This document shows, in pieces, positions 1-64,000 of a stretch of DNA of 64,000 nucleotides. The position numbers were made by a program, and so were the translations under genes. Under the pieces are notes generated by a model. It ran no database searches. It saw only the letters and a program-made list of their open reading frames with translations, and had not been told where the DNA came from. This DNA is from a virus. Location of the stretch: IMG/VR virus record IMGVR_UViG_3300037424_000665, positions 41-64,040 of that record; one strand, written 5' to 3'. Every line of letters starts with the position of its first letter. Within the stretch, counting starts at the first letter, position 1.

Positions 1-853
1 GCTTTCGAATAACATCGGCGACGCCCTTACCCCCTGGCTCATCGAGAAGATCACAGGTCAGACGCCTTTGTATGTGCTCTTCGACGTGCAATTCCCGAAG
101 TTTATGGTGACGGGCAGCGTGCTCAATCACGCCTCAGATTACACGACGGTCTGGGGGGCGGGCTTTGCCAACTTCGATGACTGCCTGCACGCCAAGCCTA
201 TCATCAAAGCCGTGCGGGGTCCCGTGACTAAGCAACGTGTGGAGTTTCAGGCGGGGATACCCGTAGAGGTTATGGGCGACCCGGCACTGCTCATGCCGAG
301 ATTCTATGATCCACGGACAGCCGGCAGAGATCGACATTACAAGGTCGGTTTTATCCCCCACTACGTTCACCAAGTAGAGACAGCCGCATGGCTCAACGAC
401 CGGGATGACATCAAGCTCATCAACGTCTTCGATACGCCGGAACACTTCGTCTGGAACCTTCTGCAATGCGATGTGGTATTCTCTTCATCCCTGCATGGTC
501 TGGTCATTGCCGACGCCTATGGTGTGCCGCGTGCCTGGTACAACGGGACGATCCAGTTAGGCGGCGACGGGGCGAAGTTCGCCGATTACTTCACGCTGGT
601 GCACGGCCCCGAGAAGAGGTCGCCGGCCCATCCGCACATCGAAGAATTGCCGAAAGACCTGAACGATCTTTACAAGTTGGCGATGCAGAATGAGCCGCCC
701 GATGTCAAGGCGATCTGTGATGCCCTGTGGGACGCCTGCCCGTTCAAACCACCCGTGCAGCAGGAACACAAGCTCGACAAGCCCTTGCCGCCGGTAGTTC
801 CCGGCCAGCCGCTTGCCCAGGAAGATGATATCGAGGAGATCAAACCGAAATGA
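1..853 (+). CDS. Polysaccharide pyruvyl transferase family protein (5'-partial; frame open from position 2)
   Basis: Frame reads LSNNIGDALTPWL...GSVL...WGAG...AVRGPVT...GDPALL...FIPHY...SSSLHGLVIADAYGVP, the typical PS_pyruv_trans motif set. Confidence 0.9.
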   Translation, partial: LSNNIGDALTPWLIEKITGQTPLYVLFDVQFPKFMVTGSVLNHASDYTTVWGAGFANFDDCLHAKPIIKAVRGPVTKQRVEFQAGIPVEVMGDPALLMPRFYDPRTAGRDRHYKVGFIPHYVHQVETAAWLNDRDDIKLINVFDTPEHFVWNLLQCDVVFSSSLHGLVIADAYGVPRAWYNGTIQLGGDGAKFADYFTLVHGPEKRSPAHPHIEELPKDLNDLYKLAMQNEPPDVKAICDALWDACPFKPPVQQEHKLDKPLPPVVPGQPLAQEDDIEEIKPK

Positions 854-1407
854 GCGACGTGAAACTCTCCATCCTGATACTGACGATACCGAGCCGTGCG
901 GACAAACTCGAACGACTGATGAAGATTCTCAGACAGCAGATACCCGTCGATGGCTCCGTGGAGCTTATCGTCAAAGAGAATCGTGCTATCCCCGACGGCG
1001 GGCCGACGATAGGCGAGAATCGCAACGCCGCACTGGCCGATGCGATAGGTGATTACGTGTGCTTCATCGACGATGACGACGTTGTATGTGATACGTACAT
1101 CGCGGAGATTATCAAGGCGACGGCCAGTTGCCCCGACGTGGTCGGCCTCAAGGGTCACTATATTTTAGGCGGCAACAAACCGGAGCTTTTCGTCCACTCG
1201 ATTCAGTACACCGAGTGGAAGACGGTCGATGGGGTGCATCAGCGATGCCCGAATCACCTCAATGCCGTCAAGCGCGAGCTGGCCTTGCAGGTCGGCTTCA
1301 CGCCGAAGAATCACGGCGAGGACAGCGACTACTCGATGGCCCTGCGACCGCTACTCAATTCAGAAGTGATGCCGGAACCCATCTTGTATTTTTACCTAAA
1401 GACTTAA
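850..1407 (+). CDS. Glycosyltransferase family 2 (GT-A)
   Basis: LSILILT N-terminus, IGENRN, YVCFIDDDD, GED motif; ATGA overlap with upstream gene. Confidence 0.85.
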   Translation: MSDVKLSILILTIPSRADKLERLMKILRQQIPVDGSVELIVKENRAIPDGGPTIGENRNAALADAIGDYVCFIDDDDVVCDTYIAEIIKATASCPDVVGLKGHYILGGNKPELFVHSIQYTEWKTVDGVHQRCPNHLNAVKRELALQVGFTPKNHGEDSDYSMALRPLLNSEVMPEPILYFYLKT

Positions 1408-1408
1408 A

Positions 1409-1690
1409 ATGAATAAAGTAATCGCTATAACAGTAACATACGATCAACTTATCGCTGCGTTAAATGAAGCACAACACTTCACCGGCGATGTGATTTCATT
1501 CAAGATACCTGCGCAATATCTCGACGGCCCTATCGTTGAGTTGCATATCACCGAACTTCCAAAACCAAGCACATGCCAACAACAGATATGGCTCAATACA
1601 CCCCCAGCAACGTCCCGAAGGCGTACCCCAAGATCAAGGGGCAGCAGGCCAAACGAAAGACGCCGGCCAAGAAACGGAGTAAGTGAATGA
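1409..1690 (+). CDS. Hypothetical protein (AT-rich block)
   Basis: ATG directly after upstream stop; coupled to next ORF. Confidence 0.5.
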   Translation: MNKVIAITVTYDQLIAALNEAQHFTGDVISFKIPAQYLDGPIVELHITELPKPSTCQQQIWLNTPPATSRRRTPRSRGSRPNERRRPRNGVSE

Positions 1691-2052
1691 ACAAGTTGGC
1701 AACGATTATTGATGTGAGACGATTCGACCCGTACAATAACACATGGCCTGTGTGCGTGGTTTCACCTGATAACAAGTACGATCCGCAAAATGCCTTCGTG
1801 GATACAATCAACGGTAGAATACAGATCACGCCCGGCATGTGGATATTGACTGACATACACGGGGACAGAGAAGTAATGCCGATTGAGTGGTTCCGGCCAT
1901 TCTTTTTTCACAAATCATATTGTAATGAAGACTTCGCATATACACTCTCAGGAACGACGTCAGACAGATCCGTTTTCGCGGATTGTCTGTATAAACACGG
2001 ACCGGAATGCACTCTTGGTGTTTCAGGAGAAGGATCAAAAAAATGGACGTGA
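1687..2052 (+). CDS. Hypothetical protein
   Basis: ATGA overlap, 121 aa ORF. Confidence 0.5.
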   Translation: MNKLATIIDVRRFDPYNNTWPVCVVSPDNKYDPQNAFVDTINGRIQITPGMWILTDIHGDREVMPIEWFRPFFFHKSYCNEDFAYTLSGTTSDRSVFADCLYKHGPECTLGVSGEGSKKWT

Positions 2053-2083
2053 AACAGAAGCGGCGCAAGTAGAAGGGAAAGTA

Positions 2084-2242
2084 ATGCGATTATTCTGCAG
2101 GATACTTGGGCATTGTTTCGCCTTCGAGAAATATGAGTTACTTTTTCGATGCCCTGAACCACCCGGATATGGCGCCCTTATCTGGGTAGTCAAATGCCGA
2201 CGATGCGGAATACAACGCAAAATGAGAAGGAGCGATAGATAG
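2084..2242 (+). CDS. Small Cys/His-rich phage protein
   Basis: RBS-like AAGGGA; MRLFCRILGHC...CRRC. Confidence 0.4.
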   Translation: MRLFCRILGHCFAFEKYELLFRCPEPPGYGALIWVVKCRRCGIQRKMRRSDR

Positions 2243-2256
2243 TAAAGGAGAATCCC

Positions 2257-2436
2257 ATGCCGAAAGGCTACGAGCACATGAGAGACAAGTTCATGCAAGA
2301 AGGCATGAGCGAAGACGCGGCCCAGGCGAAGGCGGCACGCATCTGGAACGCCGAACACCCCGGTAATCCCGTGACCGGCAAGCATCATGGCAAGAAGAAG
2401 AGTGTATCCAGCGGGAAGATGACGCGAACCAAGTAA
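2257..2436 (+). CDS. Small basic hypothetical protein (59 aa, below ORF-track cutoff)
   Basis: AAGGAG RBS; MPKGYEHMRDKF...KMTRTK. Confidence 0.6.
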   Translation: MPKGYEHMRDKFMQEGMSEDAAQAKAARIWNAEHPGNPVTGKHHGKKKSVSSGKMTRTK

Positions 2437-2463
2437 GCGAACAACGCCAGAAGACATAGGCAC

Positions 2464-2553
2464 AGGCGGAGTAGCTACCGCCGAGTGCTATCACCACGCA
2501 GCCTGTGATAGAGGCCGTAGGGTCGAAAGACTTTGCGGCCTCTTTCTTTTGGC
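2464..2553 (+). ncRNA. Conserved three-hairpin element ending in a terminator (copy A)
   Basis: GGCGG-AGTAGCTA-CCGCC; CTATCAC/GTGATAG; GAGGCCGTAG..GAAA..TTGCGGCCTC plus T-tract; second copy at 61468-61555. Confidence 0.5.
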
Positions 2554-2571
2554 AATGAAGGAGTCAGGAAA

Positions 2572-3822
2572 TTGAGATTCTTGTTCAAGTATCCTACGAG
2601 ACAAAGGCCCGAATGGTTTCGCCAGACCTTAGCCGCGTACTACAGGAAGCTCAGCGGCGTTCACGAGTACCGTTTCGTGATCACGATGGACACCGACGAT
2701 GCCTCGATGAACAACCAGCCGATGCGCCAGTGGCTCGAATCGCAGCAGCACTTGAGTTTCCACTACGGGGACCACAAGAGCAAGATCGAGGCGTGCAACG
2801 CCGGTGTGCCCGACGAGGACTGGGACATCCTCGTGCTGGTCTCGGACGATATGACGCCCATCGTGACGTGCTTCGACGACATCATCGCCCGCGATATGCA
2901 GCAGCACTTCCCCCAGCTCGACGGCGTCCTGCACTACAACGACGGCAAGGTGGGCTCTAAGCTGATGACGCTCTCAGTCTTAGGCCGCGAGTTCTACAAG
3001 AAGGTCGGGTTCGTCTATTGGCCGGCGTATCGGGGGACGTGGTGCGACAATGACACGATGGAGATGGCCCAGCAGTGGGGCAAATACTGGTACAGCGATC
3101 AGACCATCATTCGGCACGACTGGCAACAGCATGAGAAATACAAGGGCGATGCGGTCTATCAGAAGGGCGAATCAAGCTATCCAGCCGACAAACTCATCTA
3201 TGAATGGCGCAAGGGCCGCAAATTCCCCGTGTCCTTCTCACAGAACGATGAGGACTGGCCTATCCGCCGCTACTTCAAAGACAATTTCCACGGCAGGTTC
3301 CTGGATATCGGGGCCGGGGACGGCGTGACCTTCAGCAACACCAAGATTCTCTACGACATGGGCTGGGACGGTGTGGCGATGGAGCCCTCGCCGTCGCTTT
3401 TGGGCGCTCTTGAGATAAACATGCACCCCGGCAGGGTCAAGACGATTCGCGGCGCCCTGGCCCAGCATGATGGCGGGATCGAATTTTACCACGCCAGAGG
3501 TGATTTCATCTCGACAACGAACACGGCCCACCGCGACAAGTGGGCAACTTGCGCCCACGTGCCCTATGAGACTCTCAGCGTGACGGCTCTGACGTGGGAC
3601 GATATTCTCGCTCAACATGGTTATGACTTCGATTTCCTCAACCTCGACGTGGAAGGCGAGAATATCGCGCTGTTCAAACTCATCCCGGCGGAGCTGCTCA
3701 ACAGGCTCAAAATGGTCTGTGTGGAATACGACGGTAATCCGGGAGCCGTCAATGAGATATGCCAGCCTTACGGCTTCAAGCAGATACACAGCACGGGAGA
3801 GAACGTGATTCTGGCAAAATGA
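2572..3822 (+). CDS. Fusion of GT-A glycosyltransferase and FkbM-family methyltransferase
   Basis: TTG start after AAGGAG; LVSDDM and WCDND in N-half; FLDIGAGDGVTFSNT, EPSP, LNLDVEG in C-half. Confidence 0.85.
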   Translation: MRFLFKYPTRQRPEWFRQTLAAYYRKLSGVHEYRFVITMDTDDASMNNQPMRQWLESQQHLSFHYGDHKSKIEACNAGVPDEDWDILVLVSDDMTPIVTCFDDIIARDMQQHFPQLDGVLHYNDGKVGSKLMTLSVLGREFYKKVGFVYWPAYRGTWCDNDTMEMAQQWGKYWYSDQTIIRHDWQQHEKYKGDAVYQKGESSYPADKLIYEWRKGRKFPVSFSQNDEDWPIRRYFKDNFHGRFLDIGAGDGVTFSNTKILYDMGWDGVAMEPSPSLLGALEINMHPGRVKTIRGALAQHDGGIEFYHARGDFISTTNTAHRDKWATCAHVPYETLSVTALTWDDILAQHGYDFDFLNLDVEGENIALFKLIPAELLNRLKMVCVEYDGNPGAVNEICQPYGFKQIHSTGENVILAK

Positions 3823-5330
3823 CCCCTGATGAACAAACCCAACTCGACATCAACGGAATAGTCACCATAGCTTTCGGCGGTGAATACGACAAGATTGCCG
3901 CCGCCTGCATCAGGCACAGCCGCAAGTTCACGGGCCTGCCAATCCGGGTGTTGACCAATCTCACACAGGACCAGCGGAGTGACGTGTGGAAAGAAGTATC
4001 CGGTGTCTATTTCACCTATATCGACAAACCCAATAACGCCAATAGGCTCGTCAAGATTCTGCACGTCCAAGACCCGTTCTTCGACCGAACCATCTACCTT
4101 GACGCCGACGCACTGATTCAGCGCACAGGCATTGAAACCGTCTTGGGTATGCTGAATTACACGGATTTTGTATTCAACAGCGTCTATCACTGGAAGCCCA
4201 CCGACAAAATCCCGAACATTTACGCCAAGGCCCTCTTGGCAACGGGGGCCAAACTTCCTTTGCGAACCTACAGTGGGGGATTCTTCGCGTGGAAGAAGGG
4301 TCCTTTGGCGGAGGAATTATCGAAAGTCTGGCTGGACTATTGGCAGCGCACGGGCGGAGGCAGGGACATGCCCGCGCTGGCCTGCGCTGTTCAGCGAGTG
4401 CAACCGGCTATCTTCGATACGGGACTCTCGCCCATCTTCGCCGCCGAGCGAAAGGACCCTAAGTGTATCATCCAGCACAATTACAACGGGACATTCTTCG
4501 AGGACTTCGGACTGCCGAGGTTCCAGGAGAACAAGTGGTTCGACAGCGATCCCTCGGATTTCAGAATGACTGAATTCAAACGCACCGTAACAATCCAGAG
4601 CCACAACGGGATAGGCGACCTGCTCTTTGTGACGCCTGCGCTGCGAAGAATCAAGGAAGCCTATCCCGACTGCGAGATCATCGTCAATACGAACAAGCCA
4701 ACGCTGCTGATGGGCAATCCTTACGTCGATAAGGTCAACGTGGGAACGGATGGCGTCTTTTTGGGCTATACTGCCCCGGACAGCGGAAGACTGCCGGCCG
4801 AGCATCATATCCTCGAAGATTGGCGGATAGTGTGCAAGGCGTACAATCTCATCACCGAGCCGCCGGACCTGCGGCCCGAGCTTTACATCCCCAACCTGCC
4901 GCCGAAGCGGAACCTTATCGGCGTCCAGACCGTTCATAAGGGCAACTACCACAACAAAAGGGTCTGGCCCGGACTGATAGAGCTGTCTCGACGTGAAGGC
5001 TTCGAGGCTATCCCTGAGATCGTTGACGGCGATAAGATGATCGGGTTGGTGAGGAAACTGGCCGAATACCAGGCCGTCGTATGTCCCGAAGGAGGCATCT
5101 CCCATATCGCCGCCGCCCTGCATCTGCCGGCGGTCGTGGTCTTCGGGGGCTTTTCAGACCCCCAATGGACGGGCTATCCCGACCACGTCAATATCACCAG
5201 CGACATCGAATGCCGCCATTGCTACAACAACAACCCGTGTGTGAACAAGGAGCCGTTCAAATGCTTTCAGAGTATCTCTGTTCAAAGTGTAGAAGAGGTT
5301 GCCAAGGCGCTGATAAAGAAAAGTGCCTGA
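3819..5330 (+). CDS. Fusion of GT-A domain and GT9 (heptosyltransferase-like, GT-B) domain
   Basis: YLDADAL and RDMPAL in N-half; HNGIGDLLFVTPALRRIKEAYPD and EGGISHIAAALHLPAVVVFG in C-half. Confidence 0.85.
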   Translation: MTPDEQTQLDINGIVTIAFGGEYDKIAAACIRHSRKFTGLPIRVLTNLTQDQRSDVWKEVSGVYFTYIDKPNNANRLVKILHVQDPFFDRTIYLDADALIQRTGIETVLGMLNYTDFVFNSVYHWKPTDKIPNIYAKALLATGAKLPLRTYSGGFFAWKKGPLAEELSKVWLDYWQRTGGGRDMPALACAVQRVQPAIFDTGLSPIFAAERKDPKCIIQHNYNGTFFEDFGLPRFQENKWFDSDPSDFRMTEFKRTVTIQSHNGIGDLLFVTPALRRIKEAYPDCEIIVNTNKPTLLMGNPYVDKVNVGTDGVFLGYTAPDSGRLPAEHHILEDWRIVCKAYNLITEPPDLRPELYIPNLPPKRNLIGVQTVHKGNYHNKRVWPGLIELSRREGFEAIPEIVDGDKMIGLVRKLAEYQAVVCPEGGISHIAAALHLPAVVVFGGFSDPQWTGYPDHVNITSDIECRHCYNNNPCVNKEPFKCFQSISVQSVEEVAKALIKKSA

Positions 5331-5839
5331 CGGCGCCGGCCCTCAACTTGGGCAGCGGTTTCATGCTCAAGAAGGACCATATCAACTTCGATATTCTCGA
5401 TATTCAGGTGGATACCGTGAAGACCGATATCGTCGGCGACGTTCGCACGGCAACCTCCGTTTTCCAACCCTGCATGTTCGCTTCGATTTTCTGCGCGCAC
5501 GTCATCGAGCATTTCTACGCCGTCGAAGCGCAGCATCTTCTGGCGGACTGTTTCACACTGCTCCGGCCCGGCGGACTGATGGTTCTTGAGGCGCCCGATA
5601 TCGAGAAGATCATCCTGACCTACGAAGTGGGTCAGATTAACCAGGTTATCCAGGAAATCTACGGCGATCATCAATGGATGGCTAAGTACGGCGATAAGTG
5701 GATGCACAAATGGGGCTGGACGGGCAAGCGGGCCGCCGATGCCATGCAGGCGGCGGGTTTTAGGATTCGCATGATAGGCGACGGAATCTCGCATCACAAA
5801 CCATTCAGAGACTTTCGGGTGGAAGGAGTTAAGCCATGA
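5327..5839 (+). CDS. Class I SAM-dependent methyltransferase (start uncertain: CTG 5327 or ATG 5262)
   Basis: LNLGSG, FDI, CAHVIEHF, LLRPGGLMVLEAPD. Confidence 0.8.
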   Translation: MTAPALNLGSGFMLKKDHINFDILDIQVDTVKTDIVGDVRTATSVFQPCMFASIFCAHVIEHFYAVEAQHLLADCFTLLRPGGLMVLEAPDIEKIILTYEVGQINQVIQEIYGDHQWMAKYGDKWMHKWGWTGKRAADAMQAAGFRIRMIGDGISHHKPFRDFRVEGVKP

Positions 5840-6813
5840 ATTATCTCGTTACAGGGATTACGGGTTTTGCCGGCCCGCATTTGGCCAGGCTGTTGTTGGA
5901 CGAAGGCCACGAAGTCTATGGCCTGATTCGCGGCTCGAACGGCAGAGAAACCGACCTGCTGGACGTGATGACGGAGGCCGAACTCAAACGGATTCGCTGG
6001 TTAGTGGCCGACCTGGTGGACTTTCCGAGTCTCGAACAGGTCATCAGGCAGAATGCCCTTGACGGCATTTTTCACTTGGCGGCGCAGAGCCATCCGCCGA
6101 CCAGCTTTTCGCAACCCGTTATGACGTTTCAGAACAACGTCATGGGTTCGGTGAATCTCATCGAGGCCGTCGCGCAGCATCAGCCGCATTGCAAGCTGCA
6201 TTTCTGCTCGTCGTCGGAGGTCTATGGGAACCAACAGGACTGCGAATGGACCGAGGACGCCCCAATCAAGCCCGCCAATCCCTATGGGGCCACCAAAGCG
6301 GCCATCGACATCTTCATGCAGGAACGGCTCAGAAACCAATATATTCGAGGATTTATCACCAGGGCGCACTGCCATACGGGGCCGCGAAGGGGCTACCGAT
6401 TCAGCATCTCCTCGGATGCCTACCAGATTGCTAAGATGATCCTCGATCTGCAGGAGCCGGTCCTGTTGATAGGCAATCTCGATACCACCCGCCAGGTCAT
6501 GGACGTTCGGGACTGCGTTCGGGCCTATTACAGACTGATGCAGGCGGACCTCAAACACCACGTCTATAACGTCTCGACCGACCATAGTTACGCGATGCGG
6601 TTCTTCACCGAGACCCTGATAAAACTGTCGGGCCTCAAGGACGTGGTCCAGAAGATTCACCCTCCTTTCTGGCGGCCCATTGACATTCAGGCTCAGCATT
6701 CGAGGACGGAGCGTTTGCGGTCGGAGATCGACTGGAAGCCGGAAATTCCCATCGAGCAGACGTTAGGGGATTTGCTGGCGTACTGGGTGGTGAAGTTGCG
6801 AAAGAGCAAATGA
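5836..6813 (+). CDS. gmd: GDP-mannose 4,6-dehydratase / GDP-6-deoxyhexose reductase family (extended SDR)
   Basis: VTGITGFAG, HLAAQSH, SSSEVYG, YGATK, GNLD..R..MDVRD; Gmd vs Rmd not separable by eye. Confidence 0.8.
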   Translation: MNYLVTGITGFAGPHLARLLLDEGHEVYGLIRGSNGRETDLLDVMTEAELKRIRWLVADLVDFPSLEQVIRQNALDGIFHLAAQSHPPTSFSQPVMTFQNNVMGSVNLIEAVAQHQPHCKLHFCSSSEVYGNQQDCEWTEDAPIKPANPYGATKAAIDIFMQERLRNQYIRGFITRAHCHTGPRRGYRFSISSDAYQIAKMILDLQEPVLLIGNLDTTRQVMDVRDCVRAYYRLMQADLKHHVYNVSTDHSYAMRFFTETLIKLSGLKDVVQKIHPPFWRPIDIQAQHSRTERLRSEIDWKPEIPIEQTLGDLLAYWVVKLRKSK

Positions 6814-7484
6814 ACGTCGAATTTGAGATAACCCTGCGCTGTAACGCGGCTTGCGACTCCTGCTCGCGGCACTGTCACTATGGGATGTATGATGAAGCAT
6901 CGGACGTGACGATGGGCCAGGTCTCGCGGTTCATCGAGGAAGTCAAAGGTCATCCCGATATCGACATGATTCACGTCATGGGCGGCGAGCCTACGCTGCA
7001 TCCCGAATTCAATACGATTGTCTCGATGCTCAAATGCACCTTGCTCGATACCGGCAAGATCAAAAGACTCCAGATCGTCAGCAACGGTTTGATCCCTATT
7101 GACCCGGCGCTCGGTGTCGGCGTGTGCCTATCCCCGCCTGAGAAGTCTGCGAGGCATCGCTGCATGTTCGTAGCGCCGTGCGATACCGGCCAGGAATTGA
7201 AGGACTGCCCCGTCCCCCAGGATTGCGGCATCAGCTTCGGGGCCTACGGCTATTGGCCGTGCGGGGCCGGAGGCGCTATCTGCCGGCTGTTCGGCTTTTC
7301 GATGTACCATCGCATGACCATCCCCAAAGACGAGAGAGACTTTCCTTACGAGATGGCGATGTGCGCTTACTGCCAGGCGAAAGCCAAGATGTATCTGATG
7401 TGCAAGGACTTCGGCGAAATCAAGAGCATCAGCTTCCGCAAGGCGTTTCGGGAGTTCAATGCGAAGAAACTCAGGAGATATTGA
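6810..7484 (+). CDS. Radical SAM protein
   Basis: CNAACDSC (CxxxCxxC), MGGEPTLHP, SNG, Cys-rich C-terminus. Confidence 0.85.
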   Translation: MNVEFEITLRCNAACDSCSRHCHYGMYDEASDVTMGQVSRFIEEVKGHPDIDMIHVMGGEPTLHPEFNTIVSMLKCTLLDTGKIKRLQIVSNGLIPIDPALGVGVCLSPPEKSARHRCMFVAPCDTGQELKDCPVPQDCGISFGAYGYWPCGAGGAICRLFGFSMYHRMTIPKDERDFPYEMAMCAYCQAKAKMYLMCKDFGEIKSISFRKAFREFNAKKLRRY

Positions 7485-7486
7485 GA

Positions 7487-7723
7487 ATGAAGATCGAAGT
7501 ACGATTGATACCCGACTTCGCGCGGGACTCAGAAAAAGAGATTGAGCACGAAATCGGCGTGTTGAATGATATTCTCGGTCATGATGCCGCACATTGCAGA
7601 GAAAAGACTGACGGAATCAGTGGGCCTCTCGTGAGGAACTATGCTTTGTGGACCGGCGATTTCTGGGAACTCTACAAGCGAATCAAGGACCGCATCTACC
7701 GGCGACTGGAGGCACAGAAGTGA
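7487..7723 (+). CDS. Hypothetical protein
   Basis: AGGAG upstream; 78 aa. Confidence 0.5.
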   Translation: MKIEVRLIPDFARDSEKEIEHEIGVLNDILGHDAAHCREKTDGISGPLVRNYALWTGDFWELYKRIKDRIYRRLEAQK

Positions 7724-7933
7724 AAGTCATCGACAAGCTGAAAAAAGTATGCGTTTCAGAACCATCCATTAACCGGCCCCGAACCAGGCGAGGGACCCGA
7801 AGCATATGGGGAAAGATGTCGGCAATGGGCAAGGGAACAATGTATGATTTTCAGTGGATACCATAAAGATGATGAACATTGCCGGTAAGCAGAAGATGTT
7901 GCCGCAAGCGCCGATGCAGACAGTGGGGGCGAC

Positions 7934-8152
7934 ATGATAGCGCAGGAAGTGATAGAACGGTGTCGCTCAGCGAAGCGTCTTATCCCCGTGGTCATTGAGG
8001 GTCAAGAGTATTATTTGGCGATCGCGCATCCTCGAATGTATTACTTGCTCAAGGTGGCGGCGGCCAAAGAGAAATACAGACACGAGCGATGGGTGGAGCG
8101 ATACAATCGTTGGCGGCGAAGCCACGGGGAGGGCGCAAACCCCAATGAGTGA
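7934..8152 (+). CDS. Hypothetical protein
   Basis: GGGGG RBS-like; ORF in operon order. Confidence 0.45.
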   Translation: MIAQEVIERCRSAKRLIPVVIEGQEYYLAIAHPRMYYLLKVAAAKEKYRHERWVERYNRWRRSHGEGANPNE

Positions 8153-8324
8153 TACTTGTGTAGTAATTTGTCTATCTCTGTGGCTGATCGTTGGCTTTGT
8201 GAGTTATGTATATGGAATGATCAAGTTTGATTGTGAATTTTATGGATTTGTCCATTTTGTTTTTTGGATTCTTCTGGGACCAATCGGATTGTTTATAAAT
8301 ATGAAAAATTGGAAAAATGAATGA
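8145..8324 (+). CDS. Small membrane protein (AT-rich insert)
   Basis: Two hydrophobic stretches; 5' end duplicates that of 8492 gene. Confidence 0.5.
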   Translation: MSDTCVVICLSLWLIVGFVSYVYGMIKFDCEFYGFVHFVFWILLGPIGLFINMKNWKNE

Positions 8325-8499
8325 TCGAAGACGACATCCATTATTTGATGATCAAGATGGCACGTGGACATATTTCGGAAAACAATATACCAGTTTAGAA
8401 CTTGATAAAAAATTACATCTATCAAAGCGATTGACAATCATTTCACATATTAAGGAGCGTCTTCAAAAGATAGAGAAGATGAAGCCATCCAATGAGTGA
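8317..8499 (+). CDS. Hypothetical protein (AT-rich insert)
   Basis: Overlapping start/stop with neighbours. Confidence 0.4.
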   Translation: MNDRRRHPLFDDQDGTWTYFGKQYTSLELDKKLHLSKRLTIISHIKERLQKIEKMKPSNE

Positions 8500-9172
8500 T
8501 ACCTGTGTCGTCAACTATTCCTCCGGCTGGTTCGTCAGGGGCCAGCAGCGATTGAAACAAGCCTGCCTCGACGTGGGCTACAAGGGGGATTTCCTGCTGT
8601 TCAACGACGAGAACCCCTTGAAGTGCCCGCCGCACAGCCAAGTGCCCTACGGCTTCAAGCCCTACGCGATGAAAGAGGCGCAGAAGCGAGGTTATCGGTT
8701 CATCTTATGGTGCGATTCGAGCGTGTACCCGGAAAGGCCCCTGGACGCCGTGTGGGCTCTGCTGCGCGAGCAAGGCTATATGTTCTTACAGTGCGGTCAC
8801 AACTGCGGAACGTGGTGCACCGACGTGGCGTTGCAAGTCCTTGGTATCGACAGGGAACTGGCTTTTACGTTACCACAACTCGTCGGCGGCTGTCAGGCCC
8901 TCGATCTTCAGAATGAGTTGGCGAGGAAGTATCTCGACCGATGGTTTGAATTGGCCAACGACGGTCTGAGCTTTCATGGTGACTGGACCAACGAACACGG
9001 GCAGGTCTCGAAAGCCCCCCGCGTCAAAGGACATCGCCACGACCAAGTTATCGGAAGCCTGATTGCCTATCAGTTGGGCATGACGGACTTCAAAGGAAAC
9101 TGGCTTATCTACGACGAGCGGGGCACAGTGCCGCGACGGCCGGAAATGATATTCGTGGTCAGGAGTGCATGA
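8492..9172 (+). CDS. GT-A nucleotide-diphospho-sugar transferase-like protein
   Basis: YGFKPYAM, ILWCDSS, HRHDQVIGSL. Confidence 0.7.
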   Translation: MSDTCVVNYSSGWFVRGQQRLKQACLDVGYKGDFLLFNDENPLKCPPHSQVPYGFKPYAMKEAQKRGYRFILWCDSSVYPERPLDAVWALLREQGYMFLQCGHNCGTWCTDVALQVLGIDRELAFTLPQLVGGCQALDLQNELARKYLDRWFELANDGLSFHGDWTNEHGQVSKAPRVKGHRHDQVIGSLIAYQLGMTDFKGNWLIYDERGTVPRRPEMIFVVRSA

Positions 9173-9440
9173 TATGCGCGGTCTCTTATTGGAAGTTAGC
9201 GTTCTTAATCCAGACGAATATGATCTTGAAACATTCTGCAAGGAATTGGTCGAATGCGCAACACGCCTCACTATCAATGTTGAGGCCCCATTTCGGGGAA
9301 CGACCATTCTTGCAACGCCTACAAGCACCTCAGAAGAGTTGGTAGCCAATTTCCGTAGGCGATTGGAGAAACACCGGGAAGAACAGAAGAATCTCGGCAT
9401 TTTCAGTATGGATGAACAAGTGAAATACAAAGGGATGTAG
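9165..9440 (+). CDS. Hypothetical protein
   Basis: AGGAG RBS, overlap with upstream stop. Confidence 0.45.
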   Translation: MHDMRGLLLEVSVLNPDEYDLETFCKELVECATRLTINVEAPFRGTTILATPTSTSEELVANFRRRLEKHREEQKNLGIFSMDEQVKYKGM

Positions 9441-9444
9441 TGTT

Positions 9445-10233
9445 ATGAGCGTTGCCCGCAAATTCCGCCGTCAGCATTTGTCTTCCACGCCTATCGGCAA
9501 GGAGCCGCCGGTCCTGATTGTCAGGCCGCATAAACAGGAGGGCTTTACCTGCGAGGCCACGAGCCAGTTCCTGTCCAAAGCCTTCAAGCGGGGCATCGCC
9601 GACTACAAGTGCATGGAAGCCCGGACGCCTGACGTCGCCCGGAATCTCGCCATCCTGGAGTTTCTCAGTAATCCCATACACGCCAAAAAGACGCACCTGT
9701 TCTTCCTGGATGACGATTCGACGCCCTGGAATGATTTTGTTATCGAAAGGCTCCTGAGCCTGGATAAGCCCGTCATTGCCGGCGTGACGCCTATCTTCAG
9801 GAAGAAAGACGCCATCGACTTCAAAAAGATTCGGATGCTGATGCTCGGCGTTGTTCAAAATGAACCTGCCCAGATGGATTTGTATTGGTCGCCTATCCTG
9901 ATGAAAGCCGGCCATTTGGAGCATATCGGTATCGACGAACTGCCCAAGACGCCGTTTGTGGCCCATCGCACGGGAGGTACGTGCCTGCTGATTCGCCGTG
10001 ACGTTCTGGAAAAGCTCAAGCCGCCGTATCAGAAATTCGAGTTCGACGAGCAGCAGATCAAGCTCCTGCGGTCAGAGGACATCTACTTCGCCGATCAGAT
10101 ACGGGAGGCTGGATTCCCTATCTGGATCGACCCCGAGAGCATTTGTCATCACTTTCACGTCCTGGATATTTTGGACATGTTCGCCATAGCGATTCAGGCC
10201 AAAGAGATGGGCAAAACAGGGGAAAAAAGATAA
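9445..10233 (+). CDS. GT-A glycosyltransferase-like protein
   Basis: ARN, THLFFLDDD, GGTCLLIRRDVLE, SEDIYF, ICHH. Confidence 0.8.
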   Translation: MSVARKFRRQHLSSTPIGKEPPVLIVRPHKQEGFTCEATSQFLSKAFKRGIADYKCMEARTPDVARNLAILEFLSNPIHAKKTHLFFLDDDSTPWNDFVIERLLSLDKPVIAGVTPIFRKKDAIDFKKIRMLMLGVVQNEPAQMDLYWSPILMKAGHLEHIGIDELPKTPFVAHRTGGTCLLIRRDVLEKLKPPYQKFEFDEQQIKLLRSEDIYFADQIREAGFPIWIDPESICHHFHVLDILDMFAIAIQAKEMGKTGEKR

Positions 10234-10454
10234 TGGCTGATAGGAATTTTCAATCTTCAGGAAGCCCCAAACCAGAGACGCGAGAAAGTGTGATTCATCG
10301 TATCGGTCAAGAACTTGCTGCCAAAATGCCGAACTTATACGGCAGTATAAGATTCAATTTGCAGGGCGGTCACTATGCGAACGCCAACATTGAAGAAAGC
10401 GTGAAACCTGATGGAGTATCCGGCAATGGCAAAGCCGACAAAAGAACAGGCTGA
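10233..10454 (+). CDS. Small hypothetical protein
   Basis: TAATG coupling; MADRNFQ. Confidence 0.5.
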   Translation: MADRNFQSSGSPKPETRESVIHRIGQELAAKMPNLYGSIRFNLQGGHYANANIEESVKPDGVSGNGKADKRTG

Positions 10455-10577
10455 CCAAGAATGGAAATGGAAAGTCGAATCCGCCGCGAATACCTTCAGA
10501 TAATGGGGAACTGATAAGGGGCTTTGCCTCTGCCAATACAACTGAATAACGTGTAACGAGACGATCTGAAAAACAGA

Positions 10578-10620
10578 AGCTCGTATTTCGCCTGACGGCG
10601 AGATGCGGGCTTTTTTTATT
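10578..10620 (+). terminator. Intrinsic terminator
   Basis: AAGCTCGTATTTCGCC-TGAC-GGCGAGATGCGGGCTT followed by T-tract. Confidence 0.65.
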
Positions 10621-10786
10621 GCGCTTACGCAACCTGCGGCGGTCAACGGCAGGGCGTTACGGCAACGCAACATTGTGCCGGGTCGTTCACGACGCTGCGC
10701 GGTACAGCAGCCCGCAACGGCGACGGATTCGCCGGGTAACAGACGGCCAGATGTAACCCAGGCCGGGAAAAAGAAAGGGTAGCTCT

Positions 10787-11755
10787 ATGACAACTGAAAA
10801 TGAAGGTTTCGACGTGGAAAAGTTTGCTCAGGACGGACTGGATCAGGCCGGGATAAAGCCGGAAGAGACGACGGCAGACGATCAAGTGCAGCAGCAGCCC
10901 GCAGGCGTTGTGTCTAAAACCAACCAGGAACCGGCAGGGCCGGAACCCGATGGGGCCACGCCTCAAGAGGATGAACCTAAAGAGACACCAACCGATGCGG
11001 TCCAGGCAGCATTGAAGGTTACCGAAGAGCCTCCGAAAGCCGACGAACCCGAACCTGAAGTCGAATCGACGATTGCCGAGCTCCTGCCGAAAGCCGAGGA
11101 GCCTGAAGCCAAGCCCGGACCCAAAGTGCCGCTTGATGATCATATCAAGCTGCGCCAGCGGGCCCAGCAGGCCGAGCGCGAACGCGACGAGGCCCTGCAA
11201 AGGCTGGCGGCCACGACCCAGCAACAGACCCAAGAGGTCGAGCCGCTGGAGAAGTGGACGACTGAGAATCCTGAAGATGCTCAGATAAGTCCTCCGCCGG
11301 CGTCAGTCATGCTGGCACAGAGGAAATTCGAGCAGGCTCAAGGGCGAACCAGGGCCGAGGCGCAGCGCAGGGCCGATGAGGCCGAAGCGGGCCGCCGGCA
11401 GGCAATGGCAGGCATTCAAGCCAAAGCCTCGAAAGCTCAGGAGTCGGAAAAGTCCTTTCGGGCTTCTCACCCGGACTATACCAAGGTAACTAAGGCGGCC
11501 CTCAAAGCCAATTTGCTCAGCAAAGAGGAAAGAGACGCCGTCCTGGACGCCGAGAATCCCGGTCAGGAGCTTTACGACCTGGCAAAGGCCAAATTGACCG
11601 CCATCCAGGAAGGGCTGGGCATTACTACTCCCACAGCGGAACCGCAACCAAAACCAGCGGGCAACCAGACGCCGGCTACAGGGGCTCCCGGAGAAGAACC
11701 GGAATTGAGTGATGACGACATCTTCGACGAGGTCTTCAAAGACAAACCCCGATAG
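10787..11755 (+). CDS. Capsid scaffolding protein
   Basis: Acidic, low-complexity, coiled-coil; VPL..HIKLRQR; short acidic C-terminal helix; immediately upstream of capsid gene. Confidence 0.75.
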   Translation: MTTENEGFDVEKFAQDGLDQAGIKPEETTADDQVQQQPAGVVSKTNQEPAGPEPDGATPQEDEPKETPTDAVQAALKVTEEPPKADEPEPEVESTIAELLPKAEEPEAKPGPKVPLDDHIKLRQRAQQAERERDEALQRLAATTQQQTQEVEPLEKWTTENPEDAQISPPPASVMLAQRKFEQAQGRTRAEAQRRADEAEAGRRQAMAGIQAKASKAQESEKSFRASHPDYTKVTKAALKANLLSKEERDAVLDAENPGQELYDLAKAKLTAIQEGLGITTPTAEPQPKPAGNQTPATGAPGEEPELSDDDIFDEVFKDKPR

Positions 11756-11794
11756 TCCGTGTTCTGAGTGCTTGCTGGGGGAGTAACGAAAACA

Positions 11795-12988
11795 ATGGCA
11801 AGTACAACCTTTCAGCGAGGCTCGACACATACGAACCTCGTTCCTCAGAAGTGGTCCGCACAGGACTACAAATTCGCATTTGAGGCCAATCCTCTGGCCC
11901 AGTACATCGGGCCTGGGGACGGCATGGTCGTTCAAGTCAATAAGGATTTCACCAAGGAAAAAGGCGACAGGCTCACCTTCGGACTCCGCGCCTTGCTGTC
12001 CGGCGACGGTCAAACCGACGACGGAACTTACGCCAACAACTCCGAAGGCATGACGTTCTACGATATGAGCGTCGATCTCCATGAGCGAGGCCATTCCGTG
12101 GCGCTCTCGGGCAATATGACCGAGCAGGCGGCCTGGAAGAACCTGCGGCCCCAGGGGATGCAGGCACTGCGAGAGTGGGACGGTATGGTACAGTGCGCCG
12201 ACATTATCGCGGCCCTGTCCGGCCTGACCACCAAGAAGCACATCGCAGGCCGGATCACCGGTGCCAATGCCGTCAACGCGGCTGCGGCGCAGATCGGAAC
12301 CGTCAACCAGGTCAGTCTGACCAAAGGTGCGACGGCGACGCGATGGTTCGGCGGGGGCCAGAACTCCAGCGGAACCATTGCCAGGGTCGCTACCGACTCG
12401 GCGATCAACTCGACCTCCAATCACTTGTTCGGCACGGACGTTATCGAGTACCTCTGCCGAATGGCGAAAAAGACGGTCGATGGCTCCGGCAACGCGGTCA
12501 ATCCCATCCGGCCCATCATGGTCAATGGCGAGCCGTGGTATCTGATGCTCATCGACCTGCTGCAAAAGAAGCAGCTTCAGGCAGATACCAAGTGGAAGAA
12601 CGCTCTACAGAACGCCCTTCCGCGAGGGACCAAAGACCACTGGCTGTTCAACGGCGCCGACGGTCTCTGGAACCAGGTGGTCATCAAGAGCACCGACTGG
12701 CTGCATCGCCGGACGGGTGCGGGCGGCATTCTCGCTACGGAGTATTTCGACACCACCGGCGACGCCTGCGCCTCCGGCTTCACCGTGGCGCGTGGCTTGT
12801 TCCTCGGCGCTCAGGCGGCCTGCCTGGCGTGGGGAAAGGCCCCGACCTGGAAGACGGGTTACAGCGACCCGCCTCACGACACCAAGTACACGGTCCATAC
12901 GGATAAAATTTTTGGTGTCAAGAAATCCGTGTTCAATTCCGTGGAACTCGGCTGCATCGTCTGTGATACAGCGGTGATCGGGGATTGA
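11795..12988 (+). CDS. Major capsid protein (N4-gp56/DUF4043-like HK97 fold)
   Basis: KDFTKEKGDRLTF.L...LSGDG, IRPIMVNGE.WY, DTKW..A, LF.GADG.W, RGLFLGAQA...AWGK, G.KKSVFN. Confidence 0.85.
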   Translation: MASTTFQRGSTHTNLVPQKWSAQDYKFAFEANPLAQYIGPGDGMVVQVNKDFTKEKGDRLTFGLRALLSGDGQTDDGTYANNSEGMTFYDMSVDLHERGHSVALSGNMTEQAAWKNLRPQGMQALREWDGMVQCADIIAALSGLTTKKHIAGRITGANAVNAAAAQIGTVNQVSLTKGATATRWFGGGQNSSGTIARVATDSAINSTSNHLFGTDVIEYLCRMAKKTVDGSGNAVNPIRPIMVNGEPWYLMLIDLLQKKQLQADTKWKNALQNALPRGTKDHWLFNGADGLWNQVVIKSTDWLHRRTGAGGILATEYFDTTGDACASGFTVARGLFLGAQAACLAWGKAPTWKTGYSDPPHDTKYTVHTDKIFGVKKSVFNSVELGCIVCDTAVIGD

Positions 12989-13010
12989 TAAGTCCTTACT
13001 GTATAAGGAC

Positions 13011-13544
13011 TTACAAAAGATTATGGGCAATCCTATCACAAATAGGACACAGTGGAATGACATCCAGATAATGTTCTGGTTCATAACCTTTATAATGATG
13101 CCAGAATTTGGCTTGTTTTCCACATTGCGTGCATTTATGGAGAGAGGCGGACTCCATGTCGCCTCTCTCTATTGCATGAGAAACTGCAAGTCGTGCCTGA
13201 AATTTATCAGGATACTTCTGCCGGCGTTTTTTGTCGGAGCGTTTTCTGTAAGTCTTACCTTTCTCGCTTTGTATATAACGACGAAATCCTTTTCTGTGAG
13301 CAATCTTACCTCTTGGTGTATCCAGATAACGTCGCATCCTTATTTTGCGTTGAGGATTATTAAGGTCTCTCAGATAACTCACTTTTCCTTTCTCGCTTTG
13401 CTTGTAACGATGACTTGCTTCATTATGGCATTTTTTACATTGATTGTGCCGACCATCGTTACTCTTTTTGTTCCGTGGAAATTCCTCAAGCGGCTTAAAT
13501 TTCTTGCAGTGCGAGCATTGTTTTGTTTGAATGGCCTCAGACAT
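13011..13544 (-). CDS. Zn-binding HNH endonuclease-like protein (antisense, AT-rich moron)
   Basis: CSHCKKFKPLEEF..NKKSNDG..CKKC; CTQC...HH..Y...LDVIPLCPICD.IAH. Confidence 0.75.
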   Translation of the reverse strand: MSEAIQTKQCSHCKKFKPLEEFPRNKKSNDGRHNQCKKCHNEASHRYKQSEKGKVSYLRDLNNPQRKIRMRRYLDTPRGKIAHRKGFRRYIQSEKGKTYRKRSDKKRRQKYPDKFQARLAVSHAIERGDMESASLHKCTQCGKQAKFWHHYKGYEPEHYLDVIPLCPICDRIAHNLL

Positions 13545-13756
13545 GATCGTTTCTCCAATAAACGGTTGTGTTTAGAGCCATCTTTGCCGTTTACGCGGCG
13601 GATGGCTCGTTTTATTTCGGGCAAGTCTAACAGAAGGCGCTTCGCACGTCAAGTCAAAGATTTCGTTCTCTCGGGGCTTTGTGCCGTCGAGGGACGCTAC
13701 CTTAGTAACCGGCAGGGGTGGATAGGCTCGCCCCTGCCCATCTTTTCAGGTGGCTT

Positions 13757-14335
13757 ATGAGCATAACAGTCAGTGGCGTTCGCACACGGGTACGCCAGAT
13801 TACACGGCGAGACAACACGACGGAACTGTCGAACGATGATCTCGATGTATTGATCCTCGAAGCCTGCCGCGAGATTTCCAAGCGAACCTTCTGCCTGAAG
13901 AGCAGTACGACGGGAACCCTGGCGGGTGACGGTACGACGATCAGCAAACCGTCTGACATGGTGGATTCGGAGTCGGCGATAGATGCGTTCTATCTCGATT
14001 CCAACCTCGAAGACCCGATTAGCTTTGACGAATGGCGGGCTGGCTATGTGGCCGGCTACGCCTACAGGGACCAGACTATCCACGTCAATCCGTCCTCAAG
14101 CAATACCCGATCCTATACGCTTTATTATCGCGCCATGCACGCGGCACTCAGTACGAATCTCGAATTCGAGGACGATCTCAAGATGGCCGTTGTGTGGCTC
14201 ACTTCGAAGAGGGTCTATGAAAATTATGAACTCAACGAGCAGGCGGTGAAGGCGGAGCGCGAGTACGAGCGAGAGCTGCTCGTGAACGCACCGGTCGAAC
14301 CGACTATTTCCCGGATGAGAAAAACCCGCGAATGA
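13757..14335 (+). CDS. Head-tail adaptor (tail tubular A-like)
   Basis: Position after capsid; size; T.S..RT.VR N-terminus. Confidence 0.6.
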   Translation: MSITVSGVRTRVRQITRRDNTTELSNDDLDVLILEACREISKRTFCLKSSTTGTLAGDGTTISKPSDMVDSESAIDAFYLDSNLEDPISFDEWRAGYVAGYAYRDQTIHVNPSSSNTRSYTLYYRAMHAALSTNLEFEDDLKMAVVWLTSKRVYENYELNEQAVKAEREYERELLVNAPVEPTISRMRKTRE

Positions 14336-14346
14336 GGATATAACAC

Positions 14347-15123
14347 ATGAGTAAAACCGACCCTATCGACCCCGCAGTTCCTGCGGGCTCGGAAGACCCG
14401 AAGTTAGGCGATAACAGAATCCGTGAGTTGGCGGCCGCCGTCGCGGAAATCCTGGCCGTCGATCATTACATTGGCACCAATGGCGGAGCCGGGACGGGAT
14501 ACAACGAGGACGCGGCAGGCGAGCACGCTAAGGTGACGATCCGCAACGGTTCGGCCCCGACGGCAGCGGCGGGCAAAGGATTTCTGTACGTCGTCTCAGG
14601 GGAATTGTACTACAAGGACCCCAGCGGCAACGTCATTCAACTGACCAGCGGCGGCATTCTCAACAGCCTCAATCTGACCGGCAACCAGACGGCGGCGGGC
14701 GTCAAGACGTTCTCGTCTCAGGCGGCTTTTGCGGCCGGCCTGACGGCGGCGGCGGCGATTATCAGCACACTAGTTACGGGTACGGCGCCTTTCACGGTGG
14801 CCTCGACGACGAAAGTGGCAAACCTCAATGCCGACCAGGTGGACGGCTTCCACGTGACGGCCCCCGACGGCACGCAAAGTTATACTATCGCCGGTGGTTT
14901 GATTCTCAAACAGGGCCAAGCCGCTTTTTCCGGCTCAGACCTTACGGTCACTTTTGGGGAGGCGTTTCCGACGGAATGTATCCGCGTGATTGCCTGTTTG
15001 AACGACACCGCATGGTCCACAAATTACGCGCCGAAGATCATCTCGAAGAGTGCAAGTAATTTCGTCGTCAGCATGGGTAATGCAACGAGTTTGAACATCG
15101 ACTGGATTGCGATTGGTAGATGA
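14347..15123 (+). CDS. Short tail fibre / virion appendage protein
   Basis: LTGNQTAAGVKTFSS, LNADQVDG, C-terminal GGLILKQG...VTFGEAFPT..WIAIGR (gp53-like fibre tip). Confidence 0.65.
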   Translation: MSKTDPIDPAVPAGSEDPKLGDNRIRELAAAVAEILAVDHYIGTNGGAGTGYNEDAAGEHAKVTIRNGSAPTAAAGKGFLYVVSGELYYKDPSGNVIQLTSGGILNSLNLTGNQTAAGVKTFSSQAAFAAGLTAAAAIISTLVTGTAPFTVASTTKVANLNADQVDGFHVTAPDGTQSYTIAGGLILKQGQAAFSGSDLTVTFGEAFPTECIRVIACLNDTAWSTNYAPKIISKSASNFVVSMGNATSLNIDWIAIGR

Positions 15124-16952
15124 AGCGATTTGCCATATACTCGCCGACTCTCGGCCTGCGTGAGGATTATCCGGGAATCCTCTTGCAGAAGGCCCTCTTG
15201 CCCGACGCGAACTACGTACAGGTCCGTTGGGGTGAAATCTGGAAGGCCAAGATGCGGACTTCGGAACTGCTCAGGACGATTCACGCCGTGGCCTCCGTCG
15301 ATACCTCGGCCAATACGGTGACTATCAGCGGCAACGTGGTTTCGATGTACCCCAACGGGGCCGGGATTACCCTCTACGATACCGACAACGACTACGAGAC
15401 CAGCTTTACGCTTTCTACGACGGCGGCCTATAGCTCAACCTCAACGATTCTTACCGTGACCGGCGACATCACCAGTACGACGCCGGCGGACTTCGTATTC
15501 CGCAATGACGACGTGGCCTCCAGTGATCCCGCGAGCGTCGATTTCCGCAAGGTCGGCTTCCCGGACGGCAATCCTGTTCTGGACTACCAGACGTTGACGC
15601 TCTCGGACGGCACGGAGCGGTTGTGCGGCTTTACGAAGGACCATATTTACTACTGGAATACCACTCTAACCGAATGGACTTTGCTCCATACCTGCGCCTC
15701 ATCCTGCACGTTCTGGTCCACGGCCAAGTACGGCGACAATCTCTGCGCGACGAACAACGTCGATAGGCCCGTCTATTGGGACGGCAATACGGCCAATACC
15801 TTTGAGAACATCGATACGCAGTACACCTCCGCGAGCGCCGATTACGTCGCCAAGGCCAAGTTCATTGCCAGCTATCATAACTACCTCTTTTTGGGCAACG
15901 TGGAGTTATCGAACGGCAGTCGGTATCAGAGCCACGTCTATTATTCCACTATCGGCGAGGGCCTGACGGCGGGCGGCTGGCAGCAACTTGCCACCAAAGA
16001 CGCCGGCTCAGCCTACGTAGCCGGGGACGGCGAGATCACCGGCGGCTTCGGCCACTGGCAGGGCTATCTGTGCATCTTCAAGAGGCGATCTATACGCAAA
16101 TGGTGGTTCGTCGGCCTATCCATTCCCTTCGAGCAATCGGAGCTCTCGCCGGACATCGGCTGCATTGCGCCGGGTTCCGTCGGCAACGACTGGGAAGGCG
16201 ACCTGTACTTCTACGGCACGGACAAGAGCTTTCACGGCATGGCGGCAGGCAACGTCAGCCAGGCCATCGACAAGACGGCAAGAGACATCAATCCCTCCCT
16301 GCTCGAAGGCATAAGATTCCTCGCCGTCGATGAATACCGGGAGCTTCGATGGTCCGTACCCTACGGCAACTCGGCGACGGCCAATAACAAGATCGTCGTC
16401 TATGTGCCGGGCGAACGACGGTGGGACTGTGATATGGATGTCGCGGTGACGGCCTTCGGAACCTATACGCAGCAATCGAACTGGACGTGGGACACCCTGC
16501 CGTTCTCGTCCTGGGACGAATGGGGGTGGGACTCCTGGGACGCCATCGAGGCGTCGTCGGACTTCCCGGTGGATATTGCCGGCGACGCCAACGGTTATAC
16601 CTACGCCCTGCACGGCGGCTATCTCGATGACGGTTCAACCTACGAAAGCTCGTTCGTCCTGACGACGGACCTCGCCGACAAGCAGGCCTTGCCCTATTAC
16701 AAGAGGGTGACGCAGTTGTTCGTCTATGCGAACAAAGAGGGTACGGGCACGCTGACGCTCGAAGTCAAACGCGATAACGAGGCGAACTGGAAGTCGTTGG
16801 GCTCCGTCAATCTGACCGGGACGGAAGACGTGTTGCGCCAGCGCTTGGCCGTTGACTTCACCGGCCGGCATTTCCTCATCAGGATAACGGGGACCAGTGC
16901 CTTTCGTTTTATCGGCGTCGAGATAGAGTTTAACGTGGAGGGACATCGCTGA
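15120..16952 (+). CDS. Tail nozzle / packaged-DNA stabilisation protein (P22 gp10 / T7 gp12-like)
   Basis: Beta-propeller-like repeats, GCIAPGSV, C-terminal GRHFLIRI; position in tail module. Confidence 0.65.
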   Translation: MKRFAIYSPTLGLREDYPGILLQKALLPDANYVQVRWGEIWKAKMRTSELLRTIHAVASVDTSANTVTISGNVVSMYPNGAGITLYDTDNDYETSFTLSTTAAYSSTSTILTVTGDITSTTPADFVFRNDDVASSDPASVDFRKVGFPDGNPVLDYQTLTLSDGTERLCGFTKDHIYYWNTTLTEWTLLHTCASSCTFWSTAKYGDNLCATNNVDRPVYWDGNTANTFENIDTQYTSASADYVAKAKFIASYHNYLFLGNVELSNGSRYQSHVYYSTIGEGLTAGGWQQLATKDAGSAYVAGDGEITGGFGHWQGYLCIFKRRSIRKWWFVGLSIPFEQSELSPDIGCIAPGSVGNDWEGDLYFYGTDKSFHGMAAGNVSQAIDKTARDINPSLLEGIRFLAVDEYRELRWSVPYGNSATANNKIVVYVPGERRWDCDMDVAVTAFGTYTQQSNWTWDTLPFSSWDEWGWDSWDAIEASSDFPVDIAGDANGYTYALHGGYLDDGSTYESSFVLTTDLADKQALPYYKRVTQLFVYANKEGTGTLTLEVKRDNEANWKSLGSVNLTGTEDVLRQRLAVDFTGRHFLIRITGTSAFRFIGVEIEFNVEGHR

Positions 16953-17266
16953 TGCACGCTCCGGTTTCCATCCAGGTTCAGCCCGCGATTGTCCTGCCGG
17001 GAGATTCCGACCAGGTCCGCGACTTGAAGAACAAGCTCAACGAGGTCATTCGCAAGTTTGACGAGGTCTATCGGCTACTGCGGGCGGATGTGATGATTAT
17101 GGATTTCCGCCAGTTGCCACCGCACGCGGGTATTGACCACGCCTCCTGGAAACTTTACGAGAACCCTTCGACCGGCGATCTGGAACTCTGGCATCGCACC
17201 GATAGCACTTGGGCGAAAAGTTACTGGGACATTCTTGGCGACAAAACTCGTCGGCCTACGGTATGA
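16952..17266 (+). CDS. Small virion-module hypothetical protein
   Basis: TGATG coupling. Confidence 0.5.
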   Translation: MHAPVSIQVQPAIVLPGDSDQVRDLKNKLNEVIRKFDEVYRLLRADVMIMDFRQLPPHAGIDHASWKLYENPSTGDLELWHRTDSTWAKSYWDILGDKTRRPTV

Positions 17267-20082
17267 AGTATGCTTTCTATATTCTGTTGATGGTGTTGGC
17301 GGTTGCCGGCGGGGTGGCAATGGGAAGCTACGCTCCGCGCACGCACGTTGACTACGCTCCCTTTGACCAACGCCTCCCGCGTCAATTAGTGATGGTGGGA
17401 GATGAGGGCAAGATCGTACTCTACAACCAGGCCGGGGACGGCAACTGGTACTGGTGGTCGGTTCGCGCCTCGAACGACATGGTGACGGACGTCAATTACA
17501 TTTGGCCAAGCGTCGTCGGCGATGTCAATTCGGCCTTGTCGATTTACTCTATCGCTGGGAATGAGGTAACGCTTCGCTGGGGTGGATTCAGTGACGCCAA
17601 CGGATTGTTGCCCAGTAAGACGCCGTGGAACGTGATGTTCGTCGGCGCCGACGGCTATCCTTTGACCGAAGACCCAAACAACTTCACGTACTATCAGCCC
17701 GAGACGGCCTTTGGCTTGGGACTCGACAATATCGCCGAAAGCACATACGCCAACAACTACATCCAGGTCTATTCCCTTCTGGACTTCGAGCCGAACCTGT
17801 TCAACGTCACGATAGGCCGGGGCAGCGACGATACGGCCACCGGGCCGAACAACGTCACGATAGGGCATGGCGCTGGCGACGCCCTTGATGAGGGCTACGA
17901 GAATACCCTGGGGGGCAACTACGCGGGCCGCTATCTGATAGACTCGAACGACAACACCGGTTGGGGCTATGCGGTCTTGGGTGGGGAATCCAGCACGCCG
18001 GGCACGGCCTACACGCAGTACGTCGTTGGGATATATCCGAATCCAGCCAGCAACAAAATCGCGGCAATGGTTACGACGAACAACACCATCGTGACAAGCT
18101 GGGGAACGAACGGCTATTTCACTTACTATAGCGCCGAAGGAAGCGACGGACCCGAATACACCAGAGTGATACACCAACTCTCAGATGGGAGGATTTTGCT
18201 TGGTACGGATGGATTTAGGATTGACGCTCCAAACGGCGACCCCAATTGCTATATAGCAACATTGATAATGATAAATGCCGATGGGACTCTTGACACGACT
18301 TGGGGGCACAATGGCTTTTTTGGGCAACTCCAAGGCGTGGCATGGTACAGCAATCCGAATGCGATTCTTGAAGATAATGATGGGAATTTTCATATCTTCG
18401 GTCAAGTCGCAGCATTCGGCGGCGGTTATTACAAACTCTCGTCCGCAGGTGTATTCATATCGGGCTTGAAAGATACAAATTACTCAGTTCTTTATGCCTT
18501 CAATGGTGCCTGCTGGGCCGATGATGCAAAAACAAGGATCATCGCAGTTGGCACGCCAAACCAGATTTTCAACGGTGTGGGTTATACGTCCTGTAATGTT
18601 TCAGCTATCGATCCGGCTACAGGAACAAGAGACGACACCTGGACGGGCAATGTCAGTATCACTGGTACGGCGAAATACGGGGCGGAGGCTCCGACCTTAC
18701 TGTCTTTGTACTCGATAAACCGGATGAGCGATGACGGATTTGTGACCTATGAAAACGCTGGAAGCCCATCGTATCTGCACAAATTCATTGCCGATGGCAG
18801 TGCTTATGACACAGACTGGGGTACTGCTGGTAAGCTCCAGATGGGCATCTATAACATAAACATGCGCAGCAATTGTGTCATTCAGGATAGCGACACGATT
18901 TACATGTACACGCTCAACGATGCAAGCAAGGTCAGAATCAACAATGTCAATGGTGCTACAGGCGTTGTCACATCCTATTTCGATACGACGGTAAGTGCGG
19001 GCAGTTATGTGAGCATGGCCAAGATCAACGATTCTCTGTTTTTGGGACGCACGAACACACCGGCGCTGCAAGTTGAGGAATGGACGACCGCTCCGGCATA
19101 CGTCACCGGCATAGACGTTGGAGCATCTTCTGTCTGGTGGATTATGCCGGATTCAAGCACTCAGCTTCCCGGCGACGACTTCCACAACGCCGCCGCGTTC
19201 GGGGCCTATGCTTTGGGCAATCTCAAGACGGGCGGGGATAGTTCGCTGGGCCTGGGAACTTACGCGGGGCGGCACAACGAGACCGACCCCAACCGTTTCT
19301 TTTTGGACAATCTCGACCGCACGGACCTCAGTGGCGAGCAGACCAAAGGCATGATGTACGGCTACTTCGCCGACGATCCAAACGACCAGTGGCTCACGCT
19401 GAACGTCGGGGAGCTGAACCTGCCGATAGGCCGGTTCGACGTGAACGATGTCAACGTGGCGGGGACGCTGACCTTGCAGGGGCAGACGGCTTCGCGGCTC
19501 TTAGCAACGGACGGCTCGAAGAACGTCGTCTCGACGGACCTGGTGAGCTGGGTAGCGGCCACGGCGGATGAGACGACGGTAGCCGACGATGGGGACGGCA
19601 CGATAACGATAGGGATTGCCGACCCTTTGATTGTGGGCAAGGGCGGAACGGGCGCAGCAACATTGACGGATCACAGCCTCTTAGTGGGCTCAGGGACGGA
19701 TGCCATCACGCCTTTGGGCGCAGCGACGAACGGGCAGATACCCATAGGCTCGACGGGGGCCGACCCGGTTCTGGCGACTCTGACGGGCACGGCGAATCAG
19801 GTCAACGTGACAAACGAGGCGGGAACGGTAACGCTTTCGGCGCCGCAGGATATCGACCCCAATTCTTCGCCGAGTTTCGTGAATCTCCTATTGACCGGCT
19901 ATGTCGAGTTGACGGAACTTTCGGCGGACCCTACCAAGCCGTCCGAAGGCCAAATGATTATCTGGCTTTCGGATGGCACAGGATTCGGGGACGATGGCGA
20001 TGTTTGCATAGCAACTACGGCCTTCGGTGTGACAAGAAGAGCGATTTTATTTGATGCGAGCATGGGAGATGTATGGCCCTGA
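17263..20082 (+). CDS. Large tail-fibre/adhesin-like protein with N-terminal signal peptide, YadA-like repeats and inserted delta-60-like beta-propeller
   Basis: MKYAFYILLMVLAVAGGVAMG; NVTIG..AG/NT..G..A repeats; DG.LD.TWG repeats; fibre-like C-terminus. Confidence 0.6.
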   Translation: MKYAFYILLMVLAVAGGVAMGSYAPRTHVDYAPFDQRLPRQLVMVGDEGKIVLYNQAGDGNWYWWSVRASNDMVTDVNYIWPSVVGDVNSALSIYSIAGNEVTLRWGGFSDANGLLPSKTPWNVMFVGADGYPLTEDPNNFTYYQPETAFGLGLDNIAESTYANNYIQVYSLLDFEPNLFNVTIGRGSDDTATGPNNVTIGHGAGDALDEGYENTLGGNYAGRYLIDSNDNTGWGYAVLGGESSTPGTAYTQYVVGIYPNPASNKIAAMVTTNNTIVTSWGTNGYFTYYSAEGSDGPEYTRVIHQLSDGRILLGTDGFRIDAPNGDPNCYIATLIMINADGTLDTTWGHNGFFGQLQGVAWYSNPNAILEDNDGNFHIFGQVAAFGGGYYKLSSAGVFISGLKDTNYSVLYAFNGACWADDAKTRIIAVGTPNQIFNGVGYTSCNVSAIDPATGTRDDTWTGNVSITGTAKYGAEAPTLLSLYSINRMSDDGFVTYENAGSPSYLHKFIADGSAYDTDWGTAGKLQMGIYNINMRSNCVIQDSDTIYMYTLNDASKVRINNVNGATGVVTSYFDTTVSAGSYVSMAKINDSLFLGRTNTPALQVEEWTTAPAYVTGIDVGASSVWWIMPDSSTQLPGDDFHNAAAFGAYALGNLKTGGDSSLGLGTYAGRHNETDPNRFFLDNLDRTDLSGEQTKGMMYGYFADDPNDQWLTLNVGELNLPIGRFDVNDVNVAGTLTLQGQTASRLLATDGSKNVVSTDLVSWVAATADETTVADDGDGTITIGIADPLIVGKGGTGAATLTDHSLLVGSGTDAITPLGAATNGQIPIGSTGADPVLATLTGTANQVNVTNEAGTVTLSAPQDIDPNSSPSFVNLLLTGYVELTELSADPTKPSEGQMIIWLSDGTGFGDDGDVCIATTAFGVTRRAILFDASMGDVWP

Positions 20083-22901
20083 ATAGCAATAATAGTGTGA
20101 GTGTTTTAATTGCGGCGCGCAACGAACCCTATCTCGGCCAGACCATTGCCGACGTGCTGGCCAAGGCGCGTGGGGATATTGAAGTCATCGTCGTGCTGGA
20201 CGCCTACTGGCCGGAGCATCTTCCTCCTGAATACAGCGACCATGAGCGGGTCACGATCATCCATCCCGGCCGCAACATCGGCCAGCGGCCCGCCGTCAAC
20301 GAGGCCGCCCGCATCGCCAAGGGCAAGTATATCTTCAAGCTCGATGCGCACTGCATGGTCGATGAAGGCTTCGACGTGAAGCTGGCCGCCGACTGCGAGT
20401 ACGACTGGACGGTGATTCCCCGAATGTACCAGTTGGATGCCGAGCACTGGAAGCCGAAGCTGGGCAAGAAAACGGACTTCATGTTCTTCCGTGCGCCGGA
20501 CGCCGACGAGCATCCCTTTCGCATCGACTACTACGATGGACGGATTGCACACAAGTTCTGCGAAGAGTACCGGGCCTACAAGAACGCCACATGGCGGCAG
20601 GGGGATATTTGCGACACCATGACCTGCATCGGGGCGGGATGGTTCATGCACCGGGACCGCTTCTGGGAGCTGGGCGGCATGGACGAAGAGCACGGCCATT
20701 GGGGACAGATGGGCGTGGAGCTCTCCTGTAAGACGTGGCTATCCGGGGGGCGAATGGTCGTCAACAAAAAGACGTGGTTCGCGCACCTGTGGAGGGGGCA
20801 CGCGCCGTGGAAACTGACGCAGAAGCAGGTGGATAAGGCCAGGGAATACTCGAAAGACCTCTGGCTCAGCGGCAAGTGGCCGTTGCAGAAGAGGCCGCTG
20901 TCATGGCTCATCGAGAAATTTGCACCCGTCCCGACGTGGGCAGACTATCAGTTCAATGAACCCAAAACGAAAGGAGAACCCATTAACCCTCAAAACACAG
21001 GTGATTTGACCCTGCTCTACTACACAGCGAACCGGATTGATGAAACATTCAGAGATAAGGTGATTGCGCAGTTGCAGTATGCCTCTCCGAATACACTAGT
21101 CATCACTGTCTCACAGAAACCGATGGGCAGTGATGACGATATAGGTTACAACATCTGCGTCGGTGAAATAGGGGCATCCCTCCAGAACATCTACAAGCAG
21201 GTTCTTGCAGGACTGCGGGAAGTCAAGACCGAGTATGTCGCCCTGGTCGAGGATGATTGCCTCTATGTGCCGGAGCACTTCACATTCCGGCCTACGCATA
21301 TCGCCTACAATCTCAATCGCTGGCTGCTGCACGCTGATAGCGAGCACGTCTTTTCCTACCGAAGGCGTCCGATTCTCTCGCAGTGCATCGCTCCGACGAA
21401 ACTCTTGTTGGAATGTCTGCAACAGCGCGAGGGCAAGGATATCCCCAAGAAGTATTCCGGCGAGCCGGGCCTGTTCGAGGGCAAGCTGGGATTGAAGGAA
21501 TATCCCTATGAGACGTTCGAGACCAAAGAGCCGAACGTCGTTGTCTGCCATAACAAGAACACGTCGGGCCGCAAGTATCTGGGCAAGGACGCCGAGCCGC
21601 GAAGCGAGTTGCCGCCCTGGGGACGCGCTTGGGATTTGCTTATGGCGCTCGGACTTATTGAAGGGCGGGATAATTCTTCAACACCAAGCATTTCGTCGGG
21701 AACTATGGAAGACGAAACGAATGAGGAATCACACGACAAAGAAGATGAGGAGCAAAACATGGCCAAGTTCGGCAGGGGCTCGTGGAAGCGCTGGCAGCAC
21801 TCGTATATCGGCAGCATCATCTTCGGTATGGACGAGATCATGGGACAGCTCATGAACTTCGCCGACCGCAGACGACCGGGCAGGGCGGAGCGAAGGATGA
21901 AAACGCTGCCGCCGTTCGTAGAAAGAATCGCCAACCAAGAACTGAGTTCTCCCTTTGAAGAACAGCAACTCCGTGATGATCCGTGGTTCGCTTACCTGTG
22001 TGAGCTCTACCCAACGTGGCGGAAATCCAAACGAGAGGCCAGAGTGCTTCAAATCATGCGGGAAACTGTCAAACTCTTTCACGACATCAAGGAAAATGGC
22101 CTCAAGTCGCCCCTCGATATGTGGCGTGAGGGTAAGGACAGGCTCATTCTGCATCGCGGCTGGCGCAGACTTATCATCATGCACGAACTTCACAAGCGGG
22201 GTCTTCGGGACTTCTCCCGCGTGCCTGTGCGGGTGTTCAAGAGCAAAGCAATCTTCCAGAAGTACGCACCATCGCCGAAGTGGGCCGAGGGGCCTGTCGA
22301 TGACAATTCCATTCACGGCCTCGCTATGAAGCAGTTCTGCGAGAGGGGCATCTATGCCACGGATAAATACTGGGTACACGGTTATATTCGGCAGTACGAC
22401 CGGCACTTTGCGCACCTGCGAGACAAGCCGGTGAAGCTTCTGGAGATCGGCGTCTTTCGCGGGGCGTCGCTGCTTCTGTGGAAAGAGGCATTTCCAAAAG
22501 GTCAGATTTTCGGCCTCGATAAGAATACGGCGATCTGGCAGAAGTTCCTCAAGGGCCAGCAGCGAATTCACGTCTTTGTCGGCAAGCAGGAAGATGAGTC
22601 ATTCCTGAAGGCTCAAGTCATTCCCGCTGGGCCTTACGACATTATCGTGGATGATGGAGGGCACACGCCGGAAGAGCAGTTGGCGAGCTTCAATCAGTTG
22701 TGGCCTCATCTTGCGCCGGGTGGTATTTACGTCATCGAGGACATGCACGGCAACTACTGGGAGAAGCGAGCCAAAAACGGCCCGCTGATGGCGGAGCGTA
22801 TCAAGGCCATGATTGACGAAACTGTGGGGACAAATGACTGCCTCGATTATCAGTCTTTGGCAGTCTATTACAACATCGCGTTCATCGAGAAGAACCGCTA
22901 A
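20073..22901 (+). CDS. Multidomain enzyme: ppGalNAc-T (GT27)-like GT-A, second GT-A, ParB-like segment, sugar O-methyltransferase
   Basis: LDAHC, GGMDEEHGHWGQMGVELSCKTWLSGG, AHLWR; VEDDCLY; IKENGLKSPL...HRGWRRL; TDK..HGY...YDRHF...LLEIGV.RGASL..WK..FP. Confidence 0.8.
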   Translation: MALNSNNSVSVLIAARNEPYLGQTIADVLAKARGDIEVIVVLDAYWPEHLPPEYSDHERVTIIHPGRNIGQRPAVNEAARIAKGKYIFKLDAHCMVDEGFDVKLAADCEYDWTVIPRMYQLDAEHWKPKLGKKTDFMFFRAPDADEHPFRIDYYDGRIAHKFCEEYRAYKNATWRQGDICDTMTCIGAGWFMHRDRFWELGGMDEEHGHWGQMGVELSCKTWLSGGRMVVNKKTWFAHLWRGHAPWKLTQKQVDKAREYSKDLWLSGKWPLQKRPLSWLIEKFAPVPTWADYQFNEPKTKGEPINPQNTGDLTLLYYTANRIDETFRDKVIAQLQYASPNTLVITVSQKPMGSDDDIGYNICVGEIGASLQNIYKQVLAGLREVKTEYVALVEDDCLYVPEHFTFRPTHIAYNLNRWLLHADSEHVFSYRRRPILSQCIAPTKLLLECLQQREGKDIPKKYSGEPGLFEGKLGLKEYPYETFETKEPNVVVCHNKNTSGRKYLGKDAEPRSELPPWGRAWDLLMALGLIEGRDNSSTPSISSGTMEDETNEESHDKEDEEQNMAKFGRGSWKRWQHSYIGSIIFGMDEIMGQLMNFADRRRPGRAERRMKTLPPFVERIANQELSSPFEEQQLRDDPWFAYLCELYPTWRKSKREARVLQIMRETVKLFHDIKENGLKSPLDMWREGKDRLILHRGWRRLIIMHELHKRGLRDFSRVPVRVFKSKAIFQKYAPSPKWAEGPVDDNSIHGLAMKQFCERGIYATDKYWVHGYIRQYDRHFAHLRDKPVKLLEIGVFRGASLLLWKEAFPKGQIFGLDKNTAIWQKFLKGQQRIHVFVGKQEDESFLKAQVIPAGPYDIIVDDGGHTPEEQLASFNQLWPHLAPGGIYVIEDMHGNYWEKRAKNGPLMAERIKAMIDETVGTNDCLDYQSLAVYYNIAFIEKNR

Positions 22902-25430
22902 ATGGCGACGACAGGGGCAAAATATCCGACTTTAGGCACGACGACGGCAGAGTTGCCCTACGATGATTTCGCCTGGCAGACGCCGACGAATATCTACGGG
23001 GATGAGGGCAACAACGCCTACGTCGATGATAATGCCTTCGATAGCGGAAGCTACACCCAAGTCCTCAAGGCATCCGGTTTCGATTTCTCGGCCATTCCCG
23101 ATGGGGCGGAGATTCTCGGCGTTACCGTCAAGATCGAGGCGCACTATACCGTGGGCGCTGCGAAGCTTTCACTGGCCCAGCTTCTCGACGTGAACGGCGC
23201 GAAGGTCGGCACGAATCTCTGCGCAACGCCGGTGGCCCTGACGGTGACAACCCCGACCGTCATCACCAGAGGAGCGGCGGATTCGCTCTGGGGCAACTCT
23301 CTGACGGCGGCCTGGGTCAAAGACCCCGACTTCGGCGTGGCCCTGGGCATCGACGCGACCGGCAACAACTCCAACGTCTATATCGACTACGTGACGATGG
23401 AAGTGACTTACGTGGGAGTTTCGCCTTCGGTTAGCCCGTCTATCAGTCCTTCTGGTTCGCCGTCCGTAAGTCCTTCTGGCAGCCCTTCGGTCTCGCCGTC
23501 TGTCAGCCCGTCAATATCTCCGTCAGTTAGTCCGTCCGCGTCGCCATCCATGAGCGCGACACCTTCGGTCTCACCATCCATAAGTCCTTCGGCCTCGCCC
23601 TCACCGTCGGTCAGCCCGGCTCCCGGCCAGAACTGGTTCATGGATGACTCAAGTTGTATAGCCGTTTGGAACCTCGAATCCGGGGCATTGACCGTCGATT
23701 CCAAAGGCACGAACACGCTGACAAATTATGGTGTCACTTCTGATATTTCAGATTACAAGCAAGGTGCTGGAAGCGGTGTTTTTGAGGCAGTCAACGGCGA
23801 TCACTTTTATATTTCTGATACTGATTTGGATTCCGGATTTCCCGGCAAAGATGGTGAAACGAATCGAAATTTTACATTCTGTTTTTGGTTCAAGCCTGCA
23901 TCGGCTAATATTTCTCGGTATGTGTTTTTAAAGCAGGGTGCATTAGAGACAGACAAGTCGTATGGTTTGTATTATTCGACCTTTAAGCAACTGTCTCTCA
24001 TGTCCTCTATGGATGGAGATGCTTGGCAATTTTTAAGCGCCTCATCCACGTACACAATAGAGCCTGGCACTTGGTATCATTGTGCATTGTGGGCAAATGT
24101 TGCGACAGGTGCTTGGGGTATCCGAATACACAATAGTACAGAACTTGTCACGTCACAGGATAAAACGGGCGTTGGCTCATATTGGATTGGACCAAGTGAG
24201 TTTTATCTTGCGTGGGTAGCTTCACCAATAGGTATAGATGGCAAGCTCGATGAAGTCGTCGTTTTCAATCGCGTGCTGAGCATCGATGAGATTGACGATA
24301 TTTGGATGGGTGAATTCGGCAAGGTGACGCCCTCCATCAGCCCCTCCGTTACGCCCTCCGTCTCACCGAGTGTTACTCCGTCTGTGTCTCCGAGCCTGAG
24401 TCCCTCGGCCAGCCCCAGCGCATCAGCAACGCCCTCGGTCAGCCCAAGCATTTCTCCGTCGGCGTCCCCGTCCGTGAGTCCGTCCGTCAGTCCATCGGCG
24501 TCGCCAAGTGCCAGCGCAACACCATCGGTCAGTCCTTCTATAAGTCCGAGCGCCTCGCCATCCGCATCGGTATCGCCCAGCGCTTCGCCGTCGATTAGCC
24601 CGTCGGCGTCCCCATCCATTTCCGCGACGCCTTCGATCAGCCCGAGTGCCAGCCCGAGTATTTCGCCTTCGGCCTCCCCCAGTCTTTCGCCTTCTATAAG
24701 CCCTTCGCTGTCGCCCAGCATCAGCCCAAGCGCTTCGCCCTCAATTTCCCCAAGCGCAAGCCCTTCGGCCAGTGCTACGCCGAGCGTCTCACCTTCGGTA
24801 AGCCCGTCGGCGTCACCCAGCGCCAGTGCTACACCGTCTGTATCTCCGAGTGTAAGTCCCTCGCTCAGTCCCAGTGCGAGTCCGAGCATTTCACCGAGTA
24901 TCAGTCCTTCAGTGAGTCCTTCGGCGTCGCCTTCAATCTCAGTCAGTCCAAGCGTTTCACCATCGGGAAGTCCTTCGGCAACACCGAGTACATCCCCGTC
25001 GGCGAGTCCCAGCGCGAGCGCAACTCCGTCTGTTTCACCCAGTTTATCTCCCAGTGCATCGCCGTCTGCGTCCGCTACGCCTTCGGTATCACCATCCGGC
25101 AGTCCCAGTGTTAGCCCTTCGATTTCTCCGAGTGTCTCGCCCTCTGGAAGTCCAAGCATAAGCCCATCGGTTTCACCATCCGCGTCACCCAGTGTTTCTC
25201 CGTCTATCTCGCCGAGCGCTTCGCCGTCATTTTCCGTCAGTCCTTCCATGAGTCCCAGCGGTTCGGCCAGCGTATCTCCATCTGGAACGCCGAGTGCATC
25301 ACCCTCGGCTTCCGCAAGTCCGAGTCCGGGACCGGCAACGATGTTGATTGTTCATTTTATAGAACCCGTAACAACAGGTCAAGTTATTATGTTTGATGGT
25401 CAATATTGGACCAATGAAGATATTCCATAA
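22902..25430 (+). CDS. Mucin-like Ser/Pro-repeat virion protein with LamG/ConA-like domain
   Basis: Two (S/T)PS(V/I/A/L) tracts flanking a LamG-like block (FTFCFWFKP, WYHCAL, GKLDEVVVFNRVLS..EI). Confidence 0.8.
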   Translation: MATTGAKYPTLGTTTAELPYDDFAWQTPTNIYGDEGNNAYVDDNAFDSGSYTQVLKASGFDFSAIPDGAEILGVTVKIEAHYTVGAAKLSLAQLLDVNGAKVGTNLCATPVALTVTTPTVITRGAADSLWGNSLTAAWVKDPDFGVALGIDATGNNSNVYIDYVTMEVTYVGVSPSVSPSISPSGSPSVSPSGSPSVSPSVSPSISPSVSPSASPSMSATPSVSPSISPSASPSPSVSPAPGQNWFMDDSSCIAVWNLESGALTVDSKGTNTLTNYGVTSDISDYKQGAGSGVFEAVNGDHFYISDTDLDSGFPGKDGETNRNFTFCFWFKPASANISRYVFLKQGALETDKSYGLYYSTFKQLSLMSSMDGDAWQFLSASSTYTIEPGTWYHCALWANVATGAWGIRIHNSTELVTSQDKTGVGSYWIGPSEFYLAWVASPIGIDGKLDEVVVFNRVLSIDEIDDIWMGEFGKVTPSISPSVTPSVSPSVTPSVSPSLSPSASPSASATPSVSPSISPSASPSVSPSVSPSASPSASATPSVSPSISPSASPSASVSPSASPSISPSASPSISATPSISPSASPSISPSASPSLSPSISPSLSPSISPSASPSISPSASPSASATPSVSPSVSPSASPSASATPSVSPSVSPSLSPSASPSISPSISPSVSPSASPSISVSPSVSPSGSPSATPSTSPSASPSASATPSVSPSLSPSASPSASATPSVSPSGSPSVSPSISPSVSPSGSPSISPSVSPSASPSVSPSISPSASPSFSVSPSMSPSGSASVSPSGTPSASPSASASPSPGPATMLIVHFIEPVTTGQVIMFDGQYWTNEDIP
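23421..23622 (+). repeat. SPSx tetrapeptide tract 1
   Basis: About 16 units, synonymous codons scrambled. Confidence 0.9.
24327..25329 (+). repeat. SPSx tetrapeptide tract 2
   Basis: About 80 units with periodic SASAT variants. Confidence 0.9.
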
Positions 25431-25469
25431 AATTCGCAGCGAATTTTAGATAGAAAGTGAAGGTGACTT

Positions 25470-26321
25470 ACGGGACTGTTCACGGAAGATGTCAAAACGA
25501 AGATCAGGCCGGAAGTTTTGTACGGCGCTCAGACCCTGCAGAACCTTGCCGGACAGACGCCAACGATCCCTCAGCAGGGCGTCGCCGAACTGACGCCGAT
25601 GCAGCAGTTGATCCAGAGCCAGTTGCCGGCCTTACTCGGCAATATCAATCAGACGGGCCAGCAGGCGACGGACTACTACAGTGACGTGCTCGGCGGCGAT
25701 TACGACCCCCGCACGAGCCCCTACTACGAAGGTCTGCGCCAGGAGTCCGAGCGTTTGAAGGGCCAGGGCGTAACAAGTCTTCGCCAGCGCGCGGAACTCG
25801 GCGGGATGCTCCAGAGCAGTAACGCCGCCGGGGTCGAAGGGCAATTCGTGAATCAGTCCAACGCGGCATTCCTGAAAGAACTCGGCGGACTCTATGAGAC
25901 CGAACGCAACCGGCAGGGCCAGGCGGCTCAGGGTATTCAGCAGGCAGGCACCCAGCAGGTCCAGAACGTCGCCGCGGTCGGGGGTATCGCCGACCAGCAA
26001 AGGGTCATCGAGCAGGCCCAGCAGGACGCCCTCTACCAGCAGCTCATCATGCAGATTTTGTTCCCGTACCAGTATCAGGCCCAGCTCGCGCAGGCGTTGA
26101 TGGGTATGCCGGGCGGCGTCCAAGTGACGGGCGGCGGAATGACGGACCTCTCGCAAGGCTTGATCTTGGGCGGCACAGTCGCCGGGGCCGTGCTGAATCC
26201 TTCCGGCGGGGCGGAGGCAATGACAGGCGGTGGCGGCACAGCATCGCAATTGAGCGGCTATCCGACGTGGACACCCGCTCAGGCCGATAGAACCGCTGCT
26301 GTATGGGGCGGACAAACTTAA
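25470..26321 (+). CDS. DNA ejection/pilot protein 1 (probable ACG start at 25470; ORF track starts at TTG 25518)
   Basis: Q/G/A-rich helical protein; AGGTGA-ctt-ACG GGA CTG TTC. Confidence 0.65.
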   Translation, partial: TGLFTEDVKTKIRPEVLYGAQTLQNLAGQTPTIPQQGVAELTPMQQLIQSQLPALLGNINQTGQQATDYYSDVLGGDYDPRTSPYYEGLRQESERLKGQGVTSLRQRAELGGMLQSSNAAGVEGQFVNQSNAAFLKELGGLYETERNRQGQAAQGIQQAGTQQVQNVAAVGGIADQQRVIEQAQQDALYQQLIMQILFPYQYQAQLAQALMGMPGGVQVTGGGMTDLSQGLILGGTVAGAVLNPSGGAEAMTGGGGTASQLSGYPTWTPAQADRTAAVWGGQT

Positions 26322-26331
26322 CAGGTGAATT

Positions 26332-27045
26332 ATGAGTGTACTTGACCTACGAGAAAATCCGGCACAGCAGATGCAGGTTGTACAGGGCGTCGGCGGCGGC
26401 ATCAGCGATATGCTCAACGCCTATCGCAACCGCAAAATGGAGCAGCGGGTCATCGGCGTCTTGAACGATCCCAATATGAACGCCGAGCAGAAGCGGCTGC
26501 AACTCCTGAAGGATGCGGATTTCCTGCGCTCGCCGACGGGCCAGAAGATGATGTCCGATGAACTGTCGGGTCAGGCGGCCATGCAGATGCAGGAACGGCA
26601 GGCGCGGCTGGCGAATCTCCAGGCGGGGACGCGAGCTACGCAGGCCAGGGCCAAATACTACGAACAGGGCGGGGCAAGAAAAACAGCCACCGATCCGACG
26701 ATTCGCATCAGACGTTTGCAGGAGATCAAGAATCAAGCCTCAATCGACGGAGATGCGGAAATGGAGGCGTGGGCGGACGGCGAACTCAAGAAATTACTGC
26801 CTACTCAAGCGCAAGGACCCCAAGGACCCGTCGATGCCGTCACGATGGCCTCACCGAGCATCCAACCGACCGATATTCAGCCGCCACAACCGTCGGGAGG
26901 GACACAGCGAGAGCTTGAACCCTTGACGGACGAGCAGGCCCGGCGCAACGCCAGACCCATAGCGAGCAAGGAAGAATACGACGCCCTGCCGCCGGGGTCG
27001 TATTTCATCGCCTCCAATGGAGAGCTGAGGCAGAAAAATGGCTAA
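26332..27045 (+). CDS. DNA ejection protein 2
   Basis: Q/A/G-rich; AGGTGA RBS; lies between pilot and large internal protein. Confidence 0.6.
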   Translation: MSVLDLRENPAQQMQVVQGVGGGISDMLNAYRNRKMEQRVIGVLNDPNMNAEQKRLQLLKDADFLRSPTGQKMMSDELSGQAAMQMQERQARLANLQAGTRATQARAKYYEQGGARKTATDPTIRIRRLQEIKNQASIDGDAEMEAWADGELKKLLPTQAQGPQGPVDAVTMASPSIQPTDIQPPQPSGGTQRELEPLTDEQARRNARPIASKEEYDALPPGSYFIASNGELRQKNG

Positions 27046-30000
27046 CTGGTGGGAAGAAGGTTCGACGGCTGTAGCGGTCCCGAAAACGCAGGAGAATTTC
27101 TGGGAGAAGGATTCCACGCTTATCGCCGCTTCCGCCCGGCCGGTTGAAACGGCTATGCCTGAAATTATGGGGCCTCGCTACGAGCGCCGACCTTCAGGGA
27201 CGCAGATCATCGAGGATACGGCGTTCCCGGCGATTGACCCCGAGATTCTCAAGGTAGCCGAGGGACTCAAGGCCGGGACGGTGACGCCGCCGGTGGAACC
27301 TACGCAGGCGGTCAGGCTGGGTACGCCGAAGCGGCCGTACACACCGTATATCCAAGCTGGGATCGGCGGGTATGGTGTAACGCCGCCAGATTTGGCTGTA
27401 CGTCTTGGTAAGCACGTTCTCAATGCCTTCCCCGAACTAGCAAAGGGCATTCTCTCATCGCCACTGTCACCCGCCAGTTTCTCTGATGAAGACCTTCAGC
27501 CTTATATGCAGCAGGCCCTTAACGATGTCGGGAAGACCTTTAAGGGCAGTGCGGCAGAGACATTCAAGTTAGCCAAGACAAGGGCTGCTCAACTGGCGGC
27601 TGAGGAGAAGGTTCCCGCCTTCAAGATCGAAGCGGCCAAGCCGGGCGAGACTGGCAAGAAGGCCATCGACATTGCCGGCGGACTTGGCAAGTTTGTGACC
27701 CAATTGGCCGTCCTGCGCAGGGTAGCCCCCAAAGGCGCCCCGGATGCCGTGATCTGGGAGATGCAGAACCAGTTGACGGGTGGCGTCCCAGGACAGGGCT
27801 TGGCGACTCGCAAGGCTTTGGGGGGTATTGGCAGGATTCCCACTGGCTCTATGGTTGGCAAGGTTGCCAAGACGGGAGCAGAGTCAGGGTTGTTCGCCGG
27901 GATAACCGCCGTCACGGGCGGCAACGCCGAAGACATCATCGTTTCGGCCTTAGTGCCGGTAGCGTTCAATTCCTGGCATTTCGTCAAGCAGAAAGCCTAC
28001 ATTCAGGACTACGAGAGGCAGCTTCGCGCAGAGGCCCGCAAAGAATACAACAAACGCATCCAGGAGGGTATGCCGGAGCCTTTCAGCAGGAAGCACCTTG
28101 AGATCGACCTTCGCACCGTCGATACAGCCGTCGCAAAAGCCAAGCAGCGGATTTACAGCGACGATGCCTTTGCACCGGCAAAAGACAAATGGGAGGCCGA
28201 AAGGCAGAAGGCCCTCAAGATGGTGGCGACCGGCAGGCCGGAAATGGTTCGCAGAGGCAACGATATTCTCAACTTCATGGCGACGACCGCGCCTCCGGGA
28301 GAGCAATTGCCAATCCCCACTACCCGCGTCGGCGAGGTCATCGAGACAGCCAAAGAGATTGTAACGAAGCCCGGCCAGGCGATTCGAGAGGCCGTCAGGC
28401 CCACAAAGCCCCCCGTCATGCCTGCCGGATCCGCCTTGAAACCGCCGCAGGTTGCCCCCGAGGGGGTTACGCCACCGCCGCCCGCTATTGAAACCGGAAA
28501 AGCCCCCACAGCCGAAACGGGGGCCGTAGAGCCAGCAGCGGGAAAGCCATTAACCAGGATGTCTCCAAAGGAACGCAATACTTTCAAACTCGGTATGCGT
28601 GCTGCCTTCAAAATGAAAGATGGCCGGATTATCGAAACTGGTTACGTTCATACAATGCCCGAAGGCATGAAGACTGAGGATATTGCAGAGGTTGGATTCA
28701 CCCGCCCTGATACCAAAGAATTTCTTACAAGAGAACAAGCAGGCGAATTGACAGGCATAGATGAAGGTGTCGAACTTGAACAGTTTTCAGAAGAAATCTC
28801 TGAAGCGCCACCAGAAGAATTACCAGATAGGGAGTTGGCGGAAGAATTGCTATCGGCCAGAGAAGACCGACGGCCCAAAGAGGTTGTACCGATTCAGCAG
28901 GCCCCTCCCGCTCCCGCCGAAGGCAAGGGTCAACCTGTGCCCCAGGTAGCGGGAAAGAAGGTGATACAGGCGTATGTAAAGGATGAACAGGGGAATATCT
29001 ACACTGCAAATACACACGGCGAAGCCTATATGAAAATGGAGGATGCCGGGGGCACGGAAAAGGCTATCCGAGATTCTGGCTTTGTTGTGGACGGCAAACT
29101 GATACCAGATAGCGAAATCAACCGTGGTGAATTAGAGAAACAAGGTTATATTTCGCAACCTCCCGCCCCCGCCGAAGGCCAGGGGCAGAAGCAGGCGTGG
29201 GAGATGACTTATGCTGAAGCCGAACGGCTGTATAGACAGAATACAAAGAAATCTGTTGGTCAATCGCAAGAAATGTTAGAAGCGATGCCAACAGATGAAC
29301 TTCTTGCACTGGATGATTCGAGAATTGCAAAAGGCGACTTGGACGCGGTTGTACGACAGGAACTGGCTACTCGATACAATGCGTTGCCGCACGAGTACAA
29401 GTATGAAACCGATTTTCAACAATGGAAAGAATCTATTCGGCAAGCGGCCCTGAGCCAGCAGGCGGGCCCCACGCCTTCGGCAGAGGCGAGGGGGAAACTG
29501 GAAGGGCCAGAGAAGCCCAAAGGCGGCGGGGCAGGTGGTTCCTCTGTTGCCGCCGCATCTGCCGAAGCGACGGGATCAGGTTACGGCACGATTGCCGCCA
29601 GCGAAAAGAGTGCGTTCAGCGAGAAGACTGACCACAAACGTCTCAATGCGGAGATGCCGGCCAGACCATCGTTGCAGATCATCGACAACACGCTCAAGAT
29701 CGCTGCTCCCGCTATCCGTGGCGAACAAGCCAGGGCAACGGCCCGCGTTGTGCGAAAGAATCTCGGTCAACTGGCGCAGGAAACATCAGTGCTTCACGAG
29801 ACACTGAAAAAGGCTCATCGTGCCTTTGTCTTTATGCAGCGGGATGATATTTACAGCTTCATCGACCGCATGGAGAACGGCCAAGCTCAATCGACGCCGA
29901 AGTTGGAAGAGATTTCCAGGAAGTTGCGAGAGCTTTTGGATGACCGCAGGGATCGTGTGCAGGGACTCGGCAAGGGATTGCTCGAACACTTTTATGAGAA

Positions 30001-32713
30001 CTACTTCCCCCATATCTGGAAGAATCCCAAAGGTGCCGAGGCCGTCATTCGTCAGTTCTTCACCAAGCGGCGACTTCAAGGCCCCAAGTCCTTTCTCAAG
30101 AAGCGAACGATTATGACGGTAAAGGAAGGCCGAGAATATGGTCTTGAATTAGTCAGCGAGAACCCCGTCGATCTGGTATTGCTCAAACTCCACGAGATGG
30201 ACCGTTTCCTGATGGCGCACCGAATCATTCAGGACATGAAAGGCCGGGGTCTTATCAAGTTTGTCTATTCGAGACTGAAGGCCCCCGATGGCTATATCAA
30301 AATTGACGACCGGGCGTTCACCGTCTATATGCCACCGGAGATCACGAAGAAGGAAGCCTACGATGTGCTACTGGTCGATCAACTTATGGATGTGGCCCGG
30401 AGTATGGGAATCGACACGCAACGGTTTGTCTCTATCGGCGGTAAACGATGGGGCTTTGCTCAATGGCCGCATGGTGCGCCCGGAAGTGGACCGTTCAAGG
30501 TCAGAACGAAATACGCCGGGCCGGAGTCTGTACTGGCCCATGAAATAGGACATATCCTCGGAGCCAAGTACAATCTCTACGATACATTGCGGCGCGTCAA
30601 AGAGGGTGGATTCAGAACCGTCAGTCGCGGCGAAAAGGCAGGCGAGCAGAAGTTCGTTCCCGCCCAAGAAGCCGTTGAGCATCGCAAGACGATTGATAAG
30701 GAGTGGAGAGCGTTAGCCGATGCCCGCTACAAAGGGCAGGACGTCGGGCCGGGGTTCAAGGGATACGTTCGTAAGGCCGAGGAAAAAGAGGCTGTCATGC
30801 TCGAAGCCCTGATTCATGCCCCCGATGAATTCAAGGCGATTGCCCCGACGCTGCATAACTTGTTCACGAAGTTTCTCAACAGTCACTCCGAACTGCGCCC
30901 CATCCTGGATATGAAACCATCTTTGGTTCTCGGCCAGTCCGATGCCCAGATCAAGATACCAGGCTTTACGGTCCTCGGTCATTACTATGCGCCCGAACCT
31001 GCTGCACGGTTGCTCAACAACTACCTGTCACCGGGTCTGCGAAATAATGAAAATCTGCTCCTGAGCGGCGGTTACAATATGCTCCGCAAAGGCGGGAACA
31101 TCCTGAATCAAGCGCAGCTTTCGCTGAGCCTCTGGCACGCACTGGATACGACCATTGACACGATGAACTCGACGATGGCGATGGGCATTCGGCGGCTGAT
31201 GACGCCGGAACAAAGATTGGCGGGTCTCGGCAATATCCTCTCGGCGCCTTTGGCTCCAATTCTGCGTACCTGGGATGGCATAAGGTTGCGCAGGGCCTAC
31301 CGAAACCAAATAGACACGATTGAAGACCCCAGATTGCGAAGTTTGGTAGAAGCCGTCGTTCTGGCCAATGGGAGGGATAAGCTCGATCCCTTCTACTATA
31401 ACCATGCCACGAAGAATCTGACCAACACTCTCAGTCAGATTATCAGGGGTAGCGGACTCGAAAAACTTTCGGGGATACTTCGGTTGCCGGCGGACGCAGT
31501 CACTTCGACGTTGGAAGTCTTGGCTAAGCCGCTGATGGAATGGTATGTCCCCAGCGGCAAAATGGGCGTATTTTCAGTCATGGCCGAACATGAGATGAAA
31601 CGCGCCATGACGGGCCAGATTAGCGATGAACAGTTGCATGAGCGCCTCGTCCGAAGTTGGGATAGTGTTGATAACCGAATGGGCGAACTTGTCTATGACA
31701 ACCTCTTTTGGAACAAGACGCTCAAGGACCTCCTGATGCTCTCAATGCGTTCTGTCGGTTGGAACTTAGGTTCATTCCGTGAATACGGCGGCGCGCCTAT
31801 CGACATTCTGATGACCAAGCAGCGACTCAACCGGGGGGACCTGTGGCTGAGCCTCAAGATGTCCTATACCATAAGTTCGGTGTTGCTCTACGGGATGATC
31901 GGTGCGGCCATCATGTATCTACTCACGGGCAAGGGACCCGATGACGACCGAGACTATTTCTTCCCGAAGACAGGCCGCAAGAATCCCGATGGTTCGGATG
32001 AACGGCTATCTCTTCCTACCTACGCAAAGGACTGGTACGGCTTTGGGCTCCAACCTATTCAACAGACAAGAAACAAGGCGCATCCCTTCTGGAGCGTTCT
32101 GAATGATCTTGTTCAGAATAAAGACTTTTTCAACGTCCAGATTCGAGACCCGAAAGACCCACTCTCGAAACAGATTCTCGCCGTAGCAAAACATTTGGGT
32201 GCTGAATTTCTGCCGCTCTCAGCGAAGAACTATCAGAAGATGCAGAAGGCCGAACCGGGCCAACAGGGCAAAAACTTGTGGGTATCGCTAACGGGAATCA
32301 CATCGGCCCCGTCGTACATTACACGCTCGCCAGCCCAGAAGTTGATGTACCGATACATCGTCGAGAAAATCCCTGACAAAACAGTCTCAACGGAGCAATA
32401 TGAATTGCGGATGTATCGCAACAATCTCAAAACACTTTTGCGCAAGGGCGCGCCTGTTGACCCAATTGAAGCCAAAAAGCGATTGGGTCTTACGGAATGG
32501 AATCGGCTCAAGACCGAAGCGAAGAAGGACCCGTTTGCGGAATCGTTTTCTCGCTTGGGCCTGGAAGAAGCGTTGAACGTCTATGCAATAGCAAGCCCGG
32601 AAGAGAAGGTAAAAGTCAGTACGGTCTTGCGGACAAAATACAATAACGCAGAGACCAAAACGAAGACGCCTGAGATCAAAGAGCTTTACAACCAACTTCA
32701 AGGCCAGCAATAG
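27038..32713 (+). CDS. Large internal virion / polyvalent protein with zincin-like HExxH motif
   Basis: 1891 aa; VLAHEIGH; C-terminal helical region typical of large ejection proteins. Confidence 0.7.
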   Translation: MANWWEEGSTAVAVPKTQENFWEKDSTLIAASARPVETAMPEIMGPRYERRPSGTQIIEDTAFPAIDPEILKVAEGLKAGTVTPPVEPTQAVRLGTPKRPYTPYIQAGIGGYGVTPPDLAVRLGKHVLNAFPELAKGILSSPLSPASFSDEDLQPYMQQALNDVGKTFKGSAAETFKLAKTRAAQLAAEEKVPAFKIEAAKPGETGKKAIDIAGGLGKFVTQLAVLRRVAPKGAPDAVIWEMQNQLTGGVPGQGLATRKALGGIGRIPTGSMVGKVAKTGAESGLFAGITAVTGGNAEDIIVSALVPVAFNSWHFVKQKAYIQDYERQLRAEARKEYNKRIQEGMPEPFSRKHLEIDLRTVDTAVAKAKQRIYSDDAFAPAKDKWEAERQKALKMVATGRPEMVRRGNDILNFMATTAPPGEQLPIPTTRVGEVIETAKEIVTKPGQAIREAVRPTKPPVMPAGSALKPPQVAPEGVTPPPPAIETGKAPTAETGAVEPAAGKPLTRMSPKERNTFKLGMRAAFKMKDGRIIETGYVHTMPEGMKTEDIAEVGFTRPDTKEFLTREQAGELTGIDEGVELEQFSEEISEAPPEELPDRELAEELLSAREDRRPKEVVPIQQAPPAPAEGKGQPVPQVAGKKVIQAYVKDEQGNIYTANTHGEAYMKMEDAGGTEKAIRDSGFVVDGKLIPDSEINRGELEKQGYISQPPAPAEGQGQKQAWEMTYAEAERLYRQNTKKSVGQSQEMLEAMPTDELLALDDSRIAKGDLDAVVRQELATRYNALPHEYKYETDFQQWKESIRQAALSQQAGPTPSAEARGKLEGPEKPKGGGAGGSSVAAASAEATGSGYGTIAASEKSAFSEKTDHKRLNAEMPARPSLQIIDNTLKIAAPAIRGEQARATARVVRKNLGQLAQETSVLHETLKKAHRAFVFMQRDDIYSFIDRMENGQAQSTPKLEEISRKLRELLDDRRDRVQGLGKGLLEHFYENYFPHIWKNPKGAEAVIRQFFTKRRLQGPKSFLKKRTIMTVKEGREYGLELVSENPVDLVLLKLHEMDRFLMAHRIIQDMKGRGLIKFVYSRLKAPDGYIKIDDRAFTVYMPPEITKKEAYDVLLVDQLMDVARSMGIDTQRFVSIGGKRWGFAQWPHGAPGSGPFKVRTKYAGPESVLAHEIGHILGAKYNLYDTLRRVKEGGFRTVSRGEKAGEQKFVPAQEAVEHRKTIDKEWRALADARYKGQDVGPGFKGYVRKAEEKEAVMLEALIHAPDEFKAIAPTLHNLFTKFLNSHSELRPILDMKPSLVLGQSDAQIKIPGFTVLGHYYAPEPAARLLNNYLSPGLRNNENLLLSGGYNMLRKGGNILNQAQLSLSLWHALDTTIDTMNSTMAMGIRRLMTPEQRLAGLGNILSAPLAPILRTWDGIRLRRAYRNQIDTIEDPRLRSLVEAVVLANGRDKLDPFYYNHATKNLTNTLSQIIRGSGLEKLSGILRLPADAVTSTLEVLAKPLMEWYVPSGKMGVFSVMAEHEMKRAMTGQISDEQLHERLVRSWDSVDNRMGELVYDNLFWNKTLKDLLMLSMRSVGWNLGSFREYGGAPIDILMTKQRLNRGDLWLSLKMSYTISSVLLYGMIGAAIMYLLTGKGPDDDRDYFFPKTGRKNPDGSDERLSLPTYAKDWYGFGLQPIQQTRNKAHPFWSVLNDLVQNKDFFNVQIRDPKDPLSKQILAVAKHLGAEFLPLSAKNYQKMQKAEPGQQGKNLWVSLTGITSAPSYITRSPAQKLMYRYIVEKIPDKTVSTEQYELRMYRNNLKTLLRKGAPVDPIEAKKRLGLTEWNRLKTEAKKDPFAESFSRLGLEEALNVYAIASPEEKVKVSTVLRTKYNNAETKTKTPEIKELYNQLQGQQ

Positions 32714-32845
32714 TCATCGTCTCAAGGCGGCCTGACTTCGGCAGAGATTCTCAGGCTTATTCGGGAGCAACAACAGAAATAGACACCACTGGAGAGCGCC
32801 AGGACCGGCATTACTTCTGAGATAAGAGGAAAAAGGAAAACAGGC

Positions 32846-33121
32846 ATGGACCAACTGATAACACAGGTCGGCGTCGGGGGCGTGATCGCCCTCTTAGTGA
32901 TTCGAGAGGTTCTCAATTACCTCAAAGGCCGCAATGGCACCAATGACAAGAACGAGAACATCGAATGTGTCCGGCGCAAAGAATTCGAGGACCACAAAAA
33001 GGCCGTTCGCTACACCGACACGTGCGACAAGGTCCATGAAGGCATCCAGCGCCAATTCAACCATCTCAACGACTCCCTCAATCGCATCGAGAAGCTGATC
33101 CGCAATGGACATGGCGAGTAA
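32846..33121 (+). CDS. Holin-like membrane protein
   Basis: Single N-terminal TM (VGVGGVIALLVI) plus coiled coil; last gene of late operon. Confidence 0.5.
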   Translation: MDQLITQVGVGGVIALLVIREVLNYLKGRNGTNDKNENIECVRRKEFEDHKKAVRYTDTCDKVHEGIQRQFNHLNDSLNRIEKLIRNGHGE

Positions 33122-33541
33122 GAACCCTGCCTGATTTACCGGCGCGCGTATTCGGCCTGCTTGACCTTCGTGTCGCAGATGATCTTCTCCAAGACCTCGA
33201 CGCGGCCGGTCAAGGCCCGCACGTCTTTGGTCTGGGCCTTCAGATGCGAGAGCATCAGAAGTCCGGCGTCTCTGGGAGCGGCCCTTCGTCGGGATGCTCG
33301 TACATCTGATCGAAATGGGCGTCGTGGCTGCCCTGACGTGGTTGATTGTAAAATGACAATCAAATTCTTTCACCGTGGCGGCGGCCGGGCCTGTCTTATT
33401 TTCATTACAAAACGTAAACCCGTCCCGAAAGTGAAAAAGAAAAATGGGCGGGGATGAAAAATATATGCTTTCATAACTATTTGTATTCACGATAGTTATA
33501 ATGCCATTGCAAGATATTTGCAAAAATTTCAAAAATAAGTC

Positions 33542-33570
33542 TTGCACAAAACGTCGGGGCAGTCGATAAT
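33542..33570 (+). promoter_or_regulatory. sigma70-like promoter, probably leaderless
   Basis: TTGCAC-N17-GATAAT; ATG 6 nt downstream; AT-rich with inverted repeat ATAACTAT/ATAGTTAT (33473-33499). Confidence 0.6.
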
Positions 33571-33576
33571 ATCATT

Positions 33577-33741
33577 ATGAAGAATGGACGAAAGATACAA
33601 ACCGAAAGCAGACATCTATACATTACGTTGGGGAAGAACCTCTGGAAATCTTTCGATAAGTTAGCGACCCAACGTGGTCTGCTAAATACACGCGAGGCGG
33701 TCAAAGAGTCCATAAGGCAATTTGTGAGAGCCAGAAGATAA
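33577..33741 (+). CDS. Ribbon-helix-helix (Arc/CopG-like) regulator, 54 aa (not in ORF track)
   Basis: RHLYITL (ribbon) GKNLWKSFDKLATQRG (helix) LLNTREAVKESIRQFV (helix). Confidence 0.65.
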   Translation: MKNGRKIQTESRHLYITLGKNLWKSFDKLATQRGLLNTREAVKESIRQFVRARR

Positions 33742-34065
33742 TCTGACACGAGGATACACAAGAATGATGGTCGGCGGAATCCAATTCGGAAGAATAGAAA
33801 GACGAGAAGAATCTTTTTACTGCGCACGGGGTCTTGGTCCTGAAGTCTTCGCCGACCGTCAGCCAGGACCCTGTGTTTTTTCGAGGAGAAAGCATGAACT
33901 TGAACGAACTGGCGCAATGGCTGGCCTGGGTATTGCTATTTTTGATGATAATGGGCCACGCGGTCGGGCCGCACAAACATTGACCTTCACACATTCAGAC
34001 GTGGGGCGGCTCCGGGACCACTCCAAGCACTCCTCCGCCGGGGCCGCCCAGATTTTCGAGGCAAG

Positions 34066-34338
34066 ATGATGCACATACCAACCGCACAACCCGTTAAGAC
34101 GCGAAGCCGGACAGAGCAAATCGCCGAGCGGCTGGCACAGATACCGGAAAGCCAGCAGGGAATCTACCGCAGGGCCATCGAGCGAAAGAGTATGGCGGCA
34201 GCCGTGAAAGCCTTCTGTTACGAGTGCATGGGATATTTGCGGGAGGAAGTGAAGGTCTGTACCGACCGTGCCTGCCCGCTATGGATGTATCGACCGGGCC
34301 GCAGTACACAAAAAACAGTAGAGGTTCAGAATGTCTAA
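34066..34338 (+). CDS. Small Zn-binding phage protein
   Basis: AVKAFCYECMGY...CTDRACPLW. Confidence 0.7.
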   Translation: MMHIPTAQPVKTRSRTEQIAERLAQIPESQQGIYRRAIERKSMAAAVKAFCYECMGYLREEVKVCTDRACPLWMYRPGRSTQKTVEVQNV

Positions 34339-34897
34339 ACTAATATCCCTCACAAAAGGCCAATTTGCAATCGTTGATGATGAAGATTATGACATCCTGA
34401 ATCAGTGGAAGTGGCACGCATGTTGGAATAGGACAACTCAATCCTACACTGCAAGGCGTAGAAGACATAAGGAAGAAGAAGGGGGTTCTGTTCATGTGTT
34501 GATGCACCGTCAGATTTTGGATACTCCCGAAGATTCCCAGGTTGACCACGGGAATCATAATACCTTGGACAACCGAAGATCCAACATTCATAACGCGACT
34601 GGTTCTGAAAATTGCCATAACCGGAGAAATATAAGGGGTTGTGTTTGGCATAAGCGAAAGAAGAAATGGATGGCAGCAACAAAGATACATGGAAAATCCA
34701 TTTTCTTGGGGTATTACGATACCGTGGTTGAAGCACAAAATGCCTATTGGGTGTTCAAATCAGCGAATGTAAGGCCCTTATTTGTGTATCGTCCGGGCAG
34801 TGGCGCATCCAAGATGGCCAAAATAGGGCCGCCGTTGAGCGCAGAATCGACGAGCGGCCCCGTGAGCGGTAAATCCCCCAGCCAAAGCTTATTTTAA
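34331..34897 (+). CDS. HNH-AP2 homing endonuclease
   Basis: LTKGQFAIVDDEDY; MHRQI...VDH.NHNTLDNRRSN; GCVWHK...KW; FLGYYDT..EA..AY. Confidence 0.85.
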   Translation: MSKLISLTKGQFAIVDDEDYDILNQWKWHACWNRTTQSYTARRRRHKEEEGGSVHVLMHRQILDTPEDSQVDHGNHNTLDNRRSNIHNATGSENCHNRRNIRGCVWHKRKKKWMAATKIHGKSIFLGYYDTVVEAQNAYWVFKSANVRPLFVYRPGSGASKMAKIGPPLSAESTSGPVSGKSPSQSLF

Positions 34898-34923
34898 GCC
34901 TAACTGTGGAATTGAGGCATTTT

Positions 34924-34936
34924 GGCTCTTTGACAA
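34924..34936 (+). promoter_or_regulatory. boxA-like antitermination motif
   Basis: GGCTCTTTGACAA, upstream of hairpin-T-tract at 34974-34995. Confidence 0.4.
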
Positions 34937-35097
34937 GTGAACGGGAAACATAACACTGCTTGCACACTTAACCGGCTGTTGCAAGCAGCCTTTTTCAGGG
35001 GCCTACGGGCCTCTGCCCTCCTAGGGCCGGATGTCTTCTCCTTAAGGTAATGCCTCGCTACGGCATTTGCCCTCCATCAAGACGCCGGCCCGATTTT

Positions 35098-35168
35098 GCT
35101 CTCGTAGTTTAGTGGCAGAATATCGGGTTTTCGTCCCGATGGCCTGAGTTCGATTCTCAGCGAGAGTA
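35098..35168 (+). tRNA. trnE: tRNA-Glu(TTC), CCA not encoded
   Basis: Acceptor GCTCTCG/CGAGAGT, D-loop AGTGGCA, anticodon stem TCGGG/CCCGA with loop TTTTCGT, T-arm CTGAG-TTCGATT-CTCAG. Confidence 0.9.
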
Positions 35169-35518
35169 TCCCTCGCCAATTGAGATTACTCCGCGAAAGC
35201 GGAATCTCGACATGACTGGACGAGTTCACCCTTACAGACGGTCAATAAATGTCAGATAAAGGGTCGGCGAATTGGCCACCTGCCGTAAATGTGGCCCGAT
35301 TTTGAGATTACTCCGCGATGAGCGGATTCACAAAGCTCAAGAGTGCGCCTCGCTTTCCGTGAGCGGTAGAACGGCGTCCCCTGCCCCAGGGGGTGATCTG
35401 GGGCTGCTACGCACGGGAAAGGGCCGTGTGCCATACTCGACGGCAAAATTCGAGCGAGCCGGTGGAAGGCCGGCATACTTTGGAAAGTGAATATCCCCGC
35501 TTGAAGGGGGCGTTTATG

Positions 35519-35620
35519 GGGCAATGGCGGAGATGTGGCAACGTCGCAGCAGGCGCCGCTCTTCTGCACGCGACAGTGGCTACCACCGCGTGGCAAGGGG
35601 AATCCTGCCCGCCATTGCCC
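35519..35620 (+). ncRNA. Candidate multibranch structured RNA
   Basis: Perfect 12-bp closing helix GGGCAATGGCGG/CCGCCATTGCCC enclosing four hairpins. Confidence 0.45.
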
Positions 35621-35650
35621 AGCATTTTAACAACGAAAGGACGAGCTCTT

Positions 35651-36109
35651 ATGAAAACACTTATACAAACTGTGAACCTGATGGGCCTGATGGTCTCGGC
35701 CTTTGTCATCGGCTACATCGTTGGCCTGAATCCGGCCCTGCCGCCGGCAGATGCAGAAGTGGCAGAAGTGACAGAAGCGGCACAACAGGCACAGGGTGAA
35801 TCGTTTATTGCCACGGTTAGCGCCTATTGTGCCGGGGAGTGCTGCTGCGCTGGCTCCGCCGATGGCATTACGGCCAACGGGCACCGCATCAAGCCCGGCG
35901 AGAAATTCGTTGCCGCCGATAAGCGTTTCGCGTTTGGCACGATGCTCTCGATTCCCGGCTACGGGACCGTGCCGGTTTTGGACAGAGGCGGCAAGATTCG
36001 AGGCGACTGCATTGATATTTTCTTTGACGATGCCGACGGCAAGAGCGGCCATCAGCGTGCCCTTGAATGGGGCGTGCGAAACCTGAAAGTGACGGTAAAC
36101 AGCAGATGA
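35651..36109 (+). CDS. 3D-domain (MltA-like) cell-wall protein with N-terminal TM
   Basis: TVSAYC...DGITANG...VAADKRFAFGT.L.IPGYG...V.DRGG.I.GD.IDIFF. Confidence 0.85.
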   Translation: MKTLIQTVNLMGLMVSAFVIGYIVGLNPALPPADAEVAEVTEAAQQAQGESFIATVSAYCAGECCCAGSADGITANGHRIKPGEKFVAADKRFAFGTMLSIPGYGTVPVLDRGGKIRGDCIDIFFDDADGKSGHQRALEWGVRNLKVTVNSR

Positions 36110-36325
36110 AACGTCGAAGATTCAAACTGCGTAAATTCTTGGCGGCGGTCGCCGTAGCAGTCGTCGCCTTTGTCGAACTGTGTCTGACCGGACAGGCAGC
36201 GACAGCCTGGCGGCTGGCCGAGAAAAAGACGTTACCTCTGCAACTGAGCCGGACTTCGTCATGGATGGGACTGAGAGAAGGGGGCAGGGAGGCCCTTTCC
36301 GGCTCGGTGATTGAAGGAAGCAGCC

Positions 36326-36637
36326 ATGGAAACTAAAACGAATCTCCAGTCATTGGGCTCACTCAATCGCCTTCAAAAACGGACATTGATTGAAACCTAC
36401 TGCAATATAGCCAACTTGCTCCCGGCGCATAAGCGCATTCTCTTTCACTTGTACTACCGGTATGGCGTCTCGACCGTGGAGATTAGCCAACTGTTAATGG
36501 TTCATCAGACGACGGTTGCACGACGGATTGGCCGAATCGCCGGAGAACTAACGGATCTGCTTCAAGGGAAAAATATCGGGCCTGACAATGAGAGGCAAAT
36601 TTTTATACCGATGGGCCTGAGCAAAGAACGGAGTTAA
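36326..36637 (+). CDS. sigma70 region-4-like HTH protein
   Basis: LPAHKRILFHLYYRYGVSTVEISQLLMVHQTTVARRI. Confidence 0.75.
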   Translation: METKTNLQSLGSLNRLQKRTLIETYCNIANLLPAHKRILFHLYYRYGVSTVEISQLLMVHQTTVARRIGRIAGELTDLLQGKNIGPDNERQIFIPMGLSKERS

Positions 36638-36809
36638 TGATGAAACCATTAAGTAAATCTCAACCCATTAAAGAGCGATTGCGAAGACTGGAAGTCCACA
36701 CGCGCAAACTGGAACAACAGATGTGCAAGTTGCTCAGGGAAACCAAGTTAATGGCGATTAACTTGAGTCGAAGAATCGACAACATCCACGACACCCCGGA
36801 GGCCAAGCC

Positions 36810-37064
36810 ATGACGGCGAATCTTAACCGATTCAATTGCGGCTTCACGCCGTCGGTTCCCGAAGAAGTCGGTGACTGCCAAGCGTGCGGGGCGACGATCT
36901 ACGACTACGATCTGCGAACATGCGATGCCTGTGGAGCTCACGTGCATCGGGACTGCATCGAGAAATGCGAAATTTGTGGAGCGGATGGTTGCCGGGCTTG
37001 CCTCATTGAGGATCCTGAGACGGGCGAACGGCGGTGCGAGGAGAATTGCGAGGCCAAGCCGTGA
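36810..37064 (+). CDS. Cys-rich zinc-finger protein
   Basis: Multiple CxxC motifs. Confidence 0.6.
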   Translation: MTANLNRFNCGFTPSVPEEVGDCQACGATIYDYDLRTCDACGAHVHRDCIEKCEICGADGCRACLIEDPETGERRCEENCEAKP

Positions 37065-37273
37065 AGAAGAAAACAAAGCGACCCACGACGATTGAATTGG
37101 CGACGATCCGCCAAGCGGTTGGCGATTACATGCAGAGCGAAGGCTGTTCGTGTTGCTCCGACACGGAAGCCCACCGCAAACACAAAAAGCGGCTGGCGGC
37201 ATTACTCAACGTGCCCATATACCGGGATGGTTCCGGTTTCGACTTTGAGCGTTTCTGCACGAAAGCGAGGTGA
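37061..37273 (+). CDS. Hypothetical protein
   Basis: GTGA overlap; YMQSEGCSCCSD. Confidence 0.55.
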   Translation: MKKKTKRPTTIELATIRQAVGDYMQSEGCSCCSDTEAHRKHKKRLAALLNVPIYRDGSGFDFERFCTKAR

Positions 37274-37277
37274 CACT

Positions 37278-37652
37278 ATGGGAATTGATTTTGCATACAT
37301 CAAACGCGAGAGATTGCCGATAGGCACGCGGCCCCATTGGTCGTATTCAGGCTTTAGCCACTTCCGCACGCGACTTGCTGAAGCCGTCGGCATTGAGTTA
37401 GACCAAATGGACGGCTTCAAGGCGGATGGGCGCGAATGGACAGAGTTTGCGAGCGATCCCATCGTGAAGTTGCTCAATCACAGCGATTGTGATGGGCAGT
37501 TGACCTGCGAAGAGTGTAGGGCTATCGCGCCTCGCTTGCGAGAATTGATCGCAAAATGGTCCGATGATGATTACGACAAAGACCACGCATCCAAGCTCGC
37601 AAGCATGATGGAGCAATGCGCAGCCAACGAATGGGATTTGGAATTTTGTTAG
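37278..37652 (+). CDS. Conserved phage hypothetical protein
   Basis: GAGGTGA RBS; WSYSGF..FR; LLNHSDCDG. Confidence 0.7.
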   Translation: MGIDFAYIKRERLPIGTRPHWSYSGFSHFRTRLAEAVGIELDQMDGFKADGREWTEFASDPIVKLLNHSDCDGQLTCEECRAIAPRLRELIAKWSDDDYDKDHASKLASMMEQCAANEWDLEFC

Positions 37653-37663
37653 CGAGGTGACAC

Positions 37664-37846
37664 ATGTACCTGTGCAGCAATAACCATGACGAGGTCTGCT
37701 TTGAAGGCCGCAAGTGCCCCGCCTGCAATATGCGGGAAGATTTGCAGGACAGCATTGGCGAGTTGAAAACAGAGAACGCGAGCCTGAAAGCGGACTTCGA
37801 GGCACTCCAATTCTCGATATCTGGTCTTGAGGAGGCCAAGCCATGA
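37664..37846 (+). CDS. Hypothetical protein
   Basis: GAGGTGA RBS; CSNNHDEVC..CPAC plus coiled coil. Confidence 0.55.
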   Translation: MYLCSNNHDEVCFEGRKCPACNMREDLQDSIGELKTENASLKADFEALQFSISGLEEAKP

Positions 37847-37935
37847 ACGGAAGTAGAGGCGGCAAAAGCCTATGACCAAAAAGCCAAGCAGTTATATGGA
37901 GAATTTGCACACACCAATTTTTGAGAGGAAATCCA

Positions 37936-39915
37936 ATGGATATTAAACTCATCAATTTAAGGCTCGAAAATTTTAAGGGATTGCATCGTTTCGAGGCATC
38001 ATTTGATGGACAAGATGCAATTGTTCGCGCCGAAAATGGCGCAGGCAAAACCACCCTCTTTGATGCCTGGTTGTGGCTGCTGTTCGGCAAGGATTCGACG
38101 GGCCGAAAAGACTTCGAGGTCAGGCCGTTGGGCTTTGACAACCACCCGCTCAAGGGCCTGATCGTTCTGGTCGAAGCGACGATTGCCGTCGGGCAGGGGG
38201 GTGGGACGCACACACTCCGCAAGGAACAGCACGAGAAAGTCGTCAAGGACCAATTCCGGGGCTATGAGACCTTGTGTTGGATCGACGAAGTGCCGAAGAA
38301 AGTCGGCGAGTTCCAGGAGTTCATCGACTCGCTCGTCCCGGAAGAGCAGTTCAAGATGTTAGCGGACCTGTCGTACTTCAACGCCAAGCTCCACCACACC
38401 GAACGTCGAAAGATGCTGCTGGCGTTGGCCGGCAACGTCGCCAGTCCCCAAGGATGGGAGAATCTATTGGCCGTCCTCAAGGGCCGCAGCGTCAAGGACT
38501 TTGAGAAGGTGCTCAAAGACCAGAAGAACCGGCATACCAAAGACCGCGACGAAATCAACCCGAGAATCGACGAGATTCACAGGGGCCTGCTTGAGTATTA
38601 CAAAGCGGGCCACCCTCTTGCACATGATCATAGTGTCGATGACACGGCCCTGCAAGCTAAACGGCAGGCCATTCAAGATACCATCGCCGACCTGGATGAG
38701 CAGCGTAAGACCTTGCTGGACGACGAGAAGGCCCGCCAGGACCTCATCAATCGTATCAACCACTTGACCGTCCAGCGTCTCGACCGGCAGAGCCAGATGC
38801 GCAGCGAGGGCAACCAGACGCAGGCCCTGCTGGCCGAGAAGGCCCGTATCGCTGCGAATCTCGCCGAGAAAGAAGAGGCGGTCAATGCATTGCACCGGCA
38901 GATTAAGTCGATTGAGCGAGATATTGAGTTGGCCCAGACGGAGTTGAAGCAAACGCAACAATTCCTGGATAGAGCGCGTGCTGAAATCGAGGCTGTCGAT
39001 AAGGTCAACATCGCTTCGGTTTGCTACGCCTGCGGCCAGAAGTTGCCGAAAGCCAAAGCCGAGGAGAATCAAACGAAACAACAGGCTCAAAAGCAGGCGT
39101 TGATCCAGAATGCCGAGAAATTCAAAGAGGCCGTCAATGCCAATGATGCGAAAATCGAGCAGTTGCAGCAACAGCGCACGGCCCTCTCCGGCAAGGCGGC
39201 GGAGCTTTACAAGAGCTTCCGCGAGCTCTGCGACTCAGCCAACGTCCGCAAAGCCGAGATCGACGCGGCTATCGCCAACCGCCCCGAGCCGAACTATAGC
39301 CTGGACCCTGAATATGACAAGTTGAATTGGCAGATTACTGAGTTGCAGGCACAGGTGGGCGCCCCTGTCGCCGAGCAGTTGGACGCTATCGAGGCCCGCA
39401 AGACTCAGGCCGAGGCCGAACTTGATAAGCTCAACGCCGCCTTAGCCCAGGCCGACCGCGCCAAGGCCGACAAGGTGCGTATCGCGGAACTGGAGGCCAA
39501 AGAAAAAGACCTCGCTCAGAAGATTGCTCAGGTTGACCAACAATTGGCCGACTGTGCCGCCTACAGGGCGGCGGAGAGCCGGCTGATCGAAACGGCCGTC
39601 AACGGCAGGTTCACCCACATCCAGTTCAAGTTGTTCAATTACAATCTGAACGGCAGCATCGAGGAGTGTTGTGAAGCAACACTGAACGGCGTCCCGTATG
39701 CGGATATGTCAACGGGACAGCAGATTCTCGCCGGCGTCGATGTGATAAACGCCCTGTCGGAGCATTACGGTATCAGCGTCCCATTGTGGATCGATCATGC
39801 GGAATCCTTGACGTTGCCCCTGGAGGCCAAGTCTCAAGTGGTCGAGTTGTACGCACAGAAGGGCGTCCACGAGTTGACTATCGAGATCGAAGAGAAAGCG
39901 GCGGTGGCAGCATGA
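37936..39915 (+). CDS. SbcC/Rad50-like AAA ATPase with long coiled coil
   Basis: LENFKG, NGAGKTT (Walker A), MSTGQ signature, WIDHAES. Confidence 0.9.
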   Translation: MDIKLINLRLENFKGLHRFEASFDGQDAIVRAENGAGKTTLFDAWLWLLFGKDSTGRKDFEVRPLGFDNHPLKGLIVLVEATIAVGQGGGTHTLRKEQHEKVVKDQFRGYETLCWIDEVPKKVGEFQEFIDSLVPEEQFKMLADLSYFNAKLHHTERRKMLLALAGNVASPQGWENLLAVLKGRSVKDFEKVLKDQKNRHTKDRDEINPRIDEIHRGLLEYYKAGHPLAHDHSVDDTALQAKRQAIQDTIADLDEQRKTLLDDEKARQDLINRINHLTVQRLDRQSQMRSEGNQTQALLAEKARIAANLAEKEEAVNALHRQIKSIERDIELAQTELKQTQQFLDRARAEIEAVDKVNIASVCYACGQKLPKAKAEENQTKQQAQKQALIQNAEKFKEAVNANDAKIEQLQQQRTALSGKAAELYKSFRELCDSANVRKAEIDAAIANRPEPNYSLDPEYDKLNWQITELQAQVGAPVAEQLDAIEARKTQAEAELDKLNAALAQADRAKADKVRIAELEAKEKDLAQKIAQVDQQLADCAAYRAAESRLIETAVNGRFTHIQFKLFNYNLNGSIEECCEATLNGVPYADMSTGQQILAGVDVINALSEHYGISVPLWIDHAESLTLPLEAKSQVVELYAQKGVHELTIEIEEKAAVAA

Positions 39916-40113
39916 ACGGCAGACAGATTTTCACACTGGACGATTTGAAAAACGCCGTAAACGCGAAGCAGTCTATTGTGGTGCCGAATACCAGGAGTTT
40001 TCAAGGCCCTATTCCGGCAGCATTTGCAATCAACATGAGCGGCACAATTCTATTGCGGTTGTTCGGCGACGGCATGTTCATTTACGAGAAACCCAAGAAA
40101 GGAAGCAAGAACC

Positions 40114-41232
40114 ATGACAGAGCACACACAAATCCAGAAAAGAGAGTTAGGCCCATTGGGCGTGATGAAAGGCTATCTGGCCGACGAGTCCATCAAGAAG
40201 CGATTTGAGGAGGTCTTAGGCAAGCGGGCTGGGGCGTTCATCAACTCGATTATCAACGTCGTCGGTAGTAGCCAGCAGCTCCAGGAGGTTGCCCGCACGA
40301 ATCCAGGCAGTGTAGGCCGGGCGGCGATGAGGGCCGCAACGATAAATCTGGCGATTGACCCCGCCCTGGGCCATGCGGCTATCGTTCCATATAAGAATGA
40401 GGCGGTGTTCCAGATCATGTACCGGGGCGTGATACAACTCTGCATCCGCTCGGGCCAGTACCAGACCATCCATTGCTCGGAAATCTACCGGGACGAACTC
40501 AAGAGCCATAATCCGATTACTGGCGTTGTGGCGTTCAATGATCCCGACACATTCAAACTGCGTTACAGCGAGAAGCGCACGGACGGCGACGTGGTGGGCC
40601 ACTATGTGTACTTCAAACTGATTACCGGCTTCGAGAAGTCCGATTACATGACGCACGCCGAGGTCATGGCCCATGCCCGCCGGTACAGCAAGGCATACCA
40701 ATATGATTGCAGTGCCGGCAAGAAAGCCTCGCCCTGGTCCACGGACCCGATCCCGATGGGCAATAAGACCGTGCTCCTGCGATGCTTGAAGCGCTATGGC
40801 GTCATGTCGATAGAAATGCAGGAGATGATCGCCACCGACCGCGAGACGTTCGACGAGGCCCAAACGGAGTCCTCTGCGTTCATTGCCGCTGACCTGGGCA
40901 GCGAGTCGGTCGATGCCAGTTTCGAGAATGAGAACCAGACGCAGGCCCCTGCCACCGAGCCGCAGGCCCAAACCGAGACACAAAAACCAACGGCCGCCGG
41001 TAAGGGCAAGCCCGGCAAGAAAACGGCGAGTAAGCCCGCCCCACAGACGGCGGGCAAGAAGGCTGACGGCGAAATCCCGAAGTTCAAGTACACCTGCCGA
41101 AACGCCGGCTGCGGGCTATTCTTCGATGATCCTAAAATGAAAGGGCCGAACAATAGCGTGGCGACCTGTCCCGAATGCGGCACGCTGCAAATCGCGTTGA
41201 ATTCCGCCGATGCTCCGGCATTTGAGGAATAA
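40114..41232 (+). CDS. recT: RecT-family recombinase
   Basis: AATINLAIDPALGHAAIVPYK, FQIMYRG..QL..RSGQY, PW.TD..MG.KTVL..LKRYG. Confidence 0.9.
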   Translation: MTEHTQIQKRELGPLGVMKGYLADESIKKRFEEVLGKRAGAFINSIINVVGSSQQLQEVARTNPGSVGRAAMRAATINLAIDPALGHAAIVPYKNEAVFQIMYRGVIQLCIRSGQYQTIHCSEIYRDELKSHNPITGVVAFNDPDTFKLRYSEKRTDGDVVGHYVYFKLITGFEKSDYMTHAEVMAHARRYSKAYQYDCSAGKKASPWSTDPIPMGNKTVLLRCLKRYGVMSIEMQEMIATDRETFDEAQTESSAFIAADLGSESVDASFENENQTQAPATEPQAQTETQKPTAAGKGKPGKKTASKPAPQTAGKKADGEIPKFKYTCRNAGCGLFFDDPKMKGPNNSVATCPECGTLQIALNSADAPAFEE

Positions 41233-41234
41233 CG

Positions 41235-41987
41235 ATGATCTTCGAGGCGCATTACTCTTCGAGCTCAGGGAATCTCTACGTCGTCACTGCGGCCAATGGG
41301 CGGCGACTCCTGATCGAGTGCGGCGTGACGTGGAAGAAGATTCAGAAGGCCCTCAAGTACAAACTTGATAATGTGGTTGGAGCGATCTGCTCTCACGGCC
41401 ATGCTGACCATTCATGTGGTGCTGAGAAAATAATAGAAGCTGGCATTGATTTGTTTGCAAGCCAAGAAACGCTTGAGATTCTGGAACTATCAAACCAACG
41501 GCGAAGTCATGTACTCGAAGAGATGAATCGACAATCTGTATCTTCTGAGTTTGAAGTATTCAGTTTTCCGGTTCACCATGATATTGCAGGTGCATTTGGT
41601 TTTATCATCCATGATCGCTCAAGCAAGCCGCCGGAGAATTTGCTGTTCGTCACGGATACCTCGCACATCACGCAGAAATTTGGCGTAGCCTTCGATATCA
41701 TTGCGATCTCGGCGAGCTACGACAAGGACATCCTGGCCGGCCGGGTGGAGCGGCAGGAAATTGACGAGACGCTGGCCAAGCGATTGCTCGTCTCGCACAT
41801 GGAGTATCACGTCGCCAAACGATATATCAAGGAATTCTGCGATTTGTCCAAGTGTAGGGTAATCCACCTGCTTCATCCCTCGGCGGACAATATGGATAAG
41901 AAGGCCGTCCGCAAGGAGTTTGAGGATTCGTTTTTCGTGAAAGTTGTGATCGGAGCCGGGCGCCTTGCCCGCCTTTTGACAAGTTAG
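41235..41987 (+). CDS. MBL-fold metallo-hydrolase
   Basis: SSSSGN.Y, LLIECG, SHGHADH, TDT, HL. Confidence 0.85.
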   Translation: MIFEAHYSSSSGNLYVVTAANGRRLLIECGVTWKKIQKALKYKLDNVVGAICSHGHADHSCGAEKIIEAGIDLFASQETLEILELSNQRRSHVLEEMNRQSVSSEFEVFSFPVHHDIAGAFGFIIHDRSSKPPENLLFVTDTSHITQKFGVAFDIIAISASYDKDILAGRVERQEIDETLAKRLLVSHMEYHVAKRYIKEFCDLSKCRVIHLLHPSADNMDKKAVRKEFEDSFFVKVVIGAGRLARLLTS

Positions 41988-41995
41988 GAGCAGCC

Positions 41996-42553
41996 ATGAA
42001 CGAGAAGATAGAACAGGCGATTGAACAACTGCGAATACGCAAGGAAATCAAGAGCCAACTATGTAAAGAGGATTGTGTTGAAGAGGCCTTAGCCCTTCTC
42101 GAACAGTTTCAAAGCGAGCAGGCGGCAAAAGGCATGGAAGCGATGGGCTTCAAGAAAGTCGAATCCACGAAGGCCGAGCCTGCCGCCGTATGTGACTATT
42201 GCGGCACGAAACTTGTTGATAAATGCCCTCATTGTGGAGCACCGCAGTGCTGCCCATTATGTTGTGCCCAAGACAAGATTGACCGCCTGACCGCCGAGAA
42301 CAAAAACCTAAAGCGGCCTCTGGAAGTCAATGGTTTCAACGCTGAGGGCATGATGGCCGTTGGCAAAGAACTGTTTCGCCTGACCGTCGAGAACACTGAA
42401 TTGAAAGTGCGGATTGAGAAGCTGGAAAAAACACTTTTAGCCTACGGTGACCATACGCCAGGTTGTCAAATTTCCTACTCCCAATCTTGCGGGTGCGGTT
42501 GGAGCATAATCAAGCAGGCCATCGGCAAGGAGAAAGCATGCCCCGACAATTAG
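41996..42553 (+). CDS. Hypothetical coiled-coil/Zn-ribbon protein
   Basis: AGGAG RBS; CxxC motifs; RLT.EN repeats. Confidence 0.55.
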   Translation: MNEKIEQAIEQLRIRKEIKSQLCKEDCVEEALALLEQFQSEQAAKGMEAMGFKKVESTKAEPAAVCDYCGTKLVDKCPHCGAPQCCPLCCAQDKIDRLTAENKNLKRPLEVNGFNAEGMMAVGKELFRLTVENTELKVRIEKLEKTLLAYGDHTPGCQISYSQSCGCGWSIIKQAIGKEKACPDN

Positions 42554-43293
42554 GACTGATAACGTGCGCTGAGATGGTCCGGGCCTTCCTGGATGGCCGT
42601 AAGAGACAGGCGCGGCGGATCATCAAAAATATGCCTGAAAAATGGCATATTGGCAAGTGTGCCTTTGAAAAAAATGGTAACGGTGATGAATCATTTATTA
42701 TCTATGGCAAATGTGGCGAGAAAACAAGATATGCCCCTTACCGCGTCGGCGACGAACTGTACATCAAAGAGGCATGGCGTATCGGGTCCTGGAACGAAAA
42801 TGAAGGAACGGTGTGTATCGACTACAAAGCCGATGGTTACTGTCGTCAAGAATGGCTTCAAGTGCCGGACGAAGATGATTTTGTGCACTTGTGGGTTCAG
42901 TGTTCGGAAGACTGTAGAAAAGCCGGCCTTGTTCTAGACATTGATAACTCCTATCACTGGCATCCAGGCGAAAGCCCTTGCCGTTGGCGTTCCTCTCGCT
43001 TCATGTTCAAGGCGTTTGCTCGTCTTTGGTATCGCGTGAAGGCCGTCAAAGACCCGCAGAGGTTGCAGGACATCAGCGAAGAAGATGCTGAACATGAGGG
43101 TTGTGAATATTTTGGCGGCTATCCAATAGACGATCTTTGTCCGCGAACTACTGCGGGAGAAAAGAGTGAAATAGAAGTCTTTCAAACACTATGGGACTCC
43201 CTCCACAAGCCCGGCGAGCGATGGGCGGATAACCCCTACGTATTCCCCTACGAGTTAGAAGAACTCGAGAAGAAAGAACAGGAGAAAGCATGA
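42538..43293 (+). CDS. ASCH-like phage protein
   Basis: EMVRAFLDGRK...RR; PYRVGDELYIKE; RLQDISEEDA.HEG; WADNPYV. Confidence 0.75.
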   Translation: MPRQLGLITCAEMVRAFLDGRKRQARRIIKNMPEKWHIGKCAFEKNGNGDESFIIYGKCGEKTRYAPYRVGDELYIKEAWRIGSWNENEGTVCIDYKADGYCRQEWLQVPDEDDFVHLWVQCSEDCRKAGLVLDIDNSYHWHPGESPCRWRSSRFMFKAFARLWYRVKAVKDPQRLQDISEEDAEHEGCEYFGGYPIDDLCPRTTAGEKSEIEVFQTLWDSLHKPGERWADNPYVFPYELEELEKKEQEKA

Positions 43294-43682
43294 GCGAAAG
43301 AGACGACTATCAATCTCTAATGAGAAACAATCTTGCATACCGCATCAAAATAGAGGCGAACAGAAAAGAAATTGAACGCTTGACCGCCGAGAACGAGAGG
43401 ATGAAAGAAGGCATTTACGAAATTGGGCAAATTAGTTTTCATCCTCGAATAATGGAATTAAATGAACAACAGTTGCGTATAAAATTTGAAGATATTCGAG
43501 CAAGAGCAAGTTGTCTTTACGATAAGCAGGCCCTCGGCGACGCCCTGAAAGAGCAGGTCGAGAAGCAGGAGGCCGCCTTGAAAGAGATCAAGCAGATTGC
43601 TCGAACGGCATCCCGCCACGAGATATTCGGGATTGCAAACGATGCACTCGGCGATGAGGCCCTCGGCAAGGAGAAAGCATGA
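43290..43682 (+). CDS. Hypothetical coiled-coil protein
   Basis: ATGA overlap, AGGAG RBS. Confidence 0.55.
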   Translation: MSERDDYQSLMRNNLAYRIKIEANRKEIERLTAENERMKEGIYEIGQISFHPRIMELNEQQLRIKFEDIRARASCLYDKQALGDALKEQVEKQEAALKEIKQIARTASRHEIFGIANDALGDEALGKEKA

Positions 43683-43703
43683 GCAAAAGAAAGGCGGCGA
43701 CTG

Positions 43704-43979
43704 ATGAGAAAGGCAGACGTAATAAACTTTAGAACTCGAAAATATCAGATAATGGATTTCATTAGAAAAGCAAAACTGCCTCTCAAAACGAAAGCCGAGA
43801 AGACCCGATTCCGTGAGGCCATGCGAGACGCTTGCATGGTCGGCGCGTGCGAAGAACGCAGTCGAAATCTCAAAATCATTTGCGAGTATATCCCCGTCCC
43901 AATGCGGACCAAAACGATAGATGAGATTATCAAGAAGCCCGTGCTTAAAGTGCTCGGCTTTGAGAAAGGCGGCGAATAG
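43704..43979 (+). CDS. Hypothetical protein
   Basis: ORF in operon order. Confidence 0.5.
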   Translation: MRKADVINFRTRKYQIMDFIRKAKLPLKTKAEKTRFREAMRDACMVGACEERSRNLKIICEYIPVPMRTKTIDEIIKKPVLKVLGFEKGGE

Positions 43980-44246
43980 ATGGCAACAAAAAAGATTGAT
44001 GGAGTTACAGTATCGTTTAACAGCGAGCACCAAGACGACGACGGGTACTCCCGCTGCAACACTTGCGGGGAAAAGACGATTTTAGTATTTCCTTGCGGCG
44101 AATGGATTGCCGACGATGAACCCTACAAGAACGGCGAGCAAATGGAATTGGAAGAATCCGAGTTCGACGTTGGTGAGGTAACCGGGCACTTCTGCCAAAC
44201 ATGCAACATACTGGTATCTCTGAGCTACAATTTTCCGCGAAGATAA
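43980..44246 (+). CDS. Small CxxC protein
   Basis: CNTCG...CQTC. Confidence 0.5.
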   Translation: MATKKIDGVTVSFNSEHQDDDGYSRCNTCGEKTILVFPCGEWIADDEPYKNGEQMELEESEFDVGEVTGHFCQTCNILVSLSYNFPRR

Positions 44247-44255
44247 AGGGCCGAG

Positions 44256-44981
44256 ATGATGGCAACAAAAATCCCTTACGTTAATGAGGCGTGGAACCCT
44301 TTCAGCGAGGTCCAATTCCTTCCTGAGCGGCTTGACCAGCCCTTGCACTGGCGGCGACCGAGGGACATCATCGTATGCTCCCAGAGCGATTTGTTCCACG
44401 AAAAAGTTGATGATGAAAGAATATACAGTGTGATGATGGCTATGTATCTTGCTCGACATCATCGGTATTTTATTTTCACAAAACGAATAGAAAGAGCAAA
44501 ATCATTTTTTGATCTCTTTTGGCGCACCACAACGACTTTTGATTATTGGAAAGCTGATAACGTCTGGCTGATGCTCTCGATTTCCACGCGGAAGGAGGCC
44601 GACGAGAAAATCCCGATCCTGATCCAAACAAACGTCGCCCACCGGGGGCTGTCGATTGAGCCGGACTTGGAAGATATCTCTCTCCGCTGGGGTAGTTGGG
44701 CCCGAAGGGCACGTGATTCACAAGGTGGTATGTGGCTCAATGGTAAACCAGTCGGATCATTCAATGAGTACGATGCCCTGCGTATGCTCGACTGGGTCAT
44801 CGTTGGCTGTGAGTCCGGGGCGAAGCGCAGGCCATGCCCCATGGAGGCGATACGCGGTGTCGTTAAACAATGCCAAGAGGCTGGTGTCCCCGTATGGTGC
44901 AAGCAGCTTGAAGTCGGTGGAATTGTCCGGCACGAGATGAAATACTTTCCCGAAGAGTTGAGAATTCAACAAAAACCATGA
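44256..44981 (+). CDS. DUF5131 (Gp37/Gp68-like) protein lacking the N-terminal Cys cluster
   Basis: WNP, ERLDQPLHWRRPR, SDLFHE, TKR.ER, SIEP.LE, LDWVIVGCESG...RP, GVP.W.KQL. Confidence 0.8.
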   Translation: MMATKIPYVNEAWNPFSEVQFLPERLDQPLHWRRPRDIIVCSQSDLFHEKVDDERIYSVMMAMYLARHHRYFIFTKRIERAKSFFDLFWRTTTTFDYWKADNVWLMLSISTRKEADEKIPILIQTNVAHRGLSIEPDLEDISLRWGSWARRARDSQGGMWLNGKPVGSFNEYDALRMLDWVIVGCESGAKRRPCPMEAIRGVVKQCQEAGVPVWCKQLEVGGIVRHEMKYFPEELRIQQKP

Positions 44982-44990
44982 GGGCAAGCC

Positions 44991-45239
44991 ATGAAGACCA
45001 AGTACAAATACGTCGAGTTTGAAGAAACCCCGGTCATCTTAGGCGGTAAAGCCATTTGGCGTTGCATCAACATAACGAGCGGGGCACAGTTACTAAGGCT
45101 GATTTACTATGTTCACTGGCGGCGGTATGTTTCCTCTGATACTAACCAGAGTGCGGTTTTTTCCTCTGATTGTCACCGTGACATCGCTTCTTTCTTGGAC
45201 GAGTTGAACAAAGAGGGCCAAAATGAGCCAAGAAGATGA
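44991..45239 (+). CDS. Hypothetical protein (paralog of 45504-45752)
   Basis: MKTKY...F..ELNKEG. Confidence 0.6.
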   Translation: MKTKYKYVEFEETPVILGGKAIWRCINITSGAQLLRLIYYVHWRRYVSSDTNQSAVFSSDCHRDIASFLDELNKEGQNEPRR

Positions 45240-45507
45240 ATTACGAGAGGCTTTGGAGTCCATGTGCTGCCAGTTCGCGTTTTGGCGCGACGGTTGCGGA
45301 TTGTGGACGAACGGCCTATCTGCGTTAGAGGACGCATTTAGCGCATTGGGATGGTCTGACCCGTATCCCTGTCCTGAATTGCGGTGTGACGAGCCTGGTT
45401 GTGGCAAGCGAGGGACGTGTGGATTTCCCGCACCAAAGACAGAGGTGCATCCGAAAGGTTATCGCCGAACGTGCAGCGAACATTATAAGTCTGAGGGCAA
45501 GCCATGA
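45223..45507 (+). CDS. Hypothetical Cys-rich protein
   Basis: CCQFAFW; CDEPGC...TC..H. Confidence 0.55.
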   Translation: MSQEDELREALESMCCQFAFWRDGCGLWTNGLSALEDAFSALGWSDPYPCPELRCDEPGCGKRGTCGFPAPKTEVHPKGYRRTCSEHYKSEGKP

Positions 45508-45752
45508 AAACCAAGTATCGACACGTCCACTTTCACAAATTAGCCCCTTCACGCCCCACTTGGGCATGTCATCGAAATAATACGGAAGAAACGATAGGAT
45601 TCCTGGAAAAATACGAATTGTCAAGAGGTTGGTATTTTGACATCACCACCGGCAAGACTTGGAGTGTGCATGAAGTCAAGCGGTACATTAACTATCTACG
45701 AGACCTCGCCGACTTCATGGAGCAGTTGAACAAAGAGGGCAAACCGAAATGA
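45504..45752 (+). CDS. Hypothetical protein (paralog of 44991-45239)
   Basis: MKTKY...FMEQLNKEG. Confidence 0.6.
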   Translation: MKTKYRHVHFHKLAPSRPTWACHRNNTEETIGFLEKYELSRGWYFDITTGKTWSVHEVKRYINYLRDLADFMEQLNKEGKPK

Positions 45753-45937
45753 CTCAATCCATGAAACTGAGGGATTGGTGGGCCGAGCTTCAACACCTTT
45801 CCCGAACCGCTCGCTTGGAATGGCTGTTAGGCGATCAAGAAGCTAACCGGGACGCCTACGACGACGGCATGACTCCAAAGGAAACGCTGCAAGAGTTGTT
45901 TGACGAAGCACAACGACAAACTGAAAACGATGCCTGA
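45749..45937 (+). CDS. Hypothetical protein
   Basis: ATGA overlap. Confidence 0.45.
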   Translation: MTQSMKLRDWWAELQHLSRTARLEWLLGDQEANRDAYDDGMTPKETLQELFDEAQRQTENDA

Positions 45938-46317
45938 CTTGATTACAACCAAAGAACGGTTTTTCGGGCTTCGATTGTATCTCGACTCGACCGGAGAGGC
46001 CGATGTTGATGAGGCTATTCTAAGCCTTTTCCACGACCATTATACCGGCTCGGGCGCGTTGGAAATCAGCCGGACGGATTCTCAGATCGTATTGGAATGG
46101 AATAAGAAACGGGGCAAGAGACTACAAGCCGTCGATACCGGGGTGCCCGTCAAAGAGGCACGGCAGGGTCAAAAGGCCCTTTTTGAGTAGGAGCACCATT
46201 TTGTCTGCGCGCGCAAAATGGTCCGTGTAAGGAATAATGGAGTATGACGCAGGAAGAATCAAGGATGAGGATCAAGGCACTTTTTTTGGCTTTGTATTTT
46301 GGCAGCACGGAGGCACT

Positions 46318-47487
46318 ATGGCGCGGATTCGGTACTTGAAGCCAGATTTTTTTCTCGACGAGGATCTCGCGGAGCACCCATTGGAAGTCAGAATGCTCTT
46401 CGCTGGTTTATGGTGCATCGCCGATAAGGCGGGAAGGCTCGAAGATCGTCCCAAGCGAATCAAGGCCATGGTCTTTCCGTATGATGATGGAATTGATATC
46501 GAAGCGTGCCTCGACGCCCTTACCCAGCCCAAGACAAGTTCGGGACGATCTTTTATTCGCCGTTACGTGGTCAATGGGCAAGGGTACATCGACATTCCCC
46601 AGTGGGAAAAGCATCAGAAGCCTCACAGGACGGAAAAAGAAAGTATCCTTCCAGGCCCAGAGGGACAAATTATTGATAACCCGCCATATCCAGGCCGTGC
46701 TATTCGCAAACAAGTGTATGAACGAGACAACTTCCTATGTCTCTATTGCGGAGAAGATTTATCAAAGGAACCCCGCAAGATATGTCTGGATCATGTCATT
46801 CCAATCACAATGAATGGTTCCAATCGAATGGACAATCTGGCAACAGCCTGCAAGAAGTGCAATGCAAAGAAGGCAGGAAAACTCGCAGAACAGGTTGGTA
46901 TGAAGAAGCTGGATGGTTTAGGGAACACCATTAGGGAAGCTACTCCCCCCACACCCCCCGATGGGCAACGGACAACGGACAATGGGGATGGGGATGGGGA
47001 TGGGGATGGGGAACCAGGATGTCAACACACCGTCAACGTACCGTCAACGGGGGATCAGACTAAACTACAAGAAGTGTCAACGTCAACATCATCTTCCCCA
47101 AAAGAAACCAAATCCCACAAAGGCAGTCCAGCCGACAGAATCCTTTCCGCTTGGCAGAAGCTCCCCCTACCCCCCGAGAAGAAACAATTCGGTGCCGCCG
47201 ACATCCTCGCCATCGAGCGGGCCATCTCGATTTTGGCCGGCGATTCTCAGGAACCCGTCCACGCGGGTATGATTTTGGAGGCCATCGAGAACTACCGCCA
47301 AGCCCTTTCCCTCTCAGACAGCCAGACCTACAAGCACAAGCTTCACCCCTGGCTGATGGAGCATGTTCGCAAGTATGTCTCGTACAATTTCGATATAGAT
47401 CACCACCGGGGCAGTAAATACCAGAAGACAGGCAAGACCGATACGATGGCCGAAATGGAGCGACTGAAAGCAAAAGGCGAGTTATGA
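46318..47487 (+). CDS. Phage replication initiator with internal HNH domain
   Basis: GGAGG RBS; MARIR.LKPDFF.DE.LA...LF.GLWC.ADK.GRL..RP; insert RD.F.C.YCG...DHVIP...G.N..DNL..AC..CN..K. Confidence 0.8.
   Translation: MARIRYLKPDFFLDEDLAEHPLEVRMLFAGLWCIADKAGRLEDRPKRIKAMVFPYDDGIDIEACLDALTQPKTSSGRSFIRRYVVNGQGYIDIPQWEKHQKPHRTEKESILPGPEGQIIDNPPYPGRAIRKQVYERDNFLCLYCGEDLSKEPRKICLDHVIPITMNGSNRMDNLATACKKCNAKKAGKLAEQVGMKKLDGLGNTIREATPPTPPDGQRTTDNGDGDGDGDGEPGCQHTVNVPSTGDQTKLQEVSTSTSSSPKETKSHKGSPADRILSAWQKLPLPPEKKQFGAADILAIERAISILAGDSQEPVHAGMILEAIENYRQALSLSDSQTYKHKLHPWLMEHVRKYVSYNFDIDHHRGSKYQKTGKTDTMAEMERLKAKGEL
47021..47087. repeat. Iteron-like GTCAAC repeats (putative origin)
   Basis: GTCAAC at 47021, 47032, 47043, 47076, 47082; preceded by (GGGGAT)n run. 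Confidence 0.5.
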
Positions 47488-47912
47488 CCGATCTGCAAGC
47501 CCACGAAATCATCGATGACTGCATCAAAGCCCATTGGCCGGCCTGGGACTTCAAAGGGCGGGAGTTGGCTGTTTGGGTCGAAGAGCTTCGCAAGTTCGAC
47601 TTCCACGCCGCCCGGGACGGCATAGATGCGTGCTACCGCGATTGGGACGGTAAGCAGTATCCCCGCATGAAGAGCATCTTGCGCTATATCCGCACGAGGA
47701 CTAAGAGCCGAGTCCAGGCGTCAGGCATCCGCGAACATTACAAGATTTGTCGGGCGGATGGCCGTTTGCGATGGCGACCGTTCTGGGGATTGTCCAACCT
47801 GCCCCAGCAAGACATCGAGGAAGGCGCAATAGCGAAATTAGAGCGGGCCAATATCATCGAACCCGGTCATTATATCGTTTGGCCCAAGCGAGAAGCCAAT
47901 GTGCCGTTCTGA
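47484..47912 (+). CDS. Putative helicase loader/inhibitor-like protein
   Basis: Follows initiator with ATGA overlap; W.EEL..FDF. Confidence 0.45.
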   Translation: MTDLQAHEIIDDCIKAHWPAWDFKGRELAVWVEELRKFDFHAARDGIDACYRDWDGKQYPRMKSILRYIRTRTKSRVQASGIREHYKICRADGRLRWRPFWGLSNLPQQDIEEGAIAKLERANIIEPGHYIVWPKREANVPF

Positions 47913-48027
47913 GATTTGTAGCACGATGAAGCCAAACGCAACGACGCACGCACGCATGCGCGCGAGGGACCCAGGCGGACAAAATGAAATGACAATTTTG
48001 GGACACAGTAAAAAAGGCGGTGACAAT

Positions 48028-48870
48028 ATGAGCGACATCATCCGCGTCTTTGTGAGACGGACCAGTATGACGCCGACGGACGATCTGGTGGTCGTGGGTG
48101 AGCCGCCTCTGTTCAAATTGCCGGACCTGCCCATCCATGTCTCAGTTGTCTTCAGCTGGGACATCGACCGTGCAGATGAGTTGGCTACGGCGTGGGCGGC
48201 GGTCTATGGGATTGACCGAGTATCGCTCGGGGGGCCTGCCCTGAACAACGTGAGACAGACGGGCGATCCGGACGACCCTTTCGTCCCAGGCCGCTACCTC
48301 AAGGCCGGCGTGACGATCACTTCGCGCGGCTGCCCGAAAAGTTGTCCCTGGTGCCTGGTGAGGAAACGAGAAGGCAACTTGCGGGAAATCAACATCGCCC
48401 CCGGCTGGATCGTCCAGGACAACAATCTACTGGCGTGCTCACGCGGGCATGTGGAGCGAGTCTTCGATATGCTTCGGCAGCAGAAGCGAGGCATTAAATT
48501 CTCGGGCGGTCTGGACATCGACTATTTGCAAGACTGGCACGTCAAGCTGCTCAAGAGTATCAAGGTCGATGAGCTGTGGGTGGCCTGCGACGCTGAACAA
48601 GACTTGGCCCGGATCGACAAAGCAGTGGATATGCTTAGCGACTTCTCCGTCGAGAAGAAACGTTGCTACGTGATGATCGGTTTCGGCGGCGAGACACCGG
48701 ACGAAGCTGAGCGGAGATGTGAAGCGGTTTACGACAAAGGGTTTTTGCCATTCGCTCAATTCTACCGACCGTCCGGAGGTTGGCGCAAAGTGCCTGATGA
48801 ATGGCGATTCGTACAATGGAAGTGGAGCCGGCCGGCAGCGTACCGAGCCAGAAAGGAAGCGACAGCATGA
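48028..48870 (+). CDS. Radical SAM-like protein
   Basis: TSRGCPKSCPWC; DNNLLA; FSGGLD; YVMIGF. Confidence 0.8.
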   Translation: MSDIIRVFVRRTSMTPTDDLVVVGEPPLFKLPDLPIHVSVVFSWDIDRADELATAWAAVYGIDRVSLGGPALNNVRQTGDPDDPFVPGRYLKAGVTITSRGCPKSCPWCLVRKREGNLREINIAPGWIVQDNNLLACSRGHVERVFDMLRQQKRGIKFSGGLDIDYLQDWHVKLLKSIKVDELWVACDAEQDLARIDKAVDMLSDFSVEKKRCYVMIGFGGETPDEAERRCEAVYDKGFLPFAQFYRPSGGWRKVPDEWRFVQWKWSRPAAYRARKEATA

Positions 48871-49427
48871 GACTTTCATTTTTCGTTCCCGGCGACGCGA
48901 AGAGCAGCGGCAGCAAGCGTGGTTTTTTCAACAAGAAAACCAACCGCGTGAACTTCGCGCCGGACAACCCGAAGCAGAAGGACTGGCAGGCGGCGGTGAA
49001 ATGGTTTGCTGTGCAGGCGGCGAATCGCATGGTCCCGCTGACTGAGCCCGCGATACTGAGCTGCCGGTTTTACCGAGAGCGGCCGGCGGGGCATTACCGA
49101 ACCGTGGGCGGACGAAGGAGCCGACTGGTGCACCCTCGCTATGAGCAAGCCAAACCAGGCACAAAGCCCGACGAATTAAAGCTCTGCCGAGCCGTCGAGG
49201 ACGCAATGAGTAAGGTCATCTACGCCGATGATGCGCTCCTGTGCGACCACCACATCAGCAAAAGGTATTGTGACGCCGAGCATCCGACGCCCGGCGTTGA
49301 AATCACTATCGAAACGTATGACGAAAGGAAGGAAACTTATGGCAACAAAGACCAAAGAACAACCGGCCATCAAGACGACGCACGAAACCCGGACGCTCAA
49401 ATGCAAACTGACGGACGAGGAAATTAG
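48867..49427 (+). CDS. rusA: RusA-family Holliday junction resolvase
   Basis: FFVPGDAKS.GSK; KPDELKL.RAVEDAM..VIYADD; SKRY. Confidence 0.8.
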   Translation: MRLSFFVPGDAKSSGSKRGFFNKKTNRVNFAPDNPKQKDWQAAVKWFAVQAANRMVPLTEPAILSCRFYRERPAGHYRTVGGRRSRLVHPRYEQAKPGTKPDELKLCRAVEDAMSKVIYADDALLCDHHISKRYCDAEHPTPGVEITIETYDERKETYGNKDQRTTGHQDDARNPDAQMQTDGRGN

Positions 49428-49725
49428 GGAGGCCTCGGACTGTTTGGCGCGGACGCTCGATGAGTTCGAAATGCTCGAAGATGAGCAGCAGAAGATTAAG
49501 AGCGACTTCAAAGCGCAGATCGAGGCCAAAGAAGCGGCGACGCGCGTGCAGAAAAACCTCGTGCGTGACAAGTACGCCCATAGGCAGGTGCGGTGCACAA
49601 TGACGATGAACTACAGCACGCTCAAGGTCATCGTGGCGCGAGATGACACCGGCGAGATCATCACTGAGAGAGCCATGAACGAGGATGAGAAGCAATTGAA
49701 GATCGACTTCGACTCGGAGGAATAG
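49339..49725 (+). CDS. Conserved phage coiled-coil protein
   Basis: L.CKLTDEE; RAM.EDEKQL. Confidence 0.65.
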   Translation: MATKTKEQPAIKTTHETRTLKCKLTDEEIREASDCLARTLDEFEMLEDEQQKIKSDFKAQIEAKEAATRVQKNLVRDKYAHRQVRCTMTMNYSTLKVIVARDDTGEIITERAMNEDEKQLKIDFDSEE

Positions 49726-49730
49726 CATCT

Positions 49731-49967
49731 ATGCCCAAGATAAAAACAAATGTCACCAAGTGGCTGCCGGCTAAGGGCCAGTGGTTCAATGTGCACCTCA
49801 AGCGCAACAATCACCTGCATTCAGCGGGGCCGTTCAAGTGCGTTGATGTGGTGGTTTACGGCGACTACGTACAACAGATCGAAGCCGTGGACAGCGAGGG
49901 CGACCGCTGGCACTTTCCGCTGTCGGAGTTTCGATTCGAGCCGGCAGCAACGCAGAAAAAGACATGA
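49731..49967 (+). CDS. Hypothetical protein
   Basis: GGAGG RBS. Confidence 0.55.
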   Translation: MPKIKTNVTKWLPAKGQWFNVHLKRNNHLHSAGPFKCVDVVVYGDYVQQIEAVDSEGDRWHFPLSEFRFEPAATQKKT

Positions 49968-50008
49968 CTCGACTCGACAAGATAAGCCTTTTTTGAAAGG
50001 AGCACAAG

Positions 50009-50587
50009 ATGTATGAAATCAACGCAACGTACAAAGGTTTAGTACCGATGATGATGGACCGATTTGCCGACCCTTCCCAAACGGAGAGGCCGTCCAAGAA
50101 AAAGGCAAAAGGGCGCAATGAAGCGGAGATTCTCGCCAAACTGCACATGGACAAAAAAGGGGTTTTTGTTCCTTCCGACAATATCCGCATGATGCTAATT
50201 GGCAACAAGCATCGTCGCGGGGCAGCACAGATTTTAGGTTCAGACATGGAAGCGGCCAAAGGGACGAAATATCTATCGATTTGCAAGGGGTTGATTTGGG
50301 TTTTGGGGACCGACGACCCGATGAAAGTTTATATCGAGCCTCGTCGGAAAACGTATGACGACGTGGATGAGCGGTCGTTCCTCAACGCTACAGGCTCACG
50401 TTCTATGGCGTATCGGCCTATCATCAAGTTGCCTTGGTCGGTGTCTTTCATTATCCAGGTCACGGATGACAATATCGACCAGAGCTTCGTCCGGCAGTTG
50501 TTCGACGTGGCGGGCCTGCGGTGCGGAGTCTGCGCCTACGGCCCGACGTTTGGCCGGTGCATTATCTCGGAGTGGAAACAACGCTAA
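50009..50587 (+). CDS. Small RAMP/Cas7-like protein (candidate guide-RNA effector)
   Basis: N-terminal strand I.ATYKGLVPMMMDRF; YRPII.LPWSVSF.I; C-terminal Gly loop AGLRCGVCAYGPTFGRCII; directly followed by phased array. Confidence 0.55.
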   Translation: MYEINATYKGLVPMMMDRFADPSQTERPSKKKAKGRNEAEILAKLHMDKKGVFVPSDNIRMMLIGNKHRRGAAQILGSDMEAAKGTKYLSICKGLIWVLGTDDPMKVYIEPRRKTYDDVDERSFLNATGSRSMAYRPIIKLPWSVSFIIQVTDDNIDQSFVRQLFDVAGLRCGVCAYGPTFGRCIISEWKQR

Positions 50588-50589
50588 CA

Positions 50590-51345
50590 GAACGCCAAAG
50601 GAAGGGACGAGACTTGAGAAGAAGTGAGCAGAACTGAGCCGAGCAGAACGCCAAAGGACCCGATGGGACCGGACTTGATACGACCAGAACCGAACAGAAC
50701 ACTAAAAGATACGAAAGGACCCGAAGGAAACAGAAGCGACCAAAGAAGAATTGAACGCAAGAAGATCGGTGTTGAAGGGAGAAGAACCGAGACGAACCGA
50801 CCAGAGTAGAGCAGAACGCCAAAGGATGTGACCTGAGTGGAAAGAAATAGAGCACAGCAGAACAGAACGCTAACAGAGTGGACCCGAGACGATATGAGAC
50901 GATTCGAACAGAATCGAACGGAACGCCACTGGAGCGGACGAGATACGAGGCGATTCGAACAGAGCCGAACAGAGCCGAACAGAACACAAGGGGACGGGAC
51001 CAGAAAAGACCAGAACCGAACAGAACGCTATTTGATTTGAAGGGAAGTGACCCGAAAAGACAAGATGTGATGGGAATTGACTTGACCAGAGAAGAACACA
51101 AGGAGAAAAGAGAAGATCAGAGTTGAGTTGAGCGGGAAAGAATAGAGAAAAATAGAACGCAAGAGGAATCAAGAAGAGCCGATTGGAAAGGAGGGGAGTT
51201 GAGTTGACATGAGCAGAATAGAACGCGAATCACCAGAAGAACTGAGCAGAAGTGAGCAGAACTGAGTAGGAAAGAAGCGATCAGAACCGAACGCCAAGGG
51301 ATCGGAATAGAGCGGAAACAAAAAGACCAAAACAGAAAGGAACAC
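50590..51345 (+). repeat. Phased pentamer array: 13 units of GAACRC-HANNN-(GANNN)6-12
   Basis: 14 anchors; 109 of 120 internal pentamers begin GA, the other 11 differ by one base; 12 of 13 anchor spacings are 5n+1. Confidence 0.95.
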
Positions 51346-51348
51346 AAG

Positions 51349-51627
51349 ATGAACATGGAAATCACAGAAGCCAGAGCAGCACAATTTGACAAACTCGAAA
51401 ATCAGGCATGCGTATTGTTGCAGGAGTACCTTGAGGGCAAGCGGACGGGCGGGGACGATATTGTAACCGCCCGCTGCGTGCTCAATGTCATCCGGGGCAA
51501 CCGCCAGACGACTACAGCACGGGATGCCCTGAGATATGCGATGGTCAGCGACTTGGGCGACCCGAAGGTGCGTGAAAGATATGTGAAGGCGACCGAGCCT
51601 GAAATCAAAAAACTGCTCAAAGCATAG
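51349..51627 (+). CDS. Hypothetical protein directly after array
   Basis: RBS overlaps last array anchor. Confidence 0.7.
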   Translation: MNMEITEARAAQFDKLENQACVLLQEYLEGKRTGGDDIVTARCVLNVIRGNRQTTTARDALRYAMVSDLGDPKVRERYVKATEPEIKKLLKA

Positions 51628-51756
51628 GGCCGGGCCTATCCAAGAGACAGACCGACCGCTTAGTGCCGGCACAAGGCAAAGGCGGCCGTTAGCCGATGAA
51701 TAGGGTGTGGGCGAATGGCCCAAACAAACAATTTCAAACAGGAAGGAAAACCGAGC

Positions 51757-52047
51757 ATGGGCTGGCAAATTGGCGACAAAATCAGGTTTGCAGACGAGCG
51801 CGGGACATACATAGTCCGAGCAGCCAGTCCGCGTTATCTGGTCTGCACCAGGCCGTATAATTTCAAACGGACTGTATTCTATACGATTGTAGATTTAGTG
51901 GTCGAGATTCGTGGTACAGAGAATCTGATTTTCGGCTTGGGTGCTGAGACGGATCGCCAGTGCTGGGAAATGCTCGTTCGCATATTGACAGGCGAGAGCG
52001 AAATCTCGCACCGCAACAGAGTGCCATTACAGATACGAAAGGACTGA
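51757..52047 (+). CDS. Conserved hypothetical protein
   Basis: GDKIRF.DER..Y.VRA...RYLVCTRP; RG.ENL.FG.G. Confidence 0.65.
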   Translation: MGWQIGDKIRFADERGTYIVRAASPRYLVCTRPYNFKRTVFYTIVDLVVEIRGTENLIFGLGAETDRQCWEMLVRILTGESEISHRNRVPLQIRKD

Positions 52048-52049
52048 GC

Positions 52050-52241
52050 ATGGACTGGATTATTGAAAACTGGGATGAGATCGTTAAGGCCGTTGGTCTG
52101 ATTATTGCAGCGGCAAGCATCATCGTGAGACTAACGCCGACGCTCCGCGACGATTCGGCGCTGCTGCCTGTCATCAAATTCCTGGGCAAGTACATAGCCC
52201 TGGACAAATACGGGACCAACGAAGTCGAGAGGCCGAAATGA
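52050..52241 (+). CDS. Holin-like small membrane protein
   Basis: MDWIIENW; one TM; TPT.RDD. Confidence 0.6.
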   Translation: MDWIIENWDEIVKAVGLIIAAASIIVRLTPTLRDDSALLPVIKFLGKYIALDKYGTNEVERPK

Positions 52242-52948
52242 GCGATATAAAAGCAATCAAACCGTTGGGGCGCAAGGCTTACGGCAGCATAGGACACTTG
52301 CCGAACAGCCGCTTAGGTCCGGGCGATCACGCTGTCCCGGATGGCTGTGCTAAAATCTGTACGCAGAAGGTCCGCGATAAACACGATCTCATTGTCGTGC
52401 AGGAGAAGCTGGATGGTTCGTGTGTTGCGGTGGCTCTGCTTAATGGACGTTTGTATCCGTTGGGTCGTGCTGGATGGTCTGCGGAGTCCTCGCCTTACGA
52501 ACAGCATCAGCTCTTTGCGCAATGGGTTTGGTGCAACGAGGACAGGTTTCGTGCCGTTCTTCAAGAGGGGGAGCGCATCGTTGGCGAGTGGTTGGCGCAG
52601 GCACACGGGACTATCTACGATCTGAGCGTGAACGAACCGTTCGCGGCTTTCGATATCATGTGCGAGGATAAGCGGTTAAGCTACCACGTTTTTCAAGAGC
52701 GAATTGAGAGGCGCTTTTGCACGCCGACGCTGCTCCATGAAGGCGGTGCCATCTCCGTCCCAGAGGCCATGAAGTTGCACGAACAGTGGCACTGGCCTTG
52801 TGACCAAGTCGAGGGGATTGTTTATCGCGTCCACCGCAAGGGGCAAGTCGATTTTCTGGCCAAGTGGGTGCGGTTCGATAAGATTGACGGCAAATATCTT
52901 CCAGAGGTGAGCGGTAAAGACGCTGTTTGGAATTGGAGGCCGCGATGA
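52238..52948 (+). CDS. ATP-dependent RNA ligase family protein
   Basis: QEKLDGS (motif I KxDG), GEW, FDI, EGIVYR, K. Confidence 0.8.
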   Translation: MSDIKAIKPLGRKAYGSIGHLPNSRLGPGDHAVPDGCAKICTQKVRDKHDLIVVQEKLDGSCVAVALLNGRLYPLGRAGWSAESSPYEQHQLFAQWVWCNEDRFRAVLQEGERIVGEWLAQAHGTIYDLSVNEPFAAFDIMCEDKRLSYHVFQERIERRFCTPTLLHEGGAISVPEAMKLHEQWHWPCDQVEGIVYRVHRKGQVDFLAKWVRFDKIDGKYLPEVSGKDAVWNWRPR

Positions 52949-53277
52949 ACTTAGGTATCTGGGCGGCTGTCACGGCGTTGCTGGTCAAGCTCCTGAGCTT
53001 GTTCCGGGGCAAGGGCTACCGGGCCGATGTCACTATCAGGAGCGAAGAGGCCATCGAAGCCGACCGCGATAGGCTCGACGAATTATACACCAAGCTCAAG
53101 GAGAAACGCGATGAAGTCAAGACCAAAACCAAGCAGGATTGCAAGGCTCGCAAGAACAAGCTGTATCGCTATGCTGATGAGTCTATTCTGCCTGAGCTTC
53201 TACGGTTGCAACGCGAGTATCGAGACCTCCGACGGGACTTCGTCGCCGCAGGGGGACATCTCCCTCCAGGCTGGTGA
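52945..53277 (+). CDS. i-spanin-like protein
   Basis: N-terminal TM then charged coiled coil. Confidence 0.45.
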   Translation: MNLGIWAAVTALLVKLLSLFRGKGYRADVTIRSEEAIEADRDRLDELYTKLKEKRDEVKTKTKQDCKARKNKLYRYADESILPELLRLQREYRDLRRDFVAAGGHLPPGW

Positions 53278-53359
53278 AGCGTCGCCGATAGACGGGATGG
53301 TAGTTCCGTTCGAGCATTATCAACACATGCGAATCTGTGAGGCATTGTGCGATGACTGA
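53111..53359 (+). CDS. o-spanin-like lipoprotein overlapping i-spanin gene
   Basis: Basic n-region, hydrophobic h-region, lipobox-like FYG|C; out-of-frame overlap. Confidence 0.5.
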   Translation: MKSRPKPSRIARLARTSCIAMLMSLFCLSFYGCNASIETSDGTSSPQGDISLQAGEASPIDGMVVPFEHYQHMRICEALCDD

Positions 53360-53535
53360 GTTGAGAGGGCCGAGACATGACTGATGATTAACTGGCTCCG
53401 AGAATGCTGGGAGCGGGTGCCGAACGGCTGGAAGATGATTCAAGCTTTCCTCATCTTTGTCTTAGCGATAATCTATGTGGATTTTCGGTGGGGGCAAAGG
53501 AAAAACAGGAAACCCTAATTTTGAAAGGAACCAAG

Positions 53536-54078
53536 ATGAACACAAAATGGGTACAACTGATTGTGGCCTGTGCGCTGCTGCTGTGTGGCTCAGCGTTCGC
53601 GGGCGACGCAAACGAGCCGGTCATTCCGGCGGGACAGGGCCTGACGATCTGGGGCCTGACGGAAGGCGACTCAGACAGCACGCTCGAAGCGCGTATCGGA
53701 TGGGAACTTGAGAACAGCTTCGAGCCGGGTATCGGGGTCAAGTACTTTACGGGCGATCCTGAGTGGGGGCCTGAGCCTGATGCTGTCTCGGCCTATCTGG
53801 CCTACCACGTCCGCGAGATTGGTCTGATTACCGACGACACCCCGGACAACGCCTGGGAAGAGATTCTGCACAGCCTCAAGACGCGGCCCTATGCCTTGCT
53901 GGAAGTAGCTGTGCCAGTGGACGGGGAGCAGCGAAAGCCAAAGCTCAACTACGCTATCGGCACGCTGTTCGGGAACGACCCGTCGTTCGATACGGCTTTC
54001 GTGGTCGAGTGGATTGTGGGCGATCTGGCAGGTGAGTATGACCACGCCATCCGAATCGGCGGACGGTTCAGGTTTTGA
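53536..54078 (+). CDS. Secreted outer-membrane beta-barrel-like protein
   Basis: AAAGGA RBS; signal peptide ending AFA; alternating strands; C-terminal GGRFRF. Confidence 0.6.
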   Translation: MNTKWVQLIVACALLLCGSAFAGDANEPVIPAGQGLTIWGLTEGDSDSTLEARIGWELENSFEPGIGVKYFTGDPEWGPEPDAVSAYLAYHVREIGLITDDTPDNAWEEILHSLKTRPYALLEVAVPVDGEQRKPKLNYAIGTLFGNDPSFDTAFVVEWIVGDLAGEYDHAIRIGGRFRF

Positions 54079-54986
54079 GAAACAGATGAGTGAAGAAGAA
54101 CGTATCCGGCGCAAAATCCGTCGCCGCCTCAACAAATTGTGGCTGGACGGCTATCTGAGTTGCGGTCTGAACCGTCAGCTTAGCAACATCGAAGAGGCCA
54201 TGATGGAGATATGGCCGAAACGGAAACGGGCGCGGTCTTAGTTCAGGGCCGCGCCCGCATCTGCTTTCGGTGCAGGACAAAGGTGTGCTGATGGTCGAAT
54301 GTAAAATATGCGGCAAATGGCTACGGAGCAGAGGAAGGCACGCCAGAACACACCCTGGCTACAATAAGGCAGAGATTTGGTATGGCTTTCAAGACTGGCC
54401 TGCCAGAGATTCCAGTGCTCTCAACGACCGTATTGTACGCAGCTACATGGACAGAGGGCGAAGTCGGGAATTGGAAGAATCGGGGGCAACACTCGGCGAA
54501 TTCGATAGTGCGTGCAGATCAGCCGGGATTCATCTGACCGTGTTTTCTCTGTACTCGAACAGATTCCGGGGGCTTATTGCACAAACTCCTGGTATCGAAA
54601 AATTATTGCGTGACGTATAATTTGAAACCTATGGCGTCAGCTTACCTATGGACGGGCACGAGATTTGTGGCAACGTGGCACTACCGCGTCGATACCTACC
54701 GCCCGGACCCGGACATTGCCAAAGACCCGCAAGTGCTCGCTGAGCGCATGGCCTATGAGGAACGCAAGCATGATGGGTTGCCGGTGGAACGCGAGAGGGT
54801 TTGGTTTGGAGATAACTGAGCATGAGGACATCGAAAGCATATTTCAATCGCTTCAAGAAAGAGTTTGTGCGATGGCAGCAGTTGCTCGGGCTGACGCATC
54901 TGGCTCGGACAAAGCCGTTACATTGAAAGAAGCGACCTCGAAGAAGAGTGGGAGGCCATTGTGGTTCGCTTGGAAAAGGTATTGAA

Positions 54987-55355
54987 ATGATCGTGATCGT
55001 GGACGACATACGAGAGCGAGTGACAATCCTGGGATTCAGCTCCACGCAATTCCTGCAACTGTCGGCCATCATTCGGCTGGCGAGGATTCGCGGCAGTGCC
55101 CAGGTGCGGCGAGTGGCGGCGGAGTTGAACCTCTTCGTGCCGCGCATCTACGACGGCGAGACAGGAATGGCGGCGGTTATGCAGTTGACGTGGGAAGACG
55201 TGTTCGGCCTCAACTACGTGATGATGTGGCTGCTGGAACTGCTGCCGCAACCGCACGAGCGCCTTATCGCCGACGAGATTGTCGAGACCATCGACGCGGC
55301 GCTCGAGAGCGTGATTCACCTGGACCAGCTCCGGGATAGATACTTGCCGGGATAA
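54987..55355 (+). CDS. Hypothetical protein
   Basis: High-GC coding bias; AAGG RBS. Confidence 0.5.
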   Translation: MIVIVDDIRERVTILGFSSTQFLQLSAIIRLARIRGSAQVRRVAAELNLFVPRIYDGETGMAAVMQLTWEDVFGLNYVMMWLLELLPQPHERLIADEIVETIDAALESVIHLDQLRDRYLPG

Positions 55356-55361
55356 CTACGC

Positions 55362-55700
55362 ATGACGAAGTCCGAACTCGAGCGCATCAAGCGCCAGGCG
55401 CGCTGCGAGGGCGTCCGCGAGGGCCGGCGCCGCTCCCAGAAGCTCATCAACCAGCTCAGTGGGGCGATGGCGGAGGTCAGCGGTCTGCTCGGCGAGATCG
55501 ACTTCGAGTGGCCGCGCACCGGCGTCACCATCAGCTTTGCGACGGCGGACAGGATTATCGCGGCGCTGAAGCCCTCGGCGACGCAAAAGGCCCGGACGCG
55601 GCTGGCCGGTGAGCTGCGGCGCATGGTCATGGATTCGACCTGCGAGCTGGGCATGGACCTGGCCCGCGTCGAGAATGAGATGAGAGAGTTGATAGGGTAA
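55362..55700 (+). CDS. Hypothetical protein
   Basis: High-GC coding bias. Confidence 0.55.
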   Translation: MTKSELERIKRQARCEGVREGRRRSQKLINQLSGAMAEVSGLLGEIDFEWPRTGVTISFATADRIIAALKPSATQKARTRLAGELRRMVMDSTCELGMDLARVENEMRELIG

Positions 55701-55716
55701 AACGAAAGGATGAACA

Positions 55717-56391
55717 ATGGCAGTAAAAACGATAATTTTCAGGCGAGTTTACAATACATTTTTTTTAAGTTATTCTGCTAAACAACTCAATGGCAATATC
55801 GTCACTGGCTCAATCTGCAATAGCGGACAACCTCTACCCTTGCCCATGTTGCTGGAGTCTATCAACTATGATACCTCCCGTATTGTCTGGCCAAAAAATG
55901 AATCGGAAGCCGAAAGCGATTTTCAACTACTCCGGTCCGGGAAAGGTGATCATGGATATATAAATGGTCGATTGGCCAATTCGTTAGCCAGGGCGATTCA
56001 CAGCATTTTAGAATTCAATGTGTTTGCATCAACGCCGCCACCCCAAAACCCTATGGATATTCTGACGAATTTACCGGACGGTGTTCGCATAGACCTTCAA
56101 TTGATCGCCCCGACGGGCGTTGGGCCTTTCTCTTGCTCTGCGATTCAAGTAGTTGGTCCCTCTTTAGCCGATAAAGGCATCATGGCAATTTGTGACGAGC
56201 CCAACTGCAATATGTTCCCGCTGGAGCGGGTGGAGAACCATATCGACCATGCGGTGCAGTCTCTCTCGGGGATGAACCTGCCCGACGATTCCCAGGTCGA
56301 GTTGAAGAACTCCTGCCTGGCGGACCTCAAGGAACTCAGGGACGGCAACCTGCTGGCGCTGCGGAGGGCGATTGAGGCTGCCGCTGAGTAG
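55717..56391 (+). CDS. Hypothetical protein, AT-rich 5' part and GC-rich 3' part
   Basis: AAGGA RBS; composition shift near 56210. Confidence 0.5.
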   Translation: MAVKTIIFRRVYNTFFLSYSAKQLNGNIVTGSICNSGQPLPLPMLLESINYDTSRIVWPKNESEAESDFQLLRSGKGDHGYINGRLANSLARAIHSILEFNVFASTPPPQNPMDILTNLPDGVRIDLQLIAPTGVGPFSCSAIQVVGPSLADKGIMAICDEPNCNMFPLERVENHIDHAVQSLSGMNLPDDSQVELKNSCLADLKELRDGNLLALRRAIEAAAE

Positions 56392-56514
56392 GGTATAGCA
56401 AAAAAAGTGGCCCCCACGACTTCGCAGGAGCCACGATCTCGGTCGGGAGGGTATCAGAGGCTATCCATCCAAGATACATCTTCGCCTTTACAGATTGTAA
56501 CCGATTCAAAAAGC

Positions 56515-56712
56515 TCAATCATCGTCAAATTCGATCTTGCCGTTCAATTCGACAAGCAGGCATTGCAGGTAATCCGCCGTGAGCGCCCGCTTGCCGCTGA
56601 AATAGTCGTAGAGAGTTTGAGGGTGACATTCGATTCGACGAGCCATCGCCGGGGTGCTGATCTTGCGGCGGGCCATTTCTTTTTTGATCTGTTTGCGTAA
56701 ATCAACTTTCAC
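56515..56712 (-). CDS. XRE/Cro-like HTH regulator
   Basis: KEMARRKISTPAMARRIECHPQTLYDYFSGKR. Confidence 0.8.
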   Translation of the reverse strand: MKVDLRKQIKKEMARRKISTPAMARRIECHPQTLYDYFSGKRALTADYLQCLLVELNGKIEFDDD

Positions 56713-56733
56713 GGATTAAGTTCCTTTCAAAAA

Positions 56734-56782
56734 CCCGGCCCGGCGGCATACGCCAACCGGGCGGGGTTAAAAATGCTCAATC
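56734..56782 (-). repeat. 49-bp repeat R1 (hairpin module)
   Basis: Identical to 57161-57209. Confidence 0.9.
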
Positions 56783-56809
56783 TTGGTAGGCTTTGGATTT
56801 ACGCATGAG

Positions 56810-57118
56810 TCAAGCTCCTTTCTCCGCCAAGGCGATGGCGTCAAGCCCTCGTTGCACAGCAAATTTGTAATTGCAGTCAGGGTTCAAGGTTGCTTCATTG
56901 CTCACAATATCGAGCAATTCCTTGCACACCTTCATCAGGGCGTGGTGGTTGTTGCAGGCCCGGACGACGAAAGCGGCCTTAGCTTGCCAGTCTTTGGGGT
57001 CGCGGGATATCGTAGCGATCAAGAATCCATCACCTGCTACATAAGGGCCATATTCGATTCGTTGAGCGTTAAGACGATATGGCAACTCTAACTCAATGTG
57101 TTTCGTTTTCATGTTCAT
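56810..57118 (-). CDS. Early hypothetical protein
   Basis: W.A.AAFVVRACNNHHAL motif; RBS GGAG. Confidence 0.7.
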   Translation of the reverse strand: MNMKTKHIELELPYRLNAQRIEYGPYVAGDGFLIATISRDPKDWQAKAAFVVRACNNHHALMKVCKELLDIVSNEATLNPDCNYKFAVQRGLDAIALAEKGA

Positions 57119-57160
57119 TCTCCGTTTAAGCGGTTACGGATTGTAACCGATTCAAAAAGC

Positions 57161-57209
57161 CCCGGCCCGGCGGCATACGCCAACCGGGCGGGGTTAAAAA
57201 TGCTCAATC
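57161..57209 (-). repeat. 49-bp repeat R2
   Basis: Identical to R1; diverged third copy at 57454-57497. Confidence 0.9.
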
Positions 57210-57413
57210 ATCGTCAAATTCATCCATCGCGTCCGTCACGGCCATATCCCTGAGTACCTGGTCAGTGGCCTCTTCTGAGTCGTCATGTGCGACCGGGCGG
57301 GTGTCGGCGTATCGTTCCGCCAAGCATTTGGGGCACTTCCAACCCAAGCCCTTGTGCCATTGAAGATTGATGTGATGGATTTCACACGTCGGAATGATTT
57401 GTTGCCTTGCCAT
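57204..57413 (-). CDS. Small early Zn-ribbon protein
   Basis: GAAAGGGTTAAAAATG start; CEIH..CPKC. Confidence 0.55.
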   Translation of the reverse strand: MARQQIIPTCEIHHINLQWHKGLGWKCPKCLAERYADTRPVAHDDSEEATDQVLRDMAVTDAMDEFDDD

Positions 57414-57496
57414 TTTTAACCCTTTCGTTAGATGTTGGTATTGGTTTTCAAATCCCCCGCCCCCGGCACGCGCCAAGGGGCGGGGTTAAAAATGCT

Positions 57497-57847
57497 CTAC
57501 AATGACCCCCCACAACTGTGGGCGATCTCATTGATCATATTGCCGGTCCAGTCCAGGAGTGGTCGTCTATCATCGGCGCCGTGCATAATTGCAGCGAGCA
57601 ACCCTGTCCACTCATTCCAGGCACCATCGCGGAGTGCGTCGAGAGTATCGCCGGCACACAGCTTGCAGGCGAGGCCGTGTTGCCAGCGATAAGCGCCGCC
57701 GATTAGATCGTTCATCCCGCCAAAGCCCTGGCACATGAGGAGCCGGCCATGCGTAGGATGCTCAATGATTGCGATCGTATATTGCATACCATATTGACCT
57801 ATTTGCTCCTCTGACTCGACAACTTGTGTTTTTACGTTCGTTTTCAT
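57497..57847 (-). CDS. Early hypothetical protein
   Basis: GAAAGGGTTAAAAATG start; first gene after promoter. Confidence 0.65.
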   Translation of the reverse strand: MKTNVKTQVVESEEQIGQYGMQYTIAIIEHPTHGRLLMCQGFGGMNDLIGGAYRWQHGLACKLCAGDTLDALRDGAWNEWTGLLAAIMHGADDRRPLLDWTGNMINEIAHSCGGSL

Positions 57848-57910
57848 TTTTAACCCTTTCGATTTTGCCCTCGCGGGCGACCCTATTGAGTTGTTCAAAC
57901 TACTAATCTA

Positions 57911-57939
57911 TATATACGGTTATATTAGATTGTTGTCAA
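57911..57939 (-). promoter_or_regulatory. Strong sigma70-like early promoter with overlapping inverted repeat
   Basis: Minus strand TTGACA-N17-TATATA; AATCTA/TAGATT inverted repeat. Confidence 0.75.
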
Positions 57940-58414
57940 CAGCTTTTTTGGAGATTTCGTAAAAATATCTGCAAAGCTCGGATTCCAACTCAGAAACGCG
58001 GATTTCAGCGAAAGATTTCTTGTAAGATTTTTTACGCTGTGTTAGCGTTTAAGTGATTTTGTTCTGATTGCCGATAAGAGAGGCATGAGTTATACTAAGG
58101 CTCAGAATGATTTGGAATTCGCCGGCAGGCATAGCTTTGCTTATCACAAAGAACCTATGCCTCGCCGGTTTTTTTGTTTTCGTGATCGGTTCTACCAAAA
58201 TGATAAGCGGAGCGGCAGCGGGAAAACGACACAAGCAGAGGTATCCTCGACGGGGATACTGTCGGGCCAAACCGGATAACCAATGGCACGAGCTGCAAGT
58301 CCGAGCTGAATAGTACAGGGTACGATAAACAAATCAACCCGAACCGATGAGATGCTGGATTCTTACTGGAATCCGGTAAAAACTGCTTGTGGCGAATGAT
58401 GATATGGAAACCTA

Positions 58415-58936
58415 ATGAGTGAAACTGAACAGAAAAGTACCGCGCAAGAGGAGCCACATCGAGGCCCAGGCCAACCGACGCTCTTTCGGGAAAAATACAT
58501 TGAGCAAGCCTACAAACTGACGCTTTTGGGTGCCACAGACGAGGAATTGGGCGATTTCTTCGGAGTGTCTAAGACGACAATCGAGAATTGGAAACTGGCG
58601 ATTCCTGAATTCTTTGACTCCATAAAAGCGGGCAAGACCCAAGCGGACAGCGAGGTTGCAGACAAGCTGTACCAACGAGCCAAAGGCTACTCGCACCCGG
58701 AGGAAAAGATTTTCTGCCACGAGGGGGAGATCATACGCACGCAGACGGTTCGCCATTATCCGCCCGATACGGGTGCCGCGTGCATGTGGCTCAAGAACCG
58801 CCGCAAGCAGAATTGGCGTGATAGCCACGACATCACGACTGACGGCGAACCCATCACGCCACAGGTCGTCAACTTCGCGGACCTGCTCAAAGCACAGCCG
58901 GCCGCAACTCCGCCCCAGGAACCACCCACGCAATGA
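58415..58936 (+). CDS. terS: Terminase small subunit
   Basis: GPGQPT, GATDEELGDFFGVSKTTI..W, LYQRAKGY, PPDT.A..WLKNR...WRD. Confidence 0.9.
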   Translation: MSETEQKSTAQEEPHRGPGQPTLFREKYIEQAYKLTLLGATDEELGDFFGVSKTTIENWKLAIPEFFDSIKAGKTQADSEVADKLYQRAKGYSHPEEKIFCHEGEIIRTQTVRHYPPDTGAACMWLKNRRKQNWRDSHDITTDGEPITPQVVNFADLLKAQPAATPPQEPPTQ

Positions 58937-60438
58937 GCATACCAGTCGAGTCATTTTGCCGGGGGATGCACAGGCACCAGGTTGCCTTCATGCAGGCTTT
59001 TGACAATCGGCGTGAGTCGGGTATCTCGGACACGCAGTATTTCTATGCGGAGTGGCACCGCCGAGCACGTAAAACCACACTGGCTCTCAACTTGGCAATC
59101 CGGGAGGCTTGCCGAGTGCCCAAGAGCAAATATGGCCACATCGCCCCTACGCAGGTCATGGCCCGCAATATCATCTGGGATGACCCCAATATGCTCAAGG
59201 CGTATCTGCCTGCTAAGCGCGAGATGGGCTGGGTGCCGAACGAGCAGAAGATGCTCATCACCTTCGAGAATGGCTCGCTGCTCAAGATCGGCGGCTCGGA
59301 CGAGCCAGACTCTTGGCGGGGGACGGACTTTGCCGGTGTGACGCTGGACGAGTGGTCTATGATGAAAGAGTCGGTCTGGATCGAGGTGTTGCGTCCGGTG
59401 ATGGCTGCGGAATTGCAGCCGCATATCAAGCTTCACCAGCCCTTCCGCTGGGTGTGCTACCTCTATACGCCGAACCCGGAAGGCCGTCATGCCTCGCGGA
59501 TGTTCGATGCCGCGTGCTGCTTGTCAGGGGGGGGCACACTACCGACGTGCGGCGTAGCCGAGAAGCTGGCCCCGAACACGTTTGCATCACGGCTCGACGG
59601 TGAATTGTCGGGGGTGTATTCGCAGTCCGCCCTGAACCAGATGAGGCAGGAAGTCAAAGACGGCAAGATACCCCAGGCCATATACGACCAGGAGATCAAG
59701 TGCAGCCGCGTGACGGCAGAGCAGATGACCCTGATTACCTCCGCCATGATCCAGGCCCTGAACGAACACCACGCCAAGACGCACGTGACCGATAGGCCGA
59801 TTCGCAAGATCGTCTCGATTGACCCCGCGTGGGGGGGCGACGTATGCCAGATCATGGGCATGGTCAATTACGAGGCCAAGCTTGAGCACCAAAAGGCGAT
59901 TCTCGATAAAATGCGGACGAGCGAGATTTGCATGGCGGCCAAGCTCGTGGCCCAGCAGATCGGCACCAAGAATTTCATCATCGACACCGTGAACGACCGG
60001 GGGGTGTACGATGGACTGAACGACGACGAGGCTTGCTATAGCGTCCAGGAGTTCAAGAGTTCGTACAAGCCTACCGAGAGGGATGACAGCCCCCAGGCCA
60101 TACGCTTCGCAAATCTCCGCGCCCAAGCCTACCATCACAGTGCCCAACTGATAGCGACCTTCCAGGCGGGTCCTATTCGAGACCCTGAGTTGATACGACA
60201 ACTGCCCTTAGCCAGCCGCTACACGACTCAGCGGAGTTCGGGCAAGCTCATCATTCAGCCAAAAGACAAGATCAAGGAAGATTTGGGCTGCTCGCCGGAC
60301 AAAGCGGACGACTACGTGATGGGCAATTGGGGCTTGGAGAGCGTTCAGCCCGAGACGGCGGGCGGCGGCTCTGTGATTCTCAACTTCTCGCAGGCACAAC
60401 GGTCTATGGTCCCTGACTCTATCGGGGTAGGGGTGTAA
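58933..60438 (+). CDS. terL: Terminase large subunit
   Basis: WHRRARKT, APT..AR.IIWD, TLDEWS, YTPNP, SIDPAWGGD, SPDKADD. Confidence 0.9.
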   Translation: MSIPVESFCRGMHRHQVAFMQAFDNRRESGISDTQYFYAEWHRRARKTTLALNLAIREACRVPKSKYGHIAPTQVMARNIIWDDPNMLKAYLPAKREMGWVPNEQKMLITFENGSLLKIGGSDEPDSWRGTDFAGVTLDEWSMMKESVWIEVLRPVMAAELQPHIKLHQPFRWVCYLYTPNPEGRHASRMFDAACCLSGGGTLPTCGVAEKLAPNTFASRLDGELSGVYSQSALNQMRQEVKDGKIPQAIYDQEIKCSRVTAEQMTLITSAMIQALNEHHAKTHVTDRPIRKIVSIDPAWGGDVCQIMGMVNYEAKLEHQKAILDKMRTSEICMAAKLVAQQIGTKNFIIDTVNDRGVYDGLNDDEACYSVQEFKSSYKPTERDDSPQAIRFANLRAQAYHHSAQLIATFQAGPIRDPELIRQLPLASRYTTQRSSGKLIIQPKDKIKEDLGCSPDKADDYVMGNWGLESVQPETAGGGSVILNFSQAQRSMVPDSIGVGV

Positions 60439-60490
60439 AGTGTCGTTATTCAGTTCAATATGGGTTCAACCTTAAAGAAAGGAAGCTCAA

Positions 60491-61435
60491 ATGTCGACTC
60501 CAAGAATAGGCAAAGAAAGCGTTATTATTAAAGTTGCAGGGCCGAAAGGCGAACACTTTGAGATGGGGTGGGAAATCCTCACGCCAGCAAAAGCCGGAAT
60601 GTACTTAACGAATCAAGGTAGGCAGCGGGATCTTTCGGATGTACTGGTCAGCAGATACGCGGCGTCGATACAGTCGGGAAAGTGGGATGATGTTGTGGGG
60701 GACCCATTGATTTTTGATACAAAGGGTCGTATGCAATCTGGGCAGCATCGCTGCAAGGGTGTGGTTTTGGCGCAACGCCCAATTATTGTTTTTGTAATAC
60801 GCGGGGTCCGGGATGACGCCTATTACAATATTGACGGCGGGAAAGCTCGAACTTTGGAAGATACCCTTCATATCGAGGGCGAAAACTACGCCAAGCAGCT
60901 ATCTGTAGTCCTGCGGGCTTTGTACCAGTTTTCAATTGGGCAACATGGCTCGACAGCGCCGGTATCATTGGACAATCGAACAGCGTATCAGTTCTTAAAG
61001 AAACATCCAGGGCTGCAAGTAACAATCCAGAGGACTAATGCACGAATCAGTACAATGCCTGTTAGATTGGCTTCTCAGGCAGCATTGGCGTACTTGACAT
61101 ACATAGTGGAACATATTTCATTAGAGAAGGCTCGTAGCTTCATGCGAATCATTTTCAGTGAAGCTTTACCAAAACCAGATACGGGGTGCCCAGCATCGCT
61201 TATGGTTCTGAAATTACAGGAGAGCCGAAATGCAACACAAAGACACTTGCGGTTGACGGCAAAGGAGCGTCTTGCGAACCTGGTAAAAGCGTGGAACCTT
61301 TTTGTTGTTGACCGTCGGGTGCCGAACGTTCGTTCGATCAGTTGGCGCATCGACGAAGACTGGCCCGAATTCCGCGATGACGAAGGCCAAATTGTTTTGT
61401 ATAAGGACATAACTTTCAACGCAAAAGATAATTGA
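60491..61435 (+). CDS. ParB/DGQHR-like protein (AT-rich insert between terL and portal)
   Basis: EILTP..A; RQR...V.RYA..I.SG.W; PLIFD..G.MQSGQHR; IDGGKARTL.D.L. Confidence 0.75.
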   Translation: MSTPRIGKESVIIKVAGPKGEHFEMGWEILTPAKAGMYLTNQGRQRDLSDVLVSRYAASIQSGKWDDVVGDPLIFDTKGRMQSGQHRCKGVVLAQRPIIVFVIRGVRDDAYYNIDGGKARTLEDTLHIEGENYAKQLSVVLRALYQFSIGQHGSTAPVSLDNRTAYQFLKKHPGLQVTIQRTNARISTMPVRLASQAALAYLTYIVEHISLEKARSFMRIIFSEALPKPDTGCPASLMVLKLQESRNATQRHLRLTAKERLANLVKAWNLFVVDRRVPNVRSISWRIDEDWPEFRDDEGQIVLYKDITFNAKDN

Positions 61436-61467
61436 CGAAGAAATAGCCAAAAGAAAGTTCAGGCAGT

Positions 61468-61555
61468 AGGCGGAGTAGCTACCGCTTAGTGCTATACCAC
61501 GAAACGCCTGTATAGAGGCCGTAAGGGTAAAACCTTGCGGCCTTTTTCTTTTGGC
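61468..61555 (+). ncRNA. Conserved three-hairpin element ending in a terminator (copy B)
   Basis: Homologous to 2464-2553 with compensatory stem changes. Confidence 0.5.
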
Positions 61556-61569
61556 TTGGAAAGATAGAC

Positions 61570-63612
61570 ATGGCAAAGCTCACAGACACCGAGATCACCA
61601 AGAAATGCCTGAAATTTGTTCGAGATGCGCAGCAGCACACTGTACGCAGGGACCAGCGGGAGCGGGCCTTGACGTACCAGGACTATTTTCGGGGCGGCAA
61701 ACATCAATGGACGCAGGAGGAGTACGATACCTACAAGAGTCGCGGCGTCGAACCCATAACGATCAACCGTTGCAAGCCTGTGATGAAGGGCCTTCTCGGC
61801 ATGTACTTGCAAGCCAAGCAGGACGTCAGAGCCAGGCCGAGGCGCAATGGCAGCTCCACCGTGGCCCAGGTCTGGACAGAGGTAATGAAACATACCCAGG
61901 ACGTGAGCTATGCCGATTACGTCTATGCCCAAGTGTTTCTGCGGGGCGGCGTCGATACCGAAGCCTACCTGAAATTAGAGATCGACCCCATAGCCAACGT
62001 CAACGGCCAGCCCGTCATCAAGCCGCTATCGCTGTGGGATGTGGAGGTTGATAGAAACGCCATCGAGTACAACCTCAACGATTCGGCGGCCTATGTCATC
62101 GAGTCGCAGTGGAAGGACAAGGACGAGATCGACGCCATGTACCCCGACCGCGACCAGGAGATTGCTACCGCCGTCTCAGTCATGGACGATCTCGAAGGAC
62201 AAAAGGGCTCGGACCGCCTGGTGACGTGGCTGACGCAGAGCGGCGATATCGCCGGCGACGATGCGGAGTTCGAGGATAACCAAATCCCCGACGTGGACCT
62301 TAAGCGTCAGTACCGCTACAAGGTCAAGCGTGTTTTTTGGAAAGAGACTATCGCCGCGATGATCGTCGGGGACCGGCAGGACCACGGCATGGCTATCGTC
62401 AAAGACGAGAAGCTCATAGCCAAGCTCAAGCGAAAAGCCGGCAAGTCCACGCGCTACGCGATAACACTGTGGCCGACGAAGGTTCTGCATGAGACCATCA
62501 TGCTCGGCGAGTATATGCTGGAGGATAAGCCCGAACCGCTGGGGCCGGGTATCTCCGATTATCCCATCGTGCGGTACTCGCCGATGTGGGACGAGGGCTA
62601 TGCGGTCGGCGCCCTCGACGACATCACCAGCCTGAACAAAGAGGAAAACATCCACCGCACGCAGACGATCAGGTTGCTCAATCAGACGGCGAACAGCGGA
62701 TGGATCGTCGGCTCGGCGGGCAACGAGGAATGGAACCGCATACTAAAAAATTTCGGGTCCGTGCCCGGCATTCTCATTCCCAAAGACAAGTTCGGGAATT
62801 CCGTCGAACGTATCGTGCCCAACCAACTCTCGCAGGGTCACTTCATGCTGGGCCAGCAGTTCGAGTTGGATATCAAGCGGGTGTCCGGCATAGACGACGC
62901 GACGCAGGGCTACAGCACTAGCCAAACGGAATCCGGTCGCGCGATAGGCTTGAAGCAGCAAAACAACCGCAGCAGTGCCGAGTGCTTCTTCGATAACTTC
63001 TATAGGACGCTGGAAATCTTAGGCAACTTGCTCCTGGCGGTCAATATCGCCAACGACTACTACAGTGACGAGGAGATCAAGGCGATTGTCGATGAGTCTT
63101 CGATGCTCGATAGCAAGCTCCTGGCACGCGCCAAAGCGAAGTTCATCGCCACGATAGGCTCGGACCTGCCGCAGCCGCAACCGTTGCCGCCCATGAATCC
63201 ACAGATGATGTTGGGTATCAAGCCGGAGGACAGGGGCCGCGTGCTCCAGACGATGCAGAAGGGTGTTGAGGGGGCCACGCAGTACATGAAAGCCTATCCG
63301 CAACTCTCGGCGTCCTACGAGGAGGTCATACGCGAGGAGGCCAAAGAGATGCTCTTGCAGGAGTTGAGGGCCGACAAGGGCATGTACGGCGTCAAGGTCA
63401 CGGTCTCGCCTTCGGCGCCCACGGAACGCCTGACGCAGTTCCTGCAAATGGACGCCCTGATGAGCAAGTACGGCAACATCATCCCGCCGGAGCTATTCAT
63501 CGACCTGACGGACTTGAAAAACAAGGATGAAATCAAGGCCGCAATCTCATCGAATCGGCAGGCCCAGATGCAGCCGCCGATGCAGGCCCGGCCGCAGGTG
63601 AGGGCGGCATAA
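61570..63612 (+). CDS. Portal protein (P22-like)
   Basis: YFRGG..QW...RG..PITINRCKP, SG.AI..KQ, Q-rich C-terminus; follows terL. Confidence 0.9.
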   Translation: MAKLTDTEITKKCLKFVRDAQQHTVRRDQRERALTYQDYFRGGKHQWTQEEYDTYKSRGVEPITINRCKPVMKGLLGMYLQAKQDVRARPRRNGSSTVAQVWTEVMKHTQDVSYADYVYAQVFLRGGVDTEAYLKLEIDPIANVNGQPVIKPLSLWDVEVDRNAIEYNLNDSAAYVIESQWKDKDEIDAMYPDRDQEIATAVSVMDDLEGQKGSDRLVTWLTQSGDIAGDDAEFEDNQIPDVDLKRQYRYKVKRVFWKETIAAMIVGDRQDHGMAIVKDEKLIAKLKRKAGKSTRYAITLWPTKVLHETIMLGEYMLEDKPEPLGPGISDYPIVRYSPMWDEGYAVGALDDITSLNKEENIHRTQTIRLLNQTANSGWIVGSAGNEEWNRILKNFGSVPGILIPKDKFGNSVERIVPNQLSQGHFMLGQQFELDIKRVSGIDDATQGYSTSQTESGRAIGLKQQNNRSSAECFFDNFYRTLEILGNLLLAVNIANDYYSDEEIKAIVDESSMLDSKLLARAKAKFIATIGSDLPQPQPLPPMNPQMMLGIKPEDRGRVLQTMQKGVEGATQYMKAYPQLSASYEEVIREEAKEMLLQELRADKGMYGVKVTVSPSAPTERLTQFLQMDALMSKYGNIIPPELFIDLTDLKNKDEIKAAISSNRQAQMQPPMQARPQVRAA

Positions 63613-63655
63613 ACCACACATACAAGCTCGACCTTAAAGAAAGGAAGCTCACAGA

Positions 63656-64000
63656 ATGAAACCCATCTATGCAACCTGGATGTTGTCGAATAACATCGGC
63701 GACGCCTTGACGCCGTGGCTCATCGAGAAGATTGCTGGGCAGACGCCGCTCTACGTGCCGTTCGATATGCCATATCCCAAGTTCATGGTTACAGGTTCAG
63801 TGCTCAATCACGCCTCGGACTATACGATAGTCTGGGGGGCGGGCTATGCCAACTTCGAGGATTGCCTGCACGCCAGGCCTGTTATCAAAGCGGTTCGAGG
63901 GCCGGTGACAGCGGCACGAATCGAATTCCAGGCCGGGATACCGATGGCGAGTGTGGCCAAGGGCGACCCGGCGCTGCTCATGCCGAGATTCTATGATCCA
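63656..64000 (+). CDS. Polysaccharide pyruvyl transferase paralog (3'-partial; not in ORF track)
   Basis: MKPIYATWMLSNNIGDALTPWL...GDPALLMPRFYDP; open to window end; AAAGGA RBS. Confidence 0.85.
   Translation, partial: MKPIYATWMLSNNIGDALTPWLIEKIAGQTPLYVPFDMPYPKFMVTGSVLNHASDYTIVWGAGYANFEDCLHARPVIKAVRGPVTAARIEFQAGIPMASVAKGDPALLMPRFYDP

Follow-up and report, generated by a model that had tools for sequence, protein, structure and literature searches.

A portal-to-scaffold island of glycan-biosynthesis genes in an uncultured soil phage: a candidate pathway for virion glycosylation

Proof of sugar-coated phage virions is limited to a few mycobacteriophages. Cassettes of Corndog, Che8 (gp110) and Myrna are reported to O-glycosylate capsid and tail-tube subunits, and Corndog gp38 is reported to be essential for capsid glycosylation (Freeman et al., 2023, as related in PMC12363180 and PMC12619734). 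Corndog gp35–38 comprise one methyltransferase (MT) and three glycosyltransferases (GTs), whose genes immediately precede those for gp39, gp40 and the major head protein. Maf flagellin O-glycosyltransferases, whose catalytic domain is PF01973, act on proteins (PMC11339370); this glycosylation with nonulosonic acids is likewise done by soluble, cytoplasmic enzymes. GT clusters near phage structural genes, and DNA glycans containing heptose and hexose, have also been described (Pyle et al., bioRxiv 10.1101/2023.12.21.572611).

The island described here contains about a dozen genes for sugar-building and sugar-decorating enzymes, running from portal to scaffold in an uncultured phage of soil and sediment. 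As in Corndog, soluble MT and GT genes lie in the head module, just upstream of scaffold-like and capsid genes. The island is three to four times larger than the Corndog cassette, in which its pyruvyl transferase, GT9-like domain, sugar dehydratase and radical SAM protein have no counterpart, and has no detectable sequence homology or orthology to the Corndog enzymes. The phage itself differs in having a P22-like portal, a Phage_capsid_3 (N4-gp56-type) capsid without a Ser/Thr-rich C-terminus and an SU10-type adaptor, and its host is probably a planctomycete (Planctomycetota), not a mycobacterium. GT2, GT9, FkbM, pyruvyl transferase and GDP-heptose/mannose 4,6-dehydratase are held in common with bacterial O-antigen, capsule and LPS-core clusters, and the cassette-like variation of the island resembles serotype loci. 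In contrast to those clusters, it lacks a priming transferase, flippase, polymerase, ligase and ABC transporter, and it sits in a phage head module, not in a chromosome.

Borders and gene content of the island

The window (the whole stretch of 64,000 nucleotides analysed) comprises bases 41–64,040 of a circularly permuted record of 64,140 bp, the ends of which overlap at 83–84% identity. All features given below are on the + strand. The upstream border of the island is the P22-like portal gene (61,570–63,612; PF16510, E 1.5e-57; phrog_156). Downstream are the gene for an acidic, low-complexity, helical scaffolding protein (10,787–11,755), assigned from its sequence and matched by homologues that precede the capsid gene in every relative, and the major capsid gene that forms the border (11,795–12,988; Phage_capsid_3, PF13252, E 1.4e-36; phrog_334). 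Capsid homologues are labelled 'N4-gp56 family' by their sources and give the 397-aa form; inspection of the capsid sequence revealed no Ser/Thr-rich tail resembling the C-terminal sites of mycobacteriophages. The island's position between portal and scaffold, proposed in a first-pass annotation, was confirmed in a sister genome (G001), where portal, island, scaffold and capsid are contiguous without a break. The two portals are 97% identical, and the island comes directly after the portal in G001.

The gene content proposed in that annotation was borne out by Pfam, NCBIfam, PHROG and fold matches. The glycosyltransferase domains are one GT9-like GT-B and up to five GT-A; alongside them are an FkbM and a class I methyltransferase, one pyruvyl transferase, one SDR of the GDP-sugar 4,6-dehydratase family and one radical SAM protein. 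The polysaccharide pyruvyl transferase (1–853; PF04230, 48.7 bits with the cut-off at 25.3) has its start codon at record position 6, which is 35 nt ahead of the window, and is 89% identical to G001 5514–6392. The first 115 codons of an allele or copy lie at 63,656–64,000, continue to record base 64,140 and match window positions 1–413 at 83–84% nucleotide identity. A single copy follows the portal in G001, and the 'pyruvyl transferase(s)' of the annotation reduce to one gene, 63,656–64,000 representing either a second allele or the opposite terminus of the permuted record. Next is a GT2-family GT-A glycosyltransferase (GT2a, 850–1407, 185 aa) with the motif FIDDDD (PF00535, 27.4 bits against 23.3; phrog_14775, E 2e-39), orthologues of which come after the portal in L014, L098 and L018. 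Small ORFs at 1409–2436 (1409–1690, 1687–2052 and 2257–2436) were matched by neither Pfam nor NCBIfam and gave no usable match in the Atlas; the first two are one 278-aa ORF in G001. The gene at 2572–3822 encodes an FkbM methyltransferase (PF05050 and TIGR01444 above their cut-offs) that carries a probable GT-A domain at its N-terminus, with a likely TTG start at 2572 preceded by the ribosome-binding site GAAGGAG. Its N-terminal domain (residues 20–212) matched phrog_14945 'glycosyltransferase' at E 2e-10 and nothing in a profile search against solved structures; it is a stand-alone gene in L098, L014, L018 and L100.

The protein at 3819–5330 has two domains, which occur as two separate ORFs in L007. 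The N-terminal domain carries YLDADA (DxD) and a sub-threshold match to NF045582, and a profile search against solved structures gave no match. The C-terminal domain is a GT9-like GT-B (PF01075, 27 bits against 22) with a Cys-rich tail; unlike in the bacterial clusters, it falls far under the cut-offs of the LPS heptosyltransferase equivalogs. A class I SAM methyltransferase (5261–5839, 192 aa) follows, with the motif LNLGSG and with Methyltransf_11 and Methyltransf_23 below cut-off; its start was chosen from the sequence and from G001 ORF 12,117–12,695. The extended SDR (5836–6813) belongs to the GDP-sugar 4,6-dehydratase/reductase group (PF16363, E 1e-65). Its closest solved relative is the GDP-D-glycero-D-manno-heptose 4,6-dehydratase of the Campylobacter jejuni capsule heptose pathway (7us5, E 1.4e-49); Rmd (2pk3) ranks next. 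Of the Gmd/Rmd-like enzyme annotated previously, the GDP-sugar dehydratase-family SDR is present, and a canonical Gmd was ruled out (TIGR01472, 131.7 bits against a cut-off of 415). The small radical SAM protein (6810–7484, 224 aa; PF04055, 38.4 bits against 29.5) has a CX3CX2C motif (CNAACDSC), a Cys-rich C-terminal half and an orthologue in L013; a search of solved structures gave no informative relative. It is followed by a variable stretch of about 1 kb (7487–8499) with small ORFs at 7487–7723, 8145–8324 and 8317–8499. The second of these has two hydrophobic segments and contains a repeat of the 17 residues with which the following gene begins. G001 lacks the whole stretch, its radical SAM gene lying immediately next to the following glycosyltransferase, and soil contigs join across the stretch.

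Outside the island, a 942-aa GT2 and methyltransferase enzyme (20,073–22,901; PF00535, E 3.8e-17; PF13578) and a fibre whose sequence includes some 400 residues of SPSx repeats (22,902–25,430) form a separate glycosylation pair (20,073–25,430).

The founder glycosyltransferase and growth of the island

Two GT-A genes lie nearest the scaffold. The first (GT226, 8492–9172), of retaining-type fold and assigned from an AF2 model (pLDDT 80.6, pTM 0.84), Foldseek and an Atlas lead, has orthologues in G001, L013, L007 and L098; Foldseek matched it to ColGalT1, LARGE1, UGGT, BoGT6a, PBCV-1 A64R and glycogenin. After a 91-aa ORF without a family match (9165–9440) comes the gene termed here the founder (GT262, 9445–10,233), with invariant FLDxD and ED motifs (AF2 model, pLDDT 77, pTM 0.75). 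Its Foldseek matches were STIV A197 (E 5e-9), ColGalT1, LH3, Mimivirus R699, Mnn9 and GalNAc-transferases, so that the leading structural neighbours are viral and protein-directed enzymes. The GT-A fold matches are modest (TM 0.45–0.5), and the acceptor cannot be read from them. A 73-aa ORF without a Pfam match (10,233–10,454) overlaps the stop codon of GT262 (TAATG). Three of the five GT-A domains annotated previously were verified; the other two are a PHROG match and a DxD motif with a sub-threshold NCBIfam match.

PBCV-1 A64R and STIV A197 are virus-encoded, cytoplasmic GT-A enzymes, and A197 is presumably linked to a glycosylated capsid. PBCV-1 glycans contain methylated sugars, and the PBCV-1 GDP-mannose dehydratase also produces GDP-rhamnose. 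The title of entry 2p6w ties A64R to a glycosylated capsid. Hosts of these viruses are eukaryotic or archaeal, however, and the likeness to GT226 and GT262 is at fold level only (TM 0.4–0.5, 11–18% identity), with no common gene order.

GT262 is directly upstream of the scaffold gene in 15 of 15 relatives with capsid identity of at least 41%. The 38 more distant loci all lack it, and their portal-to-capsid gap holds little besides the scaffold gene. In L016 and L027 it is the sole gene in the portal–scaffold slot. From portal to capsid, the distance is about 1.0–1.8 kb in most relatives whose capsids are at most 42% identical, 2.4–6.4 kb at 45–57%, and 12–14 kb in the window and G001. Comparison of these loci indicates that the island expanded around the founder, stepwise and with swappable cassettes, from one gene to 12–14 kb. 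Every relative examined with capsid identity of at least 41% has glycan genes in the slot. Families found there are GT2, FkbM, TylF, LicD with a cytidylyltransferase, Capsule_synth and B12-radical SAM, and in L013 and one further contig NeuB, a CMP-sugar synthetase and PF01973 (Maf-type). Apart from small ORFs and a single Acb2/Tad1 anti-defence gene in one relative, the slots hold glycan-type enzymes only; that gene implies that the slot also takes unrelated cargo. Indels and recombination remnants are frequent in the island.

Transcription and probable target of the island

Within the island, three hairpins form an element that ends in an intrinsic terminator (2464–2553; terminator 2510–2543 and T-run), as read from the sequence and by terminator scan. 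A second copy is found upstream of the portal (61,468–61,555), and both are kept in G001. A strong intrinsic terminator (10,575–10,614; 18-bp stem followed by T7, −24 kcal/mol) separates the island from the scaffold gene, and terminators with similar stem ends and T-runs occupy the same place in L018, L013 and L007. The first-pass annotation had described one operon with start/stop overlaps throughout. The terminators at 2464–2553 and 10,575–10,614 break that unit, and the small ORFs at 1409–2436 and the variable stretch interrupt the run of island genes. Late co-expression with the capsid genes was likewise not supported; intrinsic terminators delimit the island. Terminators bracketing the island also match the classic 'moron' architecture.

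The island most likely serves cytoplasmic glycosylation of the phage's own virion proteins, a reading from sequence comparison and analogy to which we assign a probability of about 0.55. It is favoured because the founder GT and glycan genes occupy the portal–scaffold slot in every relative examined with capsid identity of at least 41%, because Maf-type PF01973, NeuB and CMP-sugar synthetase are found in that slot in relatives, because the MT and GT genes of Corndog lie in the same slot, and because the leading structural neighbours of the founder are viral and protein-directed. PF01973 and NeuB are absent from the window's own genome, whose cassette, unlike the Maf systems, is of a pyruvyl, methyl and deoxy-sugar type. 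The annotated preference for virion decoration over O-antigen conversion thus stands as the best-supported reading on comparative grounds, without its argument from late co-expression. Observations that count against it include a capsid lacking a Ser/Thr-rich tail, the missing sequence homology to the Corndog enzymes, the moron-like terminators and the Acb2/Tad1 gene in the slot of one relative.

The pathway would be soluble and phage-encoded, and would place a strain-specific oligosaccharide on virion proteins, head proteins being the likeliest acceptor. Its genes would be made late, probably within the terminase–portal transcription unit, which the terminator would set apart from the scaffold–capsid unit; such separation would suit enzymes required in catalytic amounts. 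Host nucleotide sugars would supply the pathway, in which the SDR would convert GDP-mannose or GDP-heptose to a 6-deoxy-4-keto sugar, with possible further tailoring by the radical SAM protein. The founder GT-A would put the first sugar on Ser/Thr of a conserved structural protein, the remaining glycosyltransferases would lengthen the chain, and O-methylation and a pyruvate ketal would cap it. The enzyme set can reasonably be read as one for a pyruvylated, methylated deoxy-sugar glycan. Cassette exchange among near-identical phages would then yield virions with differing surface chemistry.

Remodelling of the host envelope is unlikely but is the strongest of the alternatives. Soluble enzymes at the inner membrane face would modify lipid-linked or LPS/capsule intermediates, with host flippases and ligases completing the process, for example for superinfection block or to keep progeny off debris. 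Bacterial gene clusters for surface polysaccharides typically contain GT9, pyruvyl transferase, FkbM, LicD, Capsule_synth and NeuB, the terminators around the island are moron-like, and the distant relative L016 has a tyrosine integrase. Against this, no tyrosine or serine recombinase (integrase) and no priming transferase (Bac_transf) were found in the genome, and the ORFs of the window have at most three hydrophobic segments each. That no flippase or polymerase is visible was therefore upheld, and a check for Wzx, Wzy and Gtr-like membrane proteins found none in the genome; these absences disfavour O-antigen conversion. Most O-antigen and LPS-core glycosyltransferases are likewise soluble, so the missing membrane proteins are compatible with action on host lipid-linked acceptors by way of host transporters. 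The founder GT is, however, fixed beside the scaffold over deep divergence, whereas host surface chemistry is expected to vary by host, and the PF01973 enzymes of the relatives act on proteins.

It is improbable that the SPSx fibre is the only target, with the island extending O-glycans begun by the GT2–methyltransferase enzyme and the head left bare. The Ser-Pro repeats are a classic O-glycosylation substrate and adjoin that enzyme, but G001 retains the island (GT262 99.6% and SDR 99% identical) without fibre or enzyme, neither G001 nor L007 has a Ser/Thr/Pro-rich ORF, and island position and founder gene are older than such fibres in the clade. An accessory-gene hotspot whose enzymes serve some end other than the virion (counter-defence, modification of small molecules or metabolism of nucleotide sugars, for example) has similarly poor odds: the Acb2/Tad1 sponge gene, the many small ORFs and the recombination remnants would fit it, but the slots otherwise hold glycan enzymes and one glycosyltransferase is strictly conserved there. 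Sugar hypermodification of modified bases in phage DNA is very improbable; the clusters of Pyle et al. sometimes lie near structural genes and have GT-A and GT-B enzymes related, as here, to LPS and teichoic-acid enzymes, but their ThyA-like and C5-methyltransferase partners are absent here (no thymidylate-synthase-like hydroxymethylase or C5-cytosine methyltransferase was found in the genome, and Tet/JBP gave no match, its control likewise matching in no genome searched), and pyruvyl transferase, FkbM and six GT domains go beyond any described DNA glycan.

What is new, on comparative sequence evidence, is a founder GT at the scaffold gene throughout a phage clade and the growth of an island around it. 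If virion proteins are indeed the target, glycosylation of the Corndog kind would, by analogy, occur in a phage whose enzymes show no detectable homology to those of Corndog and whose cassette is larger.

Genome frame and gene content of the island

The window corresponded to bases 41-64040 of a 64,140-bp record that was rated 100% complete by CheckV, and nearly all genes were carried on the + strand. The frame was set by the large terminase (58933-60438), a P22-like portal (61570-63612), the capsid gene (Phage_capsid_3, 11768/11795-12988) and an SU10-type adaptor (13718-14335). The first 413 bases of the window matched the last bases of the record (63656-64000 in the window) at 83-84% identity; the record opens with 5 nt and then the start codon of a pyruvyl transferase, and it ends 148 codons into a diverged second copy. 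This overlap reflects either two strain variants merged in a circular assembly or a tandem duplication of the pyruvyl transferase. In the sister genome G001 (64,311 bp; capsid protein 99% and portal 97% identical to those of the window) a single pyruvyl transferase follows the portal directly, and portal, island, scaffold and capsid are found in unbroken order. The location between portal and scaffold reported in the first-pass annotation was therefore correct, provided that circular permutation of the record is taken into account. An exchange of the large terminase has occurred between the window (58933-60438) and G001 (2651-2968), though the phages are near-identical: only some 108 residues at the C-terminus can be matched, with 32% identity, next to the 97% identical portal. 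A tRNA-Glu(TTC) at 35097-35171 was called by ARAGORN and Rfam, and a tRNA-Cys(ACA) at 39531-39606 by ARAGORN only.

Gene order was determined from Pfam, PHROG and NCBIfam scans together with direct sequence reading. The pyruvyl transferase (1-853) is followed by a GT2 (850-1407), small ORFs without assigned function (1409-2436) and a 90-bp three-hairpin element with an intrinsic terminator at its end (2464-2553). Downstream lie a fusion of a glycosyltransferase domain with an FkbM methyltransferase (2572-3822), a two-domain protein (3819-5330) whose N-terminal half carries a YLDADA motif and whose C-terminal half is GT9-like, a class I methyltransferase (5261-5839), an SDR (5836-6813) and a 224-aa radical SAM protein (6810-7484). 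About 1 kb of variable small ORFs separates the end of the radical SAM gene from a 226-aa GT-A protein (8492-9172), which is followed by a 91-aa ORF, a 262-aa GT-A protein (9445-10233), a 73-aa ORF, a terminator with an 18-bp stem (10575-10614), the scaffold (10787-11755) and then the capsid gene. Apparent frameshifts or pseudogenes at the overlaps 3759/5081 and 6810/7178 were artefacts of spurious upstream start codons; the true starts, assigned on a basis that includes the G001 ORFs, are 3819, 5261 and 7487. ORF 7995-8324 was rejected as a GtrA-like flippase, its plausible product being just 59 aa with two hydrophobic segments.

Two of the enzymes named in the first-pass annotation were upheld by their gathering scores, the pyruvyl transferase (PF04230, 48.7 bits against a cut-off of 25.3) and the radical SAM protein (38.4 bits against a Pfam cut-off of 29.5; CX3CX2C motif CNAACDSC). 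A PDB sequence search with the latter gave one weak match and no match to BtrN. The GT9-like assignment held at family level (PF01075, 27 bits against 22, covering the last 60 residues only), but the WaaC/WaaF/WaaQ equivalogs fell far below cut-off (TIGR02193/02195/02201, 20-28 bits against 135-185). On sequence grounds the protein is probably a family-level GT9 member rather than an LPS heptosyltransferase equivalog. Its Cys-rich tail may be akin to the iron finger known from autotransporter heptosyltransferases such as TibC. The enzyme described as Gmd/Rmd-like is no canonical Gmd, scoring 131.7 bits with TIGR01472 where the cut-off is 415; among solved structures it comes closest to the Campylobacter GDP-D-glycero-D-manno-heptose 4,6-dehydratase and next to the reductase Rmd. 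The SDR and the GT9-like protein always occur together, as a pair in the window, G001 and relative L007, and from this pairing the likeliest predicted product is a 6-deoxy-heptose or 6-deoxy-hexose.

Neither Pfam nor a PDB sequence search gave a match for the 226-aa and 262-aa proteins. Each was folded with AF2 from an alignment of its own orthologues and the models were searched with Foldseek. Both adopted a GT-A fold (pLDDT 81 and 77, respectively), with 68 matches for 8492-9172 and 249 for 9445-10233 at E <=0.001; among the matches listed, nearly all were glycosyltransferases. Fold neighbours of the 226-aa protein were the retaining enzymes LARGE1, UGGT, BoGT6a, glycogenin and PBCV-1 A64R; those of the 262-aa protein, in which FLDxD and ED motifs are invariant in the alignment, were STIV A197, collagen galactosyltransferase, Mimivirus R699, Mnn9 and polypeptide GalNAc-transferases. 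Five GT-A domains had been counted in the first-pass annotation. By fold these include 8492-9172 and 9445-10233, and the N-domains of 2572-3822 and 3819-5330 are putative members: the first matched phrog_14945 (E 2e-10), the second carries the YLDADA motif with a sub-threshold NF045582 match, and neither matched folded GT-A families (hhalign) or solved structures (PDB profiles).

The region had also been described as one co-oriented operon with start/stop overlaps. The genes do run in the same direction, many overlapping by a few bases, but three intrinsic-terminator-like hairpins punctuate them, one before the portal, one inside the island and a strong one between the island and the scaffold gene. 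The three-hairpin element is duplicated, upstream of the portal (61468-61555) and of the GT-FkbM gene (2464-2553), and both copies are kept in G001 (3023-3110 and 8833-8922). Similar stem ends and a T-run occur at the place of the island-scaffold terminator in three relatives (L018, L013 and L007). If anything, this layout would group the island with the terminase-portal unit rather than with the scaffold-capsid unit. A promoter scan gave 13 sigma-70-like sites against 8.9 +/- 3.0 expected, none of them convincing. No RNA dataset was listed as carrying island sequence. A small fraction of capsid-gene words was present in one wetland metatranscriptome; its contigs are confined to 10580-10728 and to parts of the capsid gene and are no proof of transcription. 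One of these contigs, of 158 nt, matched 10580-10728 at ~98%, from the terminator hairpin into the scaffold-gene leader.

Growth of the island among relatives

Capsid homologues were numerous in metagenomes, and the metagenomes holding the phage DNA were from soil and sediment. Among INPHARED cultured phages no capsid identity exceeded 28%, and the 262-aa enzyme and the GT9-like protein gave marginal matches only. Four capsid homologues were located on contigs that binning had assigned to Planctomycetota or Pirellulales MAGs; a single-protein capsid scan of genome contigs gave one Pirellulales MAG contig. A Planctomycetota host is therefore probable; because the binned contigs are short and wholly phage, this is a lead and not proof.

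Gene neighbourhoods with Pfam labels were compared in 11 relatives, and DNA in 80 IMG/VR loci. In the latter, the spacing between portal match and capsid gene followed relatedness. At capsid identities of <=42% it was ~1.0-1.8 kb in most loci, leaving room for little beyond the scaffold gene, with a few reaching 2-4.7 kb; at 45-57% it was 2.4-6.4 kb. It exceeded 7 kb in L007 (73% capsid identity) and 10 kb in L013 (77%), and was ~11.9 kb in the window and 14.3 kb in G001. An HMM search placed an orthologue of the 262-aa enzyme directly upstream of the scaffold gene in 15/15 relatives with at least 41% capsid identity and upstream DNA, and in 0/38 more distant loci. In L016 and L027 it is the sole gene between portal and scaffold. 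From its clade-wide presence, and its standing alone in these two loci, the gene for the 262-aa enzyme is read as the founder of the island, and the others as later additions.

Cassettes of differing content flank the founder. Both a portal-adjoining GT2 and the glycosyltransferase domain that later became fused to FkbM occur in L014, L018, L098, L024 and G001. FkbM methyltransferases were found in L098, LicD with a cytidylyltransferase in L007 and L014, and NeuB, a CMP-sugar synthetase, a PF01973 protein, a B12-radical SAM enzyme and a TylF methyltransferase in L013; other relatives carry a Capsule_synth protein and further methyltransferases. The island is mosaic even between the window and G001, with several indels and protein identities of 99.6% for the founder glycosyltransferase, 99% for the SDR, 86% for the radical SAM protein and 73% for the 226-aa glycosyltransferase. 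A 278-aa ORF of G001, which gave no usable Atlas match, is split in the window. G001-type joints were present on soil-metagenome contigs. A small membrane ORF opens MSDTCVV, and its first part (8145-8195) repeats the first 17 residues of the next glycosyltransferase (8492-8542) at 59% identity; this duplicated gene-start remnant suggests that cassettes have recombined at gene starts. Two further genes were noted among relatives: an Acb2/Tad1-hairpin anti-defence sponge gene among the glycan genes of the P0048 locus (68% capsid identity; 5167-5517) and a PEMT/ICMT-type membrane methyltransferase among the tail genes of L014 (16602-16946).

Candidate targets of the glycan enzymes

To our knowledge, a few mycobacteriophages are the only phages for which virion glycosylation has been demonstrated. 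Virion decoration was proposed in the first-pass annotation, and it is the best available reading here, one that we infer on comparative grounds such as the position of the island and its founder enzyme. A probability of about 0.55 is given to glycosylation, in the cytoplasm, of virion proteins of the phage itself, in which the founder GT-A would be the likely enzyme acting on protein. Soluble glycosyltransferase and methyltransferase genes are located between portal and scaffold/capsid genes, as in the cassette of mycobacteriophage Corndog, where methyltransferase gp35 and glycosyltransferases gp36-38 immediately precede gp39, gp40 and gp41, the major head protein. Two secondary sources describe glycosylated capsid and tail-tube subunits in Corndog-type phages, with gp38 essential (PMC12363180, PMC12619734), and one of them describes a Ser/Thr-rich C-terminus as the capsid acceptor (PMC12619734). 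The likeness lies in the shared slot; the lineages are unrelated and orthology between the enzymes was not detected. HMMs of the island families gave no match to the Corndog enzymes, and the sole match, between gp37 and the GT-FkbM protein, was marginal (E 1.4e-5 in a 30-sequence set). PF01973 (Maf_flag10), the catalytic domain of Maf enzymes for cytoplasmic O-glycosylation of flagellin (PMC11339370), occurs in relative L013 and one more contig, but was not found in the window's genome.

The window's capsid protein, which ends ...CIVCDTAVIGD, also differs from the mycobacteriophage case in having no Ser/Thr-rich tail; other sites are possible. Further candidate acceptors among the conserved virion proteins are the portal, the adaptor and a 610-aa protein (15120-16952). 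Capsids of the clade share insertions near residues 161-173, 185-188 and 237-240 that are missing in 38 relatives without the founder glycosyltransferase. These may be surface loops; the link to the founder enzyme is confounded with phylogeny and serves as a lead only. Between the capsid and adaptor genes, the minus strand (13011-13544) carries a basic, Cys-rich zinc-finger ORF of 177 aa whose C-terminus is HNH-like, and a sigma-70-like promoter (TTGACG-17-TAGACT) is found at 13652-13624. Bases 12986-13503 are unmatched in G001 and most relatives have only ~80 nt there; the stretch looks like a mobile homing-endonuclease insertion. ORF 13023-13760, with three hydrophobic segments, was rejected as a membrane protein, being the wrong-strand shadow of the zinc-finger ORF.

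A more specific form of the virion reading is offered tentatively and is considered less likely than not. In a Planctomycetota phage, a self-contained pathway would O-glycosylate a conserved head protein, the capsid or another, with a pyruvylated, O-methylated glycan containing 6-deoxy-hexose or 6-deoxy-heptose; the sugar would be tailored in a radical SAM step that needs no oxygen; 9445-10233 would found a new family of capsid-directed protein glycosyltransferases; and cassette swapping would generate 'virion serotypes'.

Remodelling of host envelope glycans would have to proceed via host transporters and is considered unlikely. A genome scan gave no Wzx, Wzy or Gtr-like protein and no ORF with at least four hydrophobic segments, in keeping with the first-pass annotation; the priming phosphoglycosyl transferase PF02397 was not found in the genome. 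Lysogenic conversion is further disfavoured by the lack of PF00589 and PF00239 recombinases in the record, for which controls matched 14/14 and 12/14 genomes. The fibre as the only target is tempting, since a GT2-methyltransferase enzyme lies beside a fibre with ~400 residues of SPSx repeats (20073-25430); yet in G001, which lacks the fibre and its enzyme, the island persists with hardly any change. The fibre therefore cannot be the conserved acceptor, and the fibre-only target is judged very unlikely. No better odds are given to an accessory-gene hotspot with a non-virion role. DNA modification is the least probable: phage DNA-glycan clusters are defined by ThyA-like, or C5-methyltransferase and TET, partners (Pyle et al., bioRxiv 10.1101/2023.12.21.572611), whereas PF00303 (ThyA-like) and PF00145 (C5-methyltransferase) were not found in the genome, nor was TET/JBP PF12851, though its control matched no genome either.

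Proposed virion glycosylation in a soil and sediment phage lineage

Virion glycosylation is suggested by these data in an unrelated, probably podovirus-like, lineage of soil and sediment phages. As predicted from its genes, the island would be far more elaborate than the mycobacteriophage cases, with up to six glycosyltransferase domains and pyruvylation, methylation, deoxy-sugar and radical SAM steps. The island is read as a large, elaborate form of a known type of head-module cassette, and its particular value is a stepwise growth that can be reconstructed around one conserved enzyme: the evolutionary series is readable from one founder enzyme, through cassettes of three to six genes, to a 12-14 kb island that varies between near-identical phages. 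Glycosylation of mycobacteriophage virions has been reported to shield the particles from antibodies. The question is then which selection would favour a variable sugar coat on a virus that antibodies never encounter; adsorption, particle stability and evasion of recognition by host or grazers are candidates. If virion glycosylation is the true function, cassette-made 'virion serotypes' would be a viral counterpart of bacterial O-antigen diversity.

Follow-up and report, generated by a model that had tools for sequence, protein, structure and literature searches.

The polypeptide GalNAc-transferases of family GT27 are regarded as a eukaryotic invention. Among Gram-positive bacteria, the serine-rich repeat glycoproteins (Fap1, GspB and SraP) carry long stalks of alternating Ser residues, to which enzymes encoded beside the substrate gene attach sugars in the cytoplasm; glycosylation is initiated by the GT-B pair GtfA/GtfB, and export proceeds through the accessory Sec system. 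Self-glycosylation of virions by a phage's own enzymes is, to our knowledge, documented for a few mycobacteriophages only. In Che8 (gp110), Corndog (gp38) and Myrna, the phages' own glycosyltransferases and methyltransferases modify their own structural proteins (Freeman et al. 2023, as reported in PMC12363180 and PMC12619734), with the glycans carried by the C-terminal ends of the capsid and tail-tube subunits.

Here we describe a locus of an uncultured phage, represented by an IMG/VR record, in which a GT27-like enzyme family is associated, through its genomic context, with mucin-like stalks of Ser and Pro in fibre-type proteins. The literature yielded nothing specific on GT27-like phage enzymes or on glycosylated Ser/Pro phage fibres. 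We consider the best reading of the locus, with a probability of roughly 60 %, to be that the phage O-glycosylates its own fibre in the cytoplasm, with methylation of the sugar.

The enzyme gene and the domains of its product

Three open reading frames lie in succession on the forward strand of the window, the whole 64,000-nucleotide stretch of DNA that was analysed. An enzyme of 942 aa (20073-22901) is encoded between a fibre-like structural protein of 957 aa (17209..20082), which has no match in Pfam or PHROG, and a protein of 842 aa (22902-25430) rich in (S/T)PSx units, termed the SPS protein below; the capsid gene (11768-12988) is further upstream. The stop of the fibre-like gene (20082) overlaps the enzyme's ATG (20073), and the enzyme's TAA (22899-22901) is immediately followed by the ATG of the SPS gene at 22902, an abutment that the first-pass annotation had recorded and that the coordinates bear out. 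A glycosyltransferase and methyltransferase are encoded within and beside structural genes, as in virion self-glycosylation of the mycobacteriophage type. As part of the reading that we favour, and at the same probability, the three genes would be coupled as one late unit within the structural module of this 64-kb phage. A scan for promoters and terminators across 16.5-27.2 kb gave no difference from shuffled sequence.

Domain 1 of the enzyme (aa 1-290; 20073..20942, +) is a predicted GT27-like GT-A glycosyltransferase with the putative ligands D91-x-H93 and H238. The motifs SVLIAARNE, KGKYIFKLDAHC, AGWFMHRDRFWELGGMDEEHGHWGQMGVELSCKTWLSGG and FAHLWR, on which a relationship to GT27 had first been proposed, are present at residues 10, 83, 188 and 236, and three comparisons of this region favour GT27 over a generic GT2 assignment. 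Firstly, the best 13 PDB matches of a domain profile were all polypeptide GalNAc-transferases (E 1e-13), aligned over positions 3-244, a span that takes in the entire catalytic domain with its Gal/GalNAc-T motif and third His. Secondly, an AF2 model was obtained with a pLDDT of 91, and the first 50 PDB and first 30 Swiss-Prot matches in Foldseek were again all from this family. Thirdly, VIA-align, a second and independent aligner, returned Z scores of 27.0 for GalNAc-T1 and 25.5 for TgGalNAc-T3 but at most 18.4 for all other GT-A enzymes, placing GT27 7-9 Z units above any other enzyme compared. The Pfam match to Glycos_transf_2 (PF00535; 63.2 bits vs a cut-off of 23.3) covers residues 10-133 only and, as Pfam also uses this entry for GT27 catalytic domains, it cannot separate GT2 from GT27. 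Profile, Foldseek and aligner together support the placement of domain 1, as modelled, nearer the GT27 polypeptide GalNAc-transferases than ordinary GT2 enzymes.

The profile alignment places D91/H93 and H238 opposite the DAH and GHVFR of GalNAc-T1, and none of these three residues, nor E216 or D204, varies across 23 diverse members of the family. The Gal/GalNAc-T motif retains W210, G211 and E216, but not the complete WGGENxE: the positions aligned to its Glu and Asn, the residues that contact GalNAc in GT27, are occupied by Met/Val and Gly. Hence the original description of the system as mucin-type is not supported in the strict GalNAc sense. The enzyme also has no Ricin_B match in Pfam, unlike GT27 enzymes with their C-terminal ricin-type lectin domain. 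With neither the Glu/Asn pair nor the lectin domain, the donor and acceptor rules of domain 1 may differ from those of GT27. In place of a type II membrane topology, the N-terminus leads directly into the first beta-strand of the AF2 model, and neither a signal peptide nor a membrane segment was found in the 942 residues; the enzyme is therefore predicted to act in the host cytoplasm.

Domain 2 (aa ~295-550; 20955..21722, +) is a putative second GT-A domain with an E393-D-D395 motif. Although Pfam gave no match, an Atlas structure search aligned it with GT2-bearing clusters and with stand-alone viral 'glycosyltransferase' clusters of ~220 aa (TM 0.63-0.78), and D395, Y398, F403, E464, G466 and H493 do not vary among 47 sequences. 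It occurs in just 46 of 119 homologues, whereas domain 1 is conserved in every family member. The same structure search gave a segment at aa ~575-730 (21795..22262, +) a weak ParB/sulfiredoxin-like fold, which at TM 0.57 to a ParB/Srx cluster and a feature score of 0.80 is a lead only. Pfam and PHROGs returned nothing useful for domain 2, for residues 560-770 or for the N-terminal domain of the SPS protein.

The assignment of domain 3 (aa ~760-900; 22350..22772, +) as a MycE/TylE-like SAM-dependent sugar O-methyltransferase draws on Pfam Methyltransf_24 (PF13578; E 3.4e-10, 41.2 bits vs a cut-off of 26.3), on the methyltransferase family phrog_21658 (E 8.8e-24) and on PDB matches to 3ssm (MycE; E 1.7e-25) and 8ia9 (demethylmacrocin O-methyltransferase, TylE; 8.8e-20). 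The alignment to 3ssm retains LEIGV...G, DDG.H and YVIEDM, including the acidic motifs of the SAM-binding fold. Its best phage matches are methyltransferases adjoining glycosyltransferases in mycobacteriophages.

The SPS protein and the distribution of the pair

The SPS protein begins with a beta-sandwich domain (aa 1-170; 22902..23411, +), modelled by AF2 at a pLDDT of 96.7, which has 63 homologues of mostly 170-290 aa. Its closest structural relatives in BFVD are the N-termini of large viral proteins (TM 0.79-0.83), including the tail protein of Methanobacterium virus Drs3, and its PDB matches are weak and CBM-like only. By repeat pattern and composition, a first SPS tract (aa 171-235; 23412..23606, +; S 43 %, P 24 %) forms a putative acceptor stalk. 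Beyond this are a concanavalin A-like lectin (Laminin_G_3) domain (23637..24323, +; PF13385, E 3.6e-14, residues 320-464) and a second tract of 335 residues (aa 475-809; 24324..25328, +; S 46 %, P 23 %), the putative main acceptor stalk. The position of the gene and the fold of its product suggest that the protein is a virion component.

The two tracts contain 92 non-overlapping [ST]PSx units (93 when overlapping), close to the 95 or so estimated at first sight. Strict (S/T-x) alternation extends over 398 residues of the protein, with the longest run, of 220 residues, in tract 2. All six types of Ser codon are mixed in the repeats, and Tandem Repeats Finder detected just three short, weak DNA repeats in the gene; hence the repeat is maintained at the protein level. 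The sequence SPSVSPSISPSA is a candidate acceptor peptide.

A complete mosaic relative of the phage, G047, provides a natural experiment. In blastn of the window against this genome, a 5.6-kb cassette (19863..25435, +) comprising the distal end of the fibre gene, the enzyme gene and the SPS gene is replaced by unrelated sequence. The relative's fibre homologue, of 1444 aa, differs in its distal part, and the genome contains neither a GT27-like gene nor any ORF with more than four SPS-type units. This co-absence is supportive of a functional link.

The same association is seen across viruses. An SPS-type ORF, with at least ten [ST]P[ST]x units, was present in 63 of 86 enzyme-carrying viral loci but in none of 80 random viral loci, a control that was not matched by lineage; nor did any ORF in the random loci reach ten [ST]PSx units. 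The test for co-occurrence of this glycosyltransferase with SPS-repeat genes, as proposed in the first-pass annotation, was thus positive. Among enzyme-carrying loci of at least 16 kb, tracts rich in Ser/Thr were found in 41/43 from viruses and 30/33 from genomes, yet the six-frame background of generic richness is high (13/80 random loci positive), and our conclusions are therefore based on two stricter measures, SPS-type units and alternating Ser. By the latter, 46/86 viral and 28/78 genome loci with the enzyme were positive vs 0/80 random viral loci. The enzyme's other neighbours are not conserved, with the biggest non-GT family present in 14/86 loci, and large contigs (119-568 kb) of CPR bacteria, Gammaproteobacteria and archaea show the same pairing. 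The family itself is large: it comprises no fewer than 514 clusters at 50 % identity (E up to 1e-30) and is present on no fewer than 572 contigs in IMG/VR. The GT27-like domain has homologues in cellular genomes, while tblastn with residues 1-300 found no relative in 50,697 GenBank phage records.

SPS proteins from different enzyme-carrying loci have unrelated globular domains, meaning the common element is the repeat itself. Searching these loci with the globular domains of the present protein yielded one LamG match, and the N-terminal domain in two loci (L040 and L319); the idea of one conserved substrate protein was dropped, as almost no such domain is shared. A control anchored on the N-terminal domain family covered 33 loci, three with the enzyme, and the 30 without it have no SPS-type ORF, a result that is supportive without being decisive (Fisher p = 0.09).

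Alternative substrates and the proposed pathway

What speaks for a peptide acceptor of domain 1 is its genomic context. The alternative that survives best, although we judge it unlikely, is that the enzyme makes or alters a non-protein glycan, for example a polysaccharide of the host envelope or a lipid-linked sugar in superinfection exclusion or receptor masking, or else modifies another virion protein, with the SPS tracts being unglycosylated, flexible spacers that share a variable fibre region by chance. Several observations are consistent with this. Pfam identifies a generic GT2 only. SPS-type proteins mostly occur without the enzyme, which was not nearby in 61 of 64 loci selected for the protein and was absent from 42 of 46 whole SPS-type records, including two of the four that are at least 90 % complete; the repeats therefore do not depend on the enzyme, and the proposition that they require it was rejected. 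Immediate adjacency of the two genes within loci is barely above chance (29 observed vs 22.6 +/- 3.4 with shuffled gene order), an excess kept marginal by the several GT paralogues in most loci. At L378/L379, the enzyme stands beside a homologous N-domain protein without a Ser-rich tract. A separate glycan cluster of ~10 kb in the phage is retained by the relative without the SPS gene, and hence the phage probably glycosylates something else too. Yet the fold is specific to the polypeptide-acceptor family GT27 rather than polysaccharide GT2 enzymes, the enzyme is without a membrane segment, its pairing with alternating-Ser proteins extends across phages, CPR bacteria, Gammaproteobacteria and archaea in unrelated neighbourhoods, and both genes are missing together from the relative; modification of the host envelope was accordingly ranked low.

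It is less probable still that a host enzyme initiates glycosylation on the SPS tracts, leaving the phage protein to extend and methylate that glycan. The GT27-like homologues in cellular genomes could supply such an activity, which would also account for SPS proteins in phages without the enzyme gene, but domain 1 keeps the full set of metal ligands and is the part common to all family members, rather than the patchily distributed domain 2. Glycosylation of hypermodified bases in phage DNA, a frequent role of phage glycosyltransferases according to a review and one for which the ParB/Srx-like segment could bind nucleotides or DNA, is very improbable, given a gene in the fibre operon rather than among replication genes, no base-hydroxymethylase among the annotated ORFs, a fold matching protein O-glycosyltransferases, and a Ser-repeat pairing that it leaves unexplained.

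Under glycosylation of the phage's own fibre, domain 1 would be an Mn2+-type GT-A enzyme, its ligands following the DxH...H pattern of polypeptide GalNAc-transferases, that places the first sugar on Ser/Thr hydroxyls of the (S/T)-P-S-x tracts in the product of the next gene. Domain 2, with its EDD motif, may then attach a further sugar, and the C-terminal MycE/TylE-like domain may O-methylate one, although the order of these steps and the sugar that is methylated are our suggestion. The product would be a fibre-type protein with a beta-sandwich anchor, a lectin domain and stalks of 65 and 335 residues, which, once glycosylated and incorporated into the virion, could benefit the phage as a stiff, protease-resistant glycan brush. 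Receptor mimicry, shielding and adhesion, the roles first offered for such a brush, are candidate benefits. The interpretation first offered for this locus is supported in its GT27 likeness and in its association with SPS repeats, to which the close relative without both genes can be added, but not in a strictly GalNAc-based mucin-type chemistry.

More speculatively, and with a probability well short of even, this family may be a prokaryotic and viral sister of GT27 that, with its alternating-Ser stalk proteins, represents an old, widespread cytoplasmic 'mucin-type' O-glycosylation system of phages, CPR bacteria, Gammaproteobacteria and archaea, and perhaps the stock from which eukaryotic polypeptide GalNAc-transferases evolved. 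Should the stalks indeed be glycosylated by the enzyme, many environmental phages and ultra-small bacteria would bear glycan-brush fibres missed by current sequence annotation, and phage adsorption, stability and immune or defence recognition would hinge on an overlooked modification. Glycoengineering would then gain a soluble enzyme of bacterial type that densely O-glycosylates a simple repeat tag, and hypotheses on how mucin-type glycosylation arose could be put to the test.

Comparison with known systems

The closest likeness is to GT27 (GalNAc-T1/T2/T10, PGANT9 and Toxoplasma GalNAc-T3), with which domain 1 shares the GT-A fold (Z 27, rmsd 2.7 A over 270 residues, 23 % identity), the DxH, the third His ligand and the W-G...E...GG core of the Gal/GalNAc-T motif, as well as the pairing with Ser/Pro-rich, acceptor-like tracts. 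An aromatic-Arg pair follows the His in both, as HLWR in the phage enzyme and HVFR in GT27. Unlike these type II membrane proteins of the Golgi, the phage enzyme is predicted to be soluble and cytoplasmic, has neither the ricin-type lectin domain nor the Glu and Asn of WGGENLE, continues into a second GT-A domain and a methyltransferase, and is viral or prokaryotic.

Resemblance to the mycobacteriophage system lies in domain 3, through its matches to methyltransferases encoded next to glycosyltransferases; residues 1-300 had no mycobacteriophage match in tblastn against the 50,697 phage records, Che8 gp110 and Corndog gp38 included, and the putative acceptor here consists of long repeat stalks. 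Compared with the serine-rich repeat glycoproteins, neither the GtfA/GtfB pair nor accessory Sec was seen in this phage. Domain 3 keeps the DDG.H and IEDM stretches of the macrolide sugar O-methyltransferases MycE and TylE, but is fused to glycosyltransferases and has a protein-linked sugar as its presumed substrate. Finally, A064R of chlorovirus PBCV-1 extends an N-linked glycan in a eukaryotic virus, and no sequence relationship to the phage enzyme was found. Nevertheless, the architecture of the two is alike, with two glycosyltransferase domains and then a sugar methyltransferase on one viral polypeptide, and A064R too is a cytoplasmic enzyme, its target being the glycan of the virus's own capsid.

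Domain architecture of the enzyme

The 942-aa enzyme P0001 is encoded at 20073-22901 (+), its ATG overlapping the stop codon of the upstream fibre-like ORF, and its own stop (TAA 22899-22901) is followed without a gap by the ATG of P0002, the 842-aa SPS protein (22902-25430, +). The enzyme ORF, its motifs and the abutting Ser/Pro-repeat gene were all found where the first-pass annotation had placed them; the motifs that it quoted, four in all, are at residues 10, 83, 188 and 236. Pfam recognised only a generic Glycos_transf_2 domain (residues 10-133) and Methyltransf_24 (790-890).

That annotation had likened the N-terminal domain to the polypeptide GalNAc-transferases (ppGalNAc-Ts) of CAZy family GT27, and both profile and structure comparisons agree. 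Firstly, the 13 best PDB matches of a profile (A1) built from 23 diverse homologues of residues 1-300 were ppGalNAc-Ts, aligned across the entire catalytic domain (E 1e-13); ordinary GT2 structures aligned over the N-terminal Rossmann half only. Secondly, the AlphaFold model of domain 1 (residues 1-290; pLDDT 91) retrieved ppGalNAc-Ts exclusively as its best 50 PDB and best 30 Swiss-Prot matches in Foldseek. Thirdly, a second structure aligner, independent of Foldseek and searching 48,161 representative chains, matched domain 1 to mouse GalNAc-T1 (Z 27.0, rmsd 2.7 Å over 270 residues, 23% identity) and Toxoplasma GalNAc-T3 (Z 25.5), with a fucosyltransferase, heparosan and chondroitin synthases, and SpsA ranked next (Z ≤18.4). 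Fourthly, the 23-homologue alignment has invariant D91 and H93 (DxH motif), H238 (in HLWR, the counterpart of GHVFR), D204 and E216, as well as an invariant SGG in the Gal/GalNAc-T motif; the aromatic position that follows the third His is also retained (HLW in P0001, HVF in GT27). Hence these ppGalNAc-T-specific matches and invariant ligands set domain 1 apart from a cluster of ordinary GT2 enzymes. Unlike true GT27 enzymes, domain 1 has Met/Val and Gly where WGGENLE has its Glu and Asn, and P0001 lacks both a lectin domain and a membrane anchor; domain 1 is therefore named GT27-like. Domain 1 had no relative among 50,697 GenBank phage records.

Residues ~295-550 form a second domain of the GT-A glycosyltransferase fold, which matched GT2-bearing clusters (TM 0.63-0.78) in an Atlas structure search and also occurs there as stand-alone phage proteins of ~220 aa; its E-D-D395 motif, E464 and H493 are invariant across 47 sequences. 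A weak ParB/sulfiredoxin-like fold match follows at residues ~575-730 (21795-22262). Residues ~760-900 align with MycE (E 1.7e-25) and TylE (8.8e-20), both O-methyltransferases of macrolide sugars; the acidic motifs are retained, and this domain alone of P0001 has GenBank phage relatives, namely mycobacteriophage methyltransferases adjoining glycosyltransferases.

The SPS protein and its genomic setting

Two tracts of P0002, residues 171-235 and 475-809, together hold 92 [ST]PSx units (counted without overlap), and strict (S/T-x) alternation covers 398 tract residues. All six kinds of Ser codon are intermixed in the repeats, and Tandem Repeats Finder detected almost no repeat at the DNA level; hence the pattern is kept up at the protein level. 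An antisense 348-aa ORF was rejected as a gene, being a mere shadow of this repeat. In the SPSx geometry, alternate Ser residues have Pro at -1 and +3, and the remaining Ser have Pro at +1; ppGalNAc-Ts favour Pro at -1, +1 and +3 relative to the acceptor Ser/Thr. The N-terminal 170 residues are confidently predicted to be a beta-sandwich (pLDDT 96.7). Large proteins of viruses, one of them annotated as a tail protein, have N-termini that match this modelled fold (TM 0.79-0.83), whereas carbohydrate-binding modules match it only weakly. A ConA-like lectin domain lies between the tracts. That P0002 is a virion protein is suggested by its domain layout, by its place in the fibre operon and by the swap of the cassette (see below).

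The parent IMG/VR record, of which the window is nearly all, is 64,140 bp and 100% complete (CheckV), with almost every gene on the + strand. The terminase (58933-60438) and portal (61570-63612) are followed, across the record start, by a ~10 kb glycan-gene cluster (2-10233) preceding the scaffold/capsid genes, including the major capsid gene (11768-12988; PF13252, phrog_334). Tail-fibre-like and virion structural proteins (14347-16952) and the 957-aa fibre-like protein (17209-20082) then lead into P0001 and P0002, after which come two small ORFs, an unannotated 1891-aa protein (27038-32713), an endolysin, and recombination and replication genes. The 1891-aa protein had zero Pfam or PHROG matches. 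Its sequence includes an HExxH-like stretch (LAHEIGHILG) as well as PPAPAEG(K/Q)GQ segments that recur, and it is perhaps a large virion protein, either internal or ejected.

G047, a complete mosaic relative (64,311 bp; 100% complete), has 52% of the window in common at 83-99% nucleotide identity. It contains no GT27-like gene and no ORF above 4 SPS-type units, window positions 19863-25435 giving way to a longer fibre distal end and two small ORFs. Thus the enzyme and SPS gene go together, present or absent, and their cassette is swapped at the exact place of the usual fibre-module exchange. The 957-aa fibre-like protein and its 1444-aa counterpart in a close relative (L156, 12105-16439) have common proximal parts and unrelated distal parts, which looks like a fibre-module swap taking the cassette along.

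The glycan cluster encodes a pyruvyl transferase, several GT2-like proteins, a glycosyltransferase fused to an FkbM methyltransferase, a GT9-like protein, a class I methyltransferase, a GDP-mannose-4,6-dehydratase-like enzyme and a radical SAM protein. It is kept in G047 at 75-99% identity despite the absence there of the GT27-like and SPS genes, and therefore probably has a different target.

Co-occurrence of enzyme and repeats

The enzyme family comprises 1,068 proteins by word-indexed search; separate counts gave 514 clusters at 50% identity (E up to 1e-30), at least 572 IMG/VR contigs and 245 genome contigs. The first-pass annotation had suggested testing co-occurrence, and the outcome was positive: an SPS-type ORF, defined by 10 or more [ST]P[ST]x units, was present in 63/86 viral loci carrying the enzyme, and in none of 80 random IMG/VR loci picked by an arbitrary 14-mer (740 kb in all). 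A stricter alternating-Ser measure gave 46/86 against 0/80, and 49 of the 56 enzyme-carrying viral loci in which 15 or more genes were called had an SPS-type ORF. It was nearly always on the enzyme's strand and no more than a few kb away; shuffling gene order within loci gave a marginal excess of adjacency (29 observed, 22.6 ± 3.4 expected). A single inherited syntenic block was rejected, as the commonest neighbour family besides glycosyltransferase paralogues reached only 14/86 loci, and SPS proteins from different loci had mutually unrelated globular domains. Next to the closest enzyme homologue (77% identity), a different globular domain leads into TPSASPSASATPSVSPS repeats at the contig end; the ~10.8 kb contigs carrying it (L391 and L392) stop inside the downstream repeat. 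Assemblies seem to break at SPS-repeat genes, hence the co-occurrence counts are too low.

The arrangement also occurs on 119-568 kb contigs assigned to Patescibacteria, Gammaproteobacteria and archaea, where giant proteins are encoded downstream (up to 2,662 aa, 50-236 units), and 30 of 33 enzyme-carrying genome loci that span 16 kb or more had an S/T-rich tract. On a 241-kb WWE3 (CPR) contig (L344, 19256-20486), a 2323-aa protein has 236 SPS-type units and no signal peptide. After it come small membrane proteins, possibly TatA- and TatC-like judging by their N-termini alone, which in that case would hint at an export route for SPS-type stalks. Short contigs binned as Sedimentisphaerales (Planctomycetota) carry the closest cellular-bin enzyme relatives (L280 and L281; 75-79% identity), a weak hint of the host.

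As a control, 33 viral loci were anchored on the family of the P0002 N-domain. None of the 30 without the enzyme had an SPS-type ORF, one having poly-Ser tracts; among the three with it, one had SASE/SPSA repeats and two (L378 and L379) a different repeat that was not Ser-rich. The poly-Ser protein (L359, 10001-13462) has an N-domain 73% identical to that of P0002 and hundreds of near-pure poly-Ser residues (SSSSSS[EQL]) instead of SPSx, with no GT27-like gene in the contig portion examined.

In the reverse direction, the enzyme was within 10 kb in 3/64 loci retrieved by SPS repeat, and in 4/46 whole records (2/4 of those at least 90% complete), hence SPS-type stalks are far more widespread than the enzyme. 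This asymmetry, with the enzyme nearly always accompanied by repeats and repeats often without it, is a prediction of enzyme-substrate dependency. It shows that SPS repeats are either useful without a P0001-type enzyme, or served by other or host enzymes.

Proposed function and known systems

The best-supported model, with a probability of about 0.6, is cytoplasmic O-glycosylation of alternating-Ser stalks: domain 1 would initiate the glycan, domain 2 would extend it and the C-terminal domain would methylate a sugar, yielding a fibre with a glycan brush. The main rival, that the enzyme acts on another acceptor and SPS tracts are plain spacers, would suit the many repeats found without an enzyme, and has to accommodate their presence at most enzyme loci; it is unlikely. 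Initiation by a host enzyme, with the phage enzyme extending, would similarly suit stalks served by host enzymes, and is set against the complete metal-ligand set of domain 1, making it more doubtful still. Glycosylation of DNA by P0001 is highly improbable beside the pairing with SPS proteins.

A literature search found no paper on GT27-like enzymes that accompany Ser/Pro stalks in phages or prokaryotes. The nearest published systems to this stalk glycosylation model are mycobacteriophage virion glycosylation, the serine-rich repeat glycoproteins of Gram-positive bacteria, and chlorovirus A064R, whose GT-GT-methyltransferase layout parallels that of P0001.

Follow-up and report, generated by a model that had tools for sequence, protein, structure and literature searches.

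A predicted four-domain glycosylation and methylation enzyme with a ParB-like module among the structural genes of an uncultured phage

According to a passage of PMC11600133 that cites Freeman 2023, mycobacteriophage capsids and tail tubes are glycosylated by the products of adjacent glycosyltransferase and O-methyltransferase genes. In these cassettes (Corndog/cluster O, Che8, Omega gp16-gp17), glycosyltransferases and an O-methyltransferase encoded beside head or tail genes modify virion proteins; the genes of Omega gp16 and gp17, for instance, adjoin a head gene. Fusions of such activities are known from other systems. K4CP and PmHS2 carry two GT-A domains in one polypeptide, WsaE, of the Geobacillus S-layer glycan, joins a methyltransferase to two rhamnosyltransferases, and WbdD (PMC3482155) fuses a methyltransferase to a kinase that is protein-kinase-like and not of the ParB/Srx fold. 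WsaE and WbdD are precedents for methyl capping by a fused methyltransferase.

The window analysed here, the whole stretch of 64,000 nucleotides of DNA, comes from the 64,140-bp record of a complete virus, an uncultured phage. As in the mycobacteriophage cassettes, predicted glycosyltransferase and O-methyltransferase domains are encoded within the virion structural genes. The mycobacteriophage enzymes are separate small proteins, such as the 181-aa Omega gp17, which is a methyltransferase core only, whereas here the predicted activities are fused into one protein of 942 aa. Its gene is located among the late structural genes, 3' of the genes for the major head protein and a virion structural protein, and the phage genome also encodes a nucleotide-sugar 4,6-dehydratase/epimerase and further glycosyltransferase and methyltransferase genes.

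Architecture of the protein and its glycosyltransferase and methyltransferase domains

The open reading frame runs through 942 codons without interruption, its ATG overlapping the 3' end of the preceding ORF and its stop abutting the ATG of the following gene. Across 99% of its length, the protein aligns with more than 100 metagenomic homologues at 40-78% identity. AlphaFold2, with 46 homologues in the alignment, modelled the protein with a mean pLDDT of 87.8 and resolved four structured blocks (residues 5-295, 309-531, 572-745 and 746-942), with low-confidence linkers at residues 296-308 and 532-569. This domain parsing agrees with a reading made from the sequence only, which had proposed four modules in one polypeptide. 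The longer linker region is acidic (D or E at 11 of 40 residues), has a pLDDT below 50 at residues 532-569, and differs in length among homologues. The features of the gene, other than those of its third domain, D3, are as follows.

20073..22901, + strand: whole ORF (P0001), 942 aa, predicted four-domain glycosylation and methylation enzyme
20085..20957, + strand: D1, residues 5-295, ppGalNAc-transferase-like (GT27-like) GT-A catalytic domain, without lectin domain or membrane anchor
20343..20351, + strand: invariant DxH motif of D1, D91-A-H93
20997..21665, + strand: D2, residues 309-531, predicted divergent second GT-A glycosyltransferase domain
21249..21257, + strand: ExD of D2, E393-D394-D395, putative metal/donor motif at the end of beta-4
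21666..21785, + strand: acidic disordered linker, residues 532-571
22308..22898, + strand: D4, residues 746-942, MycE/TylE/SpnK-type metal-dependent sugar O-methyltransferase core
22650..22664, + strand: DDGGH of D4, including D861 and H864, invariant
22737..22742, + strand: E889-D890 of D4 (IEDM), invariant

The motifs picked out earlier were all found at their places: VEDDCLY at 391-397, LFHDIKENGLKSPL at 667-680, LHRGWRRL at 693-700, and TDK/HGY/YDRHF/LLEIGV at 763-794. The columns that are invariant in 46 full-length homologues hold the quoted motifs (D91, H93, G676, P680, R695, G696, R698, R699, D860, D861, H864, E889 and D890), and E393, D395 and H402 of D2 are at least 90% conserved in the same set. 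The coincidence of motifs with invariant columns is far beyond chance expectation.

VIA-align superposed D1 on GalNAc-T2, T10, T12 and T1 with Z scores of 26-27 (rmsd 2.8, 269 aa aligned, 20-23% identity). Over 30 GalNAc-T entries scored Z 24-27, and the next GT-A proteins at most 19; polypeptide GalNAc-transferases are thus the sole closest solved relatives of D1, 7-8 Z units above every other GT-A fold. The whole catalytic domain of these animal and apicomplexan enzymes (CAZy GT27; T2 2ffu, T1 1xhb, T10 2d7i) superposes on D1, with Z 27. D1 also matched Pfam GT2 (3.8e-17), and its profile matched GalNAc-T1 at 4.8e-13 with DAH, WG..E..W.xGG and H238 in register: D91-A-H93, W210-G..E216..W222.S-G-G and H238 align to FLDAHCE, WGGENLEISFRIWQCGG and GHVFR of GalNAc-T1. 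D1 hence shares three features with GalNAc-T1, namely DxH, the Gal/GalNAc-T motif and the Mn-binding His, and D91, H93, H238 and the Gal/GalNAc-T motif are invariant in the 46 full-length homologues. Taken together, these results support the first module as GT27-like. In contrast to GalNAc-Ts, which have a ricin-type lectin domain, a type II anchor and a stem, D1 (about 20% identical) has neither a lectin domain nor type II membrane topology; it begins at residue 5, and D2 comes next. Likewise, the enzyme is viral and predicted to be cytoplasmic, and not animal or apicomplexan. The sugar-contacting motif of GalNAc-Ts, which we take to be WGGEN, is replaced by WGQMG at the aligned positions of D1, so the donor may not be UDP-GalNAc. 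The D1 family extends over 559 viral contigs, with at least 579 genome-contig loci confirmed.

D2 was modelled by AlphaFold2 with a beta-alpha-beta topology, and its structure matched, in the ESM Atlas, a 245-aa Bacillota GT2 cluster in which all members carry PF00535 (TM 0.70/0.65 over 195 aa). The two-GT-A enzymes K4CP and PmHS2 aligned over model residues 4-500, that is, over D1 and D2. Among 22 diverse D2 sequences, the E and the second D of the ExD motif are invariant, as are H402 and N320, and nine of the 22 matched PF00535 weakly (best E 0.0052). The phage's own D2 had no Pfam match, the D2 profile gave only chance-level matches against the PDB, and hhalign related D2 to D1 with a probability of 0.4%. 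Since sequence matches to solved glycosyltransferases are not significant, the assignment rests on predicted structure and motif, which identify D2 as a putative metal-dependent GT-A domain, in line with the earlier proposal of a second GT-A.

D4 was matched by phmmer to MycE (3ssm, 1.7e-25) and to 8ia9 (8.8e-20), and the D4 profile reached 3.8e-39; Pfam Methyltransf_24 and PHROG 21658 were matched as well. The full methyltransferase domain of MycE/TylE/SpnK enzymes (3ssm, 8ia9) aligned to D4 with Z 25 (rmsd 2.2-2.3, 188 aa, 34-39% identity), model residues 743-942 corresponding to MycE 160-373. The metal and base motifs of MycE, DDGxH and IED, are the same as those of D4 or one residue off: DDGGH aligns to DDGSH, and IEDM is identical within YVIEDM. 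D4 thus has a class I SAM methyltransferase core, and D860, D861, H864, E889 and D890 are invariant in the 46 full-length homologues. By the residue roles in MycE, reportedly described by Akey et al. in 2011, we take D861, E889 and D890 to be metal ligands and H864 the catalytic base. The proposal that the last module is a sugar O-methyltransferase of this type is supported. MycE acts on a macrolide sugar, whereas D4 would presumably act on a glycan attached to a protein. Identity between D4 and the mycobacteriophage methyltransferases is 29-36%, and the best D4 match in the phage collection is from Microcystis phage Mel-JY01 (41%).

The ParB/Srx-fold domain

21786..22307, + strand: D3, residues 572-745, ParB/Srx-fold domain (by model and profile) with an inserted helical region of about 90 aa
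22098..22112, + strand: Box I (C-motif) loop GLKSP, G676...P680
22155..22169, + strand: Box II (P-motif) R-G-W-R-R, with R695, G696, R698 and R699

Modelled as a separate domain, D3 gave a pLDDT of 90.5 and a pTM of 0.85. The top four of 48,161 chains in a wide VIA-align search were Srx (Z 6.1, all 89 target residues aligned), the pNOB8 ParB N-terminal domain (5.6), PadC (5.2) and SspE (5.1). The best Foldseek matches in the PDB and BFVD were nearly all ParB/Srx proteins, as were the top 11 PDB matches of the D3 profile, and in the ESM Atlas a ParB/Sulfiredoxin cluster was matched with TM 0.60. Among 1.84 billion proteins, the D3 profile reached Pfam-positive ParB_N proteins at library-wide E of 1e-8 to 1e-6, including P0236, P0241 and P0249, which pass the PF02195 gathering score. 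Six of 15 D3 sequences matched PF02195 (best E 8e-4); the phage's own D3 fell under every Pfam threshold, with no PF02195 match. Fold scores were modest throughout (Z no higher than 6.1, Foldseek E no lower than 0.0025). The sequence-only reading had called this segment ParB-like and had named a different fold as the finding that would count against it; sequence profile, Foldseek, VIA-align and ESM Atlas all place ParB/Srx first. We conclude that D3, as modelled, is a divergent member of the ParB/Srx fold, albeit with modest scores.

Conservation was assessed in 96 representatives of at most 50% pairwise identity. In the Box I loop, the Gly is kept in 98-100% and the Pro in 96-100%; in Box II, which is aligned with GERR in ParB and with GCHR in Srx, G696 is kept in 100%, R698 in 94-98% and R699 in 98-100%. 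Conserved residues are of the Gly, Pro, Arg, Leu and Tyr types only, and no acidic, Cys, His, Ser or Thr residue is conserved that could serve as base, nucleophile or Mg ligand. The domain has no Box III, no conserved ENxxR-like motif, no HTH and no dimerisation domain, and ends in a VPVRVF strand and one helix, followed by D4. From the conserved Gly, Pro and Arg residues alone, we infer that D3 would bind a ligand. Both the loop that contacts the base (Box I) and the phosphate-binding GxRR are retained, and D3 would most likely bind an NTP or another phosphorylated ligand. The loops GLLQS and GLQEP of orphan ParB-CTPase-fold proteins are of the same type as Box I of D3, and some fusions of this fold to SAM methyltransferases bind ATP, binding that is abolished by an R-to-A substitution in Box II (bioRxiv 10.1101/2025.10.10.680097).

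The sequence-only reading had further raised phosphorylation by D3, citing the kinases SerK and SbnI. In such a scheme, D3 would be an active phosphotransferase, like these proteins or sulfiredoxin, acting on the glycan or its acceptor to leave a phosphate; in combination with D4, the result would be a methyl-phosphate cap like that of WbdD in E. coli O9a. The invariant GxRR phosphate-binding motif, with the extra Arg residues R695 and R720, would suit this role, the top VIA-align match, Srx, is an ATP-dependent phosphotransferase on a protein substrate, and WbdD offers a precedent for a glycan-terminating kinase and methyltransferase (PMC3482155). In addition, D3 adjoins a sulfotransferase at one locus (L057), suggesting that it keeps company with enzymes adding anionic or small caps. 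SbnI and SerK are indeed among the structural matches, but only over the core and at Z 3.6-3.9, below the 5.2-6.1 of Srx and ParB. D3 has neither the C-terminal substrate domain of SbnI and SerK nor a conserved acidic residue to match their catalytic Glu. Where Srx has its catalytic Cys, D3 sequences vary (W697 in this protein), and a second locus (L090) has D3 fused to a D1-type domain with no methyltransferase nearby. D4 is of the MycE class, whose members are metal-dependent and methylate hydroxyls, and is unrelated to the WbdD methyltransferase, so that a phosphate acceptor is unnecessary. A phosphotransferase is therefore improbable in our judgement; as conserved acidic or catalytic residues are lacking in D3, an accessory role in phosphate or NTP binding appears likelier than phosphorylation.

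At the opposite extreme, D3 might be a degenerate, ligand-free ParB/Srx scaffold that stands in for the auxiliary domain of MycE and serves only in oligomerisation or in contacting the acceptor polypeptide. MycE has an N-terminal auxiliary domain (residues 1-159) for tetramerisation and substrate, and D3 lies in its place here, since MycE 160-373 aligns to D4; in fusions, D3 is always directly N-terminal to D4, and stand-alone D3-D4 proteins (340-370 aa) come close to MycE in length. Neither the profile matches nor the fold matches of D3 include MycE, an absence that does not exclude similarity, and the rigid alignment spans MycE 160-373. The missing Box III, the helical insert with conserved Tyr residues, found in the D3 family alone, and the failure of 17 of 28 purified ParB-fold proteins to bind NTP in vitro (bioRxiv 10.1101/2025.10.10.680097) are also compatible with a scaffold. 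However, the strongest selection falls on the nucleotide-contacting Box I Gly/Pro and Box II GxRR, whose retention at 94-100% is not expected of a pure scaffold, and D3 is further found as a separate protein and in the company of enzymes other than D4. We consider a ligand-free scaffold unlikely, and favour a ligand-binding accessory domain.

Candidate acceptor and proposed role of the enzyme

22902..25430, + strand: neighbouring 842-aa protein with an N-terminal domain, an SPSx tract, a LamG domain (Pfam Laminin_G_3, 3.6e-14) and a very long SPSx tract; candidate acceptor

The gene of the four-domain enzyme is immediately 5' of this SPSx-LamG gene, the translation of which contains 79 SPS units, 26% Ser and 13% Pro, with S/T/P-rich windows taking in 442 of its 842 aa. 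Counting ORFs in which S/T/P-rich sequence makes up 100 aa or more, in fetched flanks of up to 10 kb per side, we found one in 60 of 80 related viral loci, compared with five of 50 loci with a D4-like methyltransferase alone, a control that is bacterial and not phage. Most likely, the enzyme would sugar-coat the neighbouring serine/proline-repeat fibre protein.

The four modules recur in other viral contigs as D1-D2-D3-D4, as D1-D3-D4 with a separate D2, and as stand-alone D3-D4. In one case (L083-L085), they are fully unfused, in the order D2, methyltransferase, D3 and D1-type glycosyltransferase, and adjoin a terminase gene. This recurrence, fused in varied orders or as adjoining genes, indicates that the modules form one functional set. 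D3 was found in none of 50 bacterial MycE-like loci examined, and in tblastn searches of 50,697 deposited phage records, the whole protein was matched through D4 alone and D3 gave no match.

Based on these data, we regard it as probable that the protein works in the cytoplasm late in infection, as a multi-domain enzyme attaching short O-linked glycans to virion proteins. D1, a retaining GT-A, would attach the initial sugar to Ser/Thr within Ser/Pro-rich tracts, with the SPSx-repeat LamG fibre protein as prime acceptor; D2 would add a further sugar; and D4, Mg-dependent, would cap the glycan by methylating a hydroxyl on its outer sugar, which is probably a 6-deoxyhexose from the phage's own sugar island. 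D3 would probably assist the tailoring and transfer domains by oligomerisation, gating or substrate positioning rather than act as a kinase. Of the scheme proposed from the sequence, in which the protein initiates, extends, possibly phosphorylates and methyl-caps a glycan, the initiation, extension and capping steps fit the SPSx neighbour and the S/T/P-rich loci, and we infer them with good support; the phosphorylation step did not stand.

Acceptors other than virion proteins were also considered, namely host envelope glycans, lipid-linked intermediates (in seroconversion or superinfection exclusion) and phage DNA bases. Phage glycosyltransferases often modify O-antigen or DNA (for example, bioRxiv 10.1101/2023.12.21.572611), ParB-fold fusions of phages are mostly with DNA methyltransferases, and GT2-Methyltransf_24 fusions exist in Myxococcota and Bacteroidota genomes. 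By contrast, the closest solved relatives of D1 all act on polypeptides, the resemblance of D4 is to sugar O-methyltransferases and not to DNA methyltransferases, and neither the translation nor the AlphaFold2 model shows an obvious membrane segment. The position of the gene within the structural block, abutting an extreme SPSx-repeat protein, and the S/T/P-rich ORFs at 75% of related viral loci likewise argue against such acceptors, which we judge very unlikely.

For D3, a bolder possibility is that it forms a new, phage-specific ParB-CTPase branch that works in protein glycosylation and not on DNA. It would then be either an NTP-driven phosphotransferase, yielding phospho- or methyl-phospho-capped O-glycans, or an NTP-gated dimerisation clamp on the long SPSx polypeptide, along which the glycosyltransferase and methyltransferase domains decorate processively. 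We offer this as a speculative proposal, with little weight placed on it beside the accessory role preferred above.

Comparison with known systems

Relatives of D1, D2 or D3 were not detectable by tblastn in the mycobacteriophage cassettes, which have no ParB/Srx module, and the candidate acceptor here, an SPSx-repeat fibre-like protein, is unlike those of mycobacteriophages. The glycosyltransferase and methyltransferase families of K4CP, PmHS2, WsaE and WbdD differ from those described here, although the two GT-A domains of K4CP and PmHS2 align across D1 and D2, and all four enzymes lack both an initiating domain of the GT27-like kind and a ParB/Srx domain.

Orphan ParB-CTPase-fold proteins (Kaljevic et al., bioRxiv 10.1101/2025.10.10.680097), sulfiredoxin and PadC have the fold, the Box I helix and loop, and the Box II GxxR in common with D3. 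Unlike the orphan proteins, D3 lies under PF02195 detection here, carries the insert of about 90 aa, and has no Box III, HTH or dimerisation domain; it also falls outside the canonical ParB CTPase clamp, which is defined by Box III, an HTH, a C-terminal dimerisation domain and a ParA-binding motif. The phage fusions reported in the same preprint, in the main text of which "glycosyl" does not occur, are to DNA-type methyltransferases (N6_N4, Methyltransf_23), whereas D3 is found in glycosylation cassettes. As D3 travels with such cassettes and keeps the nucleotide-contacting motifs, the versatility recently recognised in the ParB-CTPase fold would reach glycan tailoring.

The locus combines an initiating enzyme related to the animal mucin-type ppGalNAc-transferases with the fusion of whole pathways into single polypeptides, and the enzyme and its putative SPSx-repeat substrate may provide a system for processive O-glycosylation and for defined methylated glycoproteins. 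Virion glycosylation by phages is already known; the ParB-like module is a previously unreported part of phage glycosylation cassettes.

Module organization of P0001

The IMG/VR record is a 64,140-bp virus rated complete by CheckV; the window covers almost all of it, and its long ORFs are all encoded on the + strand. The ORF under study starts with an ATG that overlaps the end of a preceding 957-aa ORF, and its stop codon lies directly against the ATG that opens the following gene. Among 5.8 billion proteins searched, more than 100 metagenomic homologues of its product, P0001, were found, with 99% length coverage and 40-78% identity. Megablast gave no match to 20 kb of the window among deposited phages, and the closest genomic relatives are MAG contigs of Sedimentisphaerales, Pirellulales and the PVC group. 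The sequence-only reading had proposed four modules in this single polypeptide, and the motifs it quoted were all found in place, as invariant columns of a 46-homologue alignment. In agreement with this proposal, AlphaFold2 run on the same alignment returned four structured blocks (mean pLDDT 87.8), separated by one short linker and one 40-residue acidic disordered linker. The full-length pTM is 0.46, and the model therefore does not define how the domains are oriented to one another.

20073-22901, + strand: ORF encoding P0001, 942 codons
P0001 residues 5-295: D1, GT27-like GT-A domain
P0001 residues 309-531: D2, predicted second GT-A domain
P0001 residues 572-745: D3, ParB/Srx-like domain
P0001 residues 746-942: D4, MycE-type methyltransferase domain

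D1 matches Pfam GT2 (3.8e-17), and its best solved relatives by sequence are polypeptide GalNAc-transferases. In structural alignments, over 30 entries for GalNAc-Ts reach Z 24-27 (rmsd ~2.8 Å, ~269 residues, 20-23% identity), whereas the next best Z among other GT-A proteins is at most 19. In the profile alignment with GalNAc-T1 the motifs are in register: KLDAHC pairs with FLDAHCE, WGQMGVELSCKTWLSGG with WGGENLEISFRIWQCGG, and WFAHLW with HVGHVFR. Residues D91, H93, W210, G211, E216, W222, G225, G226 and H238 are invariant. Together, the sequence and structure matches and the invariant motifs indicate a GT27-like catalytic domain, as had been proposed for the first module. D1 differs from GalNAc-Ts by the absence of the lectin domain and of the membrane anchor. 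The WGGEN-motif positions that contact the sugar in GalNAc-T2 differ in D1, so that its donor may not be UDP-GalNAc.

A single-sequence Pfam scan of the D2 segment gave no match to any curated model, and a profile of 22 diverse D2 sequences retrieved only chance MHC class II matches among PDB sequences. D2 is not a recent duplicate of D1, since hhalign between the two gives a probability of 0.4%, restricted to the first beta-alpha-beta unit. The predicted GT-A fold of D2, in line with the earlier assignment, rests on structure and motif evidence. The model has a beta-alpha-beta topology in which the strand YVALVEDD ends in an ExD motif, and N320, E393, D395 and H402 are invariant across the 22 sequences, nine of which are weakly matched by PF00535. 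For residues 309-531, the ESM Atlas model aligns with a 245-aa Bacillota cluster, every member of which carries PF00535, at TM 0.70/0.65. K4CP and PmHS2, enzymes with two GT-A domains, align over model residues 4-500. Viruses also encode stand-alone D2 proteins of 217-228 aa.

The last module, read from its motifs as a MycE-type sugar O-methyltransferase, keeps this assignment. Phmmer matches MycE (3ssm, 1.7e-25) and 8ia9 (8.8e-20), a profile match reaches 3.8e-39, and VIA-align superposes model residues 743-942 on MycE 160-373 (Z 25, rmsd 2.2-2.3 Å, 188 residues, 34-39% identity). DDGGH and YVIEDM of D4 align with DDGSH and YVIEDM of MycE, and D860, D861, H864, E889 and D890 are invariant in the 46-homologue alignment. 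The DDGGH/IED residues presumably correspond to the MycE Mg ligands D275, E303 and D304 and to the base H278 (Akey et al. 2011). In bacteria, the relatives of D4 consist either of the core alone or of two domains as in MycE, and D3 occurs in none of 50 bacterial genome loci carrying them. Among 50,697 deposited phage records searched by tblastn, D4 is the only module with relatives, in mycobacteriophages and one cyanophage; D3 has no match there.

The ParB/Srx-like third module

When the middle segments of P0001 (222, 194 and 103 aa) were scanned against Pfam as single sequences, only a chance Khk match appeared. Four independent lines nevertheless agree on the ParB-like nature proposed for this region. 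First, with an alignment of 15 D3 sequences from viral loci, the top 11 hits of a PDB profile search are all ParB, Noc, KorB, PadC or sulfiredoxin (E 0.008-0.15), and RGxRR of D3 aligns with GERR of ParB and GCHR of Srx; PF02195 matches 6 of the 15 members (best E 8e-4). Second, the D3 profile retrieved 673 proteins at E <=1e-3 from 1.84 billion representatives and touches ordinary ParB proteins that pass the PF02195 threshold (library-wide E 1e-8 to 1e-6). Third, a separate D3 model (pLDDT 90.5, pTM 0.85) searched against 48,161 PDB representatives ranks Arabidopsis sulfiredoxin first (Z 6.1, all 89 target residues aligned), followed by pNOB8 ParB-N (5.6), PadC (5.2) and SspE (5.1), with human Srx, KorB, Spo0J, Osa, SbnI and SerK lower in the list; Foldseek on PDB and BFVD returned almost exclusively ParB/Srx proteins. 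Fourth, the ESM Atlas model of D3 aligns with a 'ParB/Sulfiredoxin domain' cluster at TM 0.60/0.55. The individual scores are modest because a helical insert of ~90 residues parts the first strand from the core.

Across 96 representatives sharing <=50% identity, near-universal conservation is confined to G676, P680, G696, R698, R699, L706 and two Tyr. G676 and P680 belong to the Box I loop GLKSP, and G696, R698 and R699 to the Box II GxRR. This set shows no conserved acidic residue and no conserved Cys, His or Ser/Thr, and D3 lacks Box III, an HTH and a dimerisation domain. In ParB-fold proteins, Box I is a base-contacting helix and loop and Box II a phosphate-contacting GxxR; orphan members often have no Box III, and some ParB-methyltransferase fusions bind ATP, which an R-to-A change abolishes (bioRxiv 10.1101/2025.10.10.680097). 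We weighed the further proposal that the ParB-like segment possibly phosphorylates the glycan. Kinase-plus-methyltransferase capping does exist in WbdD (PMC3482155), but a kinase activity appears improbable for D3, because it offers no candidate catalytic residue, SerK and SbnI match it more weakly than Srx and ParB, and D4 is of a hydroxyl-methylating class that needs no phosphate acceptor. D3 would rather bind an NTP or another phosphorylated ligand and serve as an accessory, gating or oligomerisation module.

Two other identities were considered. A Foldseek alignment to 3ssn extends over 386 columns and suggested that D3 might be the MycE auxiliary domain; this seems less likely, as the rigid alignment spans the methyltransferase domain only and the D3 searches list no MycE. 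A ParB-bearing DNA methyltransferase, a fusion of the anti-restriction type, was rejected since D4 falls among the O-methyltransferases of MycE type.

Stand-alone D3 proteins of 130-180 aa make up 47 representative clusters; for two stand-alone proteins, P0132 and P0182, no relatives were found in viral contigs. The D3 profile also touches ParB-fold domains in very large polyvalent proteins, P0229 (1536 aa, with Pfam GNAT and ART-PolyVal domains), P0230 and P0237. Such proteins are typical of phage and plasmid conflict systems, unrelated to glycosylation.

Cassette arrangements and candidate acceptor

Module arrangements were surveyed among 80 viral loci. The D1-D2-D3-D4 fusion recurs among related loci, D1-D2 only is the commonest arrangement, and in some loci D2 lies upstream of D1. 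D3-D4 occurs as separate ORFs of 347-397 aa in L015, L056 and L039. In the Sedimentisphaerales MAG contig L090 (8001-11620), D1 is followed by a D1-D3 fusion and then by D2, a 251-aa ORF 30% identical to D2 of P0001 with no Pfam or PDB match; the part of the contig that was retrieved showed no methyltransferase. In the phage contigs L083-L085, which carry a large terminase gene, the four modules are separate adjacent genes, in all three with the order listed below for L083. Locus L057 encodes a D1-D3-D4 fusion with D2 as the next gene, and holds two D3 copies, one paired with a sulfotransferase, which hints at sulfated phage glycans.

L083, 3732-7158: in order, D2 (229 aa), TylF/Methyltransf_24 methyltransferase (192 aa), D3 (~162-174 aa), GT2_2 + D1 (566 aa)
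L057, 10016-14507: GT2/D1-like, stand-alone D3, Sulfotransfer_4 ORF, D1-D3-D4 fusion, stand-alone D2
L057, 10753-11337: stand-alone D3, directly upstream of the sulfotransferase
L057, 11313-11843: Sulfotransfer_4 ORF overlapping the D3 end (Pfam 3.9e-33; PDB sulfotransferases 7e-14)

These varied fusions and separate genes indicate that D3 recurs as a component of D1-type glycosylation cassettes and that D4 is not its only partner. Among the genome contigs L087-L113, many D1(-D2) relatives lie on contigs assigned to MAGs of Patescibacteria/CPR (Woesebacteria, Zambryskibacteria, Saccharibacteria, Peribacteria); they may stem from CPR phages or be genes of the cells themselves.

In the window, the P0001 gene sits in the late structural block, with a 1891-aa protein encoded downstream.

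11768-12988: major head protein
15120-16952: virion structural protein
22902-25430: SPSx protein, candidate glycan acceptor, 842 aa (N-terminal domain, SPSx tract, LamG, very long SPSx tract)

The SPSx protein is encoded by the gene next to that of P0001. About 79 SPS units flank its LamG domain, and it is 26% Ser and 13% Pro; no protein is convincingly related to its 170-aa N-terminal domain (only ClbL amidase, E 8.7e-4), which also has no PHROG. ORFs in which S/T/P-rich sequence amounts to 100 residues or more are present in 60 of the 80 viral loci related to this one (6.6 per 100 kb), against 5 of 50 loci with a D4-like gene only (1.4 per 100 kb), a control set that is bacterial and not phage. 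Upstream of the head gene, window positions 1-10233 encode a pyruvyl transferase, a GT2, a GT plus FkbM methyltransferase, a GT9-like protein, a GDP-mannose-dehydratase/epimerase-type enzyme and a radical SAM protein, so that the phage itself could make activated and deoxy sugars. We propose that D1 would start O-glycosylation on Ser of the SPSx tracts, D2 would lengthen the glycan, and D4 would O-methylate the outer sugar to form a cap.

Relation to known systems

In the literature searched, including a preprint surveying ParB-fold fusions, we did not find P0001's combination described. This combination has three parts: a GT27-like initiator in phages, the fusion of a whole predicted initiate-extend-cap pathway into one protein, and a divergent module of ParB/Srx fold that retains Box I and Box II and is conserved in these cassettes; the word 'glycosyl' is absent from the main text of that survey (bioRxiv 10.1101/2025.10.10.680097). 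Fusions of the ParB fold to methyltransferases are already known (bioRxiv 10.1101/2025.10.10.680097), as are multi-domain glycan enzymes such as K4CP, PmHS2, WsaE and WbdD. According to PMC11600133, which cites Freeman 2023, mycobacteriophages glycosylate their virions through adjacent GT and O-methyltransferase genes. The genes for gp15-17 of mycobacteriophage Omega are an example.
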